Shown here: piece by piece, positions 1-32,000 of the stretch | Layout: every line of letters begins with the position of its first letter | Numbering within the stretch: the stretch's first letter is position 1 | NCBI GenBank assembly: GCA_934613415.1 | Contig: CAKTSY010000004.1 | Span: 210,001-242,000, forward strand | DNA: 32,000 nucleotides | Source of the DNA: an uncultured Opitutales bacterium | GTDB lineage: Bacteria > Verrucomicrobiota > Verrucomicrobiia > Opitutales > Intestinicryptomonadaceae | Direction: 5' to 3' | Notes under the pieces: model-generated | What the model was told of the DNA's origin: nothing | Database searches by the model: none | What the model saw: the letters and a program-made list of their open reading frames with translations, nothing else | Program-made: the position numbers and the translations under genes

Positions 1-79
1 CCTCGTAGGCGGCAATTATGTTGTATAAGTCCGCCATTACGCAGTCCATATCTACGGCAATGCATTTTCTGTTGTCCAT
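1..79 (-). CDS. Partial CDS (5' end only, continues past the window edge): HAD-superfamily / 5'(3')-deoxyribonucleotidase-like N-terminus
   Basis: A minus-strand ATG at 79 lies 5 nt downstream of the uxaA stop. It translates to MDNRKCIAVDMDCVMADLYNIIAAYE, which carries a DxDxV-type HAD motif I (IAVDMDCV). Only 26 codons are visible. Confidence 0.3.
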   Translation of the reverse strand, partial: MDNRKCIAVDMDCVMADLYNIIAAYE

Positions 80-84
80 AGCTT

Positions 85-1575
85 TTATAATGTTACACCG
101 TTTTTAAAAATTGCAATTTCTTTATAGCCGTTCTGCTCCGACTTTGTCTTTTTGCCGTTGGCTACTTCTACAACAAAATCAAAAAACTCTTTTGCAAGCT
201 CGCAAATGGGCTTGCCGTTGGCTATCTCGCCCGCGTTAAAGTCTATCCAGTTGCGCTTGTTTTCGCTTAGGGGCGTGTTTGTGGCAATTTTTATTGTGGG
301 AACTGCCGCCCCCCATGGAGTGCCCCTGCCCGTGCTAAACAATATAATTTGGCAGCCCGCGGCGGCAAGGGTTGTAGTTGCAACAGGGTCGTTGCCGGGC
401 GAAGTTAAAAGGCTTAGCCCCGCACTTTTTACAAAGTCGCCGTACATAAGAACGTCTCTTACCAAAGCATGCCCGCCCTTTTGCACGCAGCCCAACGATT
501 TTTCCTCTAAAGTGGAAATTCCGCCGTCTCTGTTGCCCGGCGATGGATTTTCGTAGACGGGCATTTTGTACGACATAAAATACTCTTTAAACGAGTTTAT
601 CATTTCCACAATTTTTTCGAATACCTCTTTGTTGCAGGCTCTTTGCATAAGCAGGGTTTCCGCTCCGAACATTTCGGGAACTTCGGTTAGCACGCACGAA
701 GCCCCCCTGGTTATCGCCATATCCGAAAACGCGCCTATAAGCGGGTTTGCAGTAATGCCCGAAAACCCGTCGGACCCCCCGCACTTAAGTCCAATAGAAA
801 GCTTTGAAAGCGGCAACTGCGTGCGCGAATCTTCCTTCATCTTCAACGCCAAGCCCTTTAAAATTTCAAGGCCTTGGGCAACTTCGTCGGAAAAGTCTTG
901 AGCTTGCATAAAGCAGATTCTGTCGGAATCGTAATCGCCCAAAAATTCTTTGAATTTAGAAAGCCTGTTGTTTTCGCAGCCAAGCCCCAAAACGAGAACG
1001 CCGCCCGCATTGGGGTGCAACGCCAAACCCCTTAAAATTTTGCGTGTGTTTTCGTGGTCGCAACCAAGCTGCGAGCAGCCGTAGGTGTGCGGAATTGCAA
1101 AAACCCCGTCGGTATATTTTGCGTATTCGGTTTTAGAAAATTCGGCGGCCATTTTTTGGGCAACCGCATTTACGCACGAAACCGTAGGGATAATCCACAA
1201 CTCGTTTCTTACGCCCGCCTTGCCGTTTTTGCGCAAATAGCCGTTAAAGGTTGCATGTTCGGTTGCGTCTTTTATGCTGCAACTTTTTACGGGGTTATAT
1301 GTATAGCTTAAAAGCTCGCCTAGCGCCGTTTTTATGTTGCGGTCGCTAACCCAGTCGCCGCAGGCAATGTCGCACTGGGCTACGCCTATTGTGTGCCCGT
1401 ATTTTACAATTTCTTCGCCCTTTTTTAGGTTTTTTAGCGCAACCTTGTGCCCGAATGGAACATCGCACAATACCGTAATGGCAATTCCGCCAACTTCAAA
1501 GCTTTCGCCCTTTTTAAGCGGCTTTAGGGCTACTGCAACATTGTCGGCACTGTTTATCTGAAGCAATTTAGACAT
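85..1575 (-). CDS. uxaA: Altronate dehydratase (UxaA/GarD family, SAF domain N-terminus)
   Basis: The 496-aa ORF has a typical N-terminal SAF domain (INSADNVAVALKPLKKGE) and a length close to E. coli UxaA. It sits immediately downstream of uxaB with a 5-nt gap. Confidence 0.85.
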   Translation of the reverse strand: MSKLLQINSADNVAVALKPLKKGESFEVGGIAITVLCDVPFGHKVALKNLKKGEEIVKYGHTIGVAQCDIACGDWVSDRNIKTALGELLSYTYNPVKSCSIKDATEHATFNGYLRKNGKAGVRNELWIIPTVSCVNAVAQKMAAEFSKTEYAKYTDGVFAIPHTYGCSQLGCDHENTRKILRGLALHPNAGGVLVLGLGCENNRLSKFKEFLGDYDSDRICFMQAQDFSDEVAQGLEILKGLALKMKEDSRTQLPLSKLSIGLKCGGSDGFSGITANPLIGAFSDMAITRGASCVLTEVPEMFGAETLLMQRACNKEVFEKIVEMINSFKEYFMSYKMPVYENPSPGNRDGGISTLEEKSLGCVQKGGHALVRDVLMYGDFVKSAGLSLLTSPGNDPVATTTLAAAGCQIILFSTGRGTPWGAAVPTIKIATNTPLSENKRNWIDFNAGEIANGKPICELAKEFFDFVVEVANGKKTKSEQNGYKEIAIFKNGVTL

Positions 1576-1580
1576 ATCCG

Positions 1581-2984
1581 TTAAAAAAACTTTTTTAAAG
1601 ATTCCAAAACGCCGATTTCCTTTACCGATTCCGCATACTTTTGCGAAAGCTCTTTAAAGCCGTCTATGGCAAACAGGCTTTCGGTATAGATTTCTTTTGA
1701 ATCGAAAAGAATTGCCGCAAATTTAAGAAAATCGCTTTCGGTTTTCAGGGCTTCGGGCGCATTAAGCGGCAGCAAAGACCTGTCGGCAAAGGCGAGAGAG
1801 GCGTTTGCAACCAATCCGAATACGCATCTTTCGGGCAAAACGCCCTTTCTTTTTGCAAACTCTCTAAGCGGGGGAACAACCCTTACCGCGGTTTTCGAAA
1901 TGGCGTTTGAACTAATCGCCTTTAGCTGGTGTTTCAAATACGGGTTTTTAAATCTTTCCAAAACGGAATTTGCGTAGGCTGTTTTGCCTTTAATGTCTAA
2001 ATCTAAAGTTTCCAAAAGCTCGCCAAAAATGCAGTCTTGTATAAACTTGCCCAAAACGGGATGCAACAAGGCGTCCATTACTGTTTTTACATTCATCTGC
2101 AAACCCGTTGCAGCCATTATTGTGTGGGGAGCATTAAGCAAGGTTACCTTTTGCGCCCTGTATAGGGAAATGTCGTTTGTAAACACAACGTTTAGGCCGC
2201 ATTTTTCGAATGGAATTTCGTTACGGACAAACTCGGGGGCTTGAATTGCCCACAAATAATAGGGCTCGGCAACAACCGCCAAATTGTCGGAATATTCCCA
2301 AATTTGCTCTAAAGCCGCGGCAATGTGGGCGGGATAACCGCTTACAATGCGGTCTACCAAAGTGTTGCAAAATGCGCACGAATTTTCAAGCCAAGCGGCA
2401 AAGCCTTCGTGCAAGTTCCACAACTTTGCATACTTTAAAACGCACGCCTTCAACGCGTCGCCGTTTTTTTCGATAAGTTCGCAAGGCAAAACAATTATGC
2501 CCTTTTTTGTGTCGCCCTTAAAAAAGCTGTAGCGTTCAAACAAAAGCTTTGCAAGTTTTGCGGGGAATGTGCTGGGCGGCTCGTCGCTTAGCTTATCGCT
2601 TTCGCAAAAGGCAATGCCCGCCTCGGTGCTGTTCGAAATAACTATGCGCCAATCTTCTGACTTTGCAAAGGCGGCAAATTCGGCGTAGTTTTCGTAGGGG
2701 TTAAGGGCTTTTGTTATGCTGTTTATCGGCAAACATTCGGTTGTTATTGCGCCGTTTTTTAGTCCCTGAACTACAAGCGTGTAAAGGCAGTTTTGCATCG
2801 CCAATTTTGCAACCGAGCCGCTCTTTCGCAAATTGCACGCGCACACCGCCGAATTAAAACCGCAACTGCGGTTCATTTCAAAAACCATATAGTCGGCAAA
2901 AGCTCTTAAAAAATTGCCTTCGCCAAATTGCAAAATCCTTACGGGGCGTTGTTGCACACTAACTGCGTCTTTAATGTTTAGCAT
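1581..2984 (-). CDS. uxaB: Tagaturonate reductase / altronate oxidoreductase (mannitol dehydrogenase family)
   Basis: The 467-aa ORF has the N-terminal ILQFGEGNFLRAF dinucleotide-binding motif typical of UxaB. It is adjacent to uxaA. Confidence 0.85.
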   Translation of the reverse strand: MLNIKDAVSVQQRPVRILQFGEGNFLRAFADYMVFEMNRSCGFNSAVCACNLRKSGSVAKLAMQNCLYTLVVQGLKNGAITTECLPINSITKALNPYENYAEFAAFAKSEDWRIVISNSTEAGIAFCESDKLSDEPPSTFPAKLAKLLFERYSFFKGDTKKGIIVLPCELIEKNGDALKACVLKYAKLWNLHEGFAAWLENSCAFCNTLVDRIVSGYPAHIAAALEQIWEYSDNLAVVAEPYYLWAIQAPEFVRNEIPFEKCGLNVVFTNDISLYRAQKVTLLNAPHTIMAATGLQMNVKTVMDALLHPVLGKFIQDCIFGELLETLDLDIKGKTAYANSVLERFKNPYLKHQLKAISSNAISKTAVRVVPPLREFAKRKGVLPERCVFGLVANASLAFADRSLLPLNAPEALKTESDFLKFAAILFDSKEIYTESLFAIDGFKELSQKYAESVKEIGVLESLKKFF

Positions 2985-3023
2985 AGTAAAAATCCAATAT
3001 TTTAGTTAAAAATTTAAAAATAA

Positions 3024-3051
3024 AATATATAAGTTTGGCTAAGTTCGTCAA
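3024..3051 (-). promoter_or_regulatory. Candidate sigma70-type promoter for uxaB-uxaA
   Basis: On the minus strand: TTGACG (3051-3046), a 16-nt spacer, then TATATT (3029-3024), about 40 nt upstream of the uxaB ATG. The spacer contains the 14-mer ACTTAGCCAAACTT described in the findings. Confidence 0.35.
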
Positions 3052-3100
3052 TTTCATTTGCCAAAAATTTTTGTGCAGATTCTCAACATAAAAACGGCGC

Positions 3101-3133
3101 AAAAAAAAGCCGCCCCATTTGCAAAGGAGCGGC
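3101..3133 (-). terminator. Rho-independent terminator downstream of glyQS
   Basis: A GC-rich hairpin pairs gccgcccc (3109-3116) with ggagcggc (3126-3133), including one G-U pair. On the minus strand it is followed by a U-tract from A8 at 3101-3108. A T8 run also follows on the plus strand. Confidence 0.7.
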
Positions 3134-3160
3134 AATTTTTTTTAGACAAAACTCCGAAAC

Positions 3161-4666
3161 TTATCTGCCGATTTTCTCGCGCATAAAGTCTACCAACTCG
3201 TCTTCCGACATACGAACCTGTTTTGTGGTATCGCGGTCTCTAACGGTTACGGTGCCGTCTTTTTCTATTGTGTCGAAGTCTATCGTAATGCCGAAAGGCG
3301 TGCCGATTTCGTCCTGACGGCGGTAGCGTTTGCCTATTGCGCCGCTTGCGTCGAAAAATACGTTCCAGTAGCGCTGAAGCTTTTTGTATAGCTTGTAGGC
3401 TCTGTCGTAGATTTCGGGCTTGTTCTTAAGCAGCGGGAATATTGCGGCCTTATACGGCGCAATTCTCGGGTGAAGCTTTAAAACAATTCTCTTTTCGGGA
3501 ACGCCCTTTTCGTTCGGAACTTCGTCTTCGCAGTAGGCCGCGGTCATAACGGCAAGGAAAGTTCTGTCTACACCAAGCGAAGGCTCTATAACGTGCGGCA
3601 AATACTTTTCCTTTCTTTCCTCGTCGAAATATTCAAGGTTTTTGCCCGAGGCGTTTTGGTGCTGGGTTAGGTCGAAATTGCCGCGTACGGCAATGCCCTG
3701 CAATTCCTGCAAGCCGTGCGGGAAGTGGAATGTAATGTCGGTGCAGGCCTTTGCGTAGTGAGCCAACTTTTCCTTCGGGTGCACGTCTTCTGCCAAAGAT
3801 TCGGCGGGAATGCCAATCGAAACAAACCAGTTTTTGCAGTAGTCTATCCACGACCTGTGCAGCTTTTGCCAATCTTCGTAGGGAGAAATGAAATATTCAA
3901 TTTCCATTTGCTCGAATTCGCGGCTTCTGAAAATGAAGTTGCGTGGCGTAATTTCGTTTCTGAAAGCCTTGCCTATTTGCGCAATACCGAAGGGCAGCTT
4001 TACGCGGCTTGTGTCTACAATATTCTTAAATTCCGCAAAAATGCCCTGCGCGGTTTCGGGGCGCAAATATGCAACGGCAGTTTCGTCCCTTAAAGCGCCT
4101 ATGTATGTTTGGAACATCAGGTTAAAATCGCGCGGGGGGGTAAGCGAGCCCGCCTTGCCTGTTGCTGGGCTGGGAATCAATACATATTCTTCGGGCTTTG
4201 CGTCCATATAGTTCTTTAAAACCACGGGCTCTAAAGTGCCCTGCTTTGCCAAGTGGCGTTTTAAAGATTCGGCCTTTTTGTCGGCCTCTTTTTGCATATT
4301 TTCGTCTTCCAAAACGCTTACATAGCCTATAACTTCGCCGTCTACCTTAACTTGGGCAAAGAAAATCTGGTCGGCGCGAAAGCGCATTTTAGATTCCTTG
4401 CAGTCTACCATAGGGTCGGAAAAGCCTGCAACGTGCCCCGAAGCCCTCCAAATGTCGGGGTGCATAATAATAGACGAATCCAAGCCAACCATATCGTCTC
4501 TTAAATGCACAAAATCTTGCCACCAAGCGGCCTTTATGTTGTTTTTAAGCTCTACACCCAAGGGGCCGTAGTCGAAAAAACCGTTGCAGCCGCCGTAAAT
4601 TTCCGACGATCTAAATATAAAACCCCTTCTCTTGCAAAGGGCTTCGATAGTACCCATATCTACCAT
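3161..4666 (-). CDS. glyQS: Glycine--tRNA ligase, homodimeric class II (GlyQS type)
   Basis: The 501-aa ORF carries conserved GlyRS N-terminal blocks ([33 protein letters not shown]) and a C-terminal anticodon-binding domain. The start may instead be the second Met, 3 codons in. Confidence 0.92.
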
Positions 4667-4700
4667 AATATTGCCTTCTTATAAAATTTATAAAGTGCAG

Positions 4701-4730
4701 AATTTAACCGCTTGTTGTGCTAATTGTCAA
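4701..4730 (-). promoter_or_regulatory. Candidate promoter for glyQS
   Basis: On the minus strand: TTGACA (4730-4725), a 17-18 nt spacer, then TTAAAT/TAAATT (4707-4701). An AAGAAGG Shine-Dalgarno lies just upstream of the ATG at 4666. Confidence 0.4.
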
Positions 4731-4797
4731 GAACGCAAAAAAGCGGGCAGCTTGCATTTTTTAAGCTTTTGCAATACTTAGCCAAACTTGTTTGCTC

Positions 4798-4826
4798 TTG
4801 ACACTTCTTCGGGCAAATTTTTTAAT
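4798..4826 (+). promoter_or_regulatory. Candidate promoter for the TIM-barrel isomerase gene
   Basis: TTGACA (4798-4803), a 17-nt spacer, then TTTAAT (4821-4826). The predicted start site would fall only a few nt before the ATG at 4835, so the leader would be very short or absent. This weakens the call. Confidence 0.3.
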
Positions 4827-4834
4827 TTTCGGAT

Positions 4835-5659
4835 ATGATGAAACTATTTAATATAACTATTATGGTTTTTTTGGCATTGTTTGCTGCCCAAAGCACATTT
4901 GCCGAAAAAGGGAATCGAAAAATTGCCGTGCAAAGCTATTCTTTTAGGCTTTTCACCTACGAAGAACTTGCCCCTATGATGAAATCTATAGGCGTTCAGG
5001 GCTTGGGCTGCTCGGGCGGAATGGAAATCAGCAAAAAGTGGCCAAAGGTAAAATTCGGCCCGGATATGACCGACGAACAAAAGGCCTTTGTGCGCGAAAT
5101 TGCAAAAAAGTACGACTTAAAATTTGTTTCGTACGGCGTTGTAAGCCCACAAAAGGAAGAGCAAGTTGAAAGAATAGCCAAATTTGCAAAAGAAATGGGC
5201 ATAAACACCGTAATTACCGAGTCGCCCGAAAAGCTATTGCCCTGCTGGGAAAAGAATTGCGAAAAATACGGAATAAGAATGGCGATTCACAACCACGCAA
5301 AGGAAGTGAAAAACGGATATTGGAACCCCGAAAAGGTCGCGAAAATGATTGCGCCTTTCAAGCACATATATGCCTGCGCCGACAACGGCCACTGGTCGCG
5401 CGCACAGGTAAAAAGTTTAGACGGATATAACACTTTAAAGGGGCGTTTGGCCGTTATACACTTTAAAGACCAAAAAGAATTCGGCAACCCTCGCAACCAG
5501 CCCGTTGTGTTCGGCACGGGGCAGCTTAACTGCAAAGAGCTTTTAAAGGCTCTCGACGCCCAGGGCTACGACGACTATTTTGTTATAGAATACGAAGCCA
5601 ACTGGGAAAACAATTTGGCGTTGGTACAACGCTGCGCCGAATTTTTAAGGAACAATTAA
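4835..5659 (+). CDS. Sugar phosphate isomerase/epimerase (xylose isomerase-like TIM barrel) with N-terminal signal peptide
   Basis: The 274-aa ORF has a hydrophobic N-terminus ending AAQSTFA/EK. Its IHNH, CADNGHW, HFKD and IEYE blocks are typical of the AP-endonuclease-2/xylose-isomerase-like fold. Confidence 0.6.
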   Translation: MMKLFNITIMVFLALFAAQSTFAEKGNRKIAVQSYSFRLFTYEELAPMMKSIGVQGLGCSGGMEISKKWPKVKFGPDMTDEQKAFVREIAKKYDLKFVSYGVVSPQKEEQVERIAKFAKEMGINTVITESPEKLLPCWEKNCEKYGIRMAIHNHAKEVKNGYWNPEKVAKMIAPFKHIYACADNGHWSRAQVKSLDGYNTLKGRLAVIHFKDQKEFGNPRNQPVVFGTGQLNCKELLKALDAQGYDDYFVIEYEANWENNLALVQRCAEFLRNN

Positions 5660-5684
5660 GCAACTTTTTAACATAACGTTTTGA

Positions 5685-5726
5685 CAAGCCCCGCAGTTTT
5701 AAAGACTATGGGGCTTGCTCTTTTTT
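5685..5726 (+). terminator. Rho-independent terminator after the isomerase gene
   Basis: The stem pairs caagcccc (5685-5692) with ggggcttg (5710-5717), followed by ctcTTTTTT (5718-5726). It overlaps the first ATG of the listed ORF (5725), which argues for the later GH42 start at 5764. Confidence 0.55.
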
Positions 5727-5763
5727 GGGAAGCGCACAACAAAAATCAAATTTACACACTACT

Positions 5764-7860
5764 ATGAATACGGCAAAAAAGCTTTTAGTTTCGGGAATTT
5801 TTTTAATTTCGGCAATAATGTCGGGGTGGGCAACAACGCCGCTTAATTTAGAAACCCCTATTTTTGGCGGGCAGGTTATTATTGAGCCGGGGCAAAGCGA
5901 CGAATATATAGAAACGCTTTTTAAACGCCTAAGCGAAAATAATATGAATGTCTGCCGCATAAGAATGTTCGAATCGTATATGACAAACGACGACGGCACG
6001 CGCGACTATTCGCTCTTCGACAAAGCATTTAAATATGCCGAAAAATACAATGTAAAAATAATAGGTACGTTCTTCCCAAAAACCGATAAAACCGACATAG
6101 GCGGCTGGAAATTCCCCTACGACAACGCCCAGCTAAACTCGTTTGCAAAATTCATAAAAGACGCAAGTTTGCATTTTAAACAATATAAAAGTTTGGCGGC
6201 CTGGGTGCTTATAAACGAACCCGGCGGCAGTTTAAGAAACTGCCCCTTTGTAAACGAAAAATACGCCGAATTTTTAAAGCAAAACCCCGAACCCTACAAG
6301 CTACCAAACGGCAGGCTACAACTAATAAGCTTTTCGCGCGAAAAGTTTGCAAGGCACGCCACAAGCCAAATGCTGCAATGGATTGCAAACGAGGTGAGAA
6401 AATACGACAAATCGGTACACTTGCATGTAAACACCCACGCAATATTTTTCAATGCAACCGAATACGATTTTCCCTTCTGGCGCAGCTTTCTTTCAAGCTT
6501 TGGCGGCTCGGCGCACCCGGGGTTTCACTATGTAGACTTTAGCCAGCAAGACTACACTTTTGCTATTGCAGCCAACAGCGAAATTATAGATTCTGGGGCA
6601 GCCAACGCCCCGTGGTTTATGACCGAAATTCAGGGCGGCAACAATACCTACAGCGCGCAAAAGCCCTATTGCCCCACAAAAGAGGATATAGCAAAATGGC
6701 TTTGGAGCGTTTTGGGCGCAAACGGCAAAGGCGCAATATTTTGGTCTCTTAACCCCCGCGCCTCGGGCTTCGAAGCCGGCGAATGGGCGTTGCTAGACTT
6801 CCAAAACAACCCGTCCGACAGAATGTTTATGGCGGCAAAAGTCGCAAAGTGCGTAAACGAAAATCCGCAAATTTTTAAGTCGCTTAAAAAGGCAAAACAA
6901 AACACAACCCTTGTGTATGTAAAAGAAAGCCTTTGGGCAGAAAACCGCCAAGCCCAAAGCTACGGCAAAAAATTTATATGGCAAAGCATTAACGGCTATT
7001 TTAAAGCTCTTGCCCAAGGCGGCAATGTTCCGGCAATTTCGGCATTCGAAGAGTTCGATTTTTCGAAAAGCAACTATACAAACCAAACCATAATTTTAAC
7101 CCACCAAATTGCGCTTTCCGCCGAGCAGGTTAAAAAGCTTGAAAACTTTGTAGGCAAAGGCGGCAACCTTTTTGTAGATGGCCTTACGGGCTTTTACGAC
7201 CACAATTCGGTATGCACAATGATGACGGGCTTTTTATTGAGGAATTTGTTGGGCGGCCAAATTAGCGAATTTAAAAAGCTAAACAAGCGCGACTATAATA
7301 TAGACTATAACTTTTTTGAAGACGATGGCGAAAATCCCATAACTTTAAGGGGCAACGCTTGGCGCGGAATAATAAAGCCCGATTCTGCAAAAGTTGTCTG
7401 CAAAAAAAATGGCGAAGTTTACGCCACAAAAAACAAGTTTGGGAATGGAACCGCCCTTTGGGTGCCCACAATGCCAAGAAAAGTATACTTTAAATACGAA
7501 GAAGGCATTTTTAACCTGCTTAAACGCACATTCGATATGCCCGAAAACAAAATAACCTTTAAAAACTACGAACAAAACGCAATGCTAAGGCTTATGGAGT
7601 GCAATACGGGGTATCTGGCAATTGTAATAAACAACCAAACAAGCCAAAGTCAGTTCGTCAAAAAAACAAGAACTTCTTTGCTTGGCGGCATTTTTGGCGG
7701 CGAAAACGGCAAAAATGTTTTGCAAAGAAAAATCGAGCTAAAAACCGAGTTAAAGAACCCGAAAATCTTGTTTTCGACAAGCGGCGGCGACTCTATAGAC
7801 GGCAACACGCTAGCGATTTCAGACAACAGCGTTTGCGTTTTATTTTACCCAAAAAACTAG
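5764..7860 (+). CDS. GH42-like glycoside hydrolase (beta-galactosidase family) with signal peptide
   Basis: I moved the start to MNTAKKLLVSGIFLISAIMSGWA, a signal-peptide-like N-terminus. WVLINEPG resembles the acid/base NE motif and WFMTEIQGG the nucleophile Glu context. A central domain (TIILTHQIALSAEQVKKLENFVGKGGNLFVDGLTGFYD) resembles the GH42 trimerisation domain. Confidence 0.65.
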   Translation: MNTAKKLLVSGIFLISAIMSGWATTPLNLETPIFGGQVIIEPGQSDEYIETLFKRLSENNMNVCRIRMFESYMTNDDGTRDYSLFDKAFKYAEKYNVKIIGTFFPKTDKTDIGGWKFPYDNAQLNSFAKFIKDASLHFKQYKSLAAWVLINEPGGSLRNCPFVNEKYAEFLKQNPEPYKLPNGRLQLISFSREKFARHATSQMLQWIANEVRKYDKSVHLHVNTHAIFFNATEYDFPFWRSFLSSFGGSAHPGFHYVDFSQQDYTFAIAANSEIIDSGAANAPWFMTEIQGGNNTYSAQKPYCPTKEDIAKWLWSVLGANGKGAIFWSLNPRASGFEAGEWALLDFQNNPSDRMFMAAKVAKCVNENPQIFKSLKKAKQNTTLVYVKESLWAENRQAQSYGKKFIWQSINGYFKALAQGGNVPAISAFEEFDFSKSNYTNQTIILTHQIALSAEQVKKLENFVGKGGNLFVDGLTGFYDHNSVCTMMTGFLLRNLLGGQISEFKKLNKRDYNIDYNFFEDDGENPITLRGNAWRGIIKPDSAKVVCKKNGEVYATKNKFGNGTALWVPTMPRKVYFKYEEGIFNLLKRTFDMPENKITFKNYEQNAMLRLMECNTGYLAIVINNQTSQSQFVKKTRTSLLGGIFGGENGKNVLQRKIELKTELKNPKILFSTSGGDSIDGNTLAISDNSVCVLFYPKN

Positions 7861-7887
7861 CGCAAAATTGGGTTTTTACACAAAAGC

Positions 7888-7916
7888 TTGGCTGTTTTTT
7901 TAGCCGAGTTTTTTTG
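7888..7916 (+). terminator. Rho-independent terminator after the GH42-like gene
   Basis: A 7-bp stem pairs cttggct (7888-7894) with agccgag (7903-7909), including one G-U pair. A T7 run follows at 7910-7916. Confidence 0.55.
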
Positions 7917-7996
7917 CAAAACAAAGCAAAACGAAACGCCAAAACCACGCATTTTACTAAAAAAATTTTGCCCGAGGCGCAAATTTTCAAAAAAAT

Positions 7997-8029
7997 GCTT
8001 GCAATATTTTTGCGGAAAACTTTTATAAA
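7997..8029 (+). promoter_or_regulatory. Candidate promoter for rpsR (A-tract + GCTTGCA -35 region, TTATAA/TATAAA -10)
   Basis: The sequence is caaaaaaatGCTTGCAAtatttttgcggaaaactTTTATAAAt. TTGCAA lies at 7999-8004 and the -10-like element at 8023-8029, with an 18-19 nt spacer. The start codon is about 22 nt further downstream. Confidence 0.4.
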
Positions 8030-8050
8030 TAGCTTTTACAAATATTTACT

Positions 8051-8236
8051 ATGAGCGAACAACCTAAAAGAAAATCAGCTTCCGAATTAAACTTTACGGA
8101 CACAGAGGCTCTCAGCCGCTATGTTACCGAAACAGGCAAAATCCTCCCCCGTAAATTTACAGGCCTTACAGCCAAAGAGCAGCGCCACATTAAGAAGAGC
8201 GTAAAGCACGCGCGCAATATGCTCTTAATGAAATAG
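8051..8236 (+). CDS. rpsR: 30S ribosomal protein S18
   Basis: The 61-aa ORF contains YVTETGKILPRKFTGLTAKEQRHIKKSVKHARNMLLM, which matches the conserved S18 core. Confidence 0.9.
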   Translation: MSEQPKRKSASELNFTDTEALSRYVTETGKILPRKFTGLTAKEQRHIKKSVKHARNMLLMK

Positions 8237-8257
8237 GGCTTTTTACGCAATATAGCA

Positions 8258-9241
8258 ATGGGTTTAAAAGGCGACAACGCTTTTGCAAATCCGTCTAACA
8301 TCGAGCTGTCTGAAGATATACTTAAGGCGGCTCGTATTATTTTAGACGGCGACTGCGTTGCCGTGCCAACCGAAACGGTGTATGGGCTTGCGGCAAACGC
8401 CTATAACGAAAACGCCTGCCGCAAAATTTTTGAAATAAAAAACCGCCCTTTTATAGACCCTTTAATTGTTCACGTTTCGGATATGGCAATGGCCGAAAGC
8501 ATTGCCTACTTTAACGACAAAGCCCGCAAGCTAGCCGAAAGGTTTTGGCCTGGGCCAATGACAATTGTCTTAAAGAAAAAAAACGTAATCCCCGATTTGG
8601 TTTCGGCAAATCTCGACACGGTTGCAATAAGAATGCCGTCGCACAAAATAGCGCACGCTTTAATTGTGGCATCTAAAGTGCCCTTTGCAGCCCCAAGTGC
8701 AAACCCGTTCGGCTATGTAAGCCCCACAAAGGCAGAACACGTACGCGCCCAGCTGGGCGACAAAATAAAGCTTATTTTAGAGGGCGGGCAATGCGACAGG
8801 GGGTTGGAATCTACCATAATTTCGTTGGCAGACCCTAATAAACCCCTGCTTTTGCGCTTTGGGCCTTTGTCAAGAGAAGAGCTTGAAGCATTTTTGGGCG
8901 AAAAGGTTGTTGTGCCCGAAAAGAACCCTGCCCAGCCGATAGCCCCGGGAATGATGAAATCGCACTACAGCCCCAAGGCAAACTTTAAGCTGTTCGAAAA
9001 CGAAAGCGAAATTCCCGAAAATTTTGACGGAGCAATTATATTTTTAAAACGTCCGCAAAATCCAAAAAACAACCATTTTTGGCTTTCCGAAGACGGCAAT
9101 TTGGCGGAAGTTGCAAAAAATCTTTACGACCTTATGCGAAATTGCGACAAAAAATATTCTAAAATACTCTGCCAAAAACCCGAAAATTCGGGTGTGGGAG
9201 CCGCAATTAACGACAGACTTATTCGGGCGAGCAAAAAATAA
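8258..9241 (+). CDS. tsaC: L-threonylcarbamoyladenylate synthase (YrdC domain + Sua5 C-terminal domain)
   Basis: The 327-aa ORF has the YrdC motifs VAVPTETVYGLAANA and PFAAPSANPFG, plus a C-terminal Sua5-type extension. Confidence 0.88.
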   Translation: MGLKGDNAFANPSNIELSEDILKAARIILDGDCVAVPTETVYGLAANAYNENACRKIFEIKNRPFIDPLIVHVSDMAMAESIAYFNDKARKLAERFWPGPMTIVLKKKNVIPDLVSANLDTVAIRMPSHKIAHALIVASKVPFAAPSANPFGYVSPTKAEHVRAQLGDKIKLILEGGQCDRGLESTIISLADPNKPLLLRFGPLSREELEAFLGEKVVVPEKNPAQPIAPGMMKSHYSPKANFKLFENESEIPENFDGAIIFLKRPQNPKNNHFWLSEDGNLAEVAKNLYDLMRNCDKKYSKILCQKPENSGVGAAINDRLIRASKK

Positions 9242-9270
9242 AAAAATTATGGGGCTTTTTTGCAAAAAAA

Positions 9271-9301
9271 GCTTGCACTTGCAATATAACTGTATTTATT
9301 G
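9271..9301 (+). promoter_or_regulatory. Candidate promoter for rplU-rpmA (A-tract + GCTTGCA motif)
   Basis: The sequence caaaaaaaGCTTGCACTTGCAAtataac has the same A-tract/GCTTGCA arrangement as upstream of rpsR. The motif sits about 50 nt before the rplU ATG. The -10 element is unclear (TTATTG at 9296-9301). Confidence 0.3.
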
Positions 9302-9322
9302 GAACTTTTTAAATTTACGATA

Positions 9323-9637
9323 ATGAAAGCGACTATTAAAATTCAAGGAAAACAACTGACGGTATCGGAAGGCGAAATCTTTTTCGTAAACCGCTTCTGC
9401 GACTCCAAAGCTGGCGACACAGTTACCATTAACGAAGTTCTTATGCTCGGCGACGGCGCCGAAGCGAAGTTTGGCACGCCCTATGTCGACGGAGCGAGCG
9501 TAACCGCCAAAATTCTCGAAAACAAGCGCGGCAAGAAGGTAGACATCTTCAAAAAGAAACGCCGTAAGGGTTATCAGCGCAGAAGAGGCCACAGGCAGGA
9601 ATTGTCTGTTATAAAGGTAGAATCTATCAAAGCATAA
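9323..9637 (+). CDS. rplU: 50S ribosomal protein L21
   Basis: I moved the start to [18 protein letters not shown], the typical L21 N-terminus. The protein has a basic C-terminus ([16 protein letters not shown]). Confidence 0.9.
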
Positions 9638-9652
9638 GGAGGCTAATCAGTT

Positions 9653-9892
9653 ATGGCACATAAAAAAGGTCAGTCGTCGGCAGGCAACGGTAAAGATTCT
9701 AACGCACAACGTCGCGGCGTAAAGAAATACGGCGGCGAAGCTATTTTGGCAGGCGGCATTATCGTCCGTCAGTGCGGTACAAAGGTACACCCCGGCTTGA
9801 ATGTCGGAATGGGTAAAGACTACACCCTCTTTGCATTGAAAGACGGCACCGTTAAGTGGGACGGCGCACACCGCAAAGTTTCGGTTTTGTAA
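9653..9892 (+). CDS. rpmA: 50S ribosomal protein L27
   Basis: [29 protein letters not shown]...IIVRQCGTK matches the conserved L27 N-terminus. The gene lies immediately downstream of rplU. Confidence 0.93.
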
Positions 9893-9921
9893 TTTAATAA
9901 AACCTTTATTTGATTTTGTTT

Positions 9922-9949
9922 ATGGCGGGTTTACCCCGCCATTTTTTTT
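9922..9949 (+). terminator. Rho-independent terminator after rpmA
   Basis: A perfect 8-bp stem pairs atggcggg (9922-9929) with cccgccat (9935-9942). A T-run extends to 9949. Confidence 0.8.
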
Positions 9950-10116
9950 GAGCCAAATTTAGGCAAAAGCATATATTGCATAGCTAAAACCTTTGGGAAT
10001 TTGCCACGCGTTTTTTATAAAAACTTTATATATAAAAAAACGGCAAAGCACCGCATTTTAGCAGAACATACAGCTATGCCCCCTGCCCTAATTTTACGGC
10101 ACAATTTTACGCGCAC

Positions 10117-10156
10117 AAAAAAAACTCTCAAAGCAATTTTGCATTGAGAGTTTTTT
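10117..10156. terminator. Bidirectional hairpin terminator, most simply the terminator of the EEP gene
   Basis: The stem ctctcaa (10125-10131) / ttgagag (10144-10150) is flanked by A8 on the left and T6 on the right. It can therefore present a U-tract in either orientation. It lies 23 nt downstream of the minus-strand stop at 10179. Confidence 0.65.
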
Positions 10157-10178
10157 GTTTTAAAAGAAAGCTACTAGG

Positions 10179-11072
10179 TTATTTAAGAACAGCTTCGATA
10201 AATACGGGAAAGTGGTCGGACGGGAACTTTATTTTGTTGCTGTCGCTTATTACCCTGTAAGAGTTTACCTGCGTGTTGTTCTTGTTCACAAAAATGTAGT
10301 CTATGCGCGTTTTTTGCGAAGGCTCAAACCCCTTAAAGGCGTGGAATGTTGCTTCGGGCCCGTATGGTGTTTTTTTCGACAACCCGCGCGAATCTTTAAA
10401 TGTATCCGACGAAAACATAATTTTCATAGGTTCGCTGTCGGAAAATGCGTTAAAGTCGCCCATGCAAAATACGGCGGTGTTTTTGTCCAGCTCGCCCATT
10501 TTCTTTAGCAGCAGCTTTGCAGATTCGGCTCTGGCATAGGGGGCTATATGGTCGAAATGGCTGTTGAATACAACAACGGTTTTGCCGCTTATTTTGTCGC
10601 GCAATTTGGCAAATGTGCAAATTCTTTTGTGCTCTTTAACGTCCCAGCCCAAACTTGGCACTTCGGGAGTTTCCGAATACCAAAAAGTTCCCTTGTCGAG
10701 CAATTCAAAGCGGTCTTTCTTGTAGTATATCGCGCAAGTTTCGCCCGCCTGCTTGCCGTCGTCGCGGCCGGCTGCAACAATGTCGTATTGGGGAAGCTCT
10801 TTGCCTATGTATTCAAGCTGCTGCCAAAACGCCTCTTGCGAGCCCCACAAATCAAAATCGTAGTAGTTTACAAGTGCTTTAACCTGCTCTTTGCGCAAAT
10901 CCCAAATGTTTTCCTTATCCCAGTTGTTTAGCAGTCTTAAGTTCCAGCTGGCAACCTTTACGGGCACGCCGCCTGCACAGGCACTTTCGCCCTTGCAGGG
11001 AAATTTAGAAAACACAAAACCCGCGGCAAATGCCGCAACCGCCAAGCATATAACCAATATTGTTTTTTTCAT
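10179..11072 (-). CDS. Endonuclease/exonuclease/phosphatase (EEP) family protein with signal peptide
   Basis: The 297-aa ORF has the N-terminus MKKTILVICLAVAAFAAGFVFS. VASWNLR, GDFN and the C-terminal SDHFPV are hallmark EEP motifs. Confidence 0.8.
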   Translation of the reverse strand: MKKTILVICLAVAAFAAGFVFSKFPCKGESACAGGVPVKVASWNLRLLNNWDKENIWDLRKEQVKALVNYYDFDLWGSQEAFWQQLEYIGKELPQYDIVAAGRDDGKQAGETCAIYYKKDRFELLDKGTFWYSETPEVPSLGWDVKEHKRICTFAKLRDKISGKTVVVFNSHFDHIAPYARAESAKLLLKKMGELDKNTAVFCMGDFNAFSDSEPMKIMFSSDTFKDSRGLSKKTPYGPEATFHAFKGFEPSQKTRIDYIFVNKNNTQVNSYRVISDSNKIKFPSDHFPVFIEAVLK

Positions 11073-11092
11073 TTTTTATAATCCTCCTATAT

Positions 11093-11989
11093 TTAAGCCT
11101 GCTGCGCCAATAGGCCGCTGCGCCCCGCAAATTCAAGCATTTTAACTTCGCATACTTGTATTTTTTGCGGATCTGCCAACAGCTGTTTTGCCCAGTCTTG
11201 CAGCGAAAAGAATTCTATATTGCGGGCTTTTGCCTCTTTTATAAAGCCTTCAAAATAGTCGAAATAATTTAACGCCTCCAATTCCGAATGTATTGTCATA
11301 ACCGACATTTCGGCACCCAAAATCTTTTCCAAATACATCTGCTTTATTGTGTCTAATGTATTTGCGCCCACGCCCAAAACTTCGTCTAAAGTAGGCAGTG
11401 TAGACGGTATCTGAAGCGTTTTAAAAGTTTTGCCGCCCATTTTTGGGAAAAACGGGCTTTTGCCGCGCGTATCCGATGCATATAGCAAATTGTTTGCGTC
11501 TTCTACCGCAATGGCGTCGGGCGAAATTTGCCAACCGGGGGCACCGCAACAAAGGGGGGCTTGCCCGTAAACTTCAATAAAAGCCGCTTTTGCCTTTTCA
11601 AATTCGGCAGCTACTGCAGTTTTAGACATTTTAAAAATATTGTCTTGCCAGTTGTAGTGGTTCCACGAATGTATGCCGCATTCAAAGCCGCTGTTTTTTG
11701 CCTGCAACATAATGTCGGCGCACTTTTTGTAGATTATAGGTGCAGGCAAAAGCGTTCCGTACATAAGGGTTTTAAGCCCGTAGTTGCCAGCCACATTGCT
11801 GCGCAGGCACTTTTTTATAAAGCCCTTTCTAAACACCCTTGTTATTGCCCTGCCAGTATTGTCGGGCCCAAAGCTAAAAAGGAATGTTGCGGGCACTGCG
11901 TACTTTTCAAACAAACGAAGAAGGGGTATTATCCCCTTCTTTGTTCCCTGATAAGTATCTACATCTATCTTTATTGCAAGCTTGGGCAT
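11093..11989 (-). CDS. arnD: 4-deoxy-4-formamido-L-arabinose-phosphoundecaprenol deformylase-like polysaccharide deacetylase
   Basis: The 298-aa ORF is collinear with E. coli ArnD from my recall of that sequence (KIDVDTYQGTKKG..., FSFGPDN, LQIPSTLPTLDEV, TIHSELE). Its start overlaps the stop of the upstream arnA-like gene by 1 nt. Confidence 0.8.
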   Translation of the reverse strand: MPKLAIKIDVDTYQGTKKGIIPLLRLFEKYAVPATFLFSFGPDNTGRAITRVFRKGFIKKCLRSNVAGNYGLKTLMYGTLLPAPIIYKKCADIMLQAKNSGFECGIHSWNHYNWQDNIFKMSKTAVAAEFEKAKAAFIEVYGQAPLCCGAPGWQISPDAIAVEDANNLLYASDTRGKSPFFPKMGGKTFKTLQIPSTLPTLDEVLGVGANTLDTIKQMYLEKILGAEMSVMTIHSELEALNYFDYFEGFIKEAKARNIEFFSLQDWAKQLLADPQKIQVCEVKMLEFAGRSGLLAQQA

Positions 11990-13038
11990 TACTTTCTCTT
12001 TTGCTCAAGTTCGTAGTCTTTGCTCAACAAGTGGTAGTCTAGCGTAAGGCGTATTGCGGTTTTTAAGTCGGTTGTGGGCTTCCAGCCGAGTTTTTCCTCG
12101 GCCTCTTTTATAGAGGGAATTCTGTATTTTACGTCTTGGTAGCCTTCGCCGTAATACTCTTTTGCCGAAACCGTTTCTATCTTGGCATTTTTGGCGCAGT
12201 CTTCGTAGCCCTTATATTCGCCAATCATTTCAACAAGCATATCGGCCAATTCCTTAATGGAAAAGTCCATATATGGATTGCCTATGTTGAAGATTCTGCG
12301 CGAGGCAACGCCGTCTTTGTTTTCTATGATTTTCAGCATGCAGTCCATAGCGTCGTCTATAAAGGTAAAGCTTCTGCGCTGCGCGCCACCGTCTACAAGC
12401 TTGATTGGCTTGTTGTTTATTATGTTGTGTATAAACTGCGTCAATACGCGCGAAGAGCCCTCTTTTGGGGCTTTAACGTCGTCCAACTTGGGGCCTATAA
12501 AATTGAAAGGTCTAAACAATGTAAAATCTAAGCCTTCGTGCATACCGTACGCCCAAATTACGCGGTCTAACATCTGCTTAATGCACGAGTATATCCAGCG
12601 TTCTTTTGGAACGGGGCCAAGAGTTAAGTTGGAATTGTATTCGTCGAAAGAATCGTCTTGGCACATACCGTATACTTCGGAAGTAGACGGGAACAATATG
12701 CGCGTTTTATATTTTGCGCAAAGTTTTACAACCTCCATATTCGATTCGTAGTCGAGCCTGTAAACCCTAAGAGGGTCTGTTACATACATTCTGGGGGTTG
12801 CAATGGCAACTAGCGGAATTACTACATCGCAGGCTTTTACCTGTTCTTCTATCCAATCGGTGTCTACGGTAACGTCGCCCTTTTTAAAGTGGAATTTTTC
12901 GTAGCCCAAACAGTTTTCAAGCTTGTTCGACGCCATGTCGAACGCGAAAATTTCCCAGTCGGTTTTGTTGAGAATTGCCCACGACAGCGACGAGCCTATA
13001 AAGCCGTTCGCGCCCAATATAAGAATTTTTTTAGACAT
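11989..13038 (-). CDS. arnA: UDP-glucuronate oxidative decarboxylase, stand-alone homolog of the ArnA C-terminal (dehydrogenase) domain
   Basis: I moved the start to MSKKILILGANGFIGSSL (ATG at 13038), because the longer listed ORF would overlap glnB. ArnA-specific blocks are present: VIPLVAIATP, FPSTSEVYGMC, RWIYSCIKQMLDRVIWAYG, FTLFRPFNFIGP and GSSRVLTQF. No formyltransferase domain is present. Confidence 0.85.
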   Translation of the reverse strand: MSKKILILGANGFIGSSLSWAILNKTDWEIFAFDMASNKLENCLGYEKFHFKKGDVTVDTDWIEEQVKACDVVIPLVAIATPRMYVTDPLRVYRLDYESNMEVVKLCAKYKTRILFPSTSEVYGMCQDDSFDEYNSNLTLGPVPKERWIYSCIKQMLDRVIWAYGMHEGLDFTLFRPFNFIGPKLDDVKAPKEGSSRVLTQFIHNIINNKPIKLVDGGAQRRSFTFIDDAMDCMLKIIENKDGVASRRIFNIGNPYMDFSIKELADMLVEMIGEYKGYEDCAKNAKIETVSAKEYYGEGYQDVKYRIPSIKEAEEKLGWKPTTDLKTAIRLTLDYHLLSKDYELEQKRK

Positions 13039-13054
13039 ATATTTTTGCTTTCGA

Positions 13055-13405
<351 letters not shown>

Positions 13406-13442
13406 TTAACAAAGCCGCAGCAAACGCAAGTTTTTTTAGGCA

Positions 13443-14303
13443 ATGGGCAAGATTTCGACACAAATTTTGGAGGATTTCGCAAAGCGCGAACTGTTCGACG
13501 CAGTGGGCGTATGCGAAGCTTTGCCCGTAGAAAAAAAATATGCCGACAAGTTCCTTGAATGGGTAAATTCGCAAAATTCGGGGGCTTTGGACTATATGAA
13601 ACGCAACATAGAAGTTAGGCTAAACCCGCAGCTGTTGCTGGAAGGCGCAAAAAGCGTTATAGGCTTTAGGGCAAACTTTTGGCGCACGGTTAGCGAAAAC
13701 CGCATTGCAACCTACGCGCAGGGCAAAGACTACCACATTGTTTTAAAGGAAAAACTTTTGCGGCTAAACGCCCTTTTAAGCGAGCTTGGCGGCACGCAAA
13801 AATTGTGCGTAGACAGCACCCCCTTAATGGAGAAATATTTCGCGCAAAAATGCGGTTTGGGCTTTATAGGCAAAAACTCGCTTTTAATAAGCAGACCCAA
13901 CGGGGCTTTCAACTTTTTATGCTTTGCTATAACTACGCTGGAATTCGACAGGCTGTCGCTCCCCGTTGCCGACTCGTGCCGAGACTGCGACATTTGCATT
14001 AAGGCGTGCCCGGTAAAGGCAATTAACGGCAACTACACCGTAAACGCCGCAAAGTGCATAAACGCCCTTACAATAGAAGAGGCAAAACCCGTAAAAATAG
14101 GCAACCGCAACTTTATTTTCGGGTGCGACATTTGCCTTAGGGTGTGCCCTAAAAACGAGAAAAGCCAAACGCCCAAAATGCCCGAATTTTGCAATAGGTT
14201 TGACAATTTAAGCGAAACTGCAACTCTGGAAAGTTTAATGCCCATTGCGAAAAATACGCCGATGGAAAGAACCATAAAAAAACTGCTAAGGCAAAAAAAA
14301 TGA
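13443..14303 (+). CDS. queG: tRNA epoxyqueuosine(34) reductase
   Basis: The 286-aa ORF contains YAQGKDYH and two ferredoxin-type clusters (CRDCDICIKACP and CDICLRVCP). It is shorter than many QueG proteins. Its stop overlaps the next ATG (ATGA). Confidence 0.75.
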   Translation: MGKISTQILEDFAKRELFDAVGVCEALPVEKKYADKFLEWVNSQNSGALDYMKRNIEVRLNPQLLLEGAKSVIGFRANFWRTVSENRIATYAQGKDYHIVLKEKLLRLNALLSELGGTQKLCVDSTPLMEKYFAQKCGLGFIGKNSLLISRPNGAFNFLCFAITTLEFDRLSLPVADSCRDCDICIKACPVKAINGNYTVNAAKCINALTIEEAKPVKIGNRNFIFGCDICLRVCPKNEKSQTPKMPEFCNRFDNLSETATLESLMPIAKNTPMERTIKKLLRQKK

Positions 14304-14944
14304 AAAGAACATTCATATTCGATTTCGACGGAACGCTGGCCGATACATTCCCGCTAATTTTATACGCTTTCGGCAAGGGCTTTGAGGCGGTGGATGTGCC
14401 CGTTCCCAGCAACGAAGATATGGTTTCGCATTTCGGCCCGTCTGAAGAGGGATTTTTTAAGGCATATAACGCCGACAAGGCAAACGCCATGTTTGCAGCC
14501 TATATACAGGCCTACGAGCGCGAGCACGAAAAGTTTTCGCCCAAGCCATTCTGCAATATGGTTGAAATTTTCAATTACATAAAAGCCAAGGGCGACAACC
14601 TTGGGCTTATAACGGGCAAATGCCTGCAAAGCGCAAAAATAAGCCTTAAGCACTACGGCATAGATTTTGGCATATTCGACTTTGTAAGAACCGGCAGCCC
14701 CGACGGCAACACAAAGCCGCAGGCAATGAAAGACGCAAGGGAGTATTTTAAGGAAAATTCTTCGGAATATTATTATATAGGAGATGCCTTAAGCGACATA
14801 AAAGACGCGCAAGAATCGGGCTTTGCGCCCATTGCGGCGGCCTGGGCAAGCCACGCCGACAAAGCCGGCCAACTTAAGCTAGACCCCTACAAACAATTCA
14901 CCACCACCGAAGCTTTCTTTAACTGGCTAAAGGCTTTAAAATAA
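14300..14944 (+). CDS. HAD-superfamily hydrolase (phosphoglycolate phosphatase/PpaX-like)
   Basis: The ORF has motif I FDFDGTLADT, motif II LITGK and motif IV YYIGDALSD. Confidence 0.75.
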   Translation: MKRTFIFDFDGTLADTFPLILYAFGKGFEAVDVPVPSNEDMVSHFGPSEEGFFKAYNADKANAMFAAYIQAYEREHEKFSPKPFCNMVEIFNYIKAKGDNLGLITGKCLQSAKISLKHYGIDFGIFDFVRTGSPDGNTKPQAMKDAREYFKENSSEYYYIGDALSDIKDAQESGFAPIAAAWASHADKAGQLKLDPYKQFTTTEAFFNWLKALK

Positions 14945-14975
14945 GCTGCAAAAATTTTTATCTATAAAAAACGGA

Positions 14976-15021
14976 AAACGCCTTTTTCGAGAATCTCCCC
15001 GAAAAAGGCGTTTGTTTTTTT
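14976..15021. terminator. Bidirectional terminator between the convergent HAD gene and the pentapeptide-repeat gene
   Basis: A perfect 14-bp stem pairs aaacgcctttttcg (14976-14989) with cgaaaaaggcgttt (15000-15013). A T-run follows to 15021, and an A-rich stretch lies to the left. Confidence 0.8.
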
Positions 15022-15039
15022 ACAGGTTTTAAAGAAATT

Positions 15040-18000
15040 TTATTTGCGGCGGTGATAAATTGCCAAACCCAACGCCAGCGCGCCCAAAACAGCGGCAACG
15101 GTTGAAGGTTCCGGAACTTGCGTTGCCAAAATTGTAAACTTGTTTTCGTTTATAACGCAGCTCCAATAGCCGTTAAATGTTTTGCCCTTAATTGTTAGAT
15201 ATAAGCTTTCGTCGGGCTTTAGGTCTTTTAGGCTTGCTATGTTCGAATCGTCTTCAAAGGCAATTAAGTCGAATTGATATTCAACATTGTCTAAAAGGCT
15301 TTCGGTTATGTTCACATTTACTTTGCCGTTAATAACAAGCTTAGACAACGCTTCAACATAAATTTGCGTCGGGTCGCTGGCAGCAGTGTCAATAATAAGC
15401 ACGCCATTTTCGGCTATAGTAAGCGTCTTTTTGTTTACAATGTCTAACCTTGCCCCTGTGTCTAACTTAAGCTCTGCCCCGCCCGAAACGGTTGCGTTGC
15501 TTTCCGAAATCTTCGCGCTAATCATCTCTCCGTCGCTAGTAGCTGGCGTGTATCTGCGAATTGTAAGGTTGTCTGCACCAGACGCCATACCAAAGTTTTT
15601 AATTACACCATCTGCCATTATGGTGTTTTTGTATACGGGAGACGAATCATAGCCACTTTCGGTTACAAAATTAATTGTAGCTCCTCTAAAATCTGCCCTC
15701 GTGAAGTCTGCTTTTTTTGCGGAAACTCTTTCGAATGTTGTGTTGTGCAATATTGCGTCAGTAAAATCCACTCCAAATATGGACATATTTTTAAAAACAG
15801 AGTTTGTTAAATCTTGCGCAACAAAATTCCCCGTGCTAAATGGCGAATTATTAGTATTCGAGGCTTCAAAAGTTATACCGCGCAAATTCTTCTCTTTATA
15901 GCTTTTTGTAGATGCAATTTGACTCCAAGAGACTCCTTGCCTAGAACCACTTGTCGGCTCATATATCTTAAAATAGCAACCTTCAATTATAGCATCTTTA
16001 AAGCTTGCGCTTCTAAGGTAACAAATCGAAAACTTTGAACCTGTTAAATCTTGAGAGCTAAAATCCCAACCTATAAGATCATAAACATAATTGCCGCTTC
16101 CTATAAACGAAACACCCATTAAATTCTTTTCCTTATAACTTTTTGTAGAATACAACTGCTCTTTGCTAAATTTAATTTGAGCACCGCTAATGTCTGCGTC
16201 TGTAAAGTTTGCAGTAGAATCTACCGTGGTATATCCTAAAGACATAACCGCATTTGTTAAGTTTGCATTGCTAAAGTTTGTATTCTTTAGCGTAGCCGAA
16301 ACAAAATTTGAATTGCTTAAATTTGCTCCGCCAAAATCGGTATTTTCCAAAACAGCAGAAGCAAATATGGAATTGCTTAAATTTTTATCTTTAAAATTAG
16401 CACCCGAAAAATCGTTTTTTGTAAAATCTATTCCAGTTAAATCGCCTGTTTTATACGATTTTGTCGAGTATATGTGTTCTTTTAGCAACCCTGTTACATT
16501 CGAAAAATTAACATTATTTATTATGGCATTTTTCATAAATACATTCGAAAATTTAGTCCACGAAAAATTTGAGCCTGTTAAATCTGCACCTGTAAAATTT
16601 ACCATTGTAAGCGTTTTACTGGCAAAATATGAGGATATTTTTGCATGGGAAAAATCTGTACCAGTTAACGAGCCATACCCACCTCCGATAATGGTACAAT
16701 AAGAAAAGTCTGCATCGTCTACATTGGTGCTACCAAAGCTTACATTGTTTAATTTCAAAGACGAAAAGTCCCATCCGCTCATATCAAGTTTGGAGAATTT
16801 GCTCCAGCTTAACTCTCCATTCTTGTAGGATTGAGTGCTATTAAATTGCTCTTCCGTAAATCCAGTAGCCGAACCAAAATCTACATGATCGATATATGTA
16901 TTCGTAAAATCTGTACCCGTTAAATTTGTAGATGCAAAGCTTGCATACGTCAAATCGGCGTTAGACAAATTCCAACCACTTAAATCGTTATTTGAGAAGT
17001 TTATAGATTTTAAAATGCCGTCTTTATAAGACGCCGTAGATTTTAATTGCGCTTCTGTAAAGCCTTTTGCCACCGTTCCCGACAAATCTACACCTTTAAT
17101 TATTGCGTTGGTAAAATTTGTTTTTGCTAGCGTAGCAGACGAAAAGTTTACCGAAGTTAAATTTGCTTGCGAAAGATCAGCAAAAGATAAATCTGACGAA
17201 TAAAATTTTGCACTAGATAAATTTTGCCCAGCAAAATTCCAACCACTTAGATCGTTGCTAGATAGATCTATGCCAGATAGATCCTTATCCTTATAACTTT
17301 TTGTGGAATATAATTGTACTATAGAAAATCCGTTTTTTCGAGCACCCGAAAAACTTGCACCTTTAATTATTGCATTTTCAAAATTTGTGTTGTCGAATTT
17401 CGCGCCATTGAAATTAGCATTGCTTAAATCGCTATCAGTAAAATCTGCCTTTGTTAATGTAGTATTGGAAAAATCCACTTTAGCCAAATTGCTTTCTGTA
17501 AAAATGGCATTTGTTAAATTAATCCCTTTAAAGGCAAAATCGCTTAATTCGTTATTCGAGAAGTTAACGCCTGTTAAATCTTTATCATTATAGCTTTTTG
17601 TTGAACACAGCTGTTCTTTTGTAAATCCTTTATCGACTGTACTTGTAAAATTTGCACCTAATATTGTAGCATTTGTAAAGGTTGCATCTTTTAATACCGC
17701 ATTGCTAAAATTTGCACCTAATATTGTAGCATTTGTAAAGGTTGCATCTTTTAATACCGCATTGCTAAAATTTGCATTTGTCAAATCGCTATTCTTAAGA
17801 TTTGTATTGCTTAAATCATAAGAACTAAAATCGCCACCAGCATATTTAGCACCCGTAAAATCGATACCTGTTAAGGTTTTATCTTTATAACTTTTTGTAG
17901 TTTTTAAATGTTCAAGGCTAAGCCCCGACATAAAAGTAGCACCCAAAATATCTGCATTTTCAAAGTTGGCAGTCGATACCTTTGTAGCACTACTAAAGTC

Positions 18001-18297
18001 TACCCCTTGCAAGTTTGTATTCGAAAAATTTACATTGTTTAGCCCTGCAGCATAAAATATTGCCCCTGCCAAATTTGCGCCTTCAAAAGTGGCGCCTGCA
18101 TAATCCGTATTATATTTACCACCTTTGGAAAAAAGTGTTCCTTTTGCGGCTATAAGATTTTTCCAACTTGAATTTCTGCGCTCAGTTTTTGTTTTATCCG
18201 AGGAATAAGCATATGTCGTTGAAAAATCCCTCCCGCTTACGTCTTGGTTGTCGTAGTTTTCGTTGTCGGCGTATGAGAGGGTCGGCAGGGTTAACAA
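15040..18297 (-). CDS. Giant pentapeptide-repeat protein with C-terminal PEP-CTERM sorting domain; 5' end apparently frame-shifted (see 18302-18370)
   Basis: The 1,085-aa ORF is dominated by A(D/N)LxX-type pentapeptide units (NLSNANFSNAVLKDATFTNA...). A roughly 190-aa non-repeat C-terminal region follows, then VPEPSTVAAVLGALALGLAIYHRRK. The listed start is a TTG with no signal-peptide n-region. This frame has no ATG or GTG upstream before the stop at 18376-18378. Confidence 0.85.
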   Translation of the reverse strand: MLTLPTLSYADNENYDNQDVSGRDFSTTYAYSSDKTKTERRNSSWKNLIAAKGTLFSKGGKYNTDYAGATFEGANLAGAIFYAAGLNNVNFSNTNLQGVDFSSATKVSTANFENADILGATFMSGLSLEHLKTTKSYKDKTLTGIDFTGAKYAGGDFSSYDLSNTNLKNSDLTNANFSNAVLKDATFTNATILGANFSNAVLKDATFTNATILGANFTSTVDKGFTKEQLCSTKSYNDKDLTGVNFSNNELSDFAFKGINLTNAIFTESNLAKVDFSNTTLTKADFTDSDLSNANFNGAKFDNTNFENAIIKGASFSGARKNGFSIVQLYSTKSYKDKDLSGIDLSSNDLSGWNFAGQNLSSAKFYSSDLSFADLSQANLTSVNFSSATLAKTNFTNAIIKGVDLSGTVAKGFTEAQLKSTASYKDGILKSINFSNNDLSGWNLSNADLTYASFASTNLTGTDFTNTYIDHVDFGSATGFTEEQFNSTQSYKNGELSWSKFSKLDMSGWDFSSLKLNNVSFGSTNVDDADFSYCTIIGGGYGSLTGTDFSHAKISSYFASKTLTMVNFTGADLTGSNFSWTKFSNVFMKNAIINNVNFSNVTGLLKEHIYSTKSYKTGDLTGIDFTKNDFSGANFKDKNLSNSIFASAVLENTDFGGANLSNSNFVSATLKNTNFSNANLTNAVMSLGYTTVDSTANFTDADISGAQIKFSKEQLYSTKSYKEKNLMGVSFIGSGNYVYDLIGWDFSSQDLTGSKFSICYLRSASFKDAIIEGCYFKIYEPTSGSRQGVSWSQIASTKSYKEKNLRGITFEASNTNNSPFSTGNFVAQDLTNSVFKNMSIFGVDFTDAILHNTTFERVSAKKADFTRADFRGATINFVTESGYDSSPVYKNTIMADGVIKNFGMASGADNLTIRRYTPATSDGEMISAKISESNATVSGGAELKLDTGARLDIVNKKTLTIAENGVLIIDTAASDPTQIYVEALSKLVINGKVNVNITESLLDNVEYQFDLIAFEDDSNIASLKDLKPDESLYLTIKGKTFNGYWSCVINENKFTILATQVPEPSTVAAVLGALALGLAIYHRRK
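15043..15117 (-). other. PEP-CTERM sorting signal (PEP motif, TM helix, basic tail)
   Basis: The last 25 codons encode VPEPSTVAAVLGALALGLAIYHRRK. This is the canonical tripartite exosortase recognition architecture. Confidence 0.85.
17646..17776. repeat. Perfect 60-bp tandem direct repeat (about 2.2 copies) inside the pentapeptide-repeat gene
   Basis: Positions 17646-17716 are identical to 17706-17776. The protein shows the duplication as NAVLKDATFTNATILGANF twice in a row. Confidence 0.95.
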
Positions 18298-18301
18298 TGC
18301 A

Positions 18302-18370
18302 CTAATGATATATATATATATATATATATATATACGATTTCTTGGGTTGGAGCGTGTTTTTGATGTCCAT
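18302..18370 (-). other. Displaced 5' segment of the pentapeptide-repeat gene: RBS + ATG + signal-peptide n-region, ending at an out-of-frame stop
   Basis: A minus-strand AAAGGAA Shine-Dalgarno (18388-18382) lies 11 nt upstream of the ATG at 18370. Translation gives MDIKNTLQPKKS, then YIYIYIYIY from the TA tract, then H and TAG (18304-18302). The distance from this ATG to the main frame is 73 nt, which is 1 mod 3. Confidence 0.7.
18308..18334. repeat. Perfect dinucleotide microsatellite, 27 nt of alternating AT/TA ((TA)13 plus one base)
   Basis: I counted the tract directly: 'ata' at 18308-18310, two full 10-nt 'tatatatata' blocks, then 'tata' at 18331-18334. It lies between the ATG at 18370 and the body of the pentapeptide-repeat ORF. 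Confidence 0.97.
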
Positions 18371-18522
18371 TTTTTTAAAATTCCTTTAATTGTTTTTCGC
18401 GGGTTTGAAAAATTTCTTACAAAATTTGAGAAGAAAGTATTATTTTTTTGCGGAATTGGCTTTTTTGAATGTTTACTGCAAAAGGCAAATTTTTGAAAAT
18501 TGGCGCACTATTTTTTGAAAAG

Positions 18523-18553
18523 AAAAAAGGCTTTGGAGACTCCAAAGCCTTTT
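18523..18553 (-). terminator. Strong rho-independent terminator upstream of the pentapeptide-repeat gene promoter region
   Basis: A perfect 13-bp stem pairs aaaaggctttgga (18525-18537) with tccaaagcctttt (18541-18553) around a 3-nt loop. The A-run at 18523-18528 gives a U-tract on the minus strand. Confidence 0.75.
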
Positions 18554-18579
18554 GAGTTTTATTCTGAACAATTAACAAA

Positions 18580-18610
18580 TTATTTGCGGCGGCGATATGT
18601 TGTAAATTGC
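18580..18610 (-). pseudogene. Possible relic of a second PEP-CTERM gene 3' end (...YRRRK-stop)
   Basis: ttatttgcggcgg at 18580-18592 is identical to the stop plus last codons of the intact gene at 15040-15052. taaattgc is also shared after an indel. The frame reads ...FTTYRRRK-stop but is closed by a TAG 17 codons upstream. The relic is followed by its own terminator. Confidence 0.3.
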
Positions 18611-18769
18611 AATATAAAACTGCACCTGAATAACTATTCCATATATTCTAATTTTTCGCGAAAATCTTACACAAAATAATTAAATTTTTTACAAAAAGTT
18701 TATACAAAAAAGTGTCGACAAAATACGCCGCGCGCGGCAAGACGCCATATATTTACAAAACAACTTAAT

Positions 18770-19582
18770 CTACAATAAGTTGCGCTTATACATTTCCAAC
18801 TCGGCGGCAAACTGGGTTTTTGCAAATTCGGCGGCAAAAGCCACGTTTGGGCACTCTAGTTTATGCCCGCCGTTTGGCATTTGCATAAAGCTTATTTTTG
18901 CCGAAAGTTTTGCGGCTTTTTGGTAGTAGCGCGCGGCGCAGTCTATAGGCACTGTTGTGTCTGCTAAGCCGTGCACAAGCAAAACTTCGGGCATATTTTT
19001 GTTTATATATTCGCTGGGGCTAAGCTTTTTTACAATATCGCTTTCCATTGTGGCGTTTTTGCCGAACAGGCTTTCTACCAAAATCGGGCTTGCATTTTTA
19101 AACGAAAGAAAATCGCACACCGCGCTAACTGCACATACGCATTGTGGGGTAAAGCTATAACTTTGCAGCTCGGGGCTTCCCAAAAAATCGCTTGGGTTTG
19201 CCGTGGCGCACAAAAGAGCCAATAGCCCCCCTGCCGACCTACCGTAAAACGCCATTTTGCCAGAATTTAGCCCAAAAGCTTTGGCGTTTTTGGCTAAAAA
19301 GCGCGCGGCGTCGAAACAGTCTACAGCGCAGTCGCATACGGTATTTGCCCCGCTGCCTACAAGCGAATACGAAATGCTTGCGCACGCTATGTTTGCCGAC
19401 AAAATCTGCCCCAGCCTTTCGGGGAAAATTTTAAAGCGTTTGCCTGATGTAAAGCCGCCGCCGTGTATAAACACAACAAGAGGCGCGCCGTCTTTTGGGG
19501 CGCATTCTGGCAAGTGCAAAGTTAGCCCAAGCCCTAAATTGCCCCTTTTTTTATATATAATATTTTCGAACATGCGCGACAT
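18770..19582 (-). CDS. Alpha/beta-hydrolase esterase (HGGG oxyanion-hole type)
   Basis: The 270-aa ORF has VVFIHGGGF, the nucleophile elbow GRSAGG and a late HGLADTTV block. It has no signal peptide. Confidence 0.75.
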   Translation of the reverse strand: MSRMFENIIYKKRGNLGLGLTLHLPECAPKDGAPLVVFIHGGGFTSGKRFKIFPERLGQILSANIACASISYSLVGSGANTVCDCAVDCFDAARFLAKNAKAFGLNSGKMAFYGRSAGGLLALLCATANPSDFLGSPELQSYSFTPQCVCAVSAVCDFLSFKNASPILVESLFGKNATMESDIVKKLSPSEYINKNMPEVLLVHGLADTTVPIDCAARYYQKAAKLSAKISFMQMPNGGHKLECPNVAFAAEFAKTQFAAELEMYKRNLL

Positions 19583-19696
19583 ATCAACCCACTCGGCAGA
19601 TTCTGCAAAAATTGTAAATTTGTCAAAAAAATTTTACGCATAAAACTATTTGACAAAATTGCCCCAAACGCAAAATCTTTTTATATCTATAACGCT

Positions 19697-20875
19697 ATGG
19701 ACAACTTAAAATCGAAGAAGCTTACCTACCGGCTGGCGGCCGCGCTTTTCTTTTTTATGATAGGCTCGACATTTGCGGCGTGGGCAAGCCGTATACCCGA
19801 TATAAAAGAGCACCTTAACATTACCGACGGGCAGCTTGGCACAGCTTTGCTGGGGTTGCCTATAGGGCAAATGTTGGCAATGGCGGTTTCGGGCCACCTT
19901 GTGGGCAAGTTCGGCAGCAAAAAAATGCTCTCTATTGGAATGCTGTTATATCCGCTCGGCTTTATATTTATCGCCTTTTGCAACAGCTACTACCAGTTTA
20001 TTGCGGCTTTGCTTGCAACGGGCATTTTTGCAAACTTAAGCAACATTTCGGTAAACACGCAGGCCGTAGGCGTAGAAAGGCTATACGGCAAAAGCATAAT
20101 GGCGGCGTTTCACGGCGTATGGAGCTTGGCGGGTTTTTTGGGCGGGCTTTTAAGCTATTTGGTTGTAAAGCTAAACATTTCGGTTTTAACGCACTTTTCG
20201 GTTGTATATGCAATAGTGGCAATTCTTGCAATTTTTGCGCAAAAATACCTTTTGCCGCAAGATATTGCAGAAAATACCCAGCACCCCCACCCCCCCAAGC
20301 ACGGCGTAAATTTGCCCGATATGTTCCTTGTTTTGCTGGGCTTTACGGCGTTTTCGTCGATGGCGTGCGAGGGCACAATGTTCAACTGGAGCGGCGTATA
20401 TTTTAAAAGCGTTGTAAACGCCCCAAAAGAATATGTTTCGCTAGGCTATACCGCCTTTATGTGCCTAATGGCAACGGGCAGGTTTTGCGGAGACTTTTTT
20501 ATAAACCGCTTCGGGCATACAAATGTAATGAAGTTTAGCGGCGTTTTAATATTTTTTGGGCTAACGCTTTCGGTTGCAATGCCAACTATGCTTTTTGCCG
20601 CTATAGGCTTTGCCTTTGTGGGCATGGGGGTGTCTTCAATAGTACCGCTTTCGTACAGCTTGGCGGGGCGTTCAAAAACAATGGATACGGGCAACGCCAT
20701 TGCAACCGTTGCAACCATAGGGTTTTTCGGCTTTTTAATGGGCCCGCCAATAATAGGCTTTTTGTCGGACAAATACAGCCTTAGGGTTTCGTTTTTAACC
20801 ATTGCGCTTGTTGGGCTTTTAATGACTGCAATTTCGCCCCTAGTCAAGCGCAAGCTTGCCGAAAACGAAGAATAA
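19697..20875 (+). CDS. MFS transporter
   Basis: The 392-aa ORF has about 12 hydrophobic segments in two halves, split by a central loop (QDIAENTQHPHPPKHG). Confidence 0.8.
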   Translation: MDNLKSKKLTYRLAAALFFFMIGSTFAAWASRIPDIKEHLNITDGQLGTALLGLPIGQMLAMAVSGHLVGKFGSKKMLSIGMLLYPLGFIFIAFCNSYYQFIAALLATGIFANLSNISVNTQAVGVERLYGKSIMAAFHGVWSLAGFLGGLLSYLVVKLNISVLTHFSVVYAIVAILAIFAQKYLLPQDIAENTQHPHPPKHGVNLPDMFLVLLGFTAFSSMACEGTMFNWSGVYFKSVVNAPKEYVSLGYTAFMCLMATGRFCGDFFINRFGHTNVMKFSGVLIFFGLTLSVAMPTMLFAAIGFAFVGMGVSSIVPLSYSLAGRSKTMDTGNAIATVATIGFFGFLMGPPIIGFLSDKYSLRVSFLTIALVGLLMTAISPLVKRKLAENEE

Positions 20876-20928
20876 ACGTCAGCTTGCGCAGTTTTTTGCC
20901 CTGCCTTACTAAAAGCTTATAAAATGAA

Positions 20929-20968
20929 GGCGGCCAATCTTCCCCAAGATTGGCCGCCAATTTATTTT
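20929..20968 (+). terminator. Rho-independent terminator after the MFS gene
   Basis: A perfect 13-bp stem pairs ggcggccaatctt (20929-20941) with aagattggccgcc (20946-20958) around the loop cccc. The sequence aatttatttt follows. Confidence 0.75.
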
Positions 20969-20990
20969 CTACTTTACTTTTATTACCCCA

Positions 20991-21006
20991 TCTCCCTTTC
21001 GGGAGA
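20991..21006. terminator. Small GC hairpin in the convergent intergenic region (possible terminator for the regulator gene or a back-up for the MFS gene)
   Basis: The hairpin is tctccc-tttc-gggaga. The U-tract is poor on both strands. Confidence 0.25.
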
Positions 21007-21102
21007 AATAGTTTTATTTTCGATAGTAAAATATTTATAAGAATTGCAAAAAGTCAAGCGGTTTTTGTAAAAATTTTAACTTTTTTGCCGTTTTTATACG
21101 TT

Positions 21103-22137
21103 TTATATGGTGTTGCCGCGAATTAAATAGGTTTCTACCGTTTTGTTCAAGTCGGGGTTCCAGTCTAAAATCTGTTTGCCAACCTGCCTTCCCATATCGT
21201 AAAAATCTATGCTTATGGTAGAAACACCACCCTCTATTATGTGCTTCATAGCCATATCGTTGTAGGTAATTATGCCGTAGTCGCGCTTAAGCTTTAGCCC
21301 TTCGCTTTGCGACATTTTTATTAGGTGAACTAAGTCGGAATCTTGCACTAAAAACCATAGTGTGTTGCGGTGTATGTTGGCGGGCAAAACTTCGTCGTCT
21401 ACATAGCAGTTAAAACCGTTTCTTTTGCAAAATTCGCGGAACATTGCAACGGTTTCCTGCGGGTGGGCGTGGTGCGGGTTGTTTACAAACCTAAAGTCGA
21501 AGCCCTTATATTTTTCCAAATCGGGGGCAAGCTTTTCCATAGCCTTTAAAAAGTTTGTATCAAAATTCTGTATTATTCTAGAACACGCCTTGTTGGGAAA
21601 ATCTACGTCTAAATCTATAAGCAAAAGCTTTTTTTGGTCTATAGACGAAAGCAGTTTCGACGTCTGCTCCGACCTCATGGGGATAACCGCGTAATATTCG
21701 TACTTACCTATTGCGTTTTCAAGCAAAGTTGTAAAGTTCCTTTCGCTGCGGTTGTGCGAGGCAAAATTTAGCGTGGCCTTGTCGCCTACAACGTCTATTA
21801 TGCCCCTTGCAATGGCGGCCTTATAGGGCGTGCTTAAGAAATTGAAAAGCAAAAACACATTGCGCTTTTTGTCGTAGGTAGACTTAAGCACAAAAAACGA
21901 CTTGCCTTGATGCGCGCCTATAAGCCCCTTTTCTTTTAGCGTGCCGTATGCCTTTCTTACAGTTTCGCAGGCTATTTTGCAAAAGCGCGCCGTTTTGTTT
22001 ATTGAGGGCAGAACATCGCCCTTTTTAAGCATACCCGAAATAACCGAGTCTATAACCACATCGGCTATAACCTGCGGCTTGGGTTTTTCGGATTTGTCTA
22101 GCGAATCTTTTAGCAGTGTAAGGAAGTTGTCTTTCAT
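21103..22137 (-). CDS. Transcriptional regulator: GntR-type winged HTH fused to a LacI/periplasmic-binding-protein-like sugar-binding domain
   Basis: The 344-aa ORF has an N-terminal region (LPSINKTARFCKIACETVRKAYGTLKEKGLIGAHQGKSFFV) typical of a GntR HTH. The remaining roughly 270 aa alternate beta/alpha segments like a PBP type-1 fold. The gene is divergent from eda. Confidence 0.65.
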   Translation of the reverse strand: MKDNFLTLLKDSLDKSEKPKPQVIADVVIDSVISGMLKKGDVLPSINKTARFCKIACETVRKAYGTLKEKGLIGAHQGKSFFVLKSTYDKKRNVFLLFNFLSTPYKAAIARGIIDVVGDKATLNFASHNRSERNFTTLLENAIGKYEYYAVIPMRSEQTSKLLSSIDQKKLLLIDLDVDFPNKACSRIIQNFDTNFLKAMEKLAPDLEKYKGFDFRFVNNPHHAHPQETVAMFREFCKRNGFNCYVDDEVLPANIHRNTLWFLVQDSDLVHLIKMSQSEGLKLKRDYGIITYNDMAMKHIIEGGVSTISIDFYDMGRQVGKQILDWNPDLNKTVETYLIRGNTI

Positions 22138-22295
22138 ACGAGGCCTTTTAAATTATATTTATACTTAACAAACTGGCAAACTTTACTACTTAACTTTTTT
22201 TATTTTGGCAATGTTATTTTTGCATACGCATAAATAAACTTGTAAAAACGGCGTTTGCGTCGAAAATTTTTAGGCGAATTTAACATATAAAAAAG

Positions 22296-22946
22296 ATGAA
22301 AGCACAAGAAATTATAGACAGCGTAAAAAGCAAAAAGCTTATCGCGGTAATTACAATTAACGACGCAAAAAATGCGGTTCCTCTGGCAAAGGCTCTATAT
22401 AACGGCGGCATTAGCGCAATAGAGCTTACGCTTAGAACGGACGCTGCCCTTGAATCTATAAAAAGAATTCGCGCCGAAGTTCCCGAAATGGTTGTAGCAG
22501 CAGGCACGGTGCTAACCCCCAAACAGATAGACGAAGTTGTTAAAGCCGGCGCGCATTGGGCTGTTGCCCCCGGAACAAACCCGAGAGTTTTGCAGGCGGC
22601 TAAAGATGCAGGGCTTTTCTTTGCCCCCGGTATTATGACGCCCTCCGACATAGAGGCGGCGTTGGAATTCGGCTGCAGGCTTTTAAAATTCTTCCCCGCA
22701 GGCACAACGGGCGGAATGAAGCACCTAAAGGCAATGAGCGCGCCCTACAACCACTTGGGACTTTCGTACATTCCCCTTGGCGGAGTAAATACCACAAACT
22801 TGGCAGACTTTGTAAGCGATCCTTTAATTGCCGCAGTTGGCGGTTCTTGGTTGGCAAAGCCCGACCAAATTAAAAACGGAGAATTCGACAAGATTCAAGC
22901 CCAAGCCGAAGAAGCTGCAAAGATTATAGCTTCGGTAAACAAATAG
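22296..22946 (+). CDS. eda: 2-dehydro-3-deoxyphosphogluconate (KDPG) / 4-hydroxy-2-oxoglutarate aldolase
   Basis: The 216-aa ORF has the GISAIELTLRT, AAGTVL and LKFFPA (Schiff-base Lys context) blocks of Eda. Confidence 0.88.
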   Translation: MKAQEIIDSVKSKKLIAVITINDAKNAVPLAKALYNGGISAIELTLRTDAALESIKRIRAEVPEMVVAAGTVLTPKQIDEVVKAGAHWAVAPGTNPRVLQAAKDAGLFFAPGIMTPSDIEAALEFGCRLLKFFPAGTTGGMKHLKAMSAPYNHLGLSYIPLGGVNTTNLADFVSDPLIAAVGGSWLAKPDQIKNGEFDKIQAQAEEAAKIIASVNK

Positions 22947-22977
22947 TTTTTTAATTTAAAACTTTGCAGTAAATAAG

Positions 22978-23010
22978 AGAGCCGCTCCATCATTCGGGGC
23001 GGCTCTTTTT
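22978..23010. terminator. Terminator between the convergent eda and BNR genes
   Basis: The stem pairs agagccgc (22978-22985) with gcggctct (22999-23006). A T5 run follows to 23010. Confidence 0.7.
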
Positions 23011-23047
23011 GCGTGTTATAATATTTTATTTTGAAATGTTTATGCGT

Positions 23048-24271
23048 TTATTTCTTTGCGGGTTTTACATTCCACTTTACCACATATAGCCCAACTCCAG
23101 CCGAAGTTTTTGTATAGAACATTGTAAGCAAAGAGCCGTCTTTTAAAACTACAGAGCTAGGATACCCCGCATCGCCCTTAGAGCCTTCTAAAGCCCCCGC
23201 CAAGCGTATTTCGCCGCCCCAGGTTTTGCCGAAGTCGCCGCTAATTTTTGCGTAAATGCCCTCTTTGCCCTTAACGCGCTTTGCGTAGGTGCACAAAATG
23301 CCCCTGTCGCCCAAGTTAAGCAAATGCGGCGGGTAGCCTTCAATGTCAACTTCGTGGGCAAGTGTCCAAGTTCTGCCAAAATCGAAGCTTTCCGACTGCA
23401 AGAGTTTTGCGTTGGGCTTGTCGGGGTCGGTCTTGTCTTGCCTGCGCATTTGCACCAAAAGCATTCCGTTAGAGCATTCTACAACGCATGGTTCCGAAAC
23501 CGTTTTTTTGTCGGTATCCACAAATTTTCTCGCTACGGGAATTTCGCCTATAACATTCCATGTGCGCCCCAAATCTTTAGATTCCTCGGCAAAAATTTTC
23601 CCCGTGCTGCGGTCTTTCCACCATTGTTCTGGGTTTTCGTGCGGGTCTATTGTGCGATCGCGATGCTTGCCGACATATAGCAACGACTTGTTACTTAACG
23701 CAACCGCGCCGTGTGGAGCCGAAGTATAGGTTTGCACCGGCCTTGCCCATTTGCGCCCTACAGTGTCTACCGAGCGAATTTGCCAATTGCCAAGAGCGGC
23801 AGTCCTCTCCTTTTCGGTTGTATTTTTAAAAACTACCTTAGATTCTTCAAAGCCCTTCCAGCTTGTTACCCTTCTAGAATCCAACCCCGAATAAAACGAC
23901 ACTAGCAAATTGCCGTCGGGCATTTCGCAAACGCCGGCATCGCGGTCGTCTACAATCGAAGAATATACCGTTTCGGGAGCACTCCAAGTTTTGCCCGAGT
24001 CGACAGAGCGTATAAGCTGGATTTTCCCCGAAAAGCACATTTTTGCGTTTCTGTCGCCCGAAAATACGGCAATCAACTCGCCGTTTTGGCGTGCAATAAG
24101 GGTACTCCAAGCCAAATACCTATCTTTTACAAAGCAGGCGGGCTTTATCCATTCAATCTTGGCTGCGCCCTGCTCGGTTGGAATGTCGGTTATAACAAAA
24201 TCGTTGTCGGCGGCAAAAGCTGCAAACGTTGCAAACATTGCCAAAGCTGAAAATATCTTTTTAATGTTCAT
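23048..24271 (-). CDS. BNR/Asp-box repeat beta-propeller protein (sialidase/GH33-like) with signal peptide
   Basis: The 407-aa ORF starts MNIKKIFSALAMFATFAAFA. It has four SxDxGxTW Asp-boxes (SVDSGKTWS, SKDLGRTWN, SFDFGRTWT, SGDFGKTWG). I did not see a clear FRIP motif, so sialidase activity itself is uncertain. Confidence 0.7.
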   Translation of the reverse strand: MNIKKIFSALAMFATFAAFAADNDFVITDIPTEQGAAKIEWIKPACFVKDRYLAWSTLIARQNGELIAVFSGDRNAKMCFSGKIQLIRSVDSGKTWSAPETVYSSIVDDRDAGVCEMPDGNLLVSFYSGLDSRRVTSWKGFEESKVVFKNTTEKERTAALGNWQIRSVDTVGRKWARPVQTYTSAPHGAVALSNKSLLYVGKHRDRTIDPHENPEQWWKDRSTGKIFAEESKDLGRTWNVIGEIPVARKFVDTDKKTVSEPCVVECSNGMLLVQMRRQDKTDPDKPNAKLLQSESFDFGRTWTLAHEVDIEGYPPHLLNLGDRGILCTYAKRVKGKEGIYAKISGDFGKTWGGEIRLAGALEGSKGDAGYPSSVVLKDGSLLTMFYTKTSAGVGLYVVKWNVKPAKK

Positions 24272-24297
24272 AATGTCTACCTATTATAAAAATTAAA

Positions 24298-24471
24298 TTA
24301 TTTGGTTTTGCGCCTAAAAAAGCTGCGTCGGGGCTTTTCTGTATTTATGCTGCCCATACCGTGAACCTTTTTGTATTTGTCGGCAAGCATAACTTTTACT
24401 ATGCAAAATGCAAAAAACAAAACTACGCACGATGTAGAAATTAAAAATGTAAGCCAGCCGCCGAATGTCAT
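24298..24471 (-). CDS. Unannotated 57-aa single-pass membrane protein, translationally coupled to the NSS transporter (MetS-like small subunit candidate)
   Basis: This ORF is below the 60-aa cutoff of the ORF track. Its ATG (24471-24469) overlaps the NSS TGA (24470-24468) as ATGA. A perfect AGGAGG (24485-24480) lies 8 nt upstream. The product is MTFGGWLTFLISTSCVVLFFAFCIVKVMLADKYKKVHGMGSINTEKPRRSFFRRKTK, with one TM helix and a basic tail. Confidence 0.65.
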   Translation of the reverse strand: MTFGGWLTFLISTSCVVLFFAFCIVKVMLADKYKKVHGMGSINTEKPRRSFFRRKTK

Positions 24472-26177
24472 TTTCTTAGCCTCCTAGACTTGTATGTTTT
24501 AGAGAATTTTGCAATTCCCGCAAAAAATAGATATATAAAGAGCATAATGCAAACGCTCATAACCGCAATCTTGTCGGGGTTTTTGCCTATTATATCGCTA
24601 AAATACGAGCTTTTGCCCTCGAAAAGTATCTTTACTTCTTTCGAAATCCAAAGTATGAAAATCGCAAAAAGCGCAAACGGGGCAAAATACTGCAGAATAT
24701 AGGCGGTTATTATGGGAGCTTTCATTAAAGAGCCCCTGTTTGCCATTCTTATGCCTCGCTTTGTGCCTATTACATAAACAAAAACTGCAGCCATAATCAT
24801 CGTCAAAATATATATGCAAACCTGACCGCACCAAAAGTCGAAAGTGTCTAACGCCTTTAGGTTTTTAGAAAAGTACGCCACAAAGAACGATGGAAACACA
24901 GTAAGGGCAATCATTACCCAAACAGCGTGCTTGCGCTCGAACTTAACGGCTTCGCCGAAAAACGCTATTGCAGGCTGCAGCATAGAAAGCGAGCTTGTAA
25001 CCGCGCCCAAAAACAAAAGCGAAAAGAACATAAAGCCGAACAAAGCCCCGCACCATAGCGACGAAAAGAAAACGGGCAAAATCTTAAATCCCAAGTCGAA
25101 CAAACTTAGGCAAGACCCCAGCGTTGCGCTTACGCCGAAAAACGCAACTGCGGCAGGCACGGTAATCAAACCGCCTATGCAGACTTCGCAAAACTCGTTT
25201 GTGCTTGCCGCGCTAACTGCGCCCAAAACAATGTCGTCGTTCTTTTTTATGTAGCTGGCATAGGTCATTATCGCGCAAAAGCCAACCGTAAGGCTAAAGA
25301 ACACCTGGCCTGCGGCGGCAATCCATATCTGCGGGTTAAGCAGCTGTTTTAAAAGCGAAATTTTTACAATCCTAAATTCGCCGGGCGTTTTTGCGGCAAT
25401 ATTTTCGCCCCTGGCTATGGCGGGGGTGCCTACAAGCCTTTCTGCTTGCACCCATTCGTTTTTGCCCGAATCGAATTTTTCAAGAAAAACCTGTTCGGGA
25501 TTCCACATAAAGCCCAGGCCCGTGTTTAGGCTTTGCTCGGGCTTGTTTATGTCGGGCGTGCCCAGGCACATAACCCTTACAACCAAAATAAGCCCCAGCA
25601 AAAAAAGCATCGGCATTGCGTATTTGCAAAAGAACTCTATGCCCTTCGAAACTCCCCTGTATATTATGTAAAAATTCAATACAAAAACTATCAAAAAATA
25701 CGGCAGCAGCTTTTTAAAGCTGAACGAAAACGCGCCGCCGTCGGCGCTTATGCCCGTAAATTCGTTAAAAAACCCGGCCGATTCCGCCAAAGTTTTAAAA
25801 TGCAAATTGTCGAACGCAAAATTTACCGCATAGCCCAAGCACCAAGCCTCTATATATATGTAGTACGAAAATACTATTGTTGTAAGCATTACAGCCAAAA
25901 CGCCCATGTATTTTGCGCACTTGTTTTTCCATAGCGAATGAAATATGCCCACGGGCGAGTTAAAGCCCAAAAGGCCGCCCTCGCGCCCCATTGTCCATTC
26001 TACAATAGAAAGCGGCAAGGCTATAAAGAAAAAGGAAATTACATACGCAATCATAAACGATGCGCCGCCGTAGGTTGCCACCTGCCCCGGGAACTTAAGA
26101 AAATTGCCCAAGCCTACCGCGCTGCCTGCAACCGCAAGAATTACGCCTATGTGCGAGCTCCAGTTTTCCCTTTTCAC
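24468..26177 (-). CDS. Sodium-dependent transporter, neurotransmitter:sodium symporter (NSS/SNF) family
   Basis: The 569-aa ORF has the hallmark N-terminus WSSHIGVILAVAGSAVGLGNFLKFPGQVATYGGASF and about 12 TM segments. Confidence 0.88.
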   Translation of the reverse strand: MKRENWSSHIGVILAVAGSAVGLGNFLKFPGQVATYGGASFMIAYVISFFFIALPLSIVEWTMGREGGLLGFNSPVGIFHSLWKNKCAKYMGVLAVMLTTIVFSYYIYIEAWCLGYAVNFAFDNLHFKTLAESAGFFNEFTGISADGGAFSFSFKKLLPYFLIVFVLNFYIIYRGVSKGIEFFCKYAMPMLFLLGLILVVRVMCLGTPDINKPEQSLNTGLGFMWNPEQVFLEKFDSGKNEWVQAERLVGTPAIARGENIAAKTPGEFRIVKISLLKQLLNPQIWIAAAGQVFFSLTVGFCAIMTYASYIKKNDDIVLGAVSAASTNEFCEVCIGGLITVPAAVAFFGVSATLGSCLSLFDLGFKILPVFFSSLWCGALFGFMFFSLLFLGAVTSSLSMLQPAIAFFGEAVKFERKHAVWVMIALTVFPSFFVAYFSKNLKALDTFDFWCGQVCIYILTMIMAAVFVYVIGTKRGIRMANRGSLMKAPIITAYILQYFAPFALFAIFILWISKEVKILFEGKSSYFSDIIGKNPDKIAVMSVCIMLFIYLFFAGIAKFSKTYKSRRLRK

Positions 26178-26181
26178 TTTT

Positions 26182-26976
26182 TTACGAAATTTTTTGGTTC
26201 ATTGTCTTTGAAGGCTCGGCTTCGGCGGCAACGCCTACGGGCTTTGCGGGAACGCCCGCAACGGTGGTATGCGGTGCAACTTCGTCGAGCACAACCGAGC
26301 CCGCGCCAATTTTTGCGCATTTACCAACCTTAATGTTACCTATAATTTTGGCACCTGCGCCTATCAAAACGCCTCTGCCAATTTTTGGGTGTCTATCGCC
26401 GACCTCGTTGCCCGTACCGCCCAAAGTTACTTCGTGCAAAATCGAAACGTCGTCTTCTACAACTGATGTTTCACCCGCAACAAAAGACGTTGCGTGGTCT
26501 AGCATAATGCCCCTGCCAAAGCGCGCCGCAGGGTGAATGTCTACCGCAAAAACCTCGCTATTTAAGCTTTGCAGGTAATAAGCTAAATCTATTCTACCGC
26601 ACTGCCACAGATAGTGCGAAACCCTGTAGGTTGTAATTGCCATAAAGCCCTTGTAATACAAAAGGGGCATTATGTAGCTTTTGCAGGCAGGGTCGCGAGT
26701 TCTAACGGCGGCCAAGTCGTCTAAAACCGATTCTTTAATTTCGGGCGACTTTTCGAACGCCTCGCAAAAAATCGAATATAAGTGGTCGTAATCCATTGCA
26801 AGCGAAACCAGCCTGCGCGAAATTCTAGAAGCCACCGCCTCGAATATGTTCGATTTTTCCAAAATGGCTGAATTTACCAAAACGCGCAATGCGGGTTCCT
26901 TTTCGGCTATGTTTTTCGCCTCGGTTAAAACATCGTTCCAAACCGCGTTTTCAATTTCCTTATAATTCTTACCCAT
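26182..26976 (-). CDS. cysE: Serine O-acetyltransferase
   Basis: The 264-aa ORF has an N-terminal SATase helical domain, then left-handed beta-helix hexapeptide repeats (GGTGNEVGDRHPKIGRGVLIGAGAKIIGNIKVG). Confidence 0.85.
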   Translation of the reverse strand: MGKNYKEIENAVWNDVLTEAKNIAEKEPALRVLVNSAILEKSNIFEAVASRISRRLVSLAMDYDHLYSIFCEAFEKSPEIKESVLDDLAAVRTRDPACKSYIMPLLYYKGFMAITTYRVSHYLWQCGRIDLAYYLQSLNSEVFAVDIHPAARFGRGIMLDHATSFVAGETSVVEDDVSILHEVTLGGTGNEVGDRHPKIGRGVLIGAGAKIIGNIKVGKCAKIGAGSVVLDEVAPHTTVAGVPAKPVGVAAEAEPSKTMNQKIS

Positions 26977-26978
26977 AG

Positions 26979-27932
26979 TTAAACCAAGTTTTGCGGTTTA
27001 TTTTTTAAAAACATTCTTAAATTTTCTTCGGCAATTTTTAAAAGCCTGCACTTTGCCTGCTTGGTTGCCCAAGCCGTATGCGCCGTTATGTGGCAGTTTT
27101 TAACACCAAGCAAAACGTTGCCGCTTTTTGGGGGCTCTATCGACAAAACATCTATTCCGGCAAACGCAACCTTGCCAGAATTTAGGGCGTCTGCCAAAGC
27201 CTGTTCGTCTACAAGGCCGCCACGGGCGGTGTTTATAAGCCAAACACCGTCTTTGCACTTTGCCAAATTTTGGGCGTTTATAATCTTTTTATTGCTTTCG
27301 CACAAAGGGCAATGCAGCGATATTATATCGGCATTTTTAAAGAGAAAATCCAAGTCTGTAAATGCGGCAACACCGTCGCTAGTATTGGGAGTTTTAGATG
27401 GGGCATAGGCCAAAACTTTCATATCGAAAGCCCTTGCAATTTTTGCCACTTTTTTGCCTATTGCGCCATAACCTATCAATGCAATGGTTTTGCCTGCAAG
27501 CTCCTCTAAGGGAGTGTTTATGCAACAAAAATCGGGGCTGTTTTGCCATGCGCCGTTTTTTATCGCAACCGAATTTGTTTCGGTAAAAGTTGCAAAATTT
27601 AGCAGATGCGCAAAGGTGGCCTCGGCTACGCTGTTTGTGCTGTATTGCGGAATGTTGCATACAGTAATGTTCCTTTCCTTGCAATACGGCAAATCTACAT
27701 TATTGCAGCCCGTTGCCATAACGCCTATATACTTTAATTTGGGCAAACTATCTATTTGCGATTTACCCATTACAACTTTGTTTACAAGCACGCCTTCGCA
27801 GTCTTTGGCGCGCGGCACAATATCTTCGGGCAAAGTTCTGTCGTAAAACGAGCATTCCGCCATTTGTTTTATGCCCGACCAATCCAAATATGCGTCCGAA
27901 AGCGGAGCGTTGTCTAACACGGCAATTTTCAT
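26979..27932 (-). CDS. D-isomer-specific 2-hydroxyacid dehydrogenase (glycerate/phosphoglycerate dehydrogenase-like)
   Basis: I took the start at MKIAVLD (27932). The ORF has the NAD motif GYGAIGKKVA, the catalytic-triad contexts NTARGGLVD, DVLSIEPP and TAHTAW. The substrate cannot be assigned from sequence. Confidence 0.8.
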   Translation of the reverse strand: MKIAVLDNAPLSDAYLDWSGIKQMAECSFYDRTLPEDIVPRAKDCEGVLVNKVVMGKSQIDSLPKLKYIGVMATGCNNVDLPYCKERNITVCNIPQYSTNSVAEATFAHLLNFATFTETNSVAIKNGAWQNSPDFCCINTPLEELAGKTIALIGYGAIGKKVAKIARAFDMKVLAYAPSKTPNTSDGVAAFTDLDFLFKNADIISLHCPLCESNKKIINAQNLAKCKDGVWLINTARGGLVDEQALADALNSGKVAFAGIDVLSIEPPKSGNVLLGVKNCHITAHTAWATKQAKCRLLKIAEENLRMFLKNKPQNLV

Positions 27933-27941
27933 AACGCGCAA

Positions 27942-28484
27942 CTAAAAGGGGAACATTTCCTTCCAAAACGAGTTGCCCGACTCTTTTTGTTTTTGTTTTT
28001 CGCTTTCGCTAAGGGGCAGTTCGTGCACCGCCTGCGCTTTGTCCTGCAAGGCTTTCATTTGCTCTTGCGAAGAATTTTTTGCCGCCTGCTTTTTTTCGGG
28101 AACAGCCTCTTTTTCGATTTCAATTTTTGCCGAATCAACCGCGTCAACATCGGTTTTGTCGATAAGAACAAGCAAGTCTAAATCTGCCTTTTTGCCGGAA
28201 TTGTCTATAGCCCTCTTTAAATTCCTGTTTTCGCGCATTAGCGCAAATGTTTGCGAGCGCGCGGCCTTTTCGGAGGCGTCTATTTTCGACTGCGCCAAAG
28301 CCACCTCTTTTTCGGCCTTAGCAAGCTTTGCTTTAAGGTCTTGGCAGCTTTTTGTTAAAGATTCAACCTTTTCGGCAAGTGCCTGATTTTGTTTAAGCAG
28401 CAAATTGTAGTCGCCCTGCGCAATGTCGCTGTAAGTGCAAATGGCAAGCATGGCAAAAAGCGCGGTTATTGCATAAATTTTCAT
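27942..28484 (-). CDS. Hypothetical secreted/anchored coiled-coil protein
   Basis: The N-terminus MKIYAITALFAMLAICTYS is hydrophobic. It is followed by about 150 aa of charged, Ala/Lys/Glu/Gln-rich heptad-like sequence (LAEKVESLTKSCQDLKAKLAKAEKEVALAQSKIDASEKAA). I recognised no family. The start could be 14 codons further upstream, at 28526. Confidence 0.5.
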   Translation of the reverse strand: MKIYAITALFAMLAICTYSDIAQGDYNLLLKQNQALAEKVESLTKSCQDLKAKLAKAEKEVALAQSKIDASEKAARSQTFALMRENRNLKRAIDNSGKKADLDLLVLIDKTDVDAVDSAKIEIEKEAVPEKKQAAKNSSQEQMKALQDKAQAVHELPLSESEKQKQKESGNSFWKEMFPF

Positions 28485-28555
28485 AGCAGCCCATACAATA
28501 GTAAAAACGGCCACATTGCAAGCCACTATTTAGCCGAAAAGCTCCCCTTAAAGAA

Positions 28556-29362
28556 CTAAAATGGGCAATACATTTTATGGAAATCTTCGGGGCTGTTTAT
28601 GTTGCATATTTCGGGATTGTCGGAGGCTATAACCGCCTTCGAGTAGTCGGGAATGTATTTTGCCCGCTTTTCGTTATAATTTGGGCTTATTGCAACGCCG
28701 TTTGCGGGCACAAAAACGAAAATGTTTTCATAGCTAAAACGCACAGATAAGCATAACTTTTCCATAAGGCACCCCACTTTGTCTTGCGCCGTTTTGTCGA
28801 AAAACTTAAACATTGCATAGTTTGCAGCCAAATAAACGGCATAGTTGCCCCTGTTTTCCCTTTTGTTTAAAATTTTCCTTAAATCCAAAAGTTTTGATGG
28901 CTTTTTAGACTTGCAACAGCTTACATATACGCAAGTTGCAGAATTTTTACCGCAGTCTTTGCCGAAAGATATACAAAAATCGCCGTTTTTTTGCAAAAAG
29001 CCCGACATAGCCTTGTACGAAAAATTTTTAAGCTCGCAATAGGGAATGTTTTTAAGGCTAAAGTCTGCACCCAGCTTCAGCTTTTTTGCGTAGTATTTCG
29101 CAAAAATACCCCTTACAAACGCCGTATTAAACAGGCATTTGCGGTGCAAAGTTGCCCCGAACAAATATTTTAAATACGCCAATTTTTTAAATGGCGAATT
29201 TACATCGTCGAAGCGAAAAGGCTCGAATATTCCGTTTTGGGCAAAGCCGCCGCCGTTAAAAAAGGCGTCTAAAAACGAAAATTCCGATATGGCAAAAACG
29301 TCTATAGTTTTTTCGTATTTGCACTTGGGCGCATTTTGCGCGTTAAAAACCCAATTTGTCAT
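28556..29362 (-). CDS. Hypothetical protein, Cys-rich, no signal peptide, no family recognised
   Basis: The 268-aa ORF starts 4 nt after the GH92 stop. It has 12 Cys, including a VSCC pair, and is rich in aromatic and Lys residues. The coding call rests on ORF length, tight packing and the absence of competing ORFs. Confidence 0.55.
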   Translation of the reverse strand: MTNWVFNAQNAPKCKYEKTIDVFAISEFSFLDAFFNGGGFAQNGIFEPFRFDDVNSPFKKLAYLKYLFGATLHRKCLFNTAFVRGIFAKYYAKKLKLGADFSLKNIPYCELKNFSYKAMSGFLQKNGDFCISFGKDCGKNSATCVYVSCCKSKKPSKLLDLRKILNKRENRGNYAVYLAANYAMFKFFDKTAQDKVGCLMEKLCLSVRFSYENIFVFVPANGVAISPNYNEKRAKYIPDYSKAVIASDNPEICNINSPEDFHKMYCPF

Positions 29363-29366
29363 CTTG

Positions 29367-31583
29367 CTACCGTTTTATGTTTTGATTTTTAAAATATTCA
29401 GGCAAATCATCGGGCGATACTCCCCTTTTGTAATTCGGCTCGCTCGACATTTCAAAATCTATTTGCCGAGCCGACATAAGGTCTTTATGGTAAATCCACG
29501 TTTTGTTGTACGGCTTGCCGTCTATTTTCATTGATTTTACATATTTGTTTTCCGCCGACGCATTCTTTGCCGTTATTGTAAGCGTTTTATTGTCGGACAA
29601 ATGTATTATCGCCTTGTCGAAATACGGCGAGCCGAAGTCGTATATCGGATAGCCTATGTTCGTAGGGAAAAACCCCAACTGGCTAAATACCACAAACGCG
29701 CTCATTGCCCCGCCGTCTTCGTCGCCGGGAATACCCATATAGTCGTTCCTAAACCACAGGTCTATCAGGTGTCTTAGCATTTTTTGTGTTTTCCATGGCG
29801 TTAGCGCGCTGTTGTACAAATACGGTATTCGCATACAAGGCTCGTTGCCCATCGAAAAATTGCCGACCGTTGCAGAGTGATTGCCGCCGCATAGGCGATA
29901 AAAATAGGATTTATCGAGATGTATTATTTTCGAAAACATTTCGTCGAGCGCGCTTTCGAATGCCTTGTAACCTCCTATTTGCGAGATTAAGTCGGGCATA
30001 TTCTGCTCTACGTCCCAGCGGCATATATAGGCGTTGTTTTCGGTGTAGTAGTCTCTAAAGCCCAACCCGCCGCCGAACGAATAGTCTACATTCTTTATAA
30101 ACTCGCCCCTGTCGTCTTTCGGGTGCATAAATTTTGTTTTCGGGTGCAGCAAATTGCGGTAGTTGTACGACTGTTTTAAAAGCTTTTCCGCCGACTCTTT
30201 TTCGCCTATTATTTCGGCTATCTGCGAAAGGCACCAATCGTCGTAGGCGGTTGCCGTTGTAACGCTTACGGGCTGGCGCTTCATGCGCAGGTTAACCTCT
30301 TTAAAAGTTTCCTCCTGCCCCTCTCTTAGGGCTGGAATGTAGCCCTTTTCATAGTAGAATTTTGAAAGCTCGCCCGAATCGCAAATCGTATCGGGCAAAA
30401 GCGATTTTGTCCGAACGGTGTTCATAGCCAAGCGATACGCCGTTTTTAAATCCAAATCGCGAATCCCCTTGTTGTAGGCGTCTATAAACGAAGCTACAAT
30501 GTGGTTGCCATTCATATACTGGTTGTCGCCGTCTATTGTCGGGAATTTAGGCAACCATTTTTTGGGGCTTGATTCGCCGAAAAACAGAATGCTTTTCAGG
30601 CACTTTTTTTCGTAATCGGGGTTTAAAATCAGATAAAGCGGGTGGCTTGTTCTGTAGGTATCCCACGACCAGTCGTCGCAGTATATGTAGGAATTGTCGA
30701 AGCTTTGGCAAACCTTGTCGGAATAGGCGTTGTAAAATTGGCCGTATTCGTCGTAATTAACCATACGCTCTTTTGTGCGCCAAAAAGACGTGTAAAACAC
30801 CGTTTTTTCGTTTTCGTTTTTGCCGAAAACCTCTATTTGGGAAAGCGCGTCGTTCCATATCTGCCTTCCTTTTTCGGCAACAGCATTCAGATTAAAGTCT
30901 TTAATTTCGCGAGCTAGGTTGTCTTTTGCCTTTTCGTAACTTATAAACGACACTCCGTATTTTGCGCCGAGCTTTGAGACATTTTCGGCAAATATTGCCG
31001 TTTGCGAATTTTTTGTTTTATTATAGCTTTCGGGCTTGGCATCAAAAGCTACATATATGTATACCTTTGTATTCCCCCTTAGGCGGTACGAAACTCCGAA
31101 GGCGTTTTCGTCGGTAAAGCTGTCTAAAAAGTCTTTTGCATATATGCAAAACTTGCGCTTTTGGCTTGGGCTGCTTTGCGAAAAATCGAAAGAATAAATC
31201 GCCGACCTTTTCGATACCGCATAGTCTACCGAAATTTTGTCGTCTTCCAAAAACACCGAATAGGAATAGGGGGTAATCCTTTCCCTGTCGAAAAGATACA
31301 GGGCTTTGGGCGTTTCGCCGTTTGTAAACACGTTCAGTTTTGTGTTCGGCAAAAAGCGGTGGGTATGAACAAAAAGCGGAAGCGAATGCAGCGCTACAGC
31401 GGCGGAATCGAATTTAAAAGCAAAAGCCCTCATCATAGAGTTGGGAAGCTGCACAGTTTCGCGGGCGGGAACTAAAACGTGGCTTACGCCGCCCATCTTG
31501 CAATTCACATAGTCTACATAATCTTTTGCAAAAATACTTGCTGCAAAAAGCGCGAACAATGACGTAAAATAGTTAATCTTCAT
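29367..31583 (-). CDS. GH92 family alpha-mannosidase with signal peptide
   Basis: I moved the start to MKINYFTSLFALFAASIFA. GH92 signature blocks are present: MGNEPCMRIPYLYN and PGDEDGGAMSAFVVFSQLGFFP. The length of about 740 aa fits the family. Confidence 0.85.
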   Translation of the reverse strand: MKINYFTSLFALFAASIFAKDYVDYVNCKMGGVSHVLVPARETVQLPNSMMRAFAFKFDSAAVALHSLPLFVHTHRFLPNTKLNVFTNGETPKALYLFDRERITPYSYSVFLEDDKISVDYAVSKRSAIYSFDFSQSSPSQKRKFCIYAKDFLDSFTDENAFGVSYRLRGNTKVYIYVAFDAKPESYNKTKNSQTAIFAENVSKLGAKYGVSFISYEKAKDNLAREIKDFNLNAVAEKGRQIWNDALSQIEVFGKNENEKTVFYTSFWRTKERMVNYDEYGQFYNAYSDKVCQSFDNSYIYCDDWSWDTYRTSHPLYLILNPDYEKKCLKSILFFGESSPKKWLPKFPTIDGDNQYMNGNHIVASFIDAYNKGIRDLDLKTAYRLAMNTVRTKSLLPDTICDSGELSKFYYEKGYIPALREGQEETFKEVNLRMKRQPVSVTTATAYDDWCLSQIAEIIGEKESAEKLLKQSYNYRNLLHPKTKFMHPKDDRGEFIKNVDYSFGGGLGFRDYYTENNAYICRWDVEQNMPDLISQIGGYKAFESALDEMFSKIIHLDKSYFYRLCGGNHSATVGNFSMGNEPCMRIPYLYNSALTPWKTQKMLRHLIDLWFRNDYMGIPGDEDGGAMSAFVVFSQLGFFPTNIGYPIYDFGSPYFDKAIIHLSDNKTLTITAKNASAENKYVKSMKIDGKPYNKTWIYHKDLMSARQIDFEMSSEPNYKRGVSPDDLPEYFKNQNIKR

Positions 31584-31726
31584 AGCATTGGAGTTGTAGA
31601 ATATATCCAAAGCCTATTCAAATGTTTTTTTCGAAAATTTTAAGTATGTTTAGCAAAGTTAAAAACCAAAACTATACCCAAAAATTTCTTGTTAAGTTTG
31701 CCGAAAGTGCTTAGCTTCGGCTTTAT

Positions 31727-32000
31727 ATGGTAAAAATATTCAAATTCGCCCAAATAAAAGATTCGCCCTTTGCAGCAAAAAAGGGCTTCGACAAACTTGT
31801 AGAATACGTTTTAAAGAACGATATTTTTAAAATGCCGCTGGGCAAATACGAAATAGACGGCAAAAACCTGTATTTTGAAATTTCGAACTGCAATTTGCGC
31901 GCAAAGCAAAGCGCCCCGCTGGAAGCCCACAAAAAATATGCCGACTTGCAGCTTATTTTAGAGGGCAGCGAAACTTTCGGTCTTGCCGACACAAACGTTT
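31727..32000 (+). CDS. Partial CDS (3' end beyond the window): YhcH/YjgK/YiaL (DUF386, EbgC/NanQ-like) family protein
   Basis: This ORF is absent from the ORF track because it runs off the window. The ATG at 31727 gives MVKIFKFAQIKDSPFAAKKGFDKLVEYVLKNDIFKMPLGKYEIDGKNLYFEISNCNLRAKQSAPLEAHKKYADLQLILEGSETFG. The EAHKKYADLQLILEG block matches the family core (H..Y.D.Q..L.G). Confidence 0.65.
   Translation, partial: MVKIFKFAQIKDSPFAAKKGFDKLVEYVLKNDIFKMPLGKYEIDGKNLYFEISNCNLRAKQSAPLEAHKKYADLQLILEGSETFGLADTNV

Follow-up and report, generated by a model that had tools for sequence, protein, structure and literature searches.

The window, a 32-kb stretch of DNA from a human-gut Opitutales bacterium, carries on its minus strand a long open reading frame for a pentapeptide-repeat protein (PRP), bordered on both sides by terminator-like hairpins. 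The following features define its borders and its 5' end.

14976–15013, minus strand: strong terminator-like hairpin with a 17-bp stem, directly past the stop codon.
15040–18297, minus strand: PRP open reading frame from TTG, 1,085 amino acids plus stop; its first 10 residues belong to a broken signal peptide.
18268–18307, minus strand: remainder of the signal peptide, ISALLTLPTLSYA, up to a predicted cleavage site between SYA and DNENYD.
18308–18334, minus strand: perfect (TA)13T tract (13.5 copies, 100% match) within the signal-peptide coding region, read as (Tyr-Ile)n.
18335–18370, minus strand: true start codon ATG (18370–18368) and basic n-region of the signal peptide, MDIKNTLQPKKS.
18525–18553, minus strand: hairpin resembling an intrinsic terminator, with a 13-bp stem and T-tail, which ends the upstream esterase gene.

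The hairpin at 18525–18553 is the 5' boundary of a monocistronic PRP unit. An AAGGAA sequence lies 11–17 nt upstream of the ATG at 18370, and no Shine–Dalgarno-like sequence was found upstream of the TTG. In the two alleles from other assemblies that are in frame (L006 and L020), the gene is called from the ATG that matches 18370. When gene callers choose the TTG instead, the signal peptide is lost and such genes consequently look cytoplasmic in databases. The DNA has a G+C content of 37%; the 1,085-codon frame is nonetheless unbroken in all full-length assemblies. Ser, Thr and Asn make up 32% of the residues, a composition that is typical of PEP-CTERM proteins (PMC1569441).

The product is a member of the pentapeptide-repeat family. 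Pfam PF00805 matches 13 stretches with E = 1.2e-84 (277.7 bits against a cut-off of 20.2) and PF13599 matches with E = 1.2e-77 (256.5 bits against a cut-off of 38), while the autocorrelation of hydrophobic residues over residues 1–860 is 0.47 at lag 5 and 0.33 at lag 10. A first-pass annotation, made from the letters alone, had already described a 1,085-residue PRP at 15040–18297, and both the Pfam matches and the periodicity bear this out. The NCBIfam model NF052603 (Alr5209-family PRP) was rejected as an assignment: its total of 200 bits passes the cut-off of 125 only because six separate stretches are added together, the profile has 113 positions and the best stretch covers residues 334–406 of 1,085. 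The array is laid out as follows.

15667–18120, minus strand: pentapeptide-repeat array, approximately residues 60–877, broken by eight linkers (Pfam, periodicity and an AlphaFold2 model of residues 700–1085).
17812–17937, minus strand: linker module 1, residues 121–162, containing LKTTKSYKDKTLTGIDF.
17515–17640, minus strand: linker module 2, residues 220–261, GFTKEQLCSTKSYNDKDLTGVNF.
17218–17343, minus strand: linker module 3, residues 319–360.
16951–17076, minus strand: linker module 4, residues 408–449.
16750–16875, minus strand: linker module 5, residues 475–516.
16378–16503, minus strand: linker module 6, residues 599–640.
16060–16185, minus strand: linker module 7, residues 705–746, two short helices in the model (KEQLY and KSYK).
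15823–15948, minus strand: linker module 8, residues 784–825, two short helices in the model.

All eight of the STKSYK-type linkers picked out in the first pass are present, with ST(K)SYK motifs at residues 133, 232, 331, 420, 487, 611, 717 and 796, where the composition of the protein would give about 0.007 chance matches to [ST][TS][KAQ]SY[KN]. Their spacing is less regular than the roughly 100–130 residues reported there, the actual distances being 99, 99, 89, 67, 124, 106 and 79 residues (range 67–124). Structure prediction, which had been suggested as a check, succeeded for part of the chain: the model of residues 700–1085 is confident (pLDDT 90.9, pTM 0.86), whereas the full-length prediction reaches a pLDDT of 41. 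In the partial model each linker forms two short helices, β-bridges recur every five residues, and an all-β C-terminal domain is followed by a terminal helix. The structural neighbours of this model are PRPs only, and the matches are weak (E of about 1e-3, TM 0.2–0.45).

The C-terminal part of the protein comprises two elements.

15118–15633, minus strand: conserved non-repeat all-β C-terminal domain in the model, residues 889–1060, dN/dS 0.11–0.16.
15043–15117, minus strand: PEP-CTERM sorting signal consisting of VPEP, a hydrophobic helix and the C-terminal end HRRK.

Residues 890–1060 show no five-residue hydrophobic periodicity in the autocorrelation, so the separate β-rich region that had been proposed ahead of the PEP motif is upheld by both sequence and model. 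No structural analogue of this domain was found in the structure search. The extreme C-terminus reads VPEP-STVAAVLGALALGLAIY-HRRK, with residues 1064–1084 helical in the model. On TIGR02595 the tail VPEPSTVAAVLGALALGLAIYHRRK reaches 16.5 bits, narrowly over the cut-off of 16, and it falls below the cut-off of Pfam PF07589 (13.3 against 20.7), a model that misses the Verrucomicrobium set (Haft et al., PMC1569441). In alignment A1 of 36 homologues, P363, E364 and P365 are invariant or nearly so, and the same tail is found in 38 of 41 gut-type homologue loci from metagenomes. The window encodes this one PEP-CTERM protein, and no exosortase (EpsH/Xrt) gene was found within the 32 kb or at any related locus examined. 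The claim that export signals sit at both ends stands for the C-terminus, while the open reading frame as it stands in the window is without a signal peptide. The protein is most likely exported.

Because of the (TA)13 tract, the ATG at 18370 and the open reading frame are not in the same frame. Tract length sets the reading frame, and the window allele is OFF; by frame arithmetic on the window only (TA)11 or (TA)14 joins the ATG to the remainder, giving MDIKNTLQPKKS(YI)nISALLTLPTLSYA followed by DNEN after the cleavage site. A hydrophobic core of Tyr-Ile repeats is unusual for a putative signal peptide. Homologues carry a classical signal peptide directly ahead of the conserved ADNENYD or ADYENYD. 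The tract is the sole long simple sequence repeat (SSR) in the 32 kb, the next longest dinucleotide run having four units, and the chance expectation for an SSR of this length is about 2e-12. The first-pass annotation had called the signal peptide reconstructible, and had therefore noticed the need for repair; it missed the cause, a hypermutable (TA)n tract that we propose may act as a slipped-strand on/off switch. At the same locus in other gut metagenome assemblies, n is 6, 10, 11, 12 or 13.

L002: n = 13, OFF.
L001, L003, L004 and L005: n = 12, OFF.
L006: n = 11, in frame and called from the ATG.
L020: n = 10, ON; a complete in-frame allele of 1,088 amino acids.
L008: n = 6, OFF.

With the window included, seven of the nine alleles are OFF (window, L001–L005 and L008) and two are ON (L006 and L020). 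The signal peptide of L020 is MDTKTRSNPRNRIYIYIYIISALLTLPTLSYA, and this allele has the same eight linkers as the window. Over 3.9 kb no substitution distinguishes the four sequences window, L001, L003 and L005, which differ only in the number of TA units and in a 60-bp repeat. Between the window and L020, dN/dS is 0.21 (200 synonymous and 189 non-synonymous differences) and all indels are in frame (3, 3, 5 and 20 amino acids). By region, dN/dS is 0.24 in the core and 0.11–0.16 in the C-terminal domain, with 0.15–0.16 for the latter against four other alleles. The gene is thus under purifying selection, and the locus combines this with other features of an SSR contingency locus: a long 5' SSR, length polymorphism and toggling of the frame between ON and OFF alleles.

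We consider it probable that this is a phase-variable, hypervariable gene encoding a β-solenoid that is exported via the PEP-CTERM/exosortase route. At a permissive (TA)n length, translation from the ATG at 18370 would yield a precursor of about 1,107 amino acids (with (TA)14). This precursor would consist of a Sec signal peptide with a hydrophobic core partly encoded by the tract as (Tyr-Ile)n, eight PRP modules each made of a two-helix QLYSTKSYK linker and a few coils of four-sided β-helix, the all-β C-terminal domain of about 170 residues and the PEP-CTERM tail with its PEP motif, membrane helix and basic end. Slipped-strand mispairing would alter the tract by whole TA units and so shift the frame between the ATG with its n-region and the remainder, turning expression on or off. 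The protein would then be exported by the Sec system, processed by an exosortase and exposed at the surface, where it may serve as a fibre, adhesin or coat; an adhesin role is plausible. Switching would take place within a population, presumably with host antibody or phage as the selective agent.

Three other explanations have to be weighed. The gene could be a recent pseudogene, killed by a frameshift in an unstable TA run of which the lengths merely drift. The seven out-of-frame alleles, which include all four full-length metaSPAdes contigs, would fit this, as would the isolate genome L018, where a related PRP gene is broken into three ORFs. A decayed gene is nevertheless hard to reconcile with a frame of 1,085 codons that remains unbroken in every full-length assembly despite 37% G+C, with two in-frame alleles of which one is complete, and with a tract whose codon position is unchanged between lineages that have diverged by 12%. 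The dN/dS of about 0.2, over some 390 differences and with in-frame indels only, argues that the gene is not a pseudogene; the C-terminal domain retains 0.15–0.16 even between two OFF lineages. We regard decay as unlikely. Still less probable is that the differing TA counts arose as artefacts of sequencing or assembly, and that all copies of the real gene are in frame or all are out of frame. Dinucleotide runs do stutter in PCR-based libraries, and the counts partly follow the assembler, the four metaSPAdes contigs all giving n = 12 and the two Logan contigs n = 11 and 13. The tract, however, spans at most 27 nt and fits within a single k-mer of these assemblies (k = 31 or more), so that the length reported in each ought to be that of the most frequent allele among its reads. 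Moreover, five lengths occur among nine assemblies from several studies, n = 13 was obtained from two independent sources (the window and L002), and n = 6 and n = 10 come from diverged lineages.

The remaining alternative takes the TTG-started protein at face value, as an intracellular DNA mimic of the Qnr/MfpA/AlbG type or a tail-anchored inner-membrane protein without a signal peptide. Weak similarity to the Qnr, MfpA and HetL models and to structures exists at the level of the PRP fold. Scores on the NCBIfam models are far under the cut-offs (Qnr 142.3 against 240, MfpA 93.9 against 360, HetL 195 against 260), all Qnr subfamilies are likewise below theirs, and membership of the Qnr/MfpA type was rejected. 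Qnr, MfpA and AlbG share the repeat fold but are cytoplasmic dimers of about 200 residues that act on gyrase, while the protein encoded here is five times their size and ends in a conserved PEP-CTERM tail. Signal peptides precede the same mature N-terminus in all homologues. Together with the start-site evidence given above, namely a TTG without a Shine–Dalgarno-like sequence and in-frame alleles that begin at the upstream ATG, this makes an intracellular protein highly improbable.

A phase-variable exported solenoid would have a second layer of variation, in the exposed rod, that takes two forms; the relevant segments are the following.

17646–17776, minus strand: perfect 60-bp tandem duplication, 2.2 copies, NFSNAVLKDATFTNATILGA.
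15634–18223, minus strand: hypervariable cassette, approximately residues 26–888.

The 60-bp unit encodes 20 residues, exactly one coil of the predicted β-helix, and its copy number varies among samples; L003 (1,065 amino acids) and L020 have one copy fewer. Gain or loss of single coils at this repeat would alter the exposed rod. In the relatives L008 and L009 the whole cassette is replaced by a different repeat core between flanks that are about 95% identical, as if the entire core, bounded by a conserved 5' leader and a conserved 3' domain, had been swapped through recombination. The GC3 of the cassette is 0.27, compared with 0.52–0.57 in neighbouring genes. At 15 related loci the PRP gene is preceded by a divergent tyrosine recombinase and by a pair of perfect inverted repeats; among gut-type loci with enough upstream sequence, 11 of 20 have both. 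The core of these repeats, at paralogous or allelic PRP loci, is GTATT-NNN-AATAC around a segment of 147–165 bp just upstream of the operon. Core replacement, aberrant GC3 and the recombinase loci suggest that the PRP core may evolve in the manner of a surface antigen. Both orientations of the segment were observed at no PRP locus examined. Control of the window gene by a recombinase-driven inverton was considered and rejected, since neither recombinase nor inverted repeats were found at the window locus.

With their tyrosine recombinase and inverted repeats, the paralogous and allelic loci resemble the invertible promoters (invertons) known from Bacteroides and Akkermansia in the gut. Such elements are widespread among Verrucomicrobiota, with the motif CGGATT..AATCCG in Akkermansia (PMC13343947). 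Unlike these, the window locus has a TA tract in place of recombinase and repeats. Among known switches, the nearest is that of Helicobacter pylori oipA, a CT repeat in the 5' region of the gene (PMC10564699). OipA (HopH) and related Hop outer-membrane proteins have CT repeats in the 5' or signal-peptide coding region, and the present gene, for a putative surface protein, likewise has a dinucleotide repeat near the 5' end of its coding sequence; in OipA, slipped-strand changes in unit number shift the frame of the downstream ORF, and ON and OFF alleles occur side by side among natural isolates (PMC10564699). The present repeat is TA rather than CT, it occurs in a gut commensal of the Verrucomicrobiota, the product is a predicted PEP-CTERM β-solenoid rather than a porin-like β-barrel adhesin and, unlike for OipA, we infer switching from polymorphism between samples.

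PEP-CTERM substrates of the exosortase EpsH/XrtA were first defined in Verrucomicrobium spinosum (PMC1569441), and PEP-CTERM proteins have been detected by mass spectrometry in Akkermansia muciniphila (PMC4960237). Such substrates are Ser/Thr/Asn-rich and highly diverse, and have undergone paralogous expansion in PVC bacteria (PMC1569441, PMC4960237). The protein resembles them in composition and in its C-terminus, where a PEP motif is followed by a predicted membrane helix and a cluster of basic residues, and its in-frame alleles have in addition a putative N-terminal signal peptide. It differs in its passenger, a predicted solenoid of pentapeptide repeats joined to a C-terminal domain particular to the family, and its HMM support is marginal. 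Use of the pentapeptide-repeat β-helix as a structural scaffold outside the cytoplasm has precedents in Legionella DotG/IcmE, the lumenal Rfr proteins of cyanobacteria and plants, and the luminal domain of SV2. DotG is the best sequence match in the PDB (E = 7e-26) and PF23894 (LD_SV2) also matches; all three, however, are without the QLYSTxSYK two-helix linkers, the C-terminal β domain, the PEP-CTERM tail and a phase-variation switch.

A search with the linker module, proposed in the first pass, returned 511 cluster representatives at E<=1e-30 and 1,895 at E<=1e-10. The module is repeated in 119 of the best 120 homologues, 90 of which end in a PEP-CTERM-like tail. They belong mainly to Verrucomicrobiota and Planctomycetota, none is characterised, and databases annotate them only as 'pentapeptide repeat-containing protein'. 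No Pfam or NCBIfam entry dedicated to the linker family was found, nor a describing paper in the literature searched. The idea of a modular fibre of an undescribed type finds no support: the combination of signal peptide, PRP modules, C-terminal domain and PEP-CTERM tail is common to hundreds to thousands of database proteins, and extracytoplasmic PRPs were already known. The modular design is real but is common to a large family that has not been studied; what is new is the proposed (TA)n switch in the export signal.

PRPs are abundant, and function is known for a handful, mostly cytoplasmic DNA mimics. From sequence, a large family appears to use the fold as an exported, sorted, modular rod. 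The gene described here seems to behave like the contingency loci of pathogens, with an on/off switch, slippage in coil number, cassette replacement and purifying selection on the scaffold. A wider reading, which we put forward tentatively and at slightly less than even confidence as a whole, is that PRP solenoids with QLYSTxSYK linkers form a major class of surface fibres in PVC bacteria that are sorted by exosortases and have so far escaped recognition, and would be the principal variable surface antigens of human-gut Opitutales. They would be governed at one chromosomal site by either of two interchangeable switches, a tyrosine-recombinase inverton or a signal-peptide (TA)n tract, with the exposed rod diversified through single-coil slippage and whole-cassette exchange. 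On this reading, Verrucomicrobiota would gain their first described SSR contingency locus, and the pentapeptide-repeat fold its first role that is extracellular and antigenically variable. With existing metagenomic reads and one cultured relative, the purpose of exported PRPs becomes a testable question, as does the way in which the little-studied Verrucomicrobiota of the gut change their surface in response to pressure from antibodies or phages. The lineage is a gut commensal that is enriched in non-industrialised populations (Hadza samples).

The pentapeptide-repeat protein (PRP) gene is called from a TTG codon, and leader codons with their own ATG lie further upstream. The features of the gene, in window coordinates, are as follows.

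15040..18297, minus strand: PRP open reading frame, 1,085 aa counted from the TTG
18308-18334, minus strand: perfect (TA)13T tract within the signal-peptide coding region
18335-18370, minus strand: basic n-region MDIKNTLQPKKS, the codons directly after the ATG and before the TA tract
18370, minus strand: ATG start upstream of the TTG, preceded by AAGGAA
17646-17776: perfect 60-bp tandem duplication, 2.2 copies, unit of 20 aa, exactly one coil (four pentapeptides)

With 13 TA units the ATG frame meets a stop codon right after the tract. By frame arithmetic, 11 or 14 units would let the ATG read through into ISALLTLPTLSYA followed by DNENYD... and the entire open reading frame. The tract encodes Tyr-Ile repeats in every frame and is therefore able to contribute to the hydrophobic core. 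A product begun at the TTG would retain ten leader residues only, and in close homologues a classical signal peptide stands immediately before the shared ADNENYD/ADYENYD start. The tract is the sole long simple repeat in the 32 kb (the runner-up dinucleotide run has four units), and about 2e-12 tracts as long are expected there by chance. The first-pass annotation had described a 'reconstructible' signal peptide; its leader codons are indeed present upstream of the TTG, but at (TA)13 they are out of frame in the window. Judged from the sequence, the leader probably acts as an on/off switch.

Several human-gut assemblies, many from Hadza samples, contain the locus. A scan of genome contigs gave one locus only, in the MAG 'Opitutales bacterium isolate SUG3736', whose flanks share 94.5-95.2% identity with the window. 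A scan of the metagenome collection with the tract-flank sequence gave no match, and a protein-pattern scan of the collection returned L020 and 78 other loci.

Tract length and reading frame in the window and in loci from other assemblies (handles beginning with L). ON, upstream ATG in frame with the main open reading frame; OFF, out of frame.
13 TA units: window and L002, OFF
12 TA units: L001, L003, L004 and L005, OFF
11 TA units: L006, ON, gene called from the ATG
10 TA units: L020, ON
6 TA units: L008, OFF

In L020 the n-region is one base shorter (L020:11-46 versus window 18335-18370), and because of this deletion (TA)10 is the in-frame length there. Read in the second frame, the L020 n-region still gives a basic peptide, MDTKTRSNPRNR versus MDIKNTLQPKKS in the window. 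The L020 protein is intact (1,088 aa), with the leader MDTKTRSNPRNRIYIYIYIISALLTLPTLSYA and the same eight linkers.

The OFF alleles might be read as products of decay, and the differences in TA number as assembly artefacts; we consider both to be minor alternatives. The window, L001, L003 and L005 show zero substitutions over 3.9 kb and differ only in TA number and in copies of the 60-bp repeat. Most sampled alleles are frameshifted, all at the one tract. The window and L020 proteins share 83% amino-acid identity, with about 200 synonymous and 189 non-synonymous differences, and dN/dS is 0.21 for the whole gene, 0.24 for the repeat core and 0.11 for the C-terminal domain. The four indels between them are each in frame (3, 3, 5 and 20 aa). 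For the C-terminal domain, dN/dS is 0.15-0.16 against four further alleles, two of them OFF; the corresponding values for the neighbouring genes are 0.04 and 0.24. On these substitution patterns, we conclude that the window gene is not a decaying pseudogene. Such a combination, purifying selection with most sampled alleles frameshifted at a single hypermutable tract, is what characterises a contingency locus.

The added finding thus pairs a proposed contingency switch, the (TA)n tract of the leader, with a second layer of variation, hypervariability at the level of cassettes. On the smallest scale, the 60-bp repeat has one copy fewer in L003 and L020; since its unit is one coil, the length of the rod shifts by single coils. 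On a larger scale, L008 is about 95% identical to the window in the promoter region, the leader, the first ~25 codons, the last ~197 codons and the flanks, while its repeat core is fully swapped: an unrelated core of five modules (L008:3076-4487) stands in place of window 18223-15634. L009, with a downstream flank ~95% identical, holds another allele at the same chromosomal site, with four modules versus the window's eight (L009:855-2438), an ordinary signal peptide different from the window leader and an extra upstream gene. L004 (ERZ4561717) matches the window exactly for ~2.9 kb, after which 35 substitutions cluster from about codon 837 onward, restricted to the gene's 3' 880 nt and the terminator region downstream. 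The pattern resembles a recombination tract that begins near the junction of repeat array and C-terminal domain. GC3 is 0.27 in the repeat core, 0.46 in the C-terminal domain and 0.52-0.57 in the neighbouring genes, and PRP genes elsewhere (L008, L010 and L019) are likewise AT-shifted relative to their genomes. The low GC3 of the core suggests horizontal exchange or a mutational bias linked to the repeats. Together, the replacement of the core and the GC3 contrast indicate that the presumably exposed part behaves as an exchangeable cassette between conserved recombination anchors.

Some assemblies end within the gene. The independent unitig assemblies of L014-L017 (Logan contigs) all break 393 nt upstream of its stop codon, and those of L002 and L006 break at the 60-bp repeat. 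The shared break points fit graph branching at the internal repeat and at a C-terminal segment common to other alleles or paralogues.

A different arrangement is found in relatives. Fifteen related PRP loci have a homologous tyrosine recombinase upstream in divergent orientation, and it is present in 11 of the 20 gut-type loci having at least 1.5 kb of upstream sequence. Between recombinase and PRP operon, 147-165 bp are bracketed by a perfect inverted-repeat pair of 13-25 nt with the core GTATT-NNN-AATAC, the central triplet of which varies among loci and always co-varies between the two arms.

L010:3218-5232: recombinase and inverted repeats immediately upstream of PRP/PEP-CTERM genes
L018:7025-10001 (CP149973.1, Opitutia bacterium KCR 482): the same
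L019:1-734: the same
L022, L025, L026, L033, L034, L036, L040, L041, L042, L046, L047, L049 and L052: further loci with recombinase and inverted repeats

From its layout the element is probably an invertible promoter; orientation comparisons at these loci gave the same orientation or were uninformative, and never both orientations. An invertible promoter in the window was considered and rejected, as neither recombinase nor inverted repeats occur there. Two different devices thus seem to switch the family, as would suit a product that is exposed at the surface and is either costly or a target.

In some alleles a conserved partner gene of ~250 aa lies between the inverted repeats and the PRP gene (L009:84-830, L010:4446-5219 and L018:8246-9007). 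Its product belongs to no Pfam family, is 51% identical between L009 and L010 and carries the C-terminal motif ...YPRRNC.xCP; the gene is absent from the window allele. In L018, a complete isolate genome (KCR 482), the homologous PRP gene (L018:9018-12133) is divided into three overlapping open reading frames of 114, 253 and 710 aa, with no long repeat tract at their junctions. It may be a real pseudogene or reflect sequencing errors.

The window protein matches PF00805 (E=1.2e-84, 13 stretches) and PF13599 (E=1.2e-77). It had been described as a large PRP interrupted by eight linkers, and this is confirmed: all eight quoted motifs were located, at residues 133, 232, 331, 420, 487, 611, 717 and 796, where ~0.007 matches are expected by chance from the protein's own composition. 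Their spacing is 67-124 aa rather than the reported 100-130 aa. Autocorrelation shows five-residue hydrophobic periodicity over residues 1-860 (0.47 at lag 5, 0.33 at lag 10) and none over residues 890-1060, bearing out the claim of a stretch without it before the PEP motif. The C-terminus runs from VPEP through a hydrophobic stretch to HRRK. As a PEP-CTERM tail it narrowly passes TIGR02595 (16.5, cut-off 16) and falls below threshold for PF07589 (13.3, cut-off 20.7). Of its residues, 32% are Ser, Thr or Asn, a richness typical of PEP-CTERM proteins (Haft et al., PMC1569441). A match to the Alr5209 equivalog (NF052603) was dismissed as an artefact of summing repeats, and the protein lies below every Qnr and MfpA cut-off.

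The full-length protein was modelled with AlphaFold from the single sequence, and the result was unusable (pLDDT 41). Residues 700-1085, modelled from an alignment of 36 sequences, gave a pLDDT of 90.9 and a pTM of 0.86. Each modelled linker forms two short helices (KEQLY + KSYK; SWSQI + KSYK), with β-bridges at five-residue spacing between linkers. An all-β domain of regular short strands starts at about residue 889, and the tail after PEP is a 21-residue helix. The high pTM of the model suggests a rigid assembly, not loose beads. Superposition on straight PRP solenoids was poor (TM 0.2-0.45). No structural analogue of the C-terminal domain was found, and a sequence search with this domain alone gave 11 matches only, all PRP-linked or short.

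The protein had been proposed to be of an undescribed type. This is not borne out by a search with a 42-position linker profile built from the eight window copies, which places it in a large uncharacterised family. The linker is not private: 10,982 cluster representatives were matched at E<=1e-3, 1,895 at E<=1e-10 and 511 at E<=1e-30. The best matches range from 645 to 4,059 aa and contain 7-59 matched stretches each. The QLxSTxSY core occurs two or more times in 119 of the 120 best full-length homologues. A PEP-CTERM-like tail closes 90 of these 120, and others finish in autotransporter, dockerin or lectin modules. The commonest linker-to-linker distances across the family are 69, 89, 109 and 129 aa, steps of 20 aa or one coil. 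Where a source is named, it belongs to Opitutia (Intestinicryptomonas porci, strain KCR 482) or to Planctomycetota (Adhaeretor, Aeoliella, Mucisphaera). Family proteins carry generic annotation only. Neither the linker nor the C-terminal domain is covered by a Pfam or NCBIfam model, and the literature searched contains no account of these proteins. One homologue, P0086 (944 aa), has linkers, the C-terminal domain, a PEP-CTERM tail and an Opitutales-type leader (..LLYADNENYD), and is attributed to Culturomica massiliensis (Bacteroidota); this attribution may reflect contamination, mis-binning or horizontal transfer.

Our finding varies known kinds: a PEP-CTERM substrate, a PRP solenoid and repeat-tract phase variation. 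PRPs outside the cytoplasm have precedents (DotG/IcmE, lumenal Rfr proteins and SV2), and the proposed TA switch resembles the CT-repeat switch of Helicobacter pylori oipA in its manner of working (PMC10564699). In Verrucomicrobiota, phase variation has been reported via invertons (PMC13343947); we found no report of repeat-tract switching in this phylum. A literature search gave nothing relevant joining the pentapeptide repeat with PEP-CTERM, exosortase or phase variation. From the sequence features we infer export, processing by an exosortase, a surface location and switching within populations. No exosortase was found in the Pfam annotations of the window and fetched loci or among six multi-pass membrane open reading frames tested.

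The PRP gene is a monocistronic unit flanked by two terminator-like hairpins, amid ordinary chromosomal carbohydrate-metabolism and housekeeping genes. The surrounding gene content points to a gut bacterium that degrades glycans. The flanks (window 1-13400 and 19600-31610) encode GH92, a BNR/sialidase-like protein, a GH42-like protein, altronate dehydratase, a mannitol-type dehydrogenase, an SNF-family transporter and a KDPG-type aldolase, along with the housekeeping genes for a ProRS-like protein, Sua5, L21/L27 and QueG.

Follow-up and report, generated by a model that had tools for sequence, protein, structure and literature searches.

The question raised by this locus is whether a (TA)13 tract that, according to the initial annotation, splits the signal peptide of a PEP-CTERM gene works as an ON/OFF switch for the encoded protein, or whether the gene is read, recoded or decaying in some other way. 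The tract lies in a 32,000-nt stretch of contig CAKTSY010000004.1 from an uncultured Opitutales bacterium (hereafter the window), and the features of the gene described below are on the reverse strand. In our view the locus probably works as a simple-sequence contingency switch, in which a PEP-CTERM-anchored pentapeptide-repeat surface protein of a human-gut Opitutales would undergo slipped-strand translational phase variation.

Anatomy of the tract and frame arithmetic

The tract is a perfect (TA)13T array of 27 nt (18308..18334), here regarded as a putative hypermutable element. It is preceded by a 36-nt segment of 12 codons (18335..18370) that begins with ATG 18370 and encodes a signal-peptide n-region, MDIKNTLQPKKS, with a net charge of +2, placing the tract within the 5' coding region. 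A Shine-Dalgarno-like sequence, AAAGGAA (18381..18387), precedes the ATG with a 10-nt spacer and is kept in lineages L003, L128, L131, L132 and L133. The rest of the signal peptide, IISALLTLPTLSYA, containing the h- and c-regions, is encoded in the main frame (18268..18309); its coding segment shares the final 2 nt of the tract, and cleavage is predicted at SYA/DNE. At n = 13 the ATG frame reads MDIKNTLQPKKS-YIYIYIYIY-H and is closed after 22 codons by a TAG (18302..18304), the stop used at n = 1 mod 3, the OFF state of the window. The nominal start of the listed ORF is a TTG (18295..18297), a Leu codon inside the signal peptide with no Shine-Dalgarno sequence in front of it, giving a product with the N-terminus MLTLPTLSYA/DNENY.

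The split signal peptide, with its coordinates, ATG, Shine-Dalgarno sequence, TAG at 18304-18302 and TTG-initiated ORF, is thus as first described. Two details differ: the YIYIYIYIY reading followed by TAG had been given correctly apart from the His codon before the stop, and the upstream stop of the main frame, placed at 18376-18378, is instead a TAG at 18510-18508, the TAA at 18377-18375 being in another frame. As had been stated, no ATG or GTG occurs in the main frame between its upstream stop and 18297, and neither does a TTG.

Since only n = 2 mod 3 joins both parts of the signal peptide, the n = 13 allele is OFF. In-silico resizing of the tract gave in-frame fusion at n = 2, 5, 8, 11, 14 and 17 only, which bears out the expectation that n = 14 or n = 11 would fuse the two parts, and places the window allele one unit short of ON. 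The TA tract is the sole dinucleotide array in the window, and a 13-nt TA run was found in 0 of 100 dinucleotide-preserving shuffles. Just two tracts of at least 6 units were present in 1.12 Mb of related loci, one of them at the orthologous site. With a unit of 2 nt, not divisible by 3, inside the 5' coding region, the tract has one of the features of a contingency locus.

Upstream of the gene, a conserved hairpin with a 13-bp stem followed by a T-run (18525..18553) lies 155 nt from the ATG. The stem is conserved in L003 and L131, with a changed loop, and the hairpin is likely a terminator insulating the gene from the upstream esterase gene. Rfam detected no RNA family in the window.

These features suggest the following mechanism. 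Translation would start at ATG 18370, and the (TA)n tract would separate the basic n-region of a Sec signal peptide from its hydrophobic core. At n = 2 mod 3 the ribosome would read MDIKNTLQPKKS-(YI)k-IISALLTLPTLSYA/DNE..., yielding an exportable precursor (ON); at other values of n it would stop after 21–25 codons, at TAG 18304-18302 or at a TAA overlapping TTG-TTA, yielding no exportable protein (OFF). Replication slippage would add or remove TA units, so that lineages would drift between ON and OFF, while selection would hold the 3.2-kb ORF intact. Expression of the protein may be expected to follow the state of the tract, and switching may be frequent and reversible inside a population.

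The gene product and its family

The gene body of 1,085 codons (15040..18297) encodes a pentapeptide-repeat array and a conserved C-terminal module. Tandem A(D/N)LXX pentapeptides make up the bulk of the protein, which belongs to the Pentapeptide family (PF00805, 1.2e-84 in 12 stretches) and also matches PF13599 and PF13576. The C-terminal module of about 200 aa (YKNTIMADG..., 15043..15648) is 77–89% identical in relatives and ends in the PEP-CTERM sorting signal VPEPSTVAAVLGALALGLAIYHRRK (15043-15117), which consists of a PEP motif, a hydrophobic helix and a basic cluster. The family alignment shows no variation in this motif, and the match to TIGR02595 (PEP-CTERM) passes marginally (16.5 bits; cut-off 16). 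No exosortase was found among the genes of the window. The gene also contains a perfect 60-nt in-frame tandem duplication (17646..17776, 20 aa x 2.2), a second and frame-preserving length polymorphism: L109 lacks exactly one 60-nt copy and encodes 1,065 aa. A search with the whole fused protein detected no close orthologue, the best match being 37% identical and all matches being family members; a search with the 77-aa N-terminus gave no candidate, and the exact 1,085-aa protein was absent from the cluster collection.

In the family, the signal peptides of 120 homologues and of about 40 family loci are ordinary ones of the form MKKYI(T/I)I..S...A/DNE, with the codons AAG TAT ATA, consisting of MKK, 12–15 hydrophobic residues and A/DNE. 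IISALLTLPTLSYA aligns with the consensus KKYI(T/I)I(I/L)S...A/DNE. Since the homologues have full-length signal peptides, MLTLPTLSYA is regarded as a truncated one, in agreement with the first reading of the TTG product as only the tail of a signal peptide. Because the homologues start with MKKYI(T/I)I..S, the tract probably originated by expansion of a conserved TATATA seed encoding the K-Y-I of the family signal peptide. Comparison with homologues together with hydropathy indicates that the fused products would have an n-region of net charge +2, an h-region of 13–21 residues and S-Y-A at positions -3 to -1. At n = 11 or 14 the h-region would be 19–21 residues long with alternating Tyr and Ile, which is atypical; a signal peptide containing (YI)k may nonetheless be competent for export.

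The tract is limited to one locus in one species complex. No TA or other simple sequence repeat (SSR) tract was found at the 5' ends in 24 genome and 80 metagenome loci (1.12 Mb), except at the orthologous site in L003. Since none of about 100 other family loci carries one, the tract does not represent a family-wide strategy. Two candidates for further cases were discarded: 1) a (TA)5 in L016 sits in an unrelated ORF; and 2) P0020, which had seemed to have a second split signal peptide, has an upstream ATG in its DNA, the gene caller having picked an internal Met.

These comparisons bear on the possibility that the protein is expressed constitutively from TTG 18297, with the ATG and the tract forming a leader ORF whose length is irrelevant or tunes expression by coupling. 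The mechanically listed ORF does begin at this TTG, and the leader ORF would end 4 nt before it or overlap it, as coupled genes do. However, the TTG product lacks an n-region and its core is only 7 residues long, in contrast to all the homologues, and a PEP-CTERM protein has to cross the inner membrane. Moreover, main-frame conservation extends to the IISA codons, which lie before the TTG and correspond to the family I-I-S, and no Shine-Dalgarno sequence precedes the TTG. In L131 a synonymous change has turned the TTG into TTA, and an in-frame start is next met 36 codons beyond the tract; the signal-peptide codons are conserved all the same. TTG 18297 is therefore probably not a real initiation codon, and we regard constitutive expression from it as very improbable.

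Length variation among strains and sister lineages

It had been expected that orthologous loci would vary in TA number, and this was observed both within the species and beyond it. Nine same-species assemblies, including the window, carried an allele of n = 11 in L111, of n = 12 in six assemblies and of n = 13 in the window and L108, with no mismatch among them in 900 + 420 nt (1,320 nt) of flanking sequence. In sister lineages with flanks 95–97% identical, the tract had n = 6, 9, 9 and 12 and, in one case, an interrupted 18, (TA)9CA(TA)8T. This allele set comprises the matches listed, with similar places collapsed, and at least 12 further contigs lie beyond it. No further same-species allele was present among the matches listed via the MFS, L27 and P-II neighbours, and an exact-flank DNA pattern search of metagenome_contigs gave 0 matches. 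Within the gene, L110 differs by 31 substitutions, which shows that the sample includes more than one strain. The samples behind the alleles are ERR7738608, ERR7746779, ERR7738179 and ERR7738143, the source runs of ERZ4559840, ERZ4559842 and ERZ4561717, SRR31242724, and BRIT20-1 (SAMEA5848733).

The n = 11 allele in L111 is ON. It reads MDIKNTLQPKKSYIYIYIYIISALLTLPTLSYADNE..., stays open for 206 codons between the upstream ATG and the contig end, and has the upstream ATG as its start according to the gene caller. Both in-frame and out-of-frame alleles are thus found in nature, the ON allele coming from a single Logan contig (L111 alone; 1 of about 14 alleles), whereas every ENA and GTDB assembly is OFF.

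An artefact of assembly or sequencing, with a true tract that is uniform and in frame and a gene that is simply ON, was also considered. PCR readily introduces stutter into (TA)n tracts, several of the assemblies have low coverage (3–6x, from contig names), and n = 11 and n = 13 are known from the window and Logan contigs only; stutter or assembly choice could contribute partly to one-unit differences among such low-coverage short-read assemblies (3–6x; Logan k=31). But n = 12 recurs in six independent assemblies, the values of 6, 9, 9 and interrupted 18 in diverged lineages cannot be stutter, tracts of 13 and 19 nt are trivially short for Illumina reads, and no ENA or GTDB assembly is in frame. 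An artefact of this kind is therefore hard to credit.

One feature of the distribution counts against a switch. The alleles are strongly skewed towards n = 0 mod 3 (6, 9, 9, 12, 12, 18), a bias not predicted for a switch that follows a simple random walk. One explanation, that all OFF alleles represent ON plus one unit, is weakened by L131, in which a 1-nt deletion upstream of the tract puts n = 12 in the other out-of-frame register, equivalent to ON minus one. The skew may instead mean that n = 0 mod 3 is the selected working state, with recoding operating in place of or besides DNA switching: RNA polymerase could slip, or the ribosome could slip by 2 nt, on (UA)n, where a shift by 2 nt would leave both the tRNAs and the RNA-DNA hybrid able to pair perfectly again. 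In another form of this idea, the short ...SLVHC peptide, or termination-reinitiation at TTG-TTA-A/TAA, would have a role of its own, and selection would tell the out-of-frame registers apart through TTG/TAA termination-reinitiation. All six lineage-level alleles being multiples of three units, the consensus alleles in ENA and GTDB all being out of frame in a gene nonetheless under purifying selection, and the position of both out-of-frame stops no more than 4 nt from the TTG agree with recoding. Termination-reinitiation is compatible with the loss of the TTG in L131, the sole lineage in the other register. On the other hand, the deletion in L131 reduces the pattern, counted by frame, from 6/6 to 5/6, the lineages are non-independent draws, and a single clone includes both n = 11 and n = 13 alleles. 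We know of no established mechanism for slippage of RNA polymerase or ribosomes on dinucleotide runs, nor of any description of recoding on a dinucleotide repeat. That the excess of n = 0 mod 3 is real and marks a working register, by whichever of these routes, seems to us unlikely, and slipped-strand switching remains the preferred reading.

Constraint on an out-of-frame gene

Whole-gene dN/dS values were 0.18–0.33 in comparisons with L133, L132, L131 and L110 (about 1,070 codons), and that of the C-terminal module was 0.18 in comparison with L003. The ORF is open, with 693–1,089 codons and no internal stops, in every carrier lineage examined. In the 29 codons following the tract, 3 synonymous and 0 non-synonymous changes were found across lineages. 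The 36-nt segment containing the ATG and n-region is identical in 8 lineages, the 1-nt deletion in L131 being the only exception, and the tract is still perfect in all lineages but one. Orthologues lacking the upstream ATG and n-region had been named as possible counter-evidence, but every tract-bearing orthologue keeps both. Judged from these substitution patterns, the downstream ORF is under purifying selection despite its OFF alleles.

The gene is held in a strain-variable island, being absent in some strains (L129/L136), replaced in another by a different cassette, a candidate for defence (L130), and mosaic in a third. This dispensability, together with the out-of-frame consensus alleles in the window and nearly all other assemblies, might suggest a pseudogene, dying or already dead, in which the tract is a neutral microsatellite, expanded after loss of function and varying in length without any role. 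However, the long reading frames have persisted over flank divergence of up to about 5%, dN/dS is not near 1, and neither the synonymous-only change in the signal-peptide and N-terminal codons nor the invariance of the n-region and the near-universal perfection of the tract would be expected of a decaying gene. We find this explanation decidedly unlikely.

Comparison with known phase-variable loci

The initial annotation knew of no earlier description of a repeat encoding the h-region, but repeats within signal- or leader-peptide codons do have precedents in the CTCTT repeat of opa and the CT repeat of oipA (PMC3745409, PMC10564699, PMC3899988). In the opa (P.II) genes of Neisseria, CTCTT pentamers in the leader-peptide coding region set the reading frame and thereby ON or OFF (PMC3745409, PMC3899988). 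As in the Opitutales gene, the product is a surface protein, and the SSR falls in the hydrophobic stretch of its signal peptide and encodes a variable number of signal-peptide residues. The two systems differ in that i) the unit is 5 nt in opa and 2 nt here, ii) every copy of the opa family has the repeat, whereas here one locus among many paralogues does, iii) the Opa products are beta-barrel outer-membrane proteins of a pathogen and not a PEP-CTERM protein of a gut commensal, and iv) switching rates have been measured for opa, whereas the switching proposed here is read from consensus assemblies.

In Helicobacter pylori, the region of oipA (and also of hopZ, sabA and sabB) that encodes the signal peptide contains CT dinucleotide repeats (PMC10564699). 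The likeness extends to a 5' dinucleotide SSR, slipped-strand frameshifts, ON and OFF alleles among isolates, and a conserved C-terminal end of the signal peptide that marks the ON frame (FWLHA in oipA, LTLPTLSYA here). The oipA repeat is CT, encoding Leu/Ser, whereas TA encodes Tyr/Ile here, and about 70% of oipA isolates are ON compared with the 1 of about 14 alleles in the present set. H. pylori, as far as is known, lacks MutS/L mismatch repair.

The hifA/hifB genes of Haemophilus influenzae have (TA)9-11, which makes the control of a surface structure hypervariable and reversible (PMC2651432, PMC3899988). Although the unit and the length range are common to both tracts, that of hif lies between the -35 and -10 elements of divergent promoters and acts on transcription, whereas the Opitutales tract lies 36 nt into an ORF and would act on the frame. 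A promoter-spacer role of the hif type was rejected for the present tract, which is downstream of the Shine-Dalgarno sequence and the ATG, within the reading frame, and is not flanked by promoter-like hexamers. A glucan synthase gene of Mycoplasma iowae has a 5' poly(TA) for which phase variation was proposed (PMC11658790). There, too, the tract is at the 5' coding end, its copy number varies between genome versions and the product thought to be switched is at the surface, but the gene encodes a cytoplasmic or membrane synthase of a member of the Mollicutes, no signal peptide is split, and the evidence comes from two genome versions.

A comparison within the phylum and the habitat is offered by Akkermansia muciniphila, for which inverton phase variation of cps1, long homopolymers near gene ends and 21 PEP-CTERM proteins have been described (PMC13343947, PMC3048395). 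It shares with the present bacterium membership in the Verrucomicrobiota, the gut habitat, surface structures switched ON and OFF, and PEP-CTERM proteins. The mechanism shown for it is DNA inversion, however, and SSR slippage was suggested from mononucleotide tracts, with no population evidence.

Significance for gut Verrucomicrobiota

SSR phase variation is textbook knowledge for a few pathogens, namely Neisseria, Haemophilus, Helicobacter, Campylobacter and the mycoplasmas. The mechanism itself is not new; what is new is the phylum and the protein family. To our knowledge, almost all switches on record in gut commensals are DNA inversions, and slipped-strand SSR switches were previously undocumented in Verrucomicrobiota. 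For an uncultured gut member of this phylum (Opitutales), the allele series now supplies population evidence of an SSR switch at the sequence level. Metagenomes of the Hadza and of other humans contain this Opitutales lineage.

Genes of this type will receive a wrong TTG start or a pseudogene label from gene callers and MAG pipelines. Existing metagenomic reads show the tract length directly, so that ON/OFF dynamics in hosts can be followed. The protein that the switch would control belongs to a large and uncharacterised family, the PEP-CTERM pentapeptide-repeat surface proteins, and the location of the gene in a strain-variable island, together with its second, in-frame repeat polymorphism, suggests that the protein is a target of strong fluctuating selection, for which phage, IgA or niche adhesion may be the agent.

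Structure of the 5' end of the pentapeptide-repeat gene

The large ORF (18297–15040, minus strand; 1,085 aa, listed from a TTG) encodes a pentapeptide-repeat protein (PF00805 match, 1e-84), the C-terminus of which passes the PEP-CTERM model marginally (16.5 bits vs a cut-off of 16). Reading along the minus strand, the 5' region consists of a Shine-Dalgarno-like AAAGGAA, 10 nt, a start ATG (18370), the n-region codons GAC ATC AAA AAC ACG CTC CAA CCC AAG AAA TCG, a (TA)13T tract (18334–18308), CAT TAG TGC A, and then the opening of the listed ORF, TTG TTA ACC CTG CCG ACC CTC TCA TAC GCC GAC AAC GAA. In the window allele, with the number of TA units (n) at 13, the ATG frame closes at TAG (18304–18302) after MDIKNTLQPKKSYIYIYIYIYH, i.e. 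the gene is OFF. Resizing the tract in silico joined the two frames (ON) only at n = 2, 5, 8, 11, 14 and 17. The tract is the sole dinucleotide array in the 32-kb window and was not reproduced in any of 100 dinucleotide-preserving shuffles. The initial annotation placed the upstream stop of the main frame at 18376–18378, which is wrong, the actual stop being the TAG at 18510–18508; its statement that this frame lacks a canonical start before the TTG holds despite that error.

A conserved hairpin with a 13-bp stem and a T-run (18525–18553) lies 155 nt upstream of the ATG; it has a terminator score on both strands and is preceded by sigma-70-like hexamers, TTTACA-16-AATAAT (18579–18606, the gene's strand). 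The stem is kept in the sister lineages L003 and L131, with an altered loop. This hairpin may serve as the terminator of the esterase gene or as an attenuator in the leader. Several antisense ORFs of 46–170 aa (plus strand, 15192–17593; e.g. 16190–16702) lie opposite the pentapeptide gene; they arise mechanically from the repeat composition and show no sign of being genes.

The N-terminus of the protein family

The best homologues are only 37–46% identical overall and have in common a roughly 200-aa C-terminal module, with 77–80% identity in the closest. Their N-termini follow the pattern MKKYI(T/I)I(I/L)S, a hydrophobic stretch and A/DNENY; in two close relatives, the DNA reads ATG AAA AAG TAT ATA followed by ACA ATA ATA TCA (L001) or by ATA ATA TTG TCT (L002). 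Since the fused window reading, ...KK-S-YI-(YI)k-IIS-ALLTLPTLSYA/DNENY, aligns with these N-termini, the tract is an expansion of the TATATA seed for the conserved Lys-Tyr-Ile, and MLTLPTLSYA is probably the tail of a signal peptide. A simple charge/hydropathy description supports this reading: fused forms have a net charge of +2 and an h-region of 13–21 residues and family members have +2 to +3 and 12–15 hydrophobic residues, while the TTG product lacks an n-region and its core is 7 residues long. For P0020, the family protein encoded at L001, the database start is an internal Met (MLAAGFVFA...), but the DNA places the true start, MKKYITIISMLAAGFVFA, 27 nt upstream (L001 708–734). Truncated-looking signal peptides in the pentapeptide/PEP-CTERM family can sometimes be gene-calling artefacts.

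Variation in tract length

Orthologous loci do vary in TA number, as the initial annotation expected of a switch. Species-representative genomes were scanned with the C-terminal module, giving 24 loci, all from gut Opitutales or related Verrucomicrobiota. The closest, L003 (MAG SUG3736), is syntenic with the window, about 93% identical over 19 kb, and carries (TA)6T together with the window's Shine-Dalgarno sequence, ATG, n-region codons and downstream flank. In a 600-nt alignment of the two, coding sequence and its immediate borders contain no indel other than the 7-unit gap, 36 of 36 n-region nucleotides are identical, and none of the 3 substitutions in the 29 codons past the tract changes an amino acid of the main frame.

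Searching for exact matches to the window's esterase, HAD and large ORF brought up same-species contigs from independent gut metagenomes, and tract lengths were read from consensus assemblies; this allele set is incomplete, at least 12 further contigs having been collapsed as duplicates. The contigs recovered agree with the window at every position of the tract's flanks (900 nt upstream, 420 nt downstream). Since L110 differs from the window at 31 sites within the gene, more than one strain is represented. The tract has n = 13 in the window and L108 (OFF), n = 12 in ERZ4559840, ERZ28615747, ERZ4561717, ERZ4559842, ERR7738179 and ERR7738143 (OFF), and n = 11 in L111 (ERR7746779), where the frames are joined (ON), the frame stays open for 206 codons until the contig ends and the upstream ATG is the start chosen by the gene caller. 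The ON allele rests on this single contig, and some one-unit differences at low coverage may be stutter.

Further lineages, with flanks 95–97% identical, were reached via the conserved P-II and L27 neighbours. Here, n is 9 in L128 and L132 and 12 in L131, and L133 (2059–2095) has the longest tract and the sole imperfect one, (TA)9-CA-(TA)8-T, 37 nt with a single T>C interruption that would be expected to stabilise it. In every lineage-level allele (L003, L128, L132, L131, L133 and the window species) the number of units is divisible by three (6, 9, 9, 12, 12 and 18), with n = 11 and 13 confined to the near-clonal set. By reading register the bias is 5 of 6, because L131 has a 1-nt deletion, and as the lineages are non-independent its significance is modest. 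The pattern is not predicted by a simple random walk. It may reflect a bias favouring +1-unit steps away from ON founders that had been selected, a selective difference between the two OFF registers, e.g. via reinitiation at the TTG, or recoding on the (UA)n run.

Selection and choice of start codon

Whole-gene dN/dS is 0.18–0.33 over about 1,070 codons (vs L133, L132, L131 and L110); for the C-terminal module vs L003 it is 0.18, with neighbouring housekeeping genes at 0.03–0.24. An open frame of 693–1,089 codons is kept in every tract-carrying lineage examined. In L131, the TTG is replaced by TTA, a synonymous Leu codon in the fused frame, and the first canonical in-frame start comes only after the cleavage site, 36 codons past the tract; despite the loss of the TTG, IISALLTLPTLSYADNENYDNQDVSGRDF is conserved. 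The same lineage (2093–2170) has the 1-nt deletion in its n-region codons (ATGGACA-CAAAAAC), which places the ON register at n = 1 mod 3; the n-region then reads MDTKTRSNPRNR, an alternative that is still basic. Neither a pseudogene nor initiation at the TTG sits easily with the dN/dS values, open frames and L131 changes, which fit translation from the upstream ATG whenever tract length permits.

A strain-variable island

The neighbours of the gene in the window are ordinary metabolic genes; neither an exosortase among the window genes nor an Rfam family match in the window was found. The slot between the HAD and esterase genes (14945–18769) is a strain-variable island in lineages 93–98% identical in its flanks. 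Depending on the lineage, the gene encodes 1,085, 1,065, 1,063+, 1,034+ or 693 aa. It is absent from the slot in L129/L136 and replaced in L130 by a three-gene cassette (373 + 330 + 461 aa) that includes a JukA-like protein and an SNF2 helicase with matches to the DpdE/ZorD/DrmD defence models; L131 has an additional 419-aa ORF, and L002 carries a gene with a different 5' half and a normal signal peptide. Within the pentapeptide array of the minus-strand gene, a perfect 60-nt in-frame tandem duplication (17646–17776) encodes ANFSNAVLKDATFTNATILG twice, and L109 (2010–5207), of the same species, has exactly one 60-nt copy fewer (1,065 vs 1,085 aa) and is otherwise unchanged. Such island variability and polymorphic duplication are the pattern expected for a surface protein under fluctuating selection. 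Between the window (15634–18223) and L003, the central repeat array is unalignable (1,085 vs 693 aa) and both ends align; in the long form, in-gene dS (0.24–0.37, vs L132 and L131) is higher than in most flanking genes. These observations suggest recombination or gene conversion among paralogues.

Proposed mechanism and comparison with known systems

A slipped-strand contingency switch is the best-supported reading of the locus. Replication slippage would alter n, and one register in three would yield an exportable precursor; the other two would give peptides of 21–25 residues, ending at the TAG (18304–18302) or at a TAA overlapping TTG-TTA-A. We infer that switching occurs within a population, that export proceeds via the (YI)k-containing signal peptide and that a selective agent acts on the switch.

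The suggestion in the initial annotation that such an arrangement is undescribed is incorrect, since the mechanism of Neisseria opa (CTCTT; PMC3745409, PMC3899988) and of H. pylori oipA (CT; PMC10564699) is a repeat inside signal-peptide codons. In H. influenzae hif, (TA)9–11 acts as a promoter spacer (PMC2651432); the window tract was found not to be a switch of this type. A synthase gene of Mycoplasma iowae has been described with a variable 5' poly(TA) (PMC11658790). Invertons underlie the phase variation demonstrated in Verrucomicrobiota (PMC13343947), where SSR slippage remains a suggestion based on homopolymers (PMC3048395). Our literature search found no report tying PEP-CTERM proteins to SSR switching. 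The switch mechanism is already known, and the window locus would add another case.
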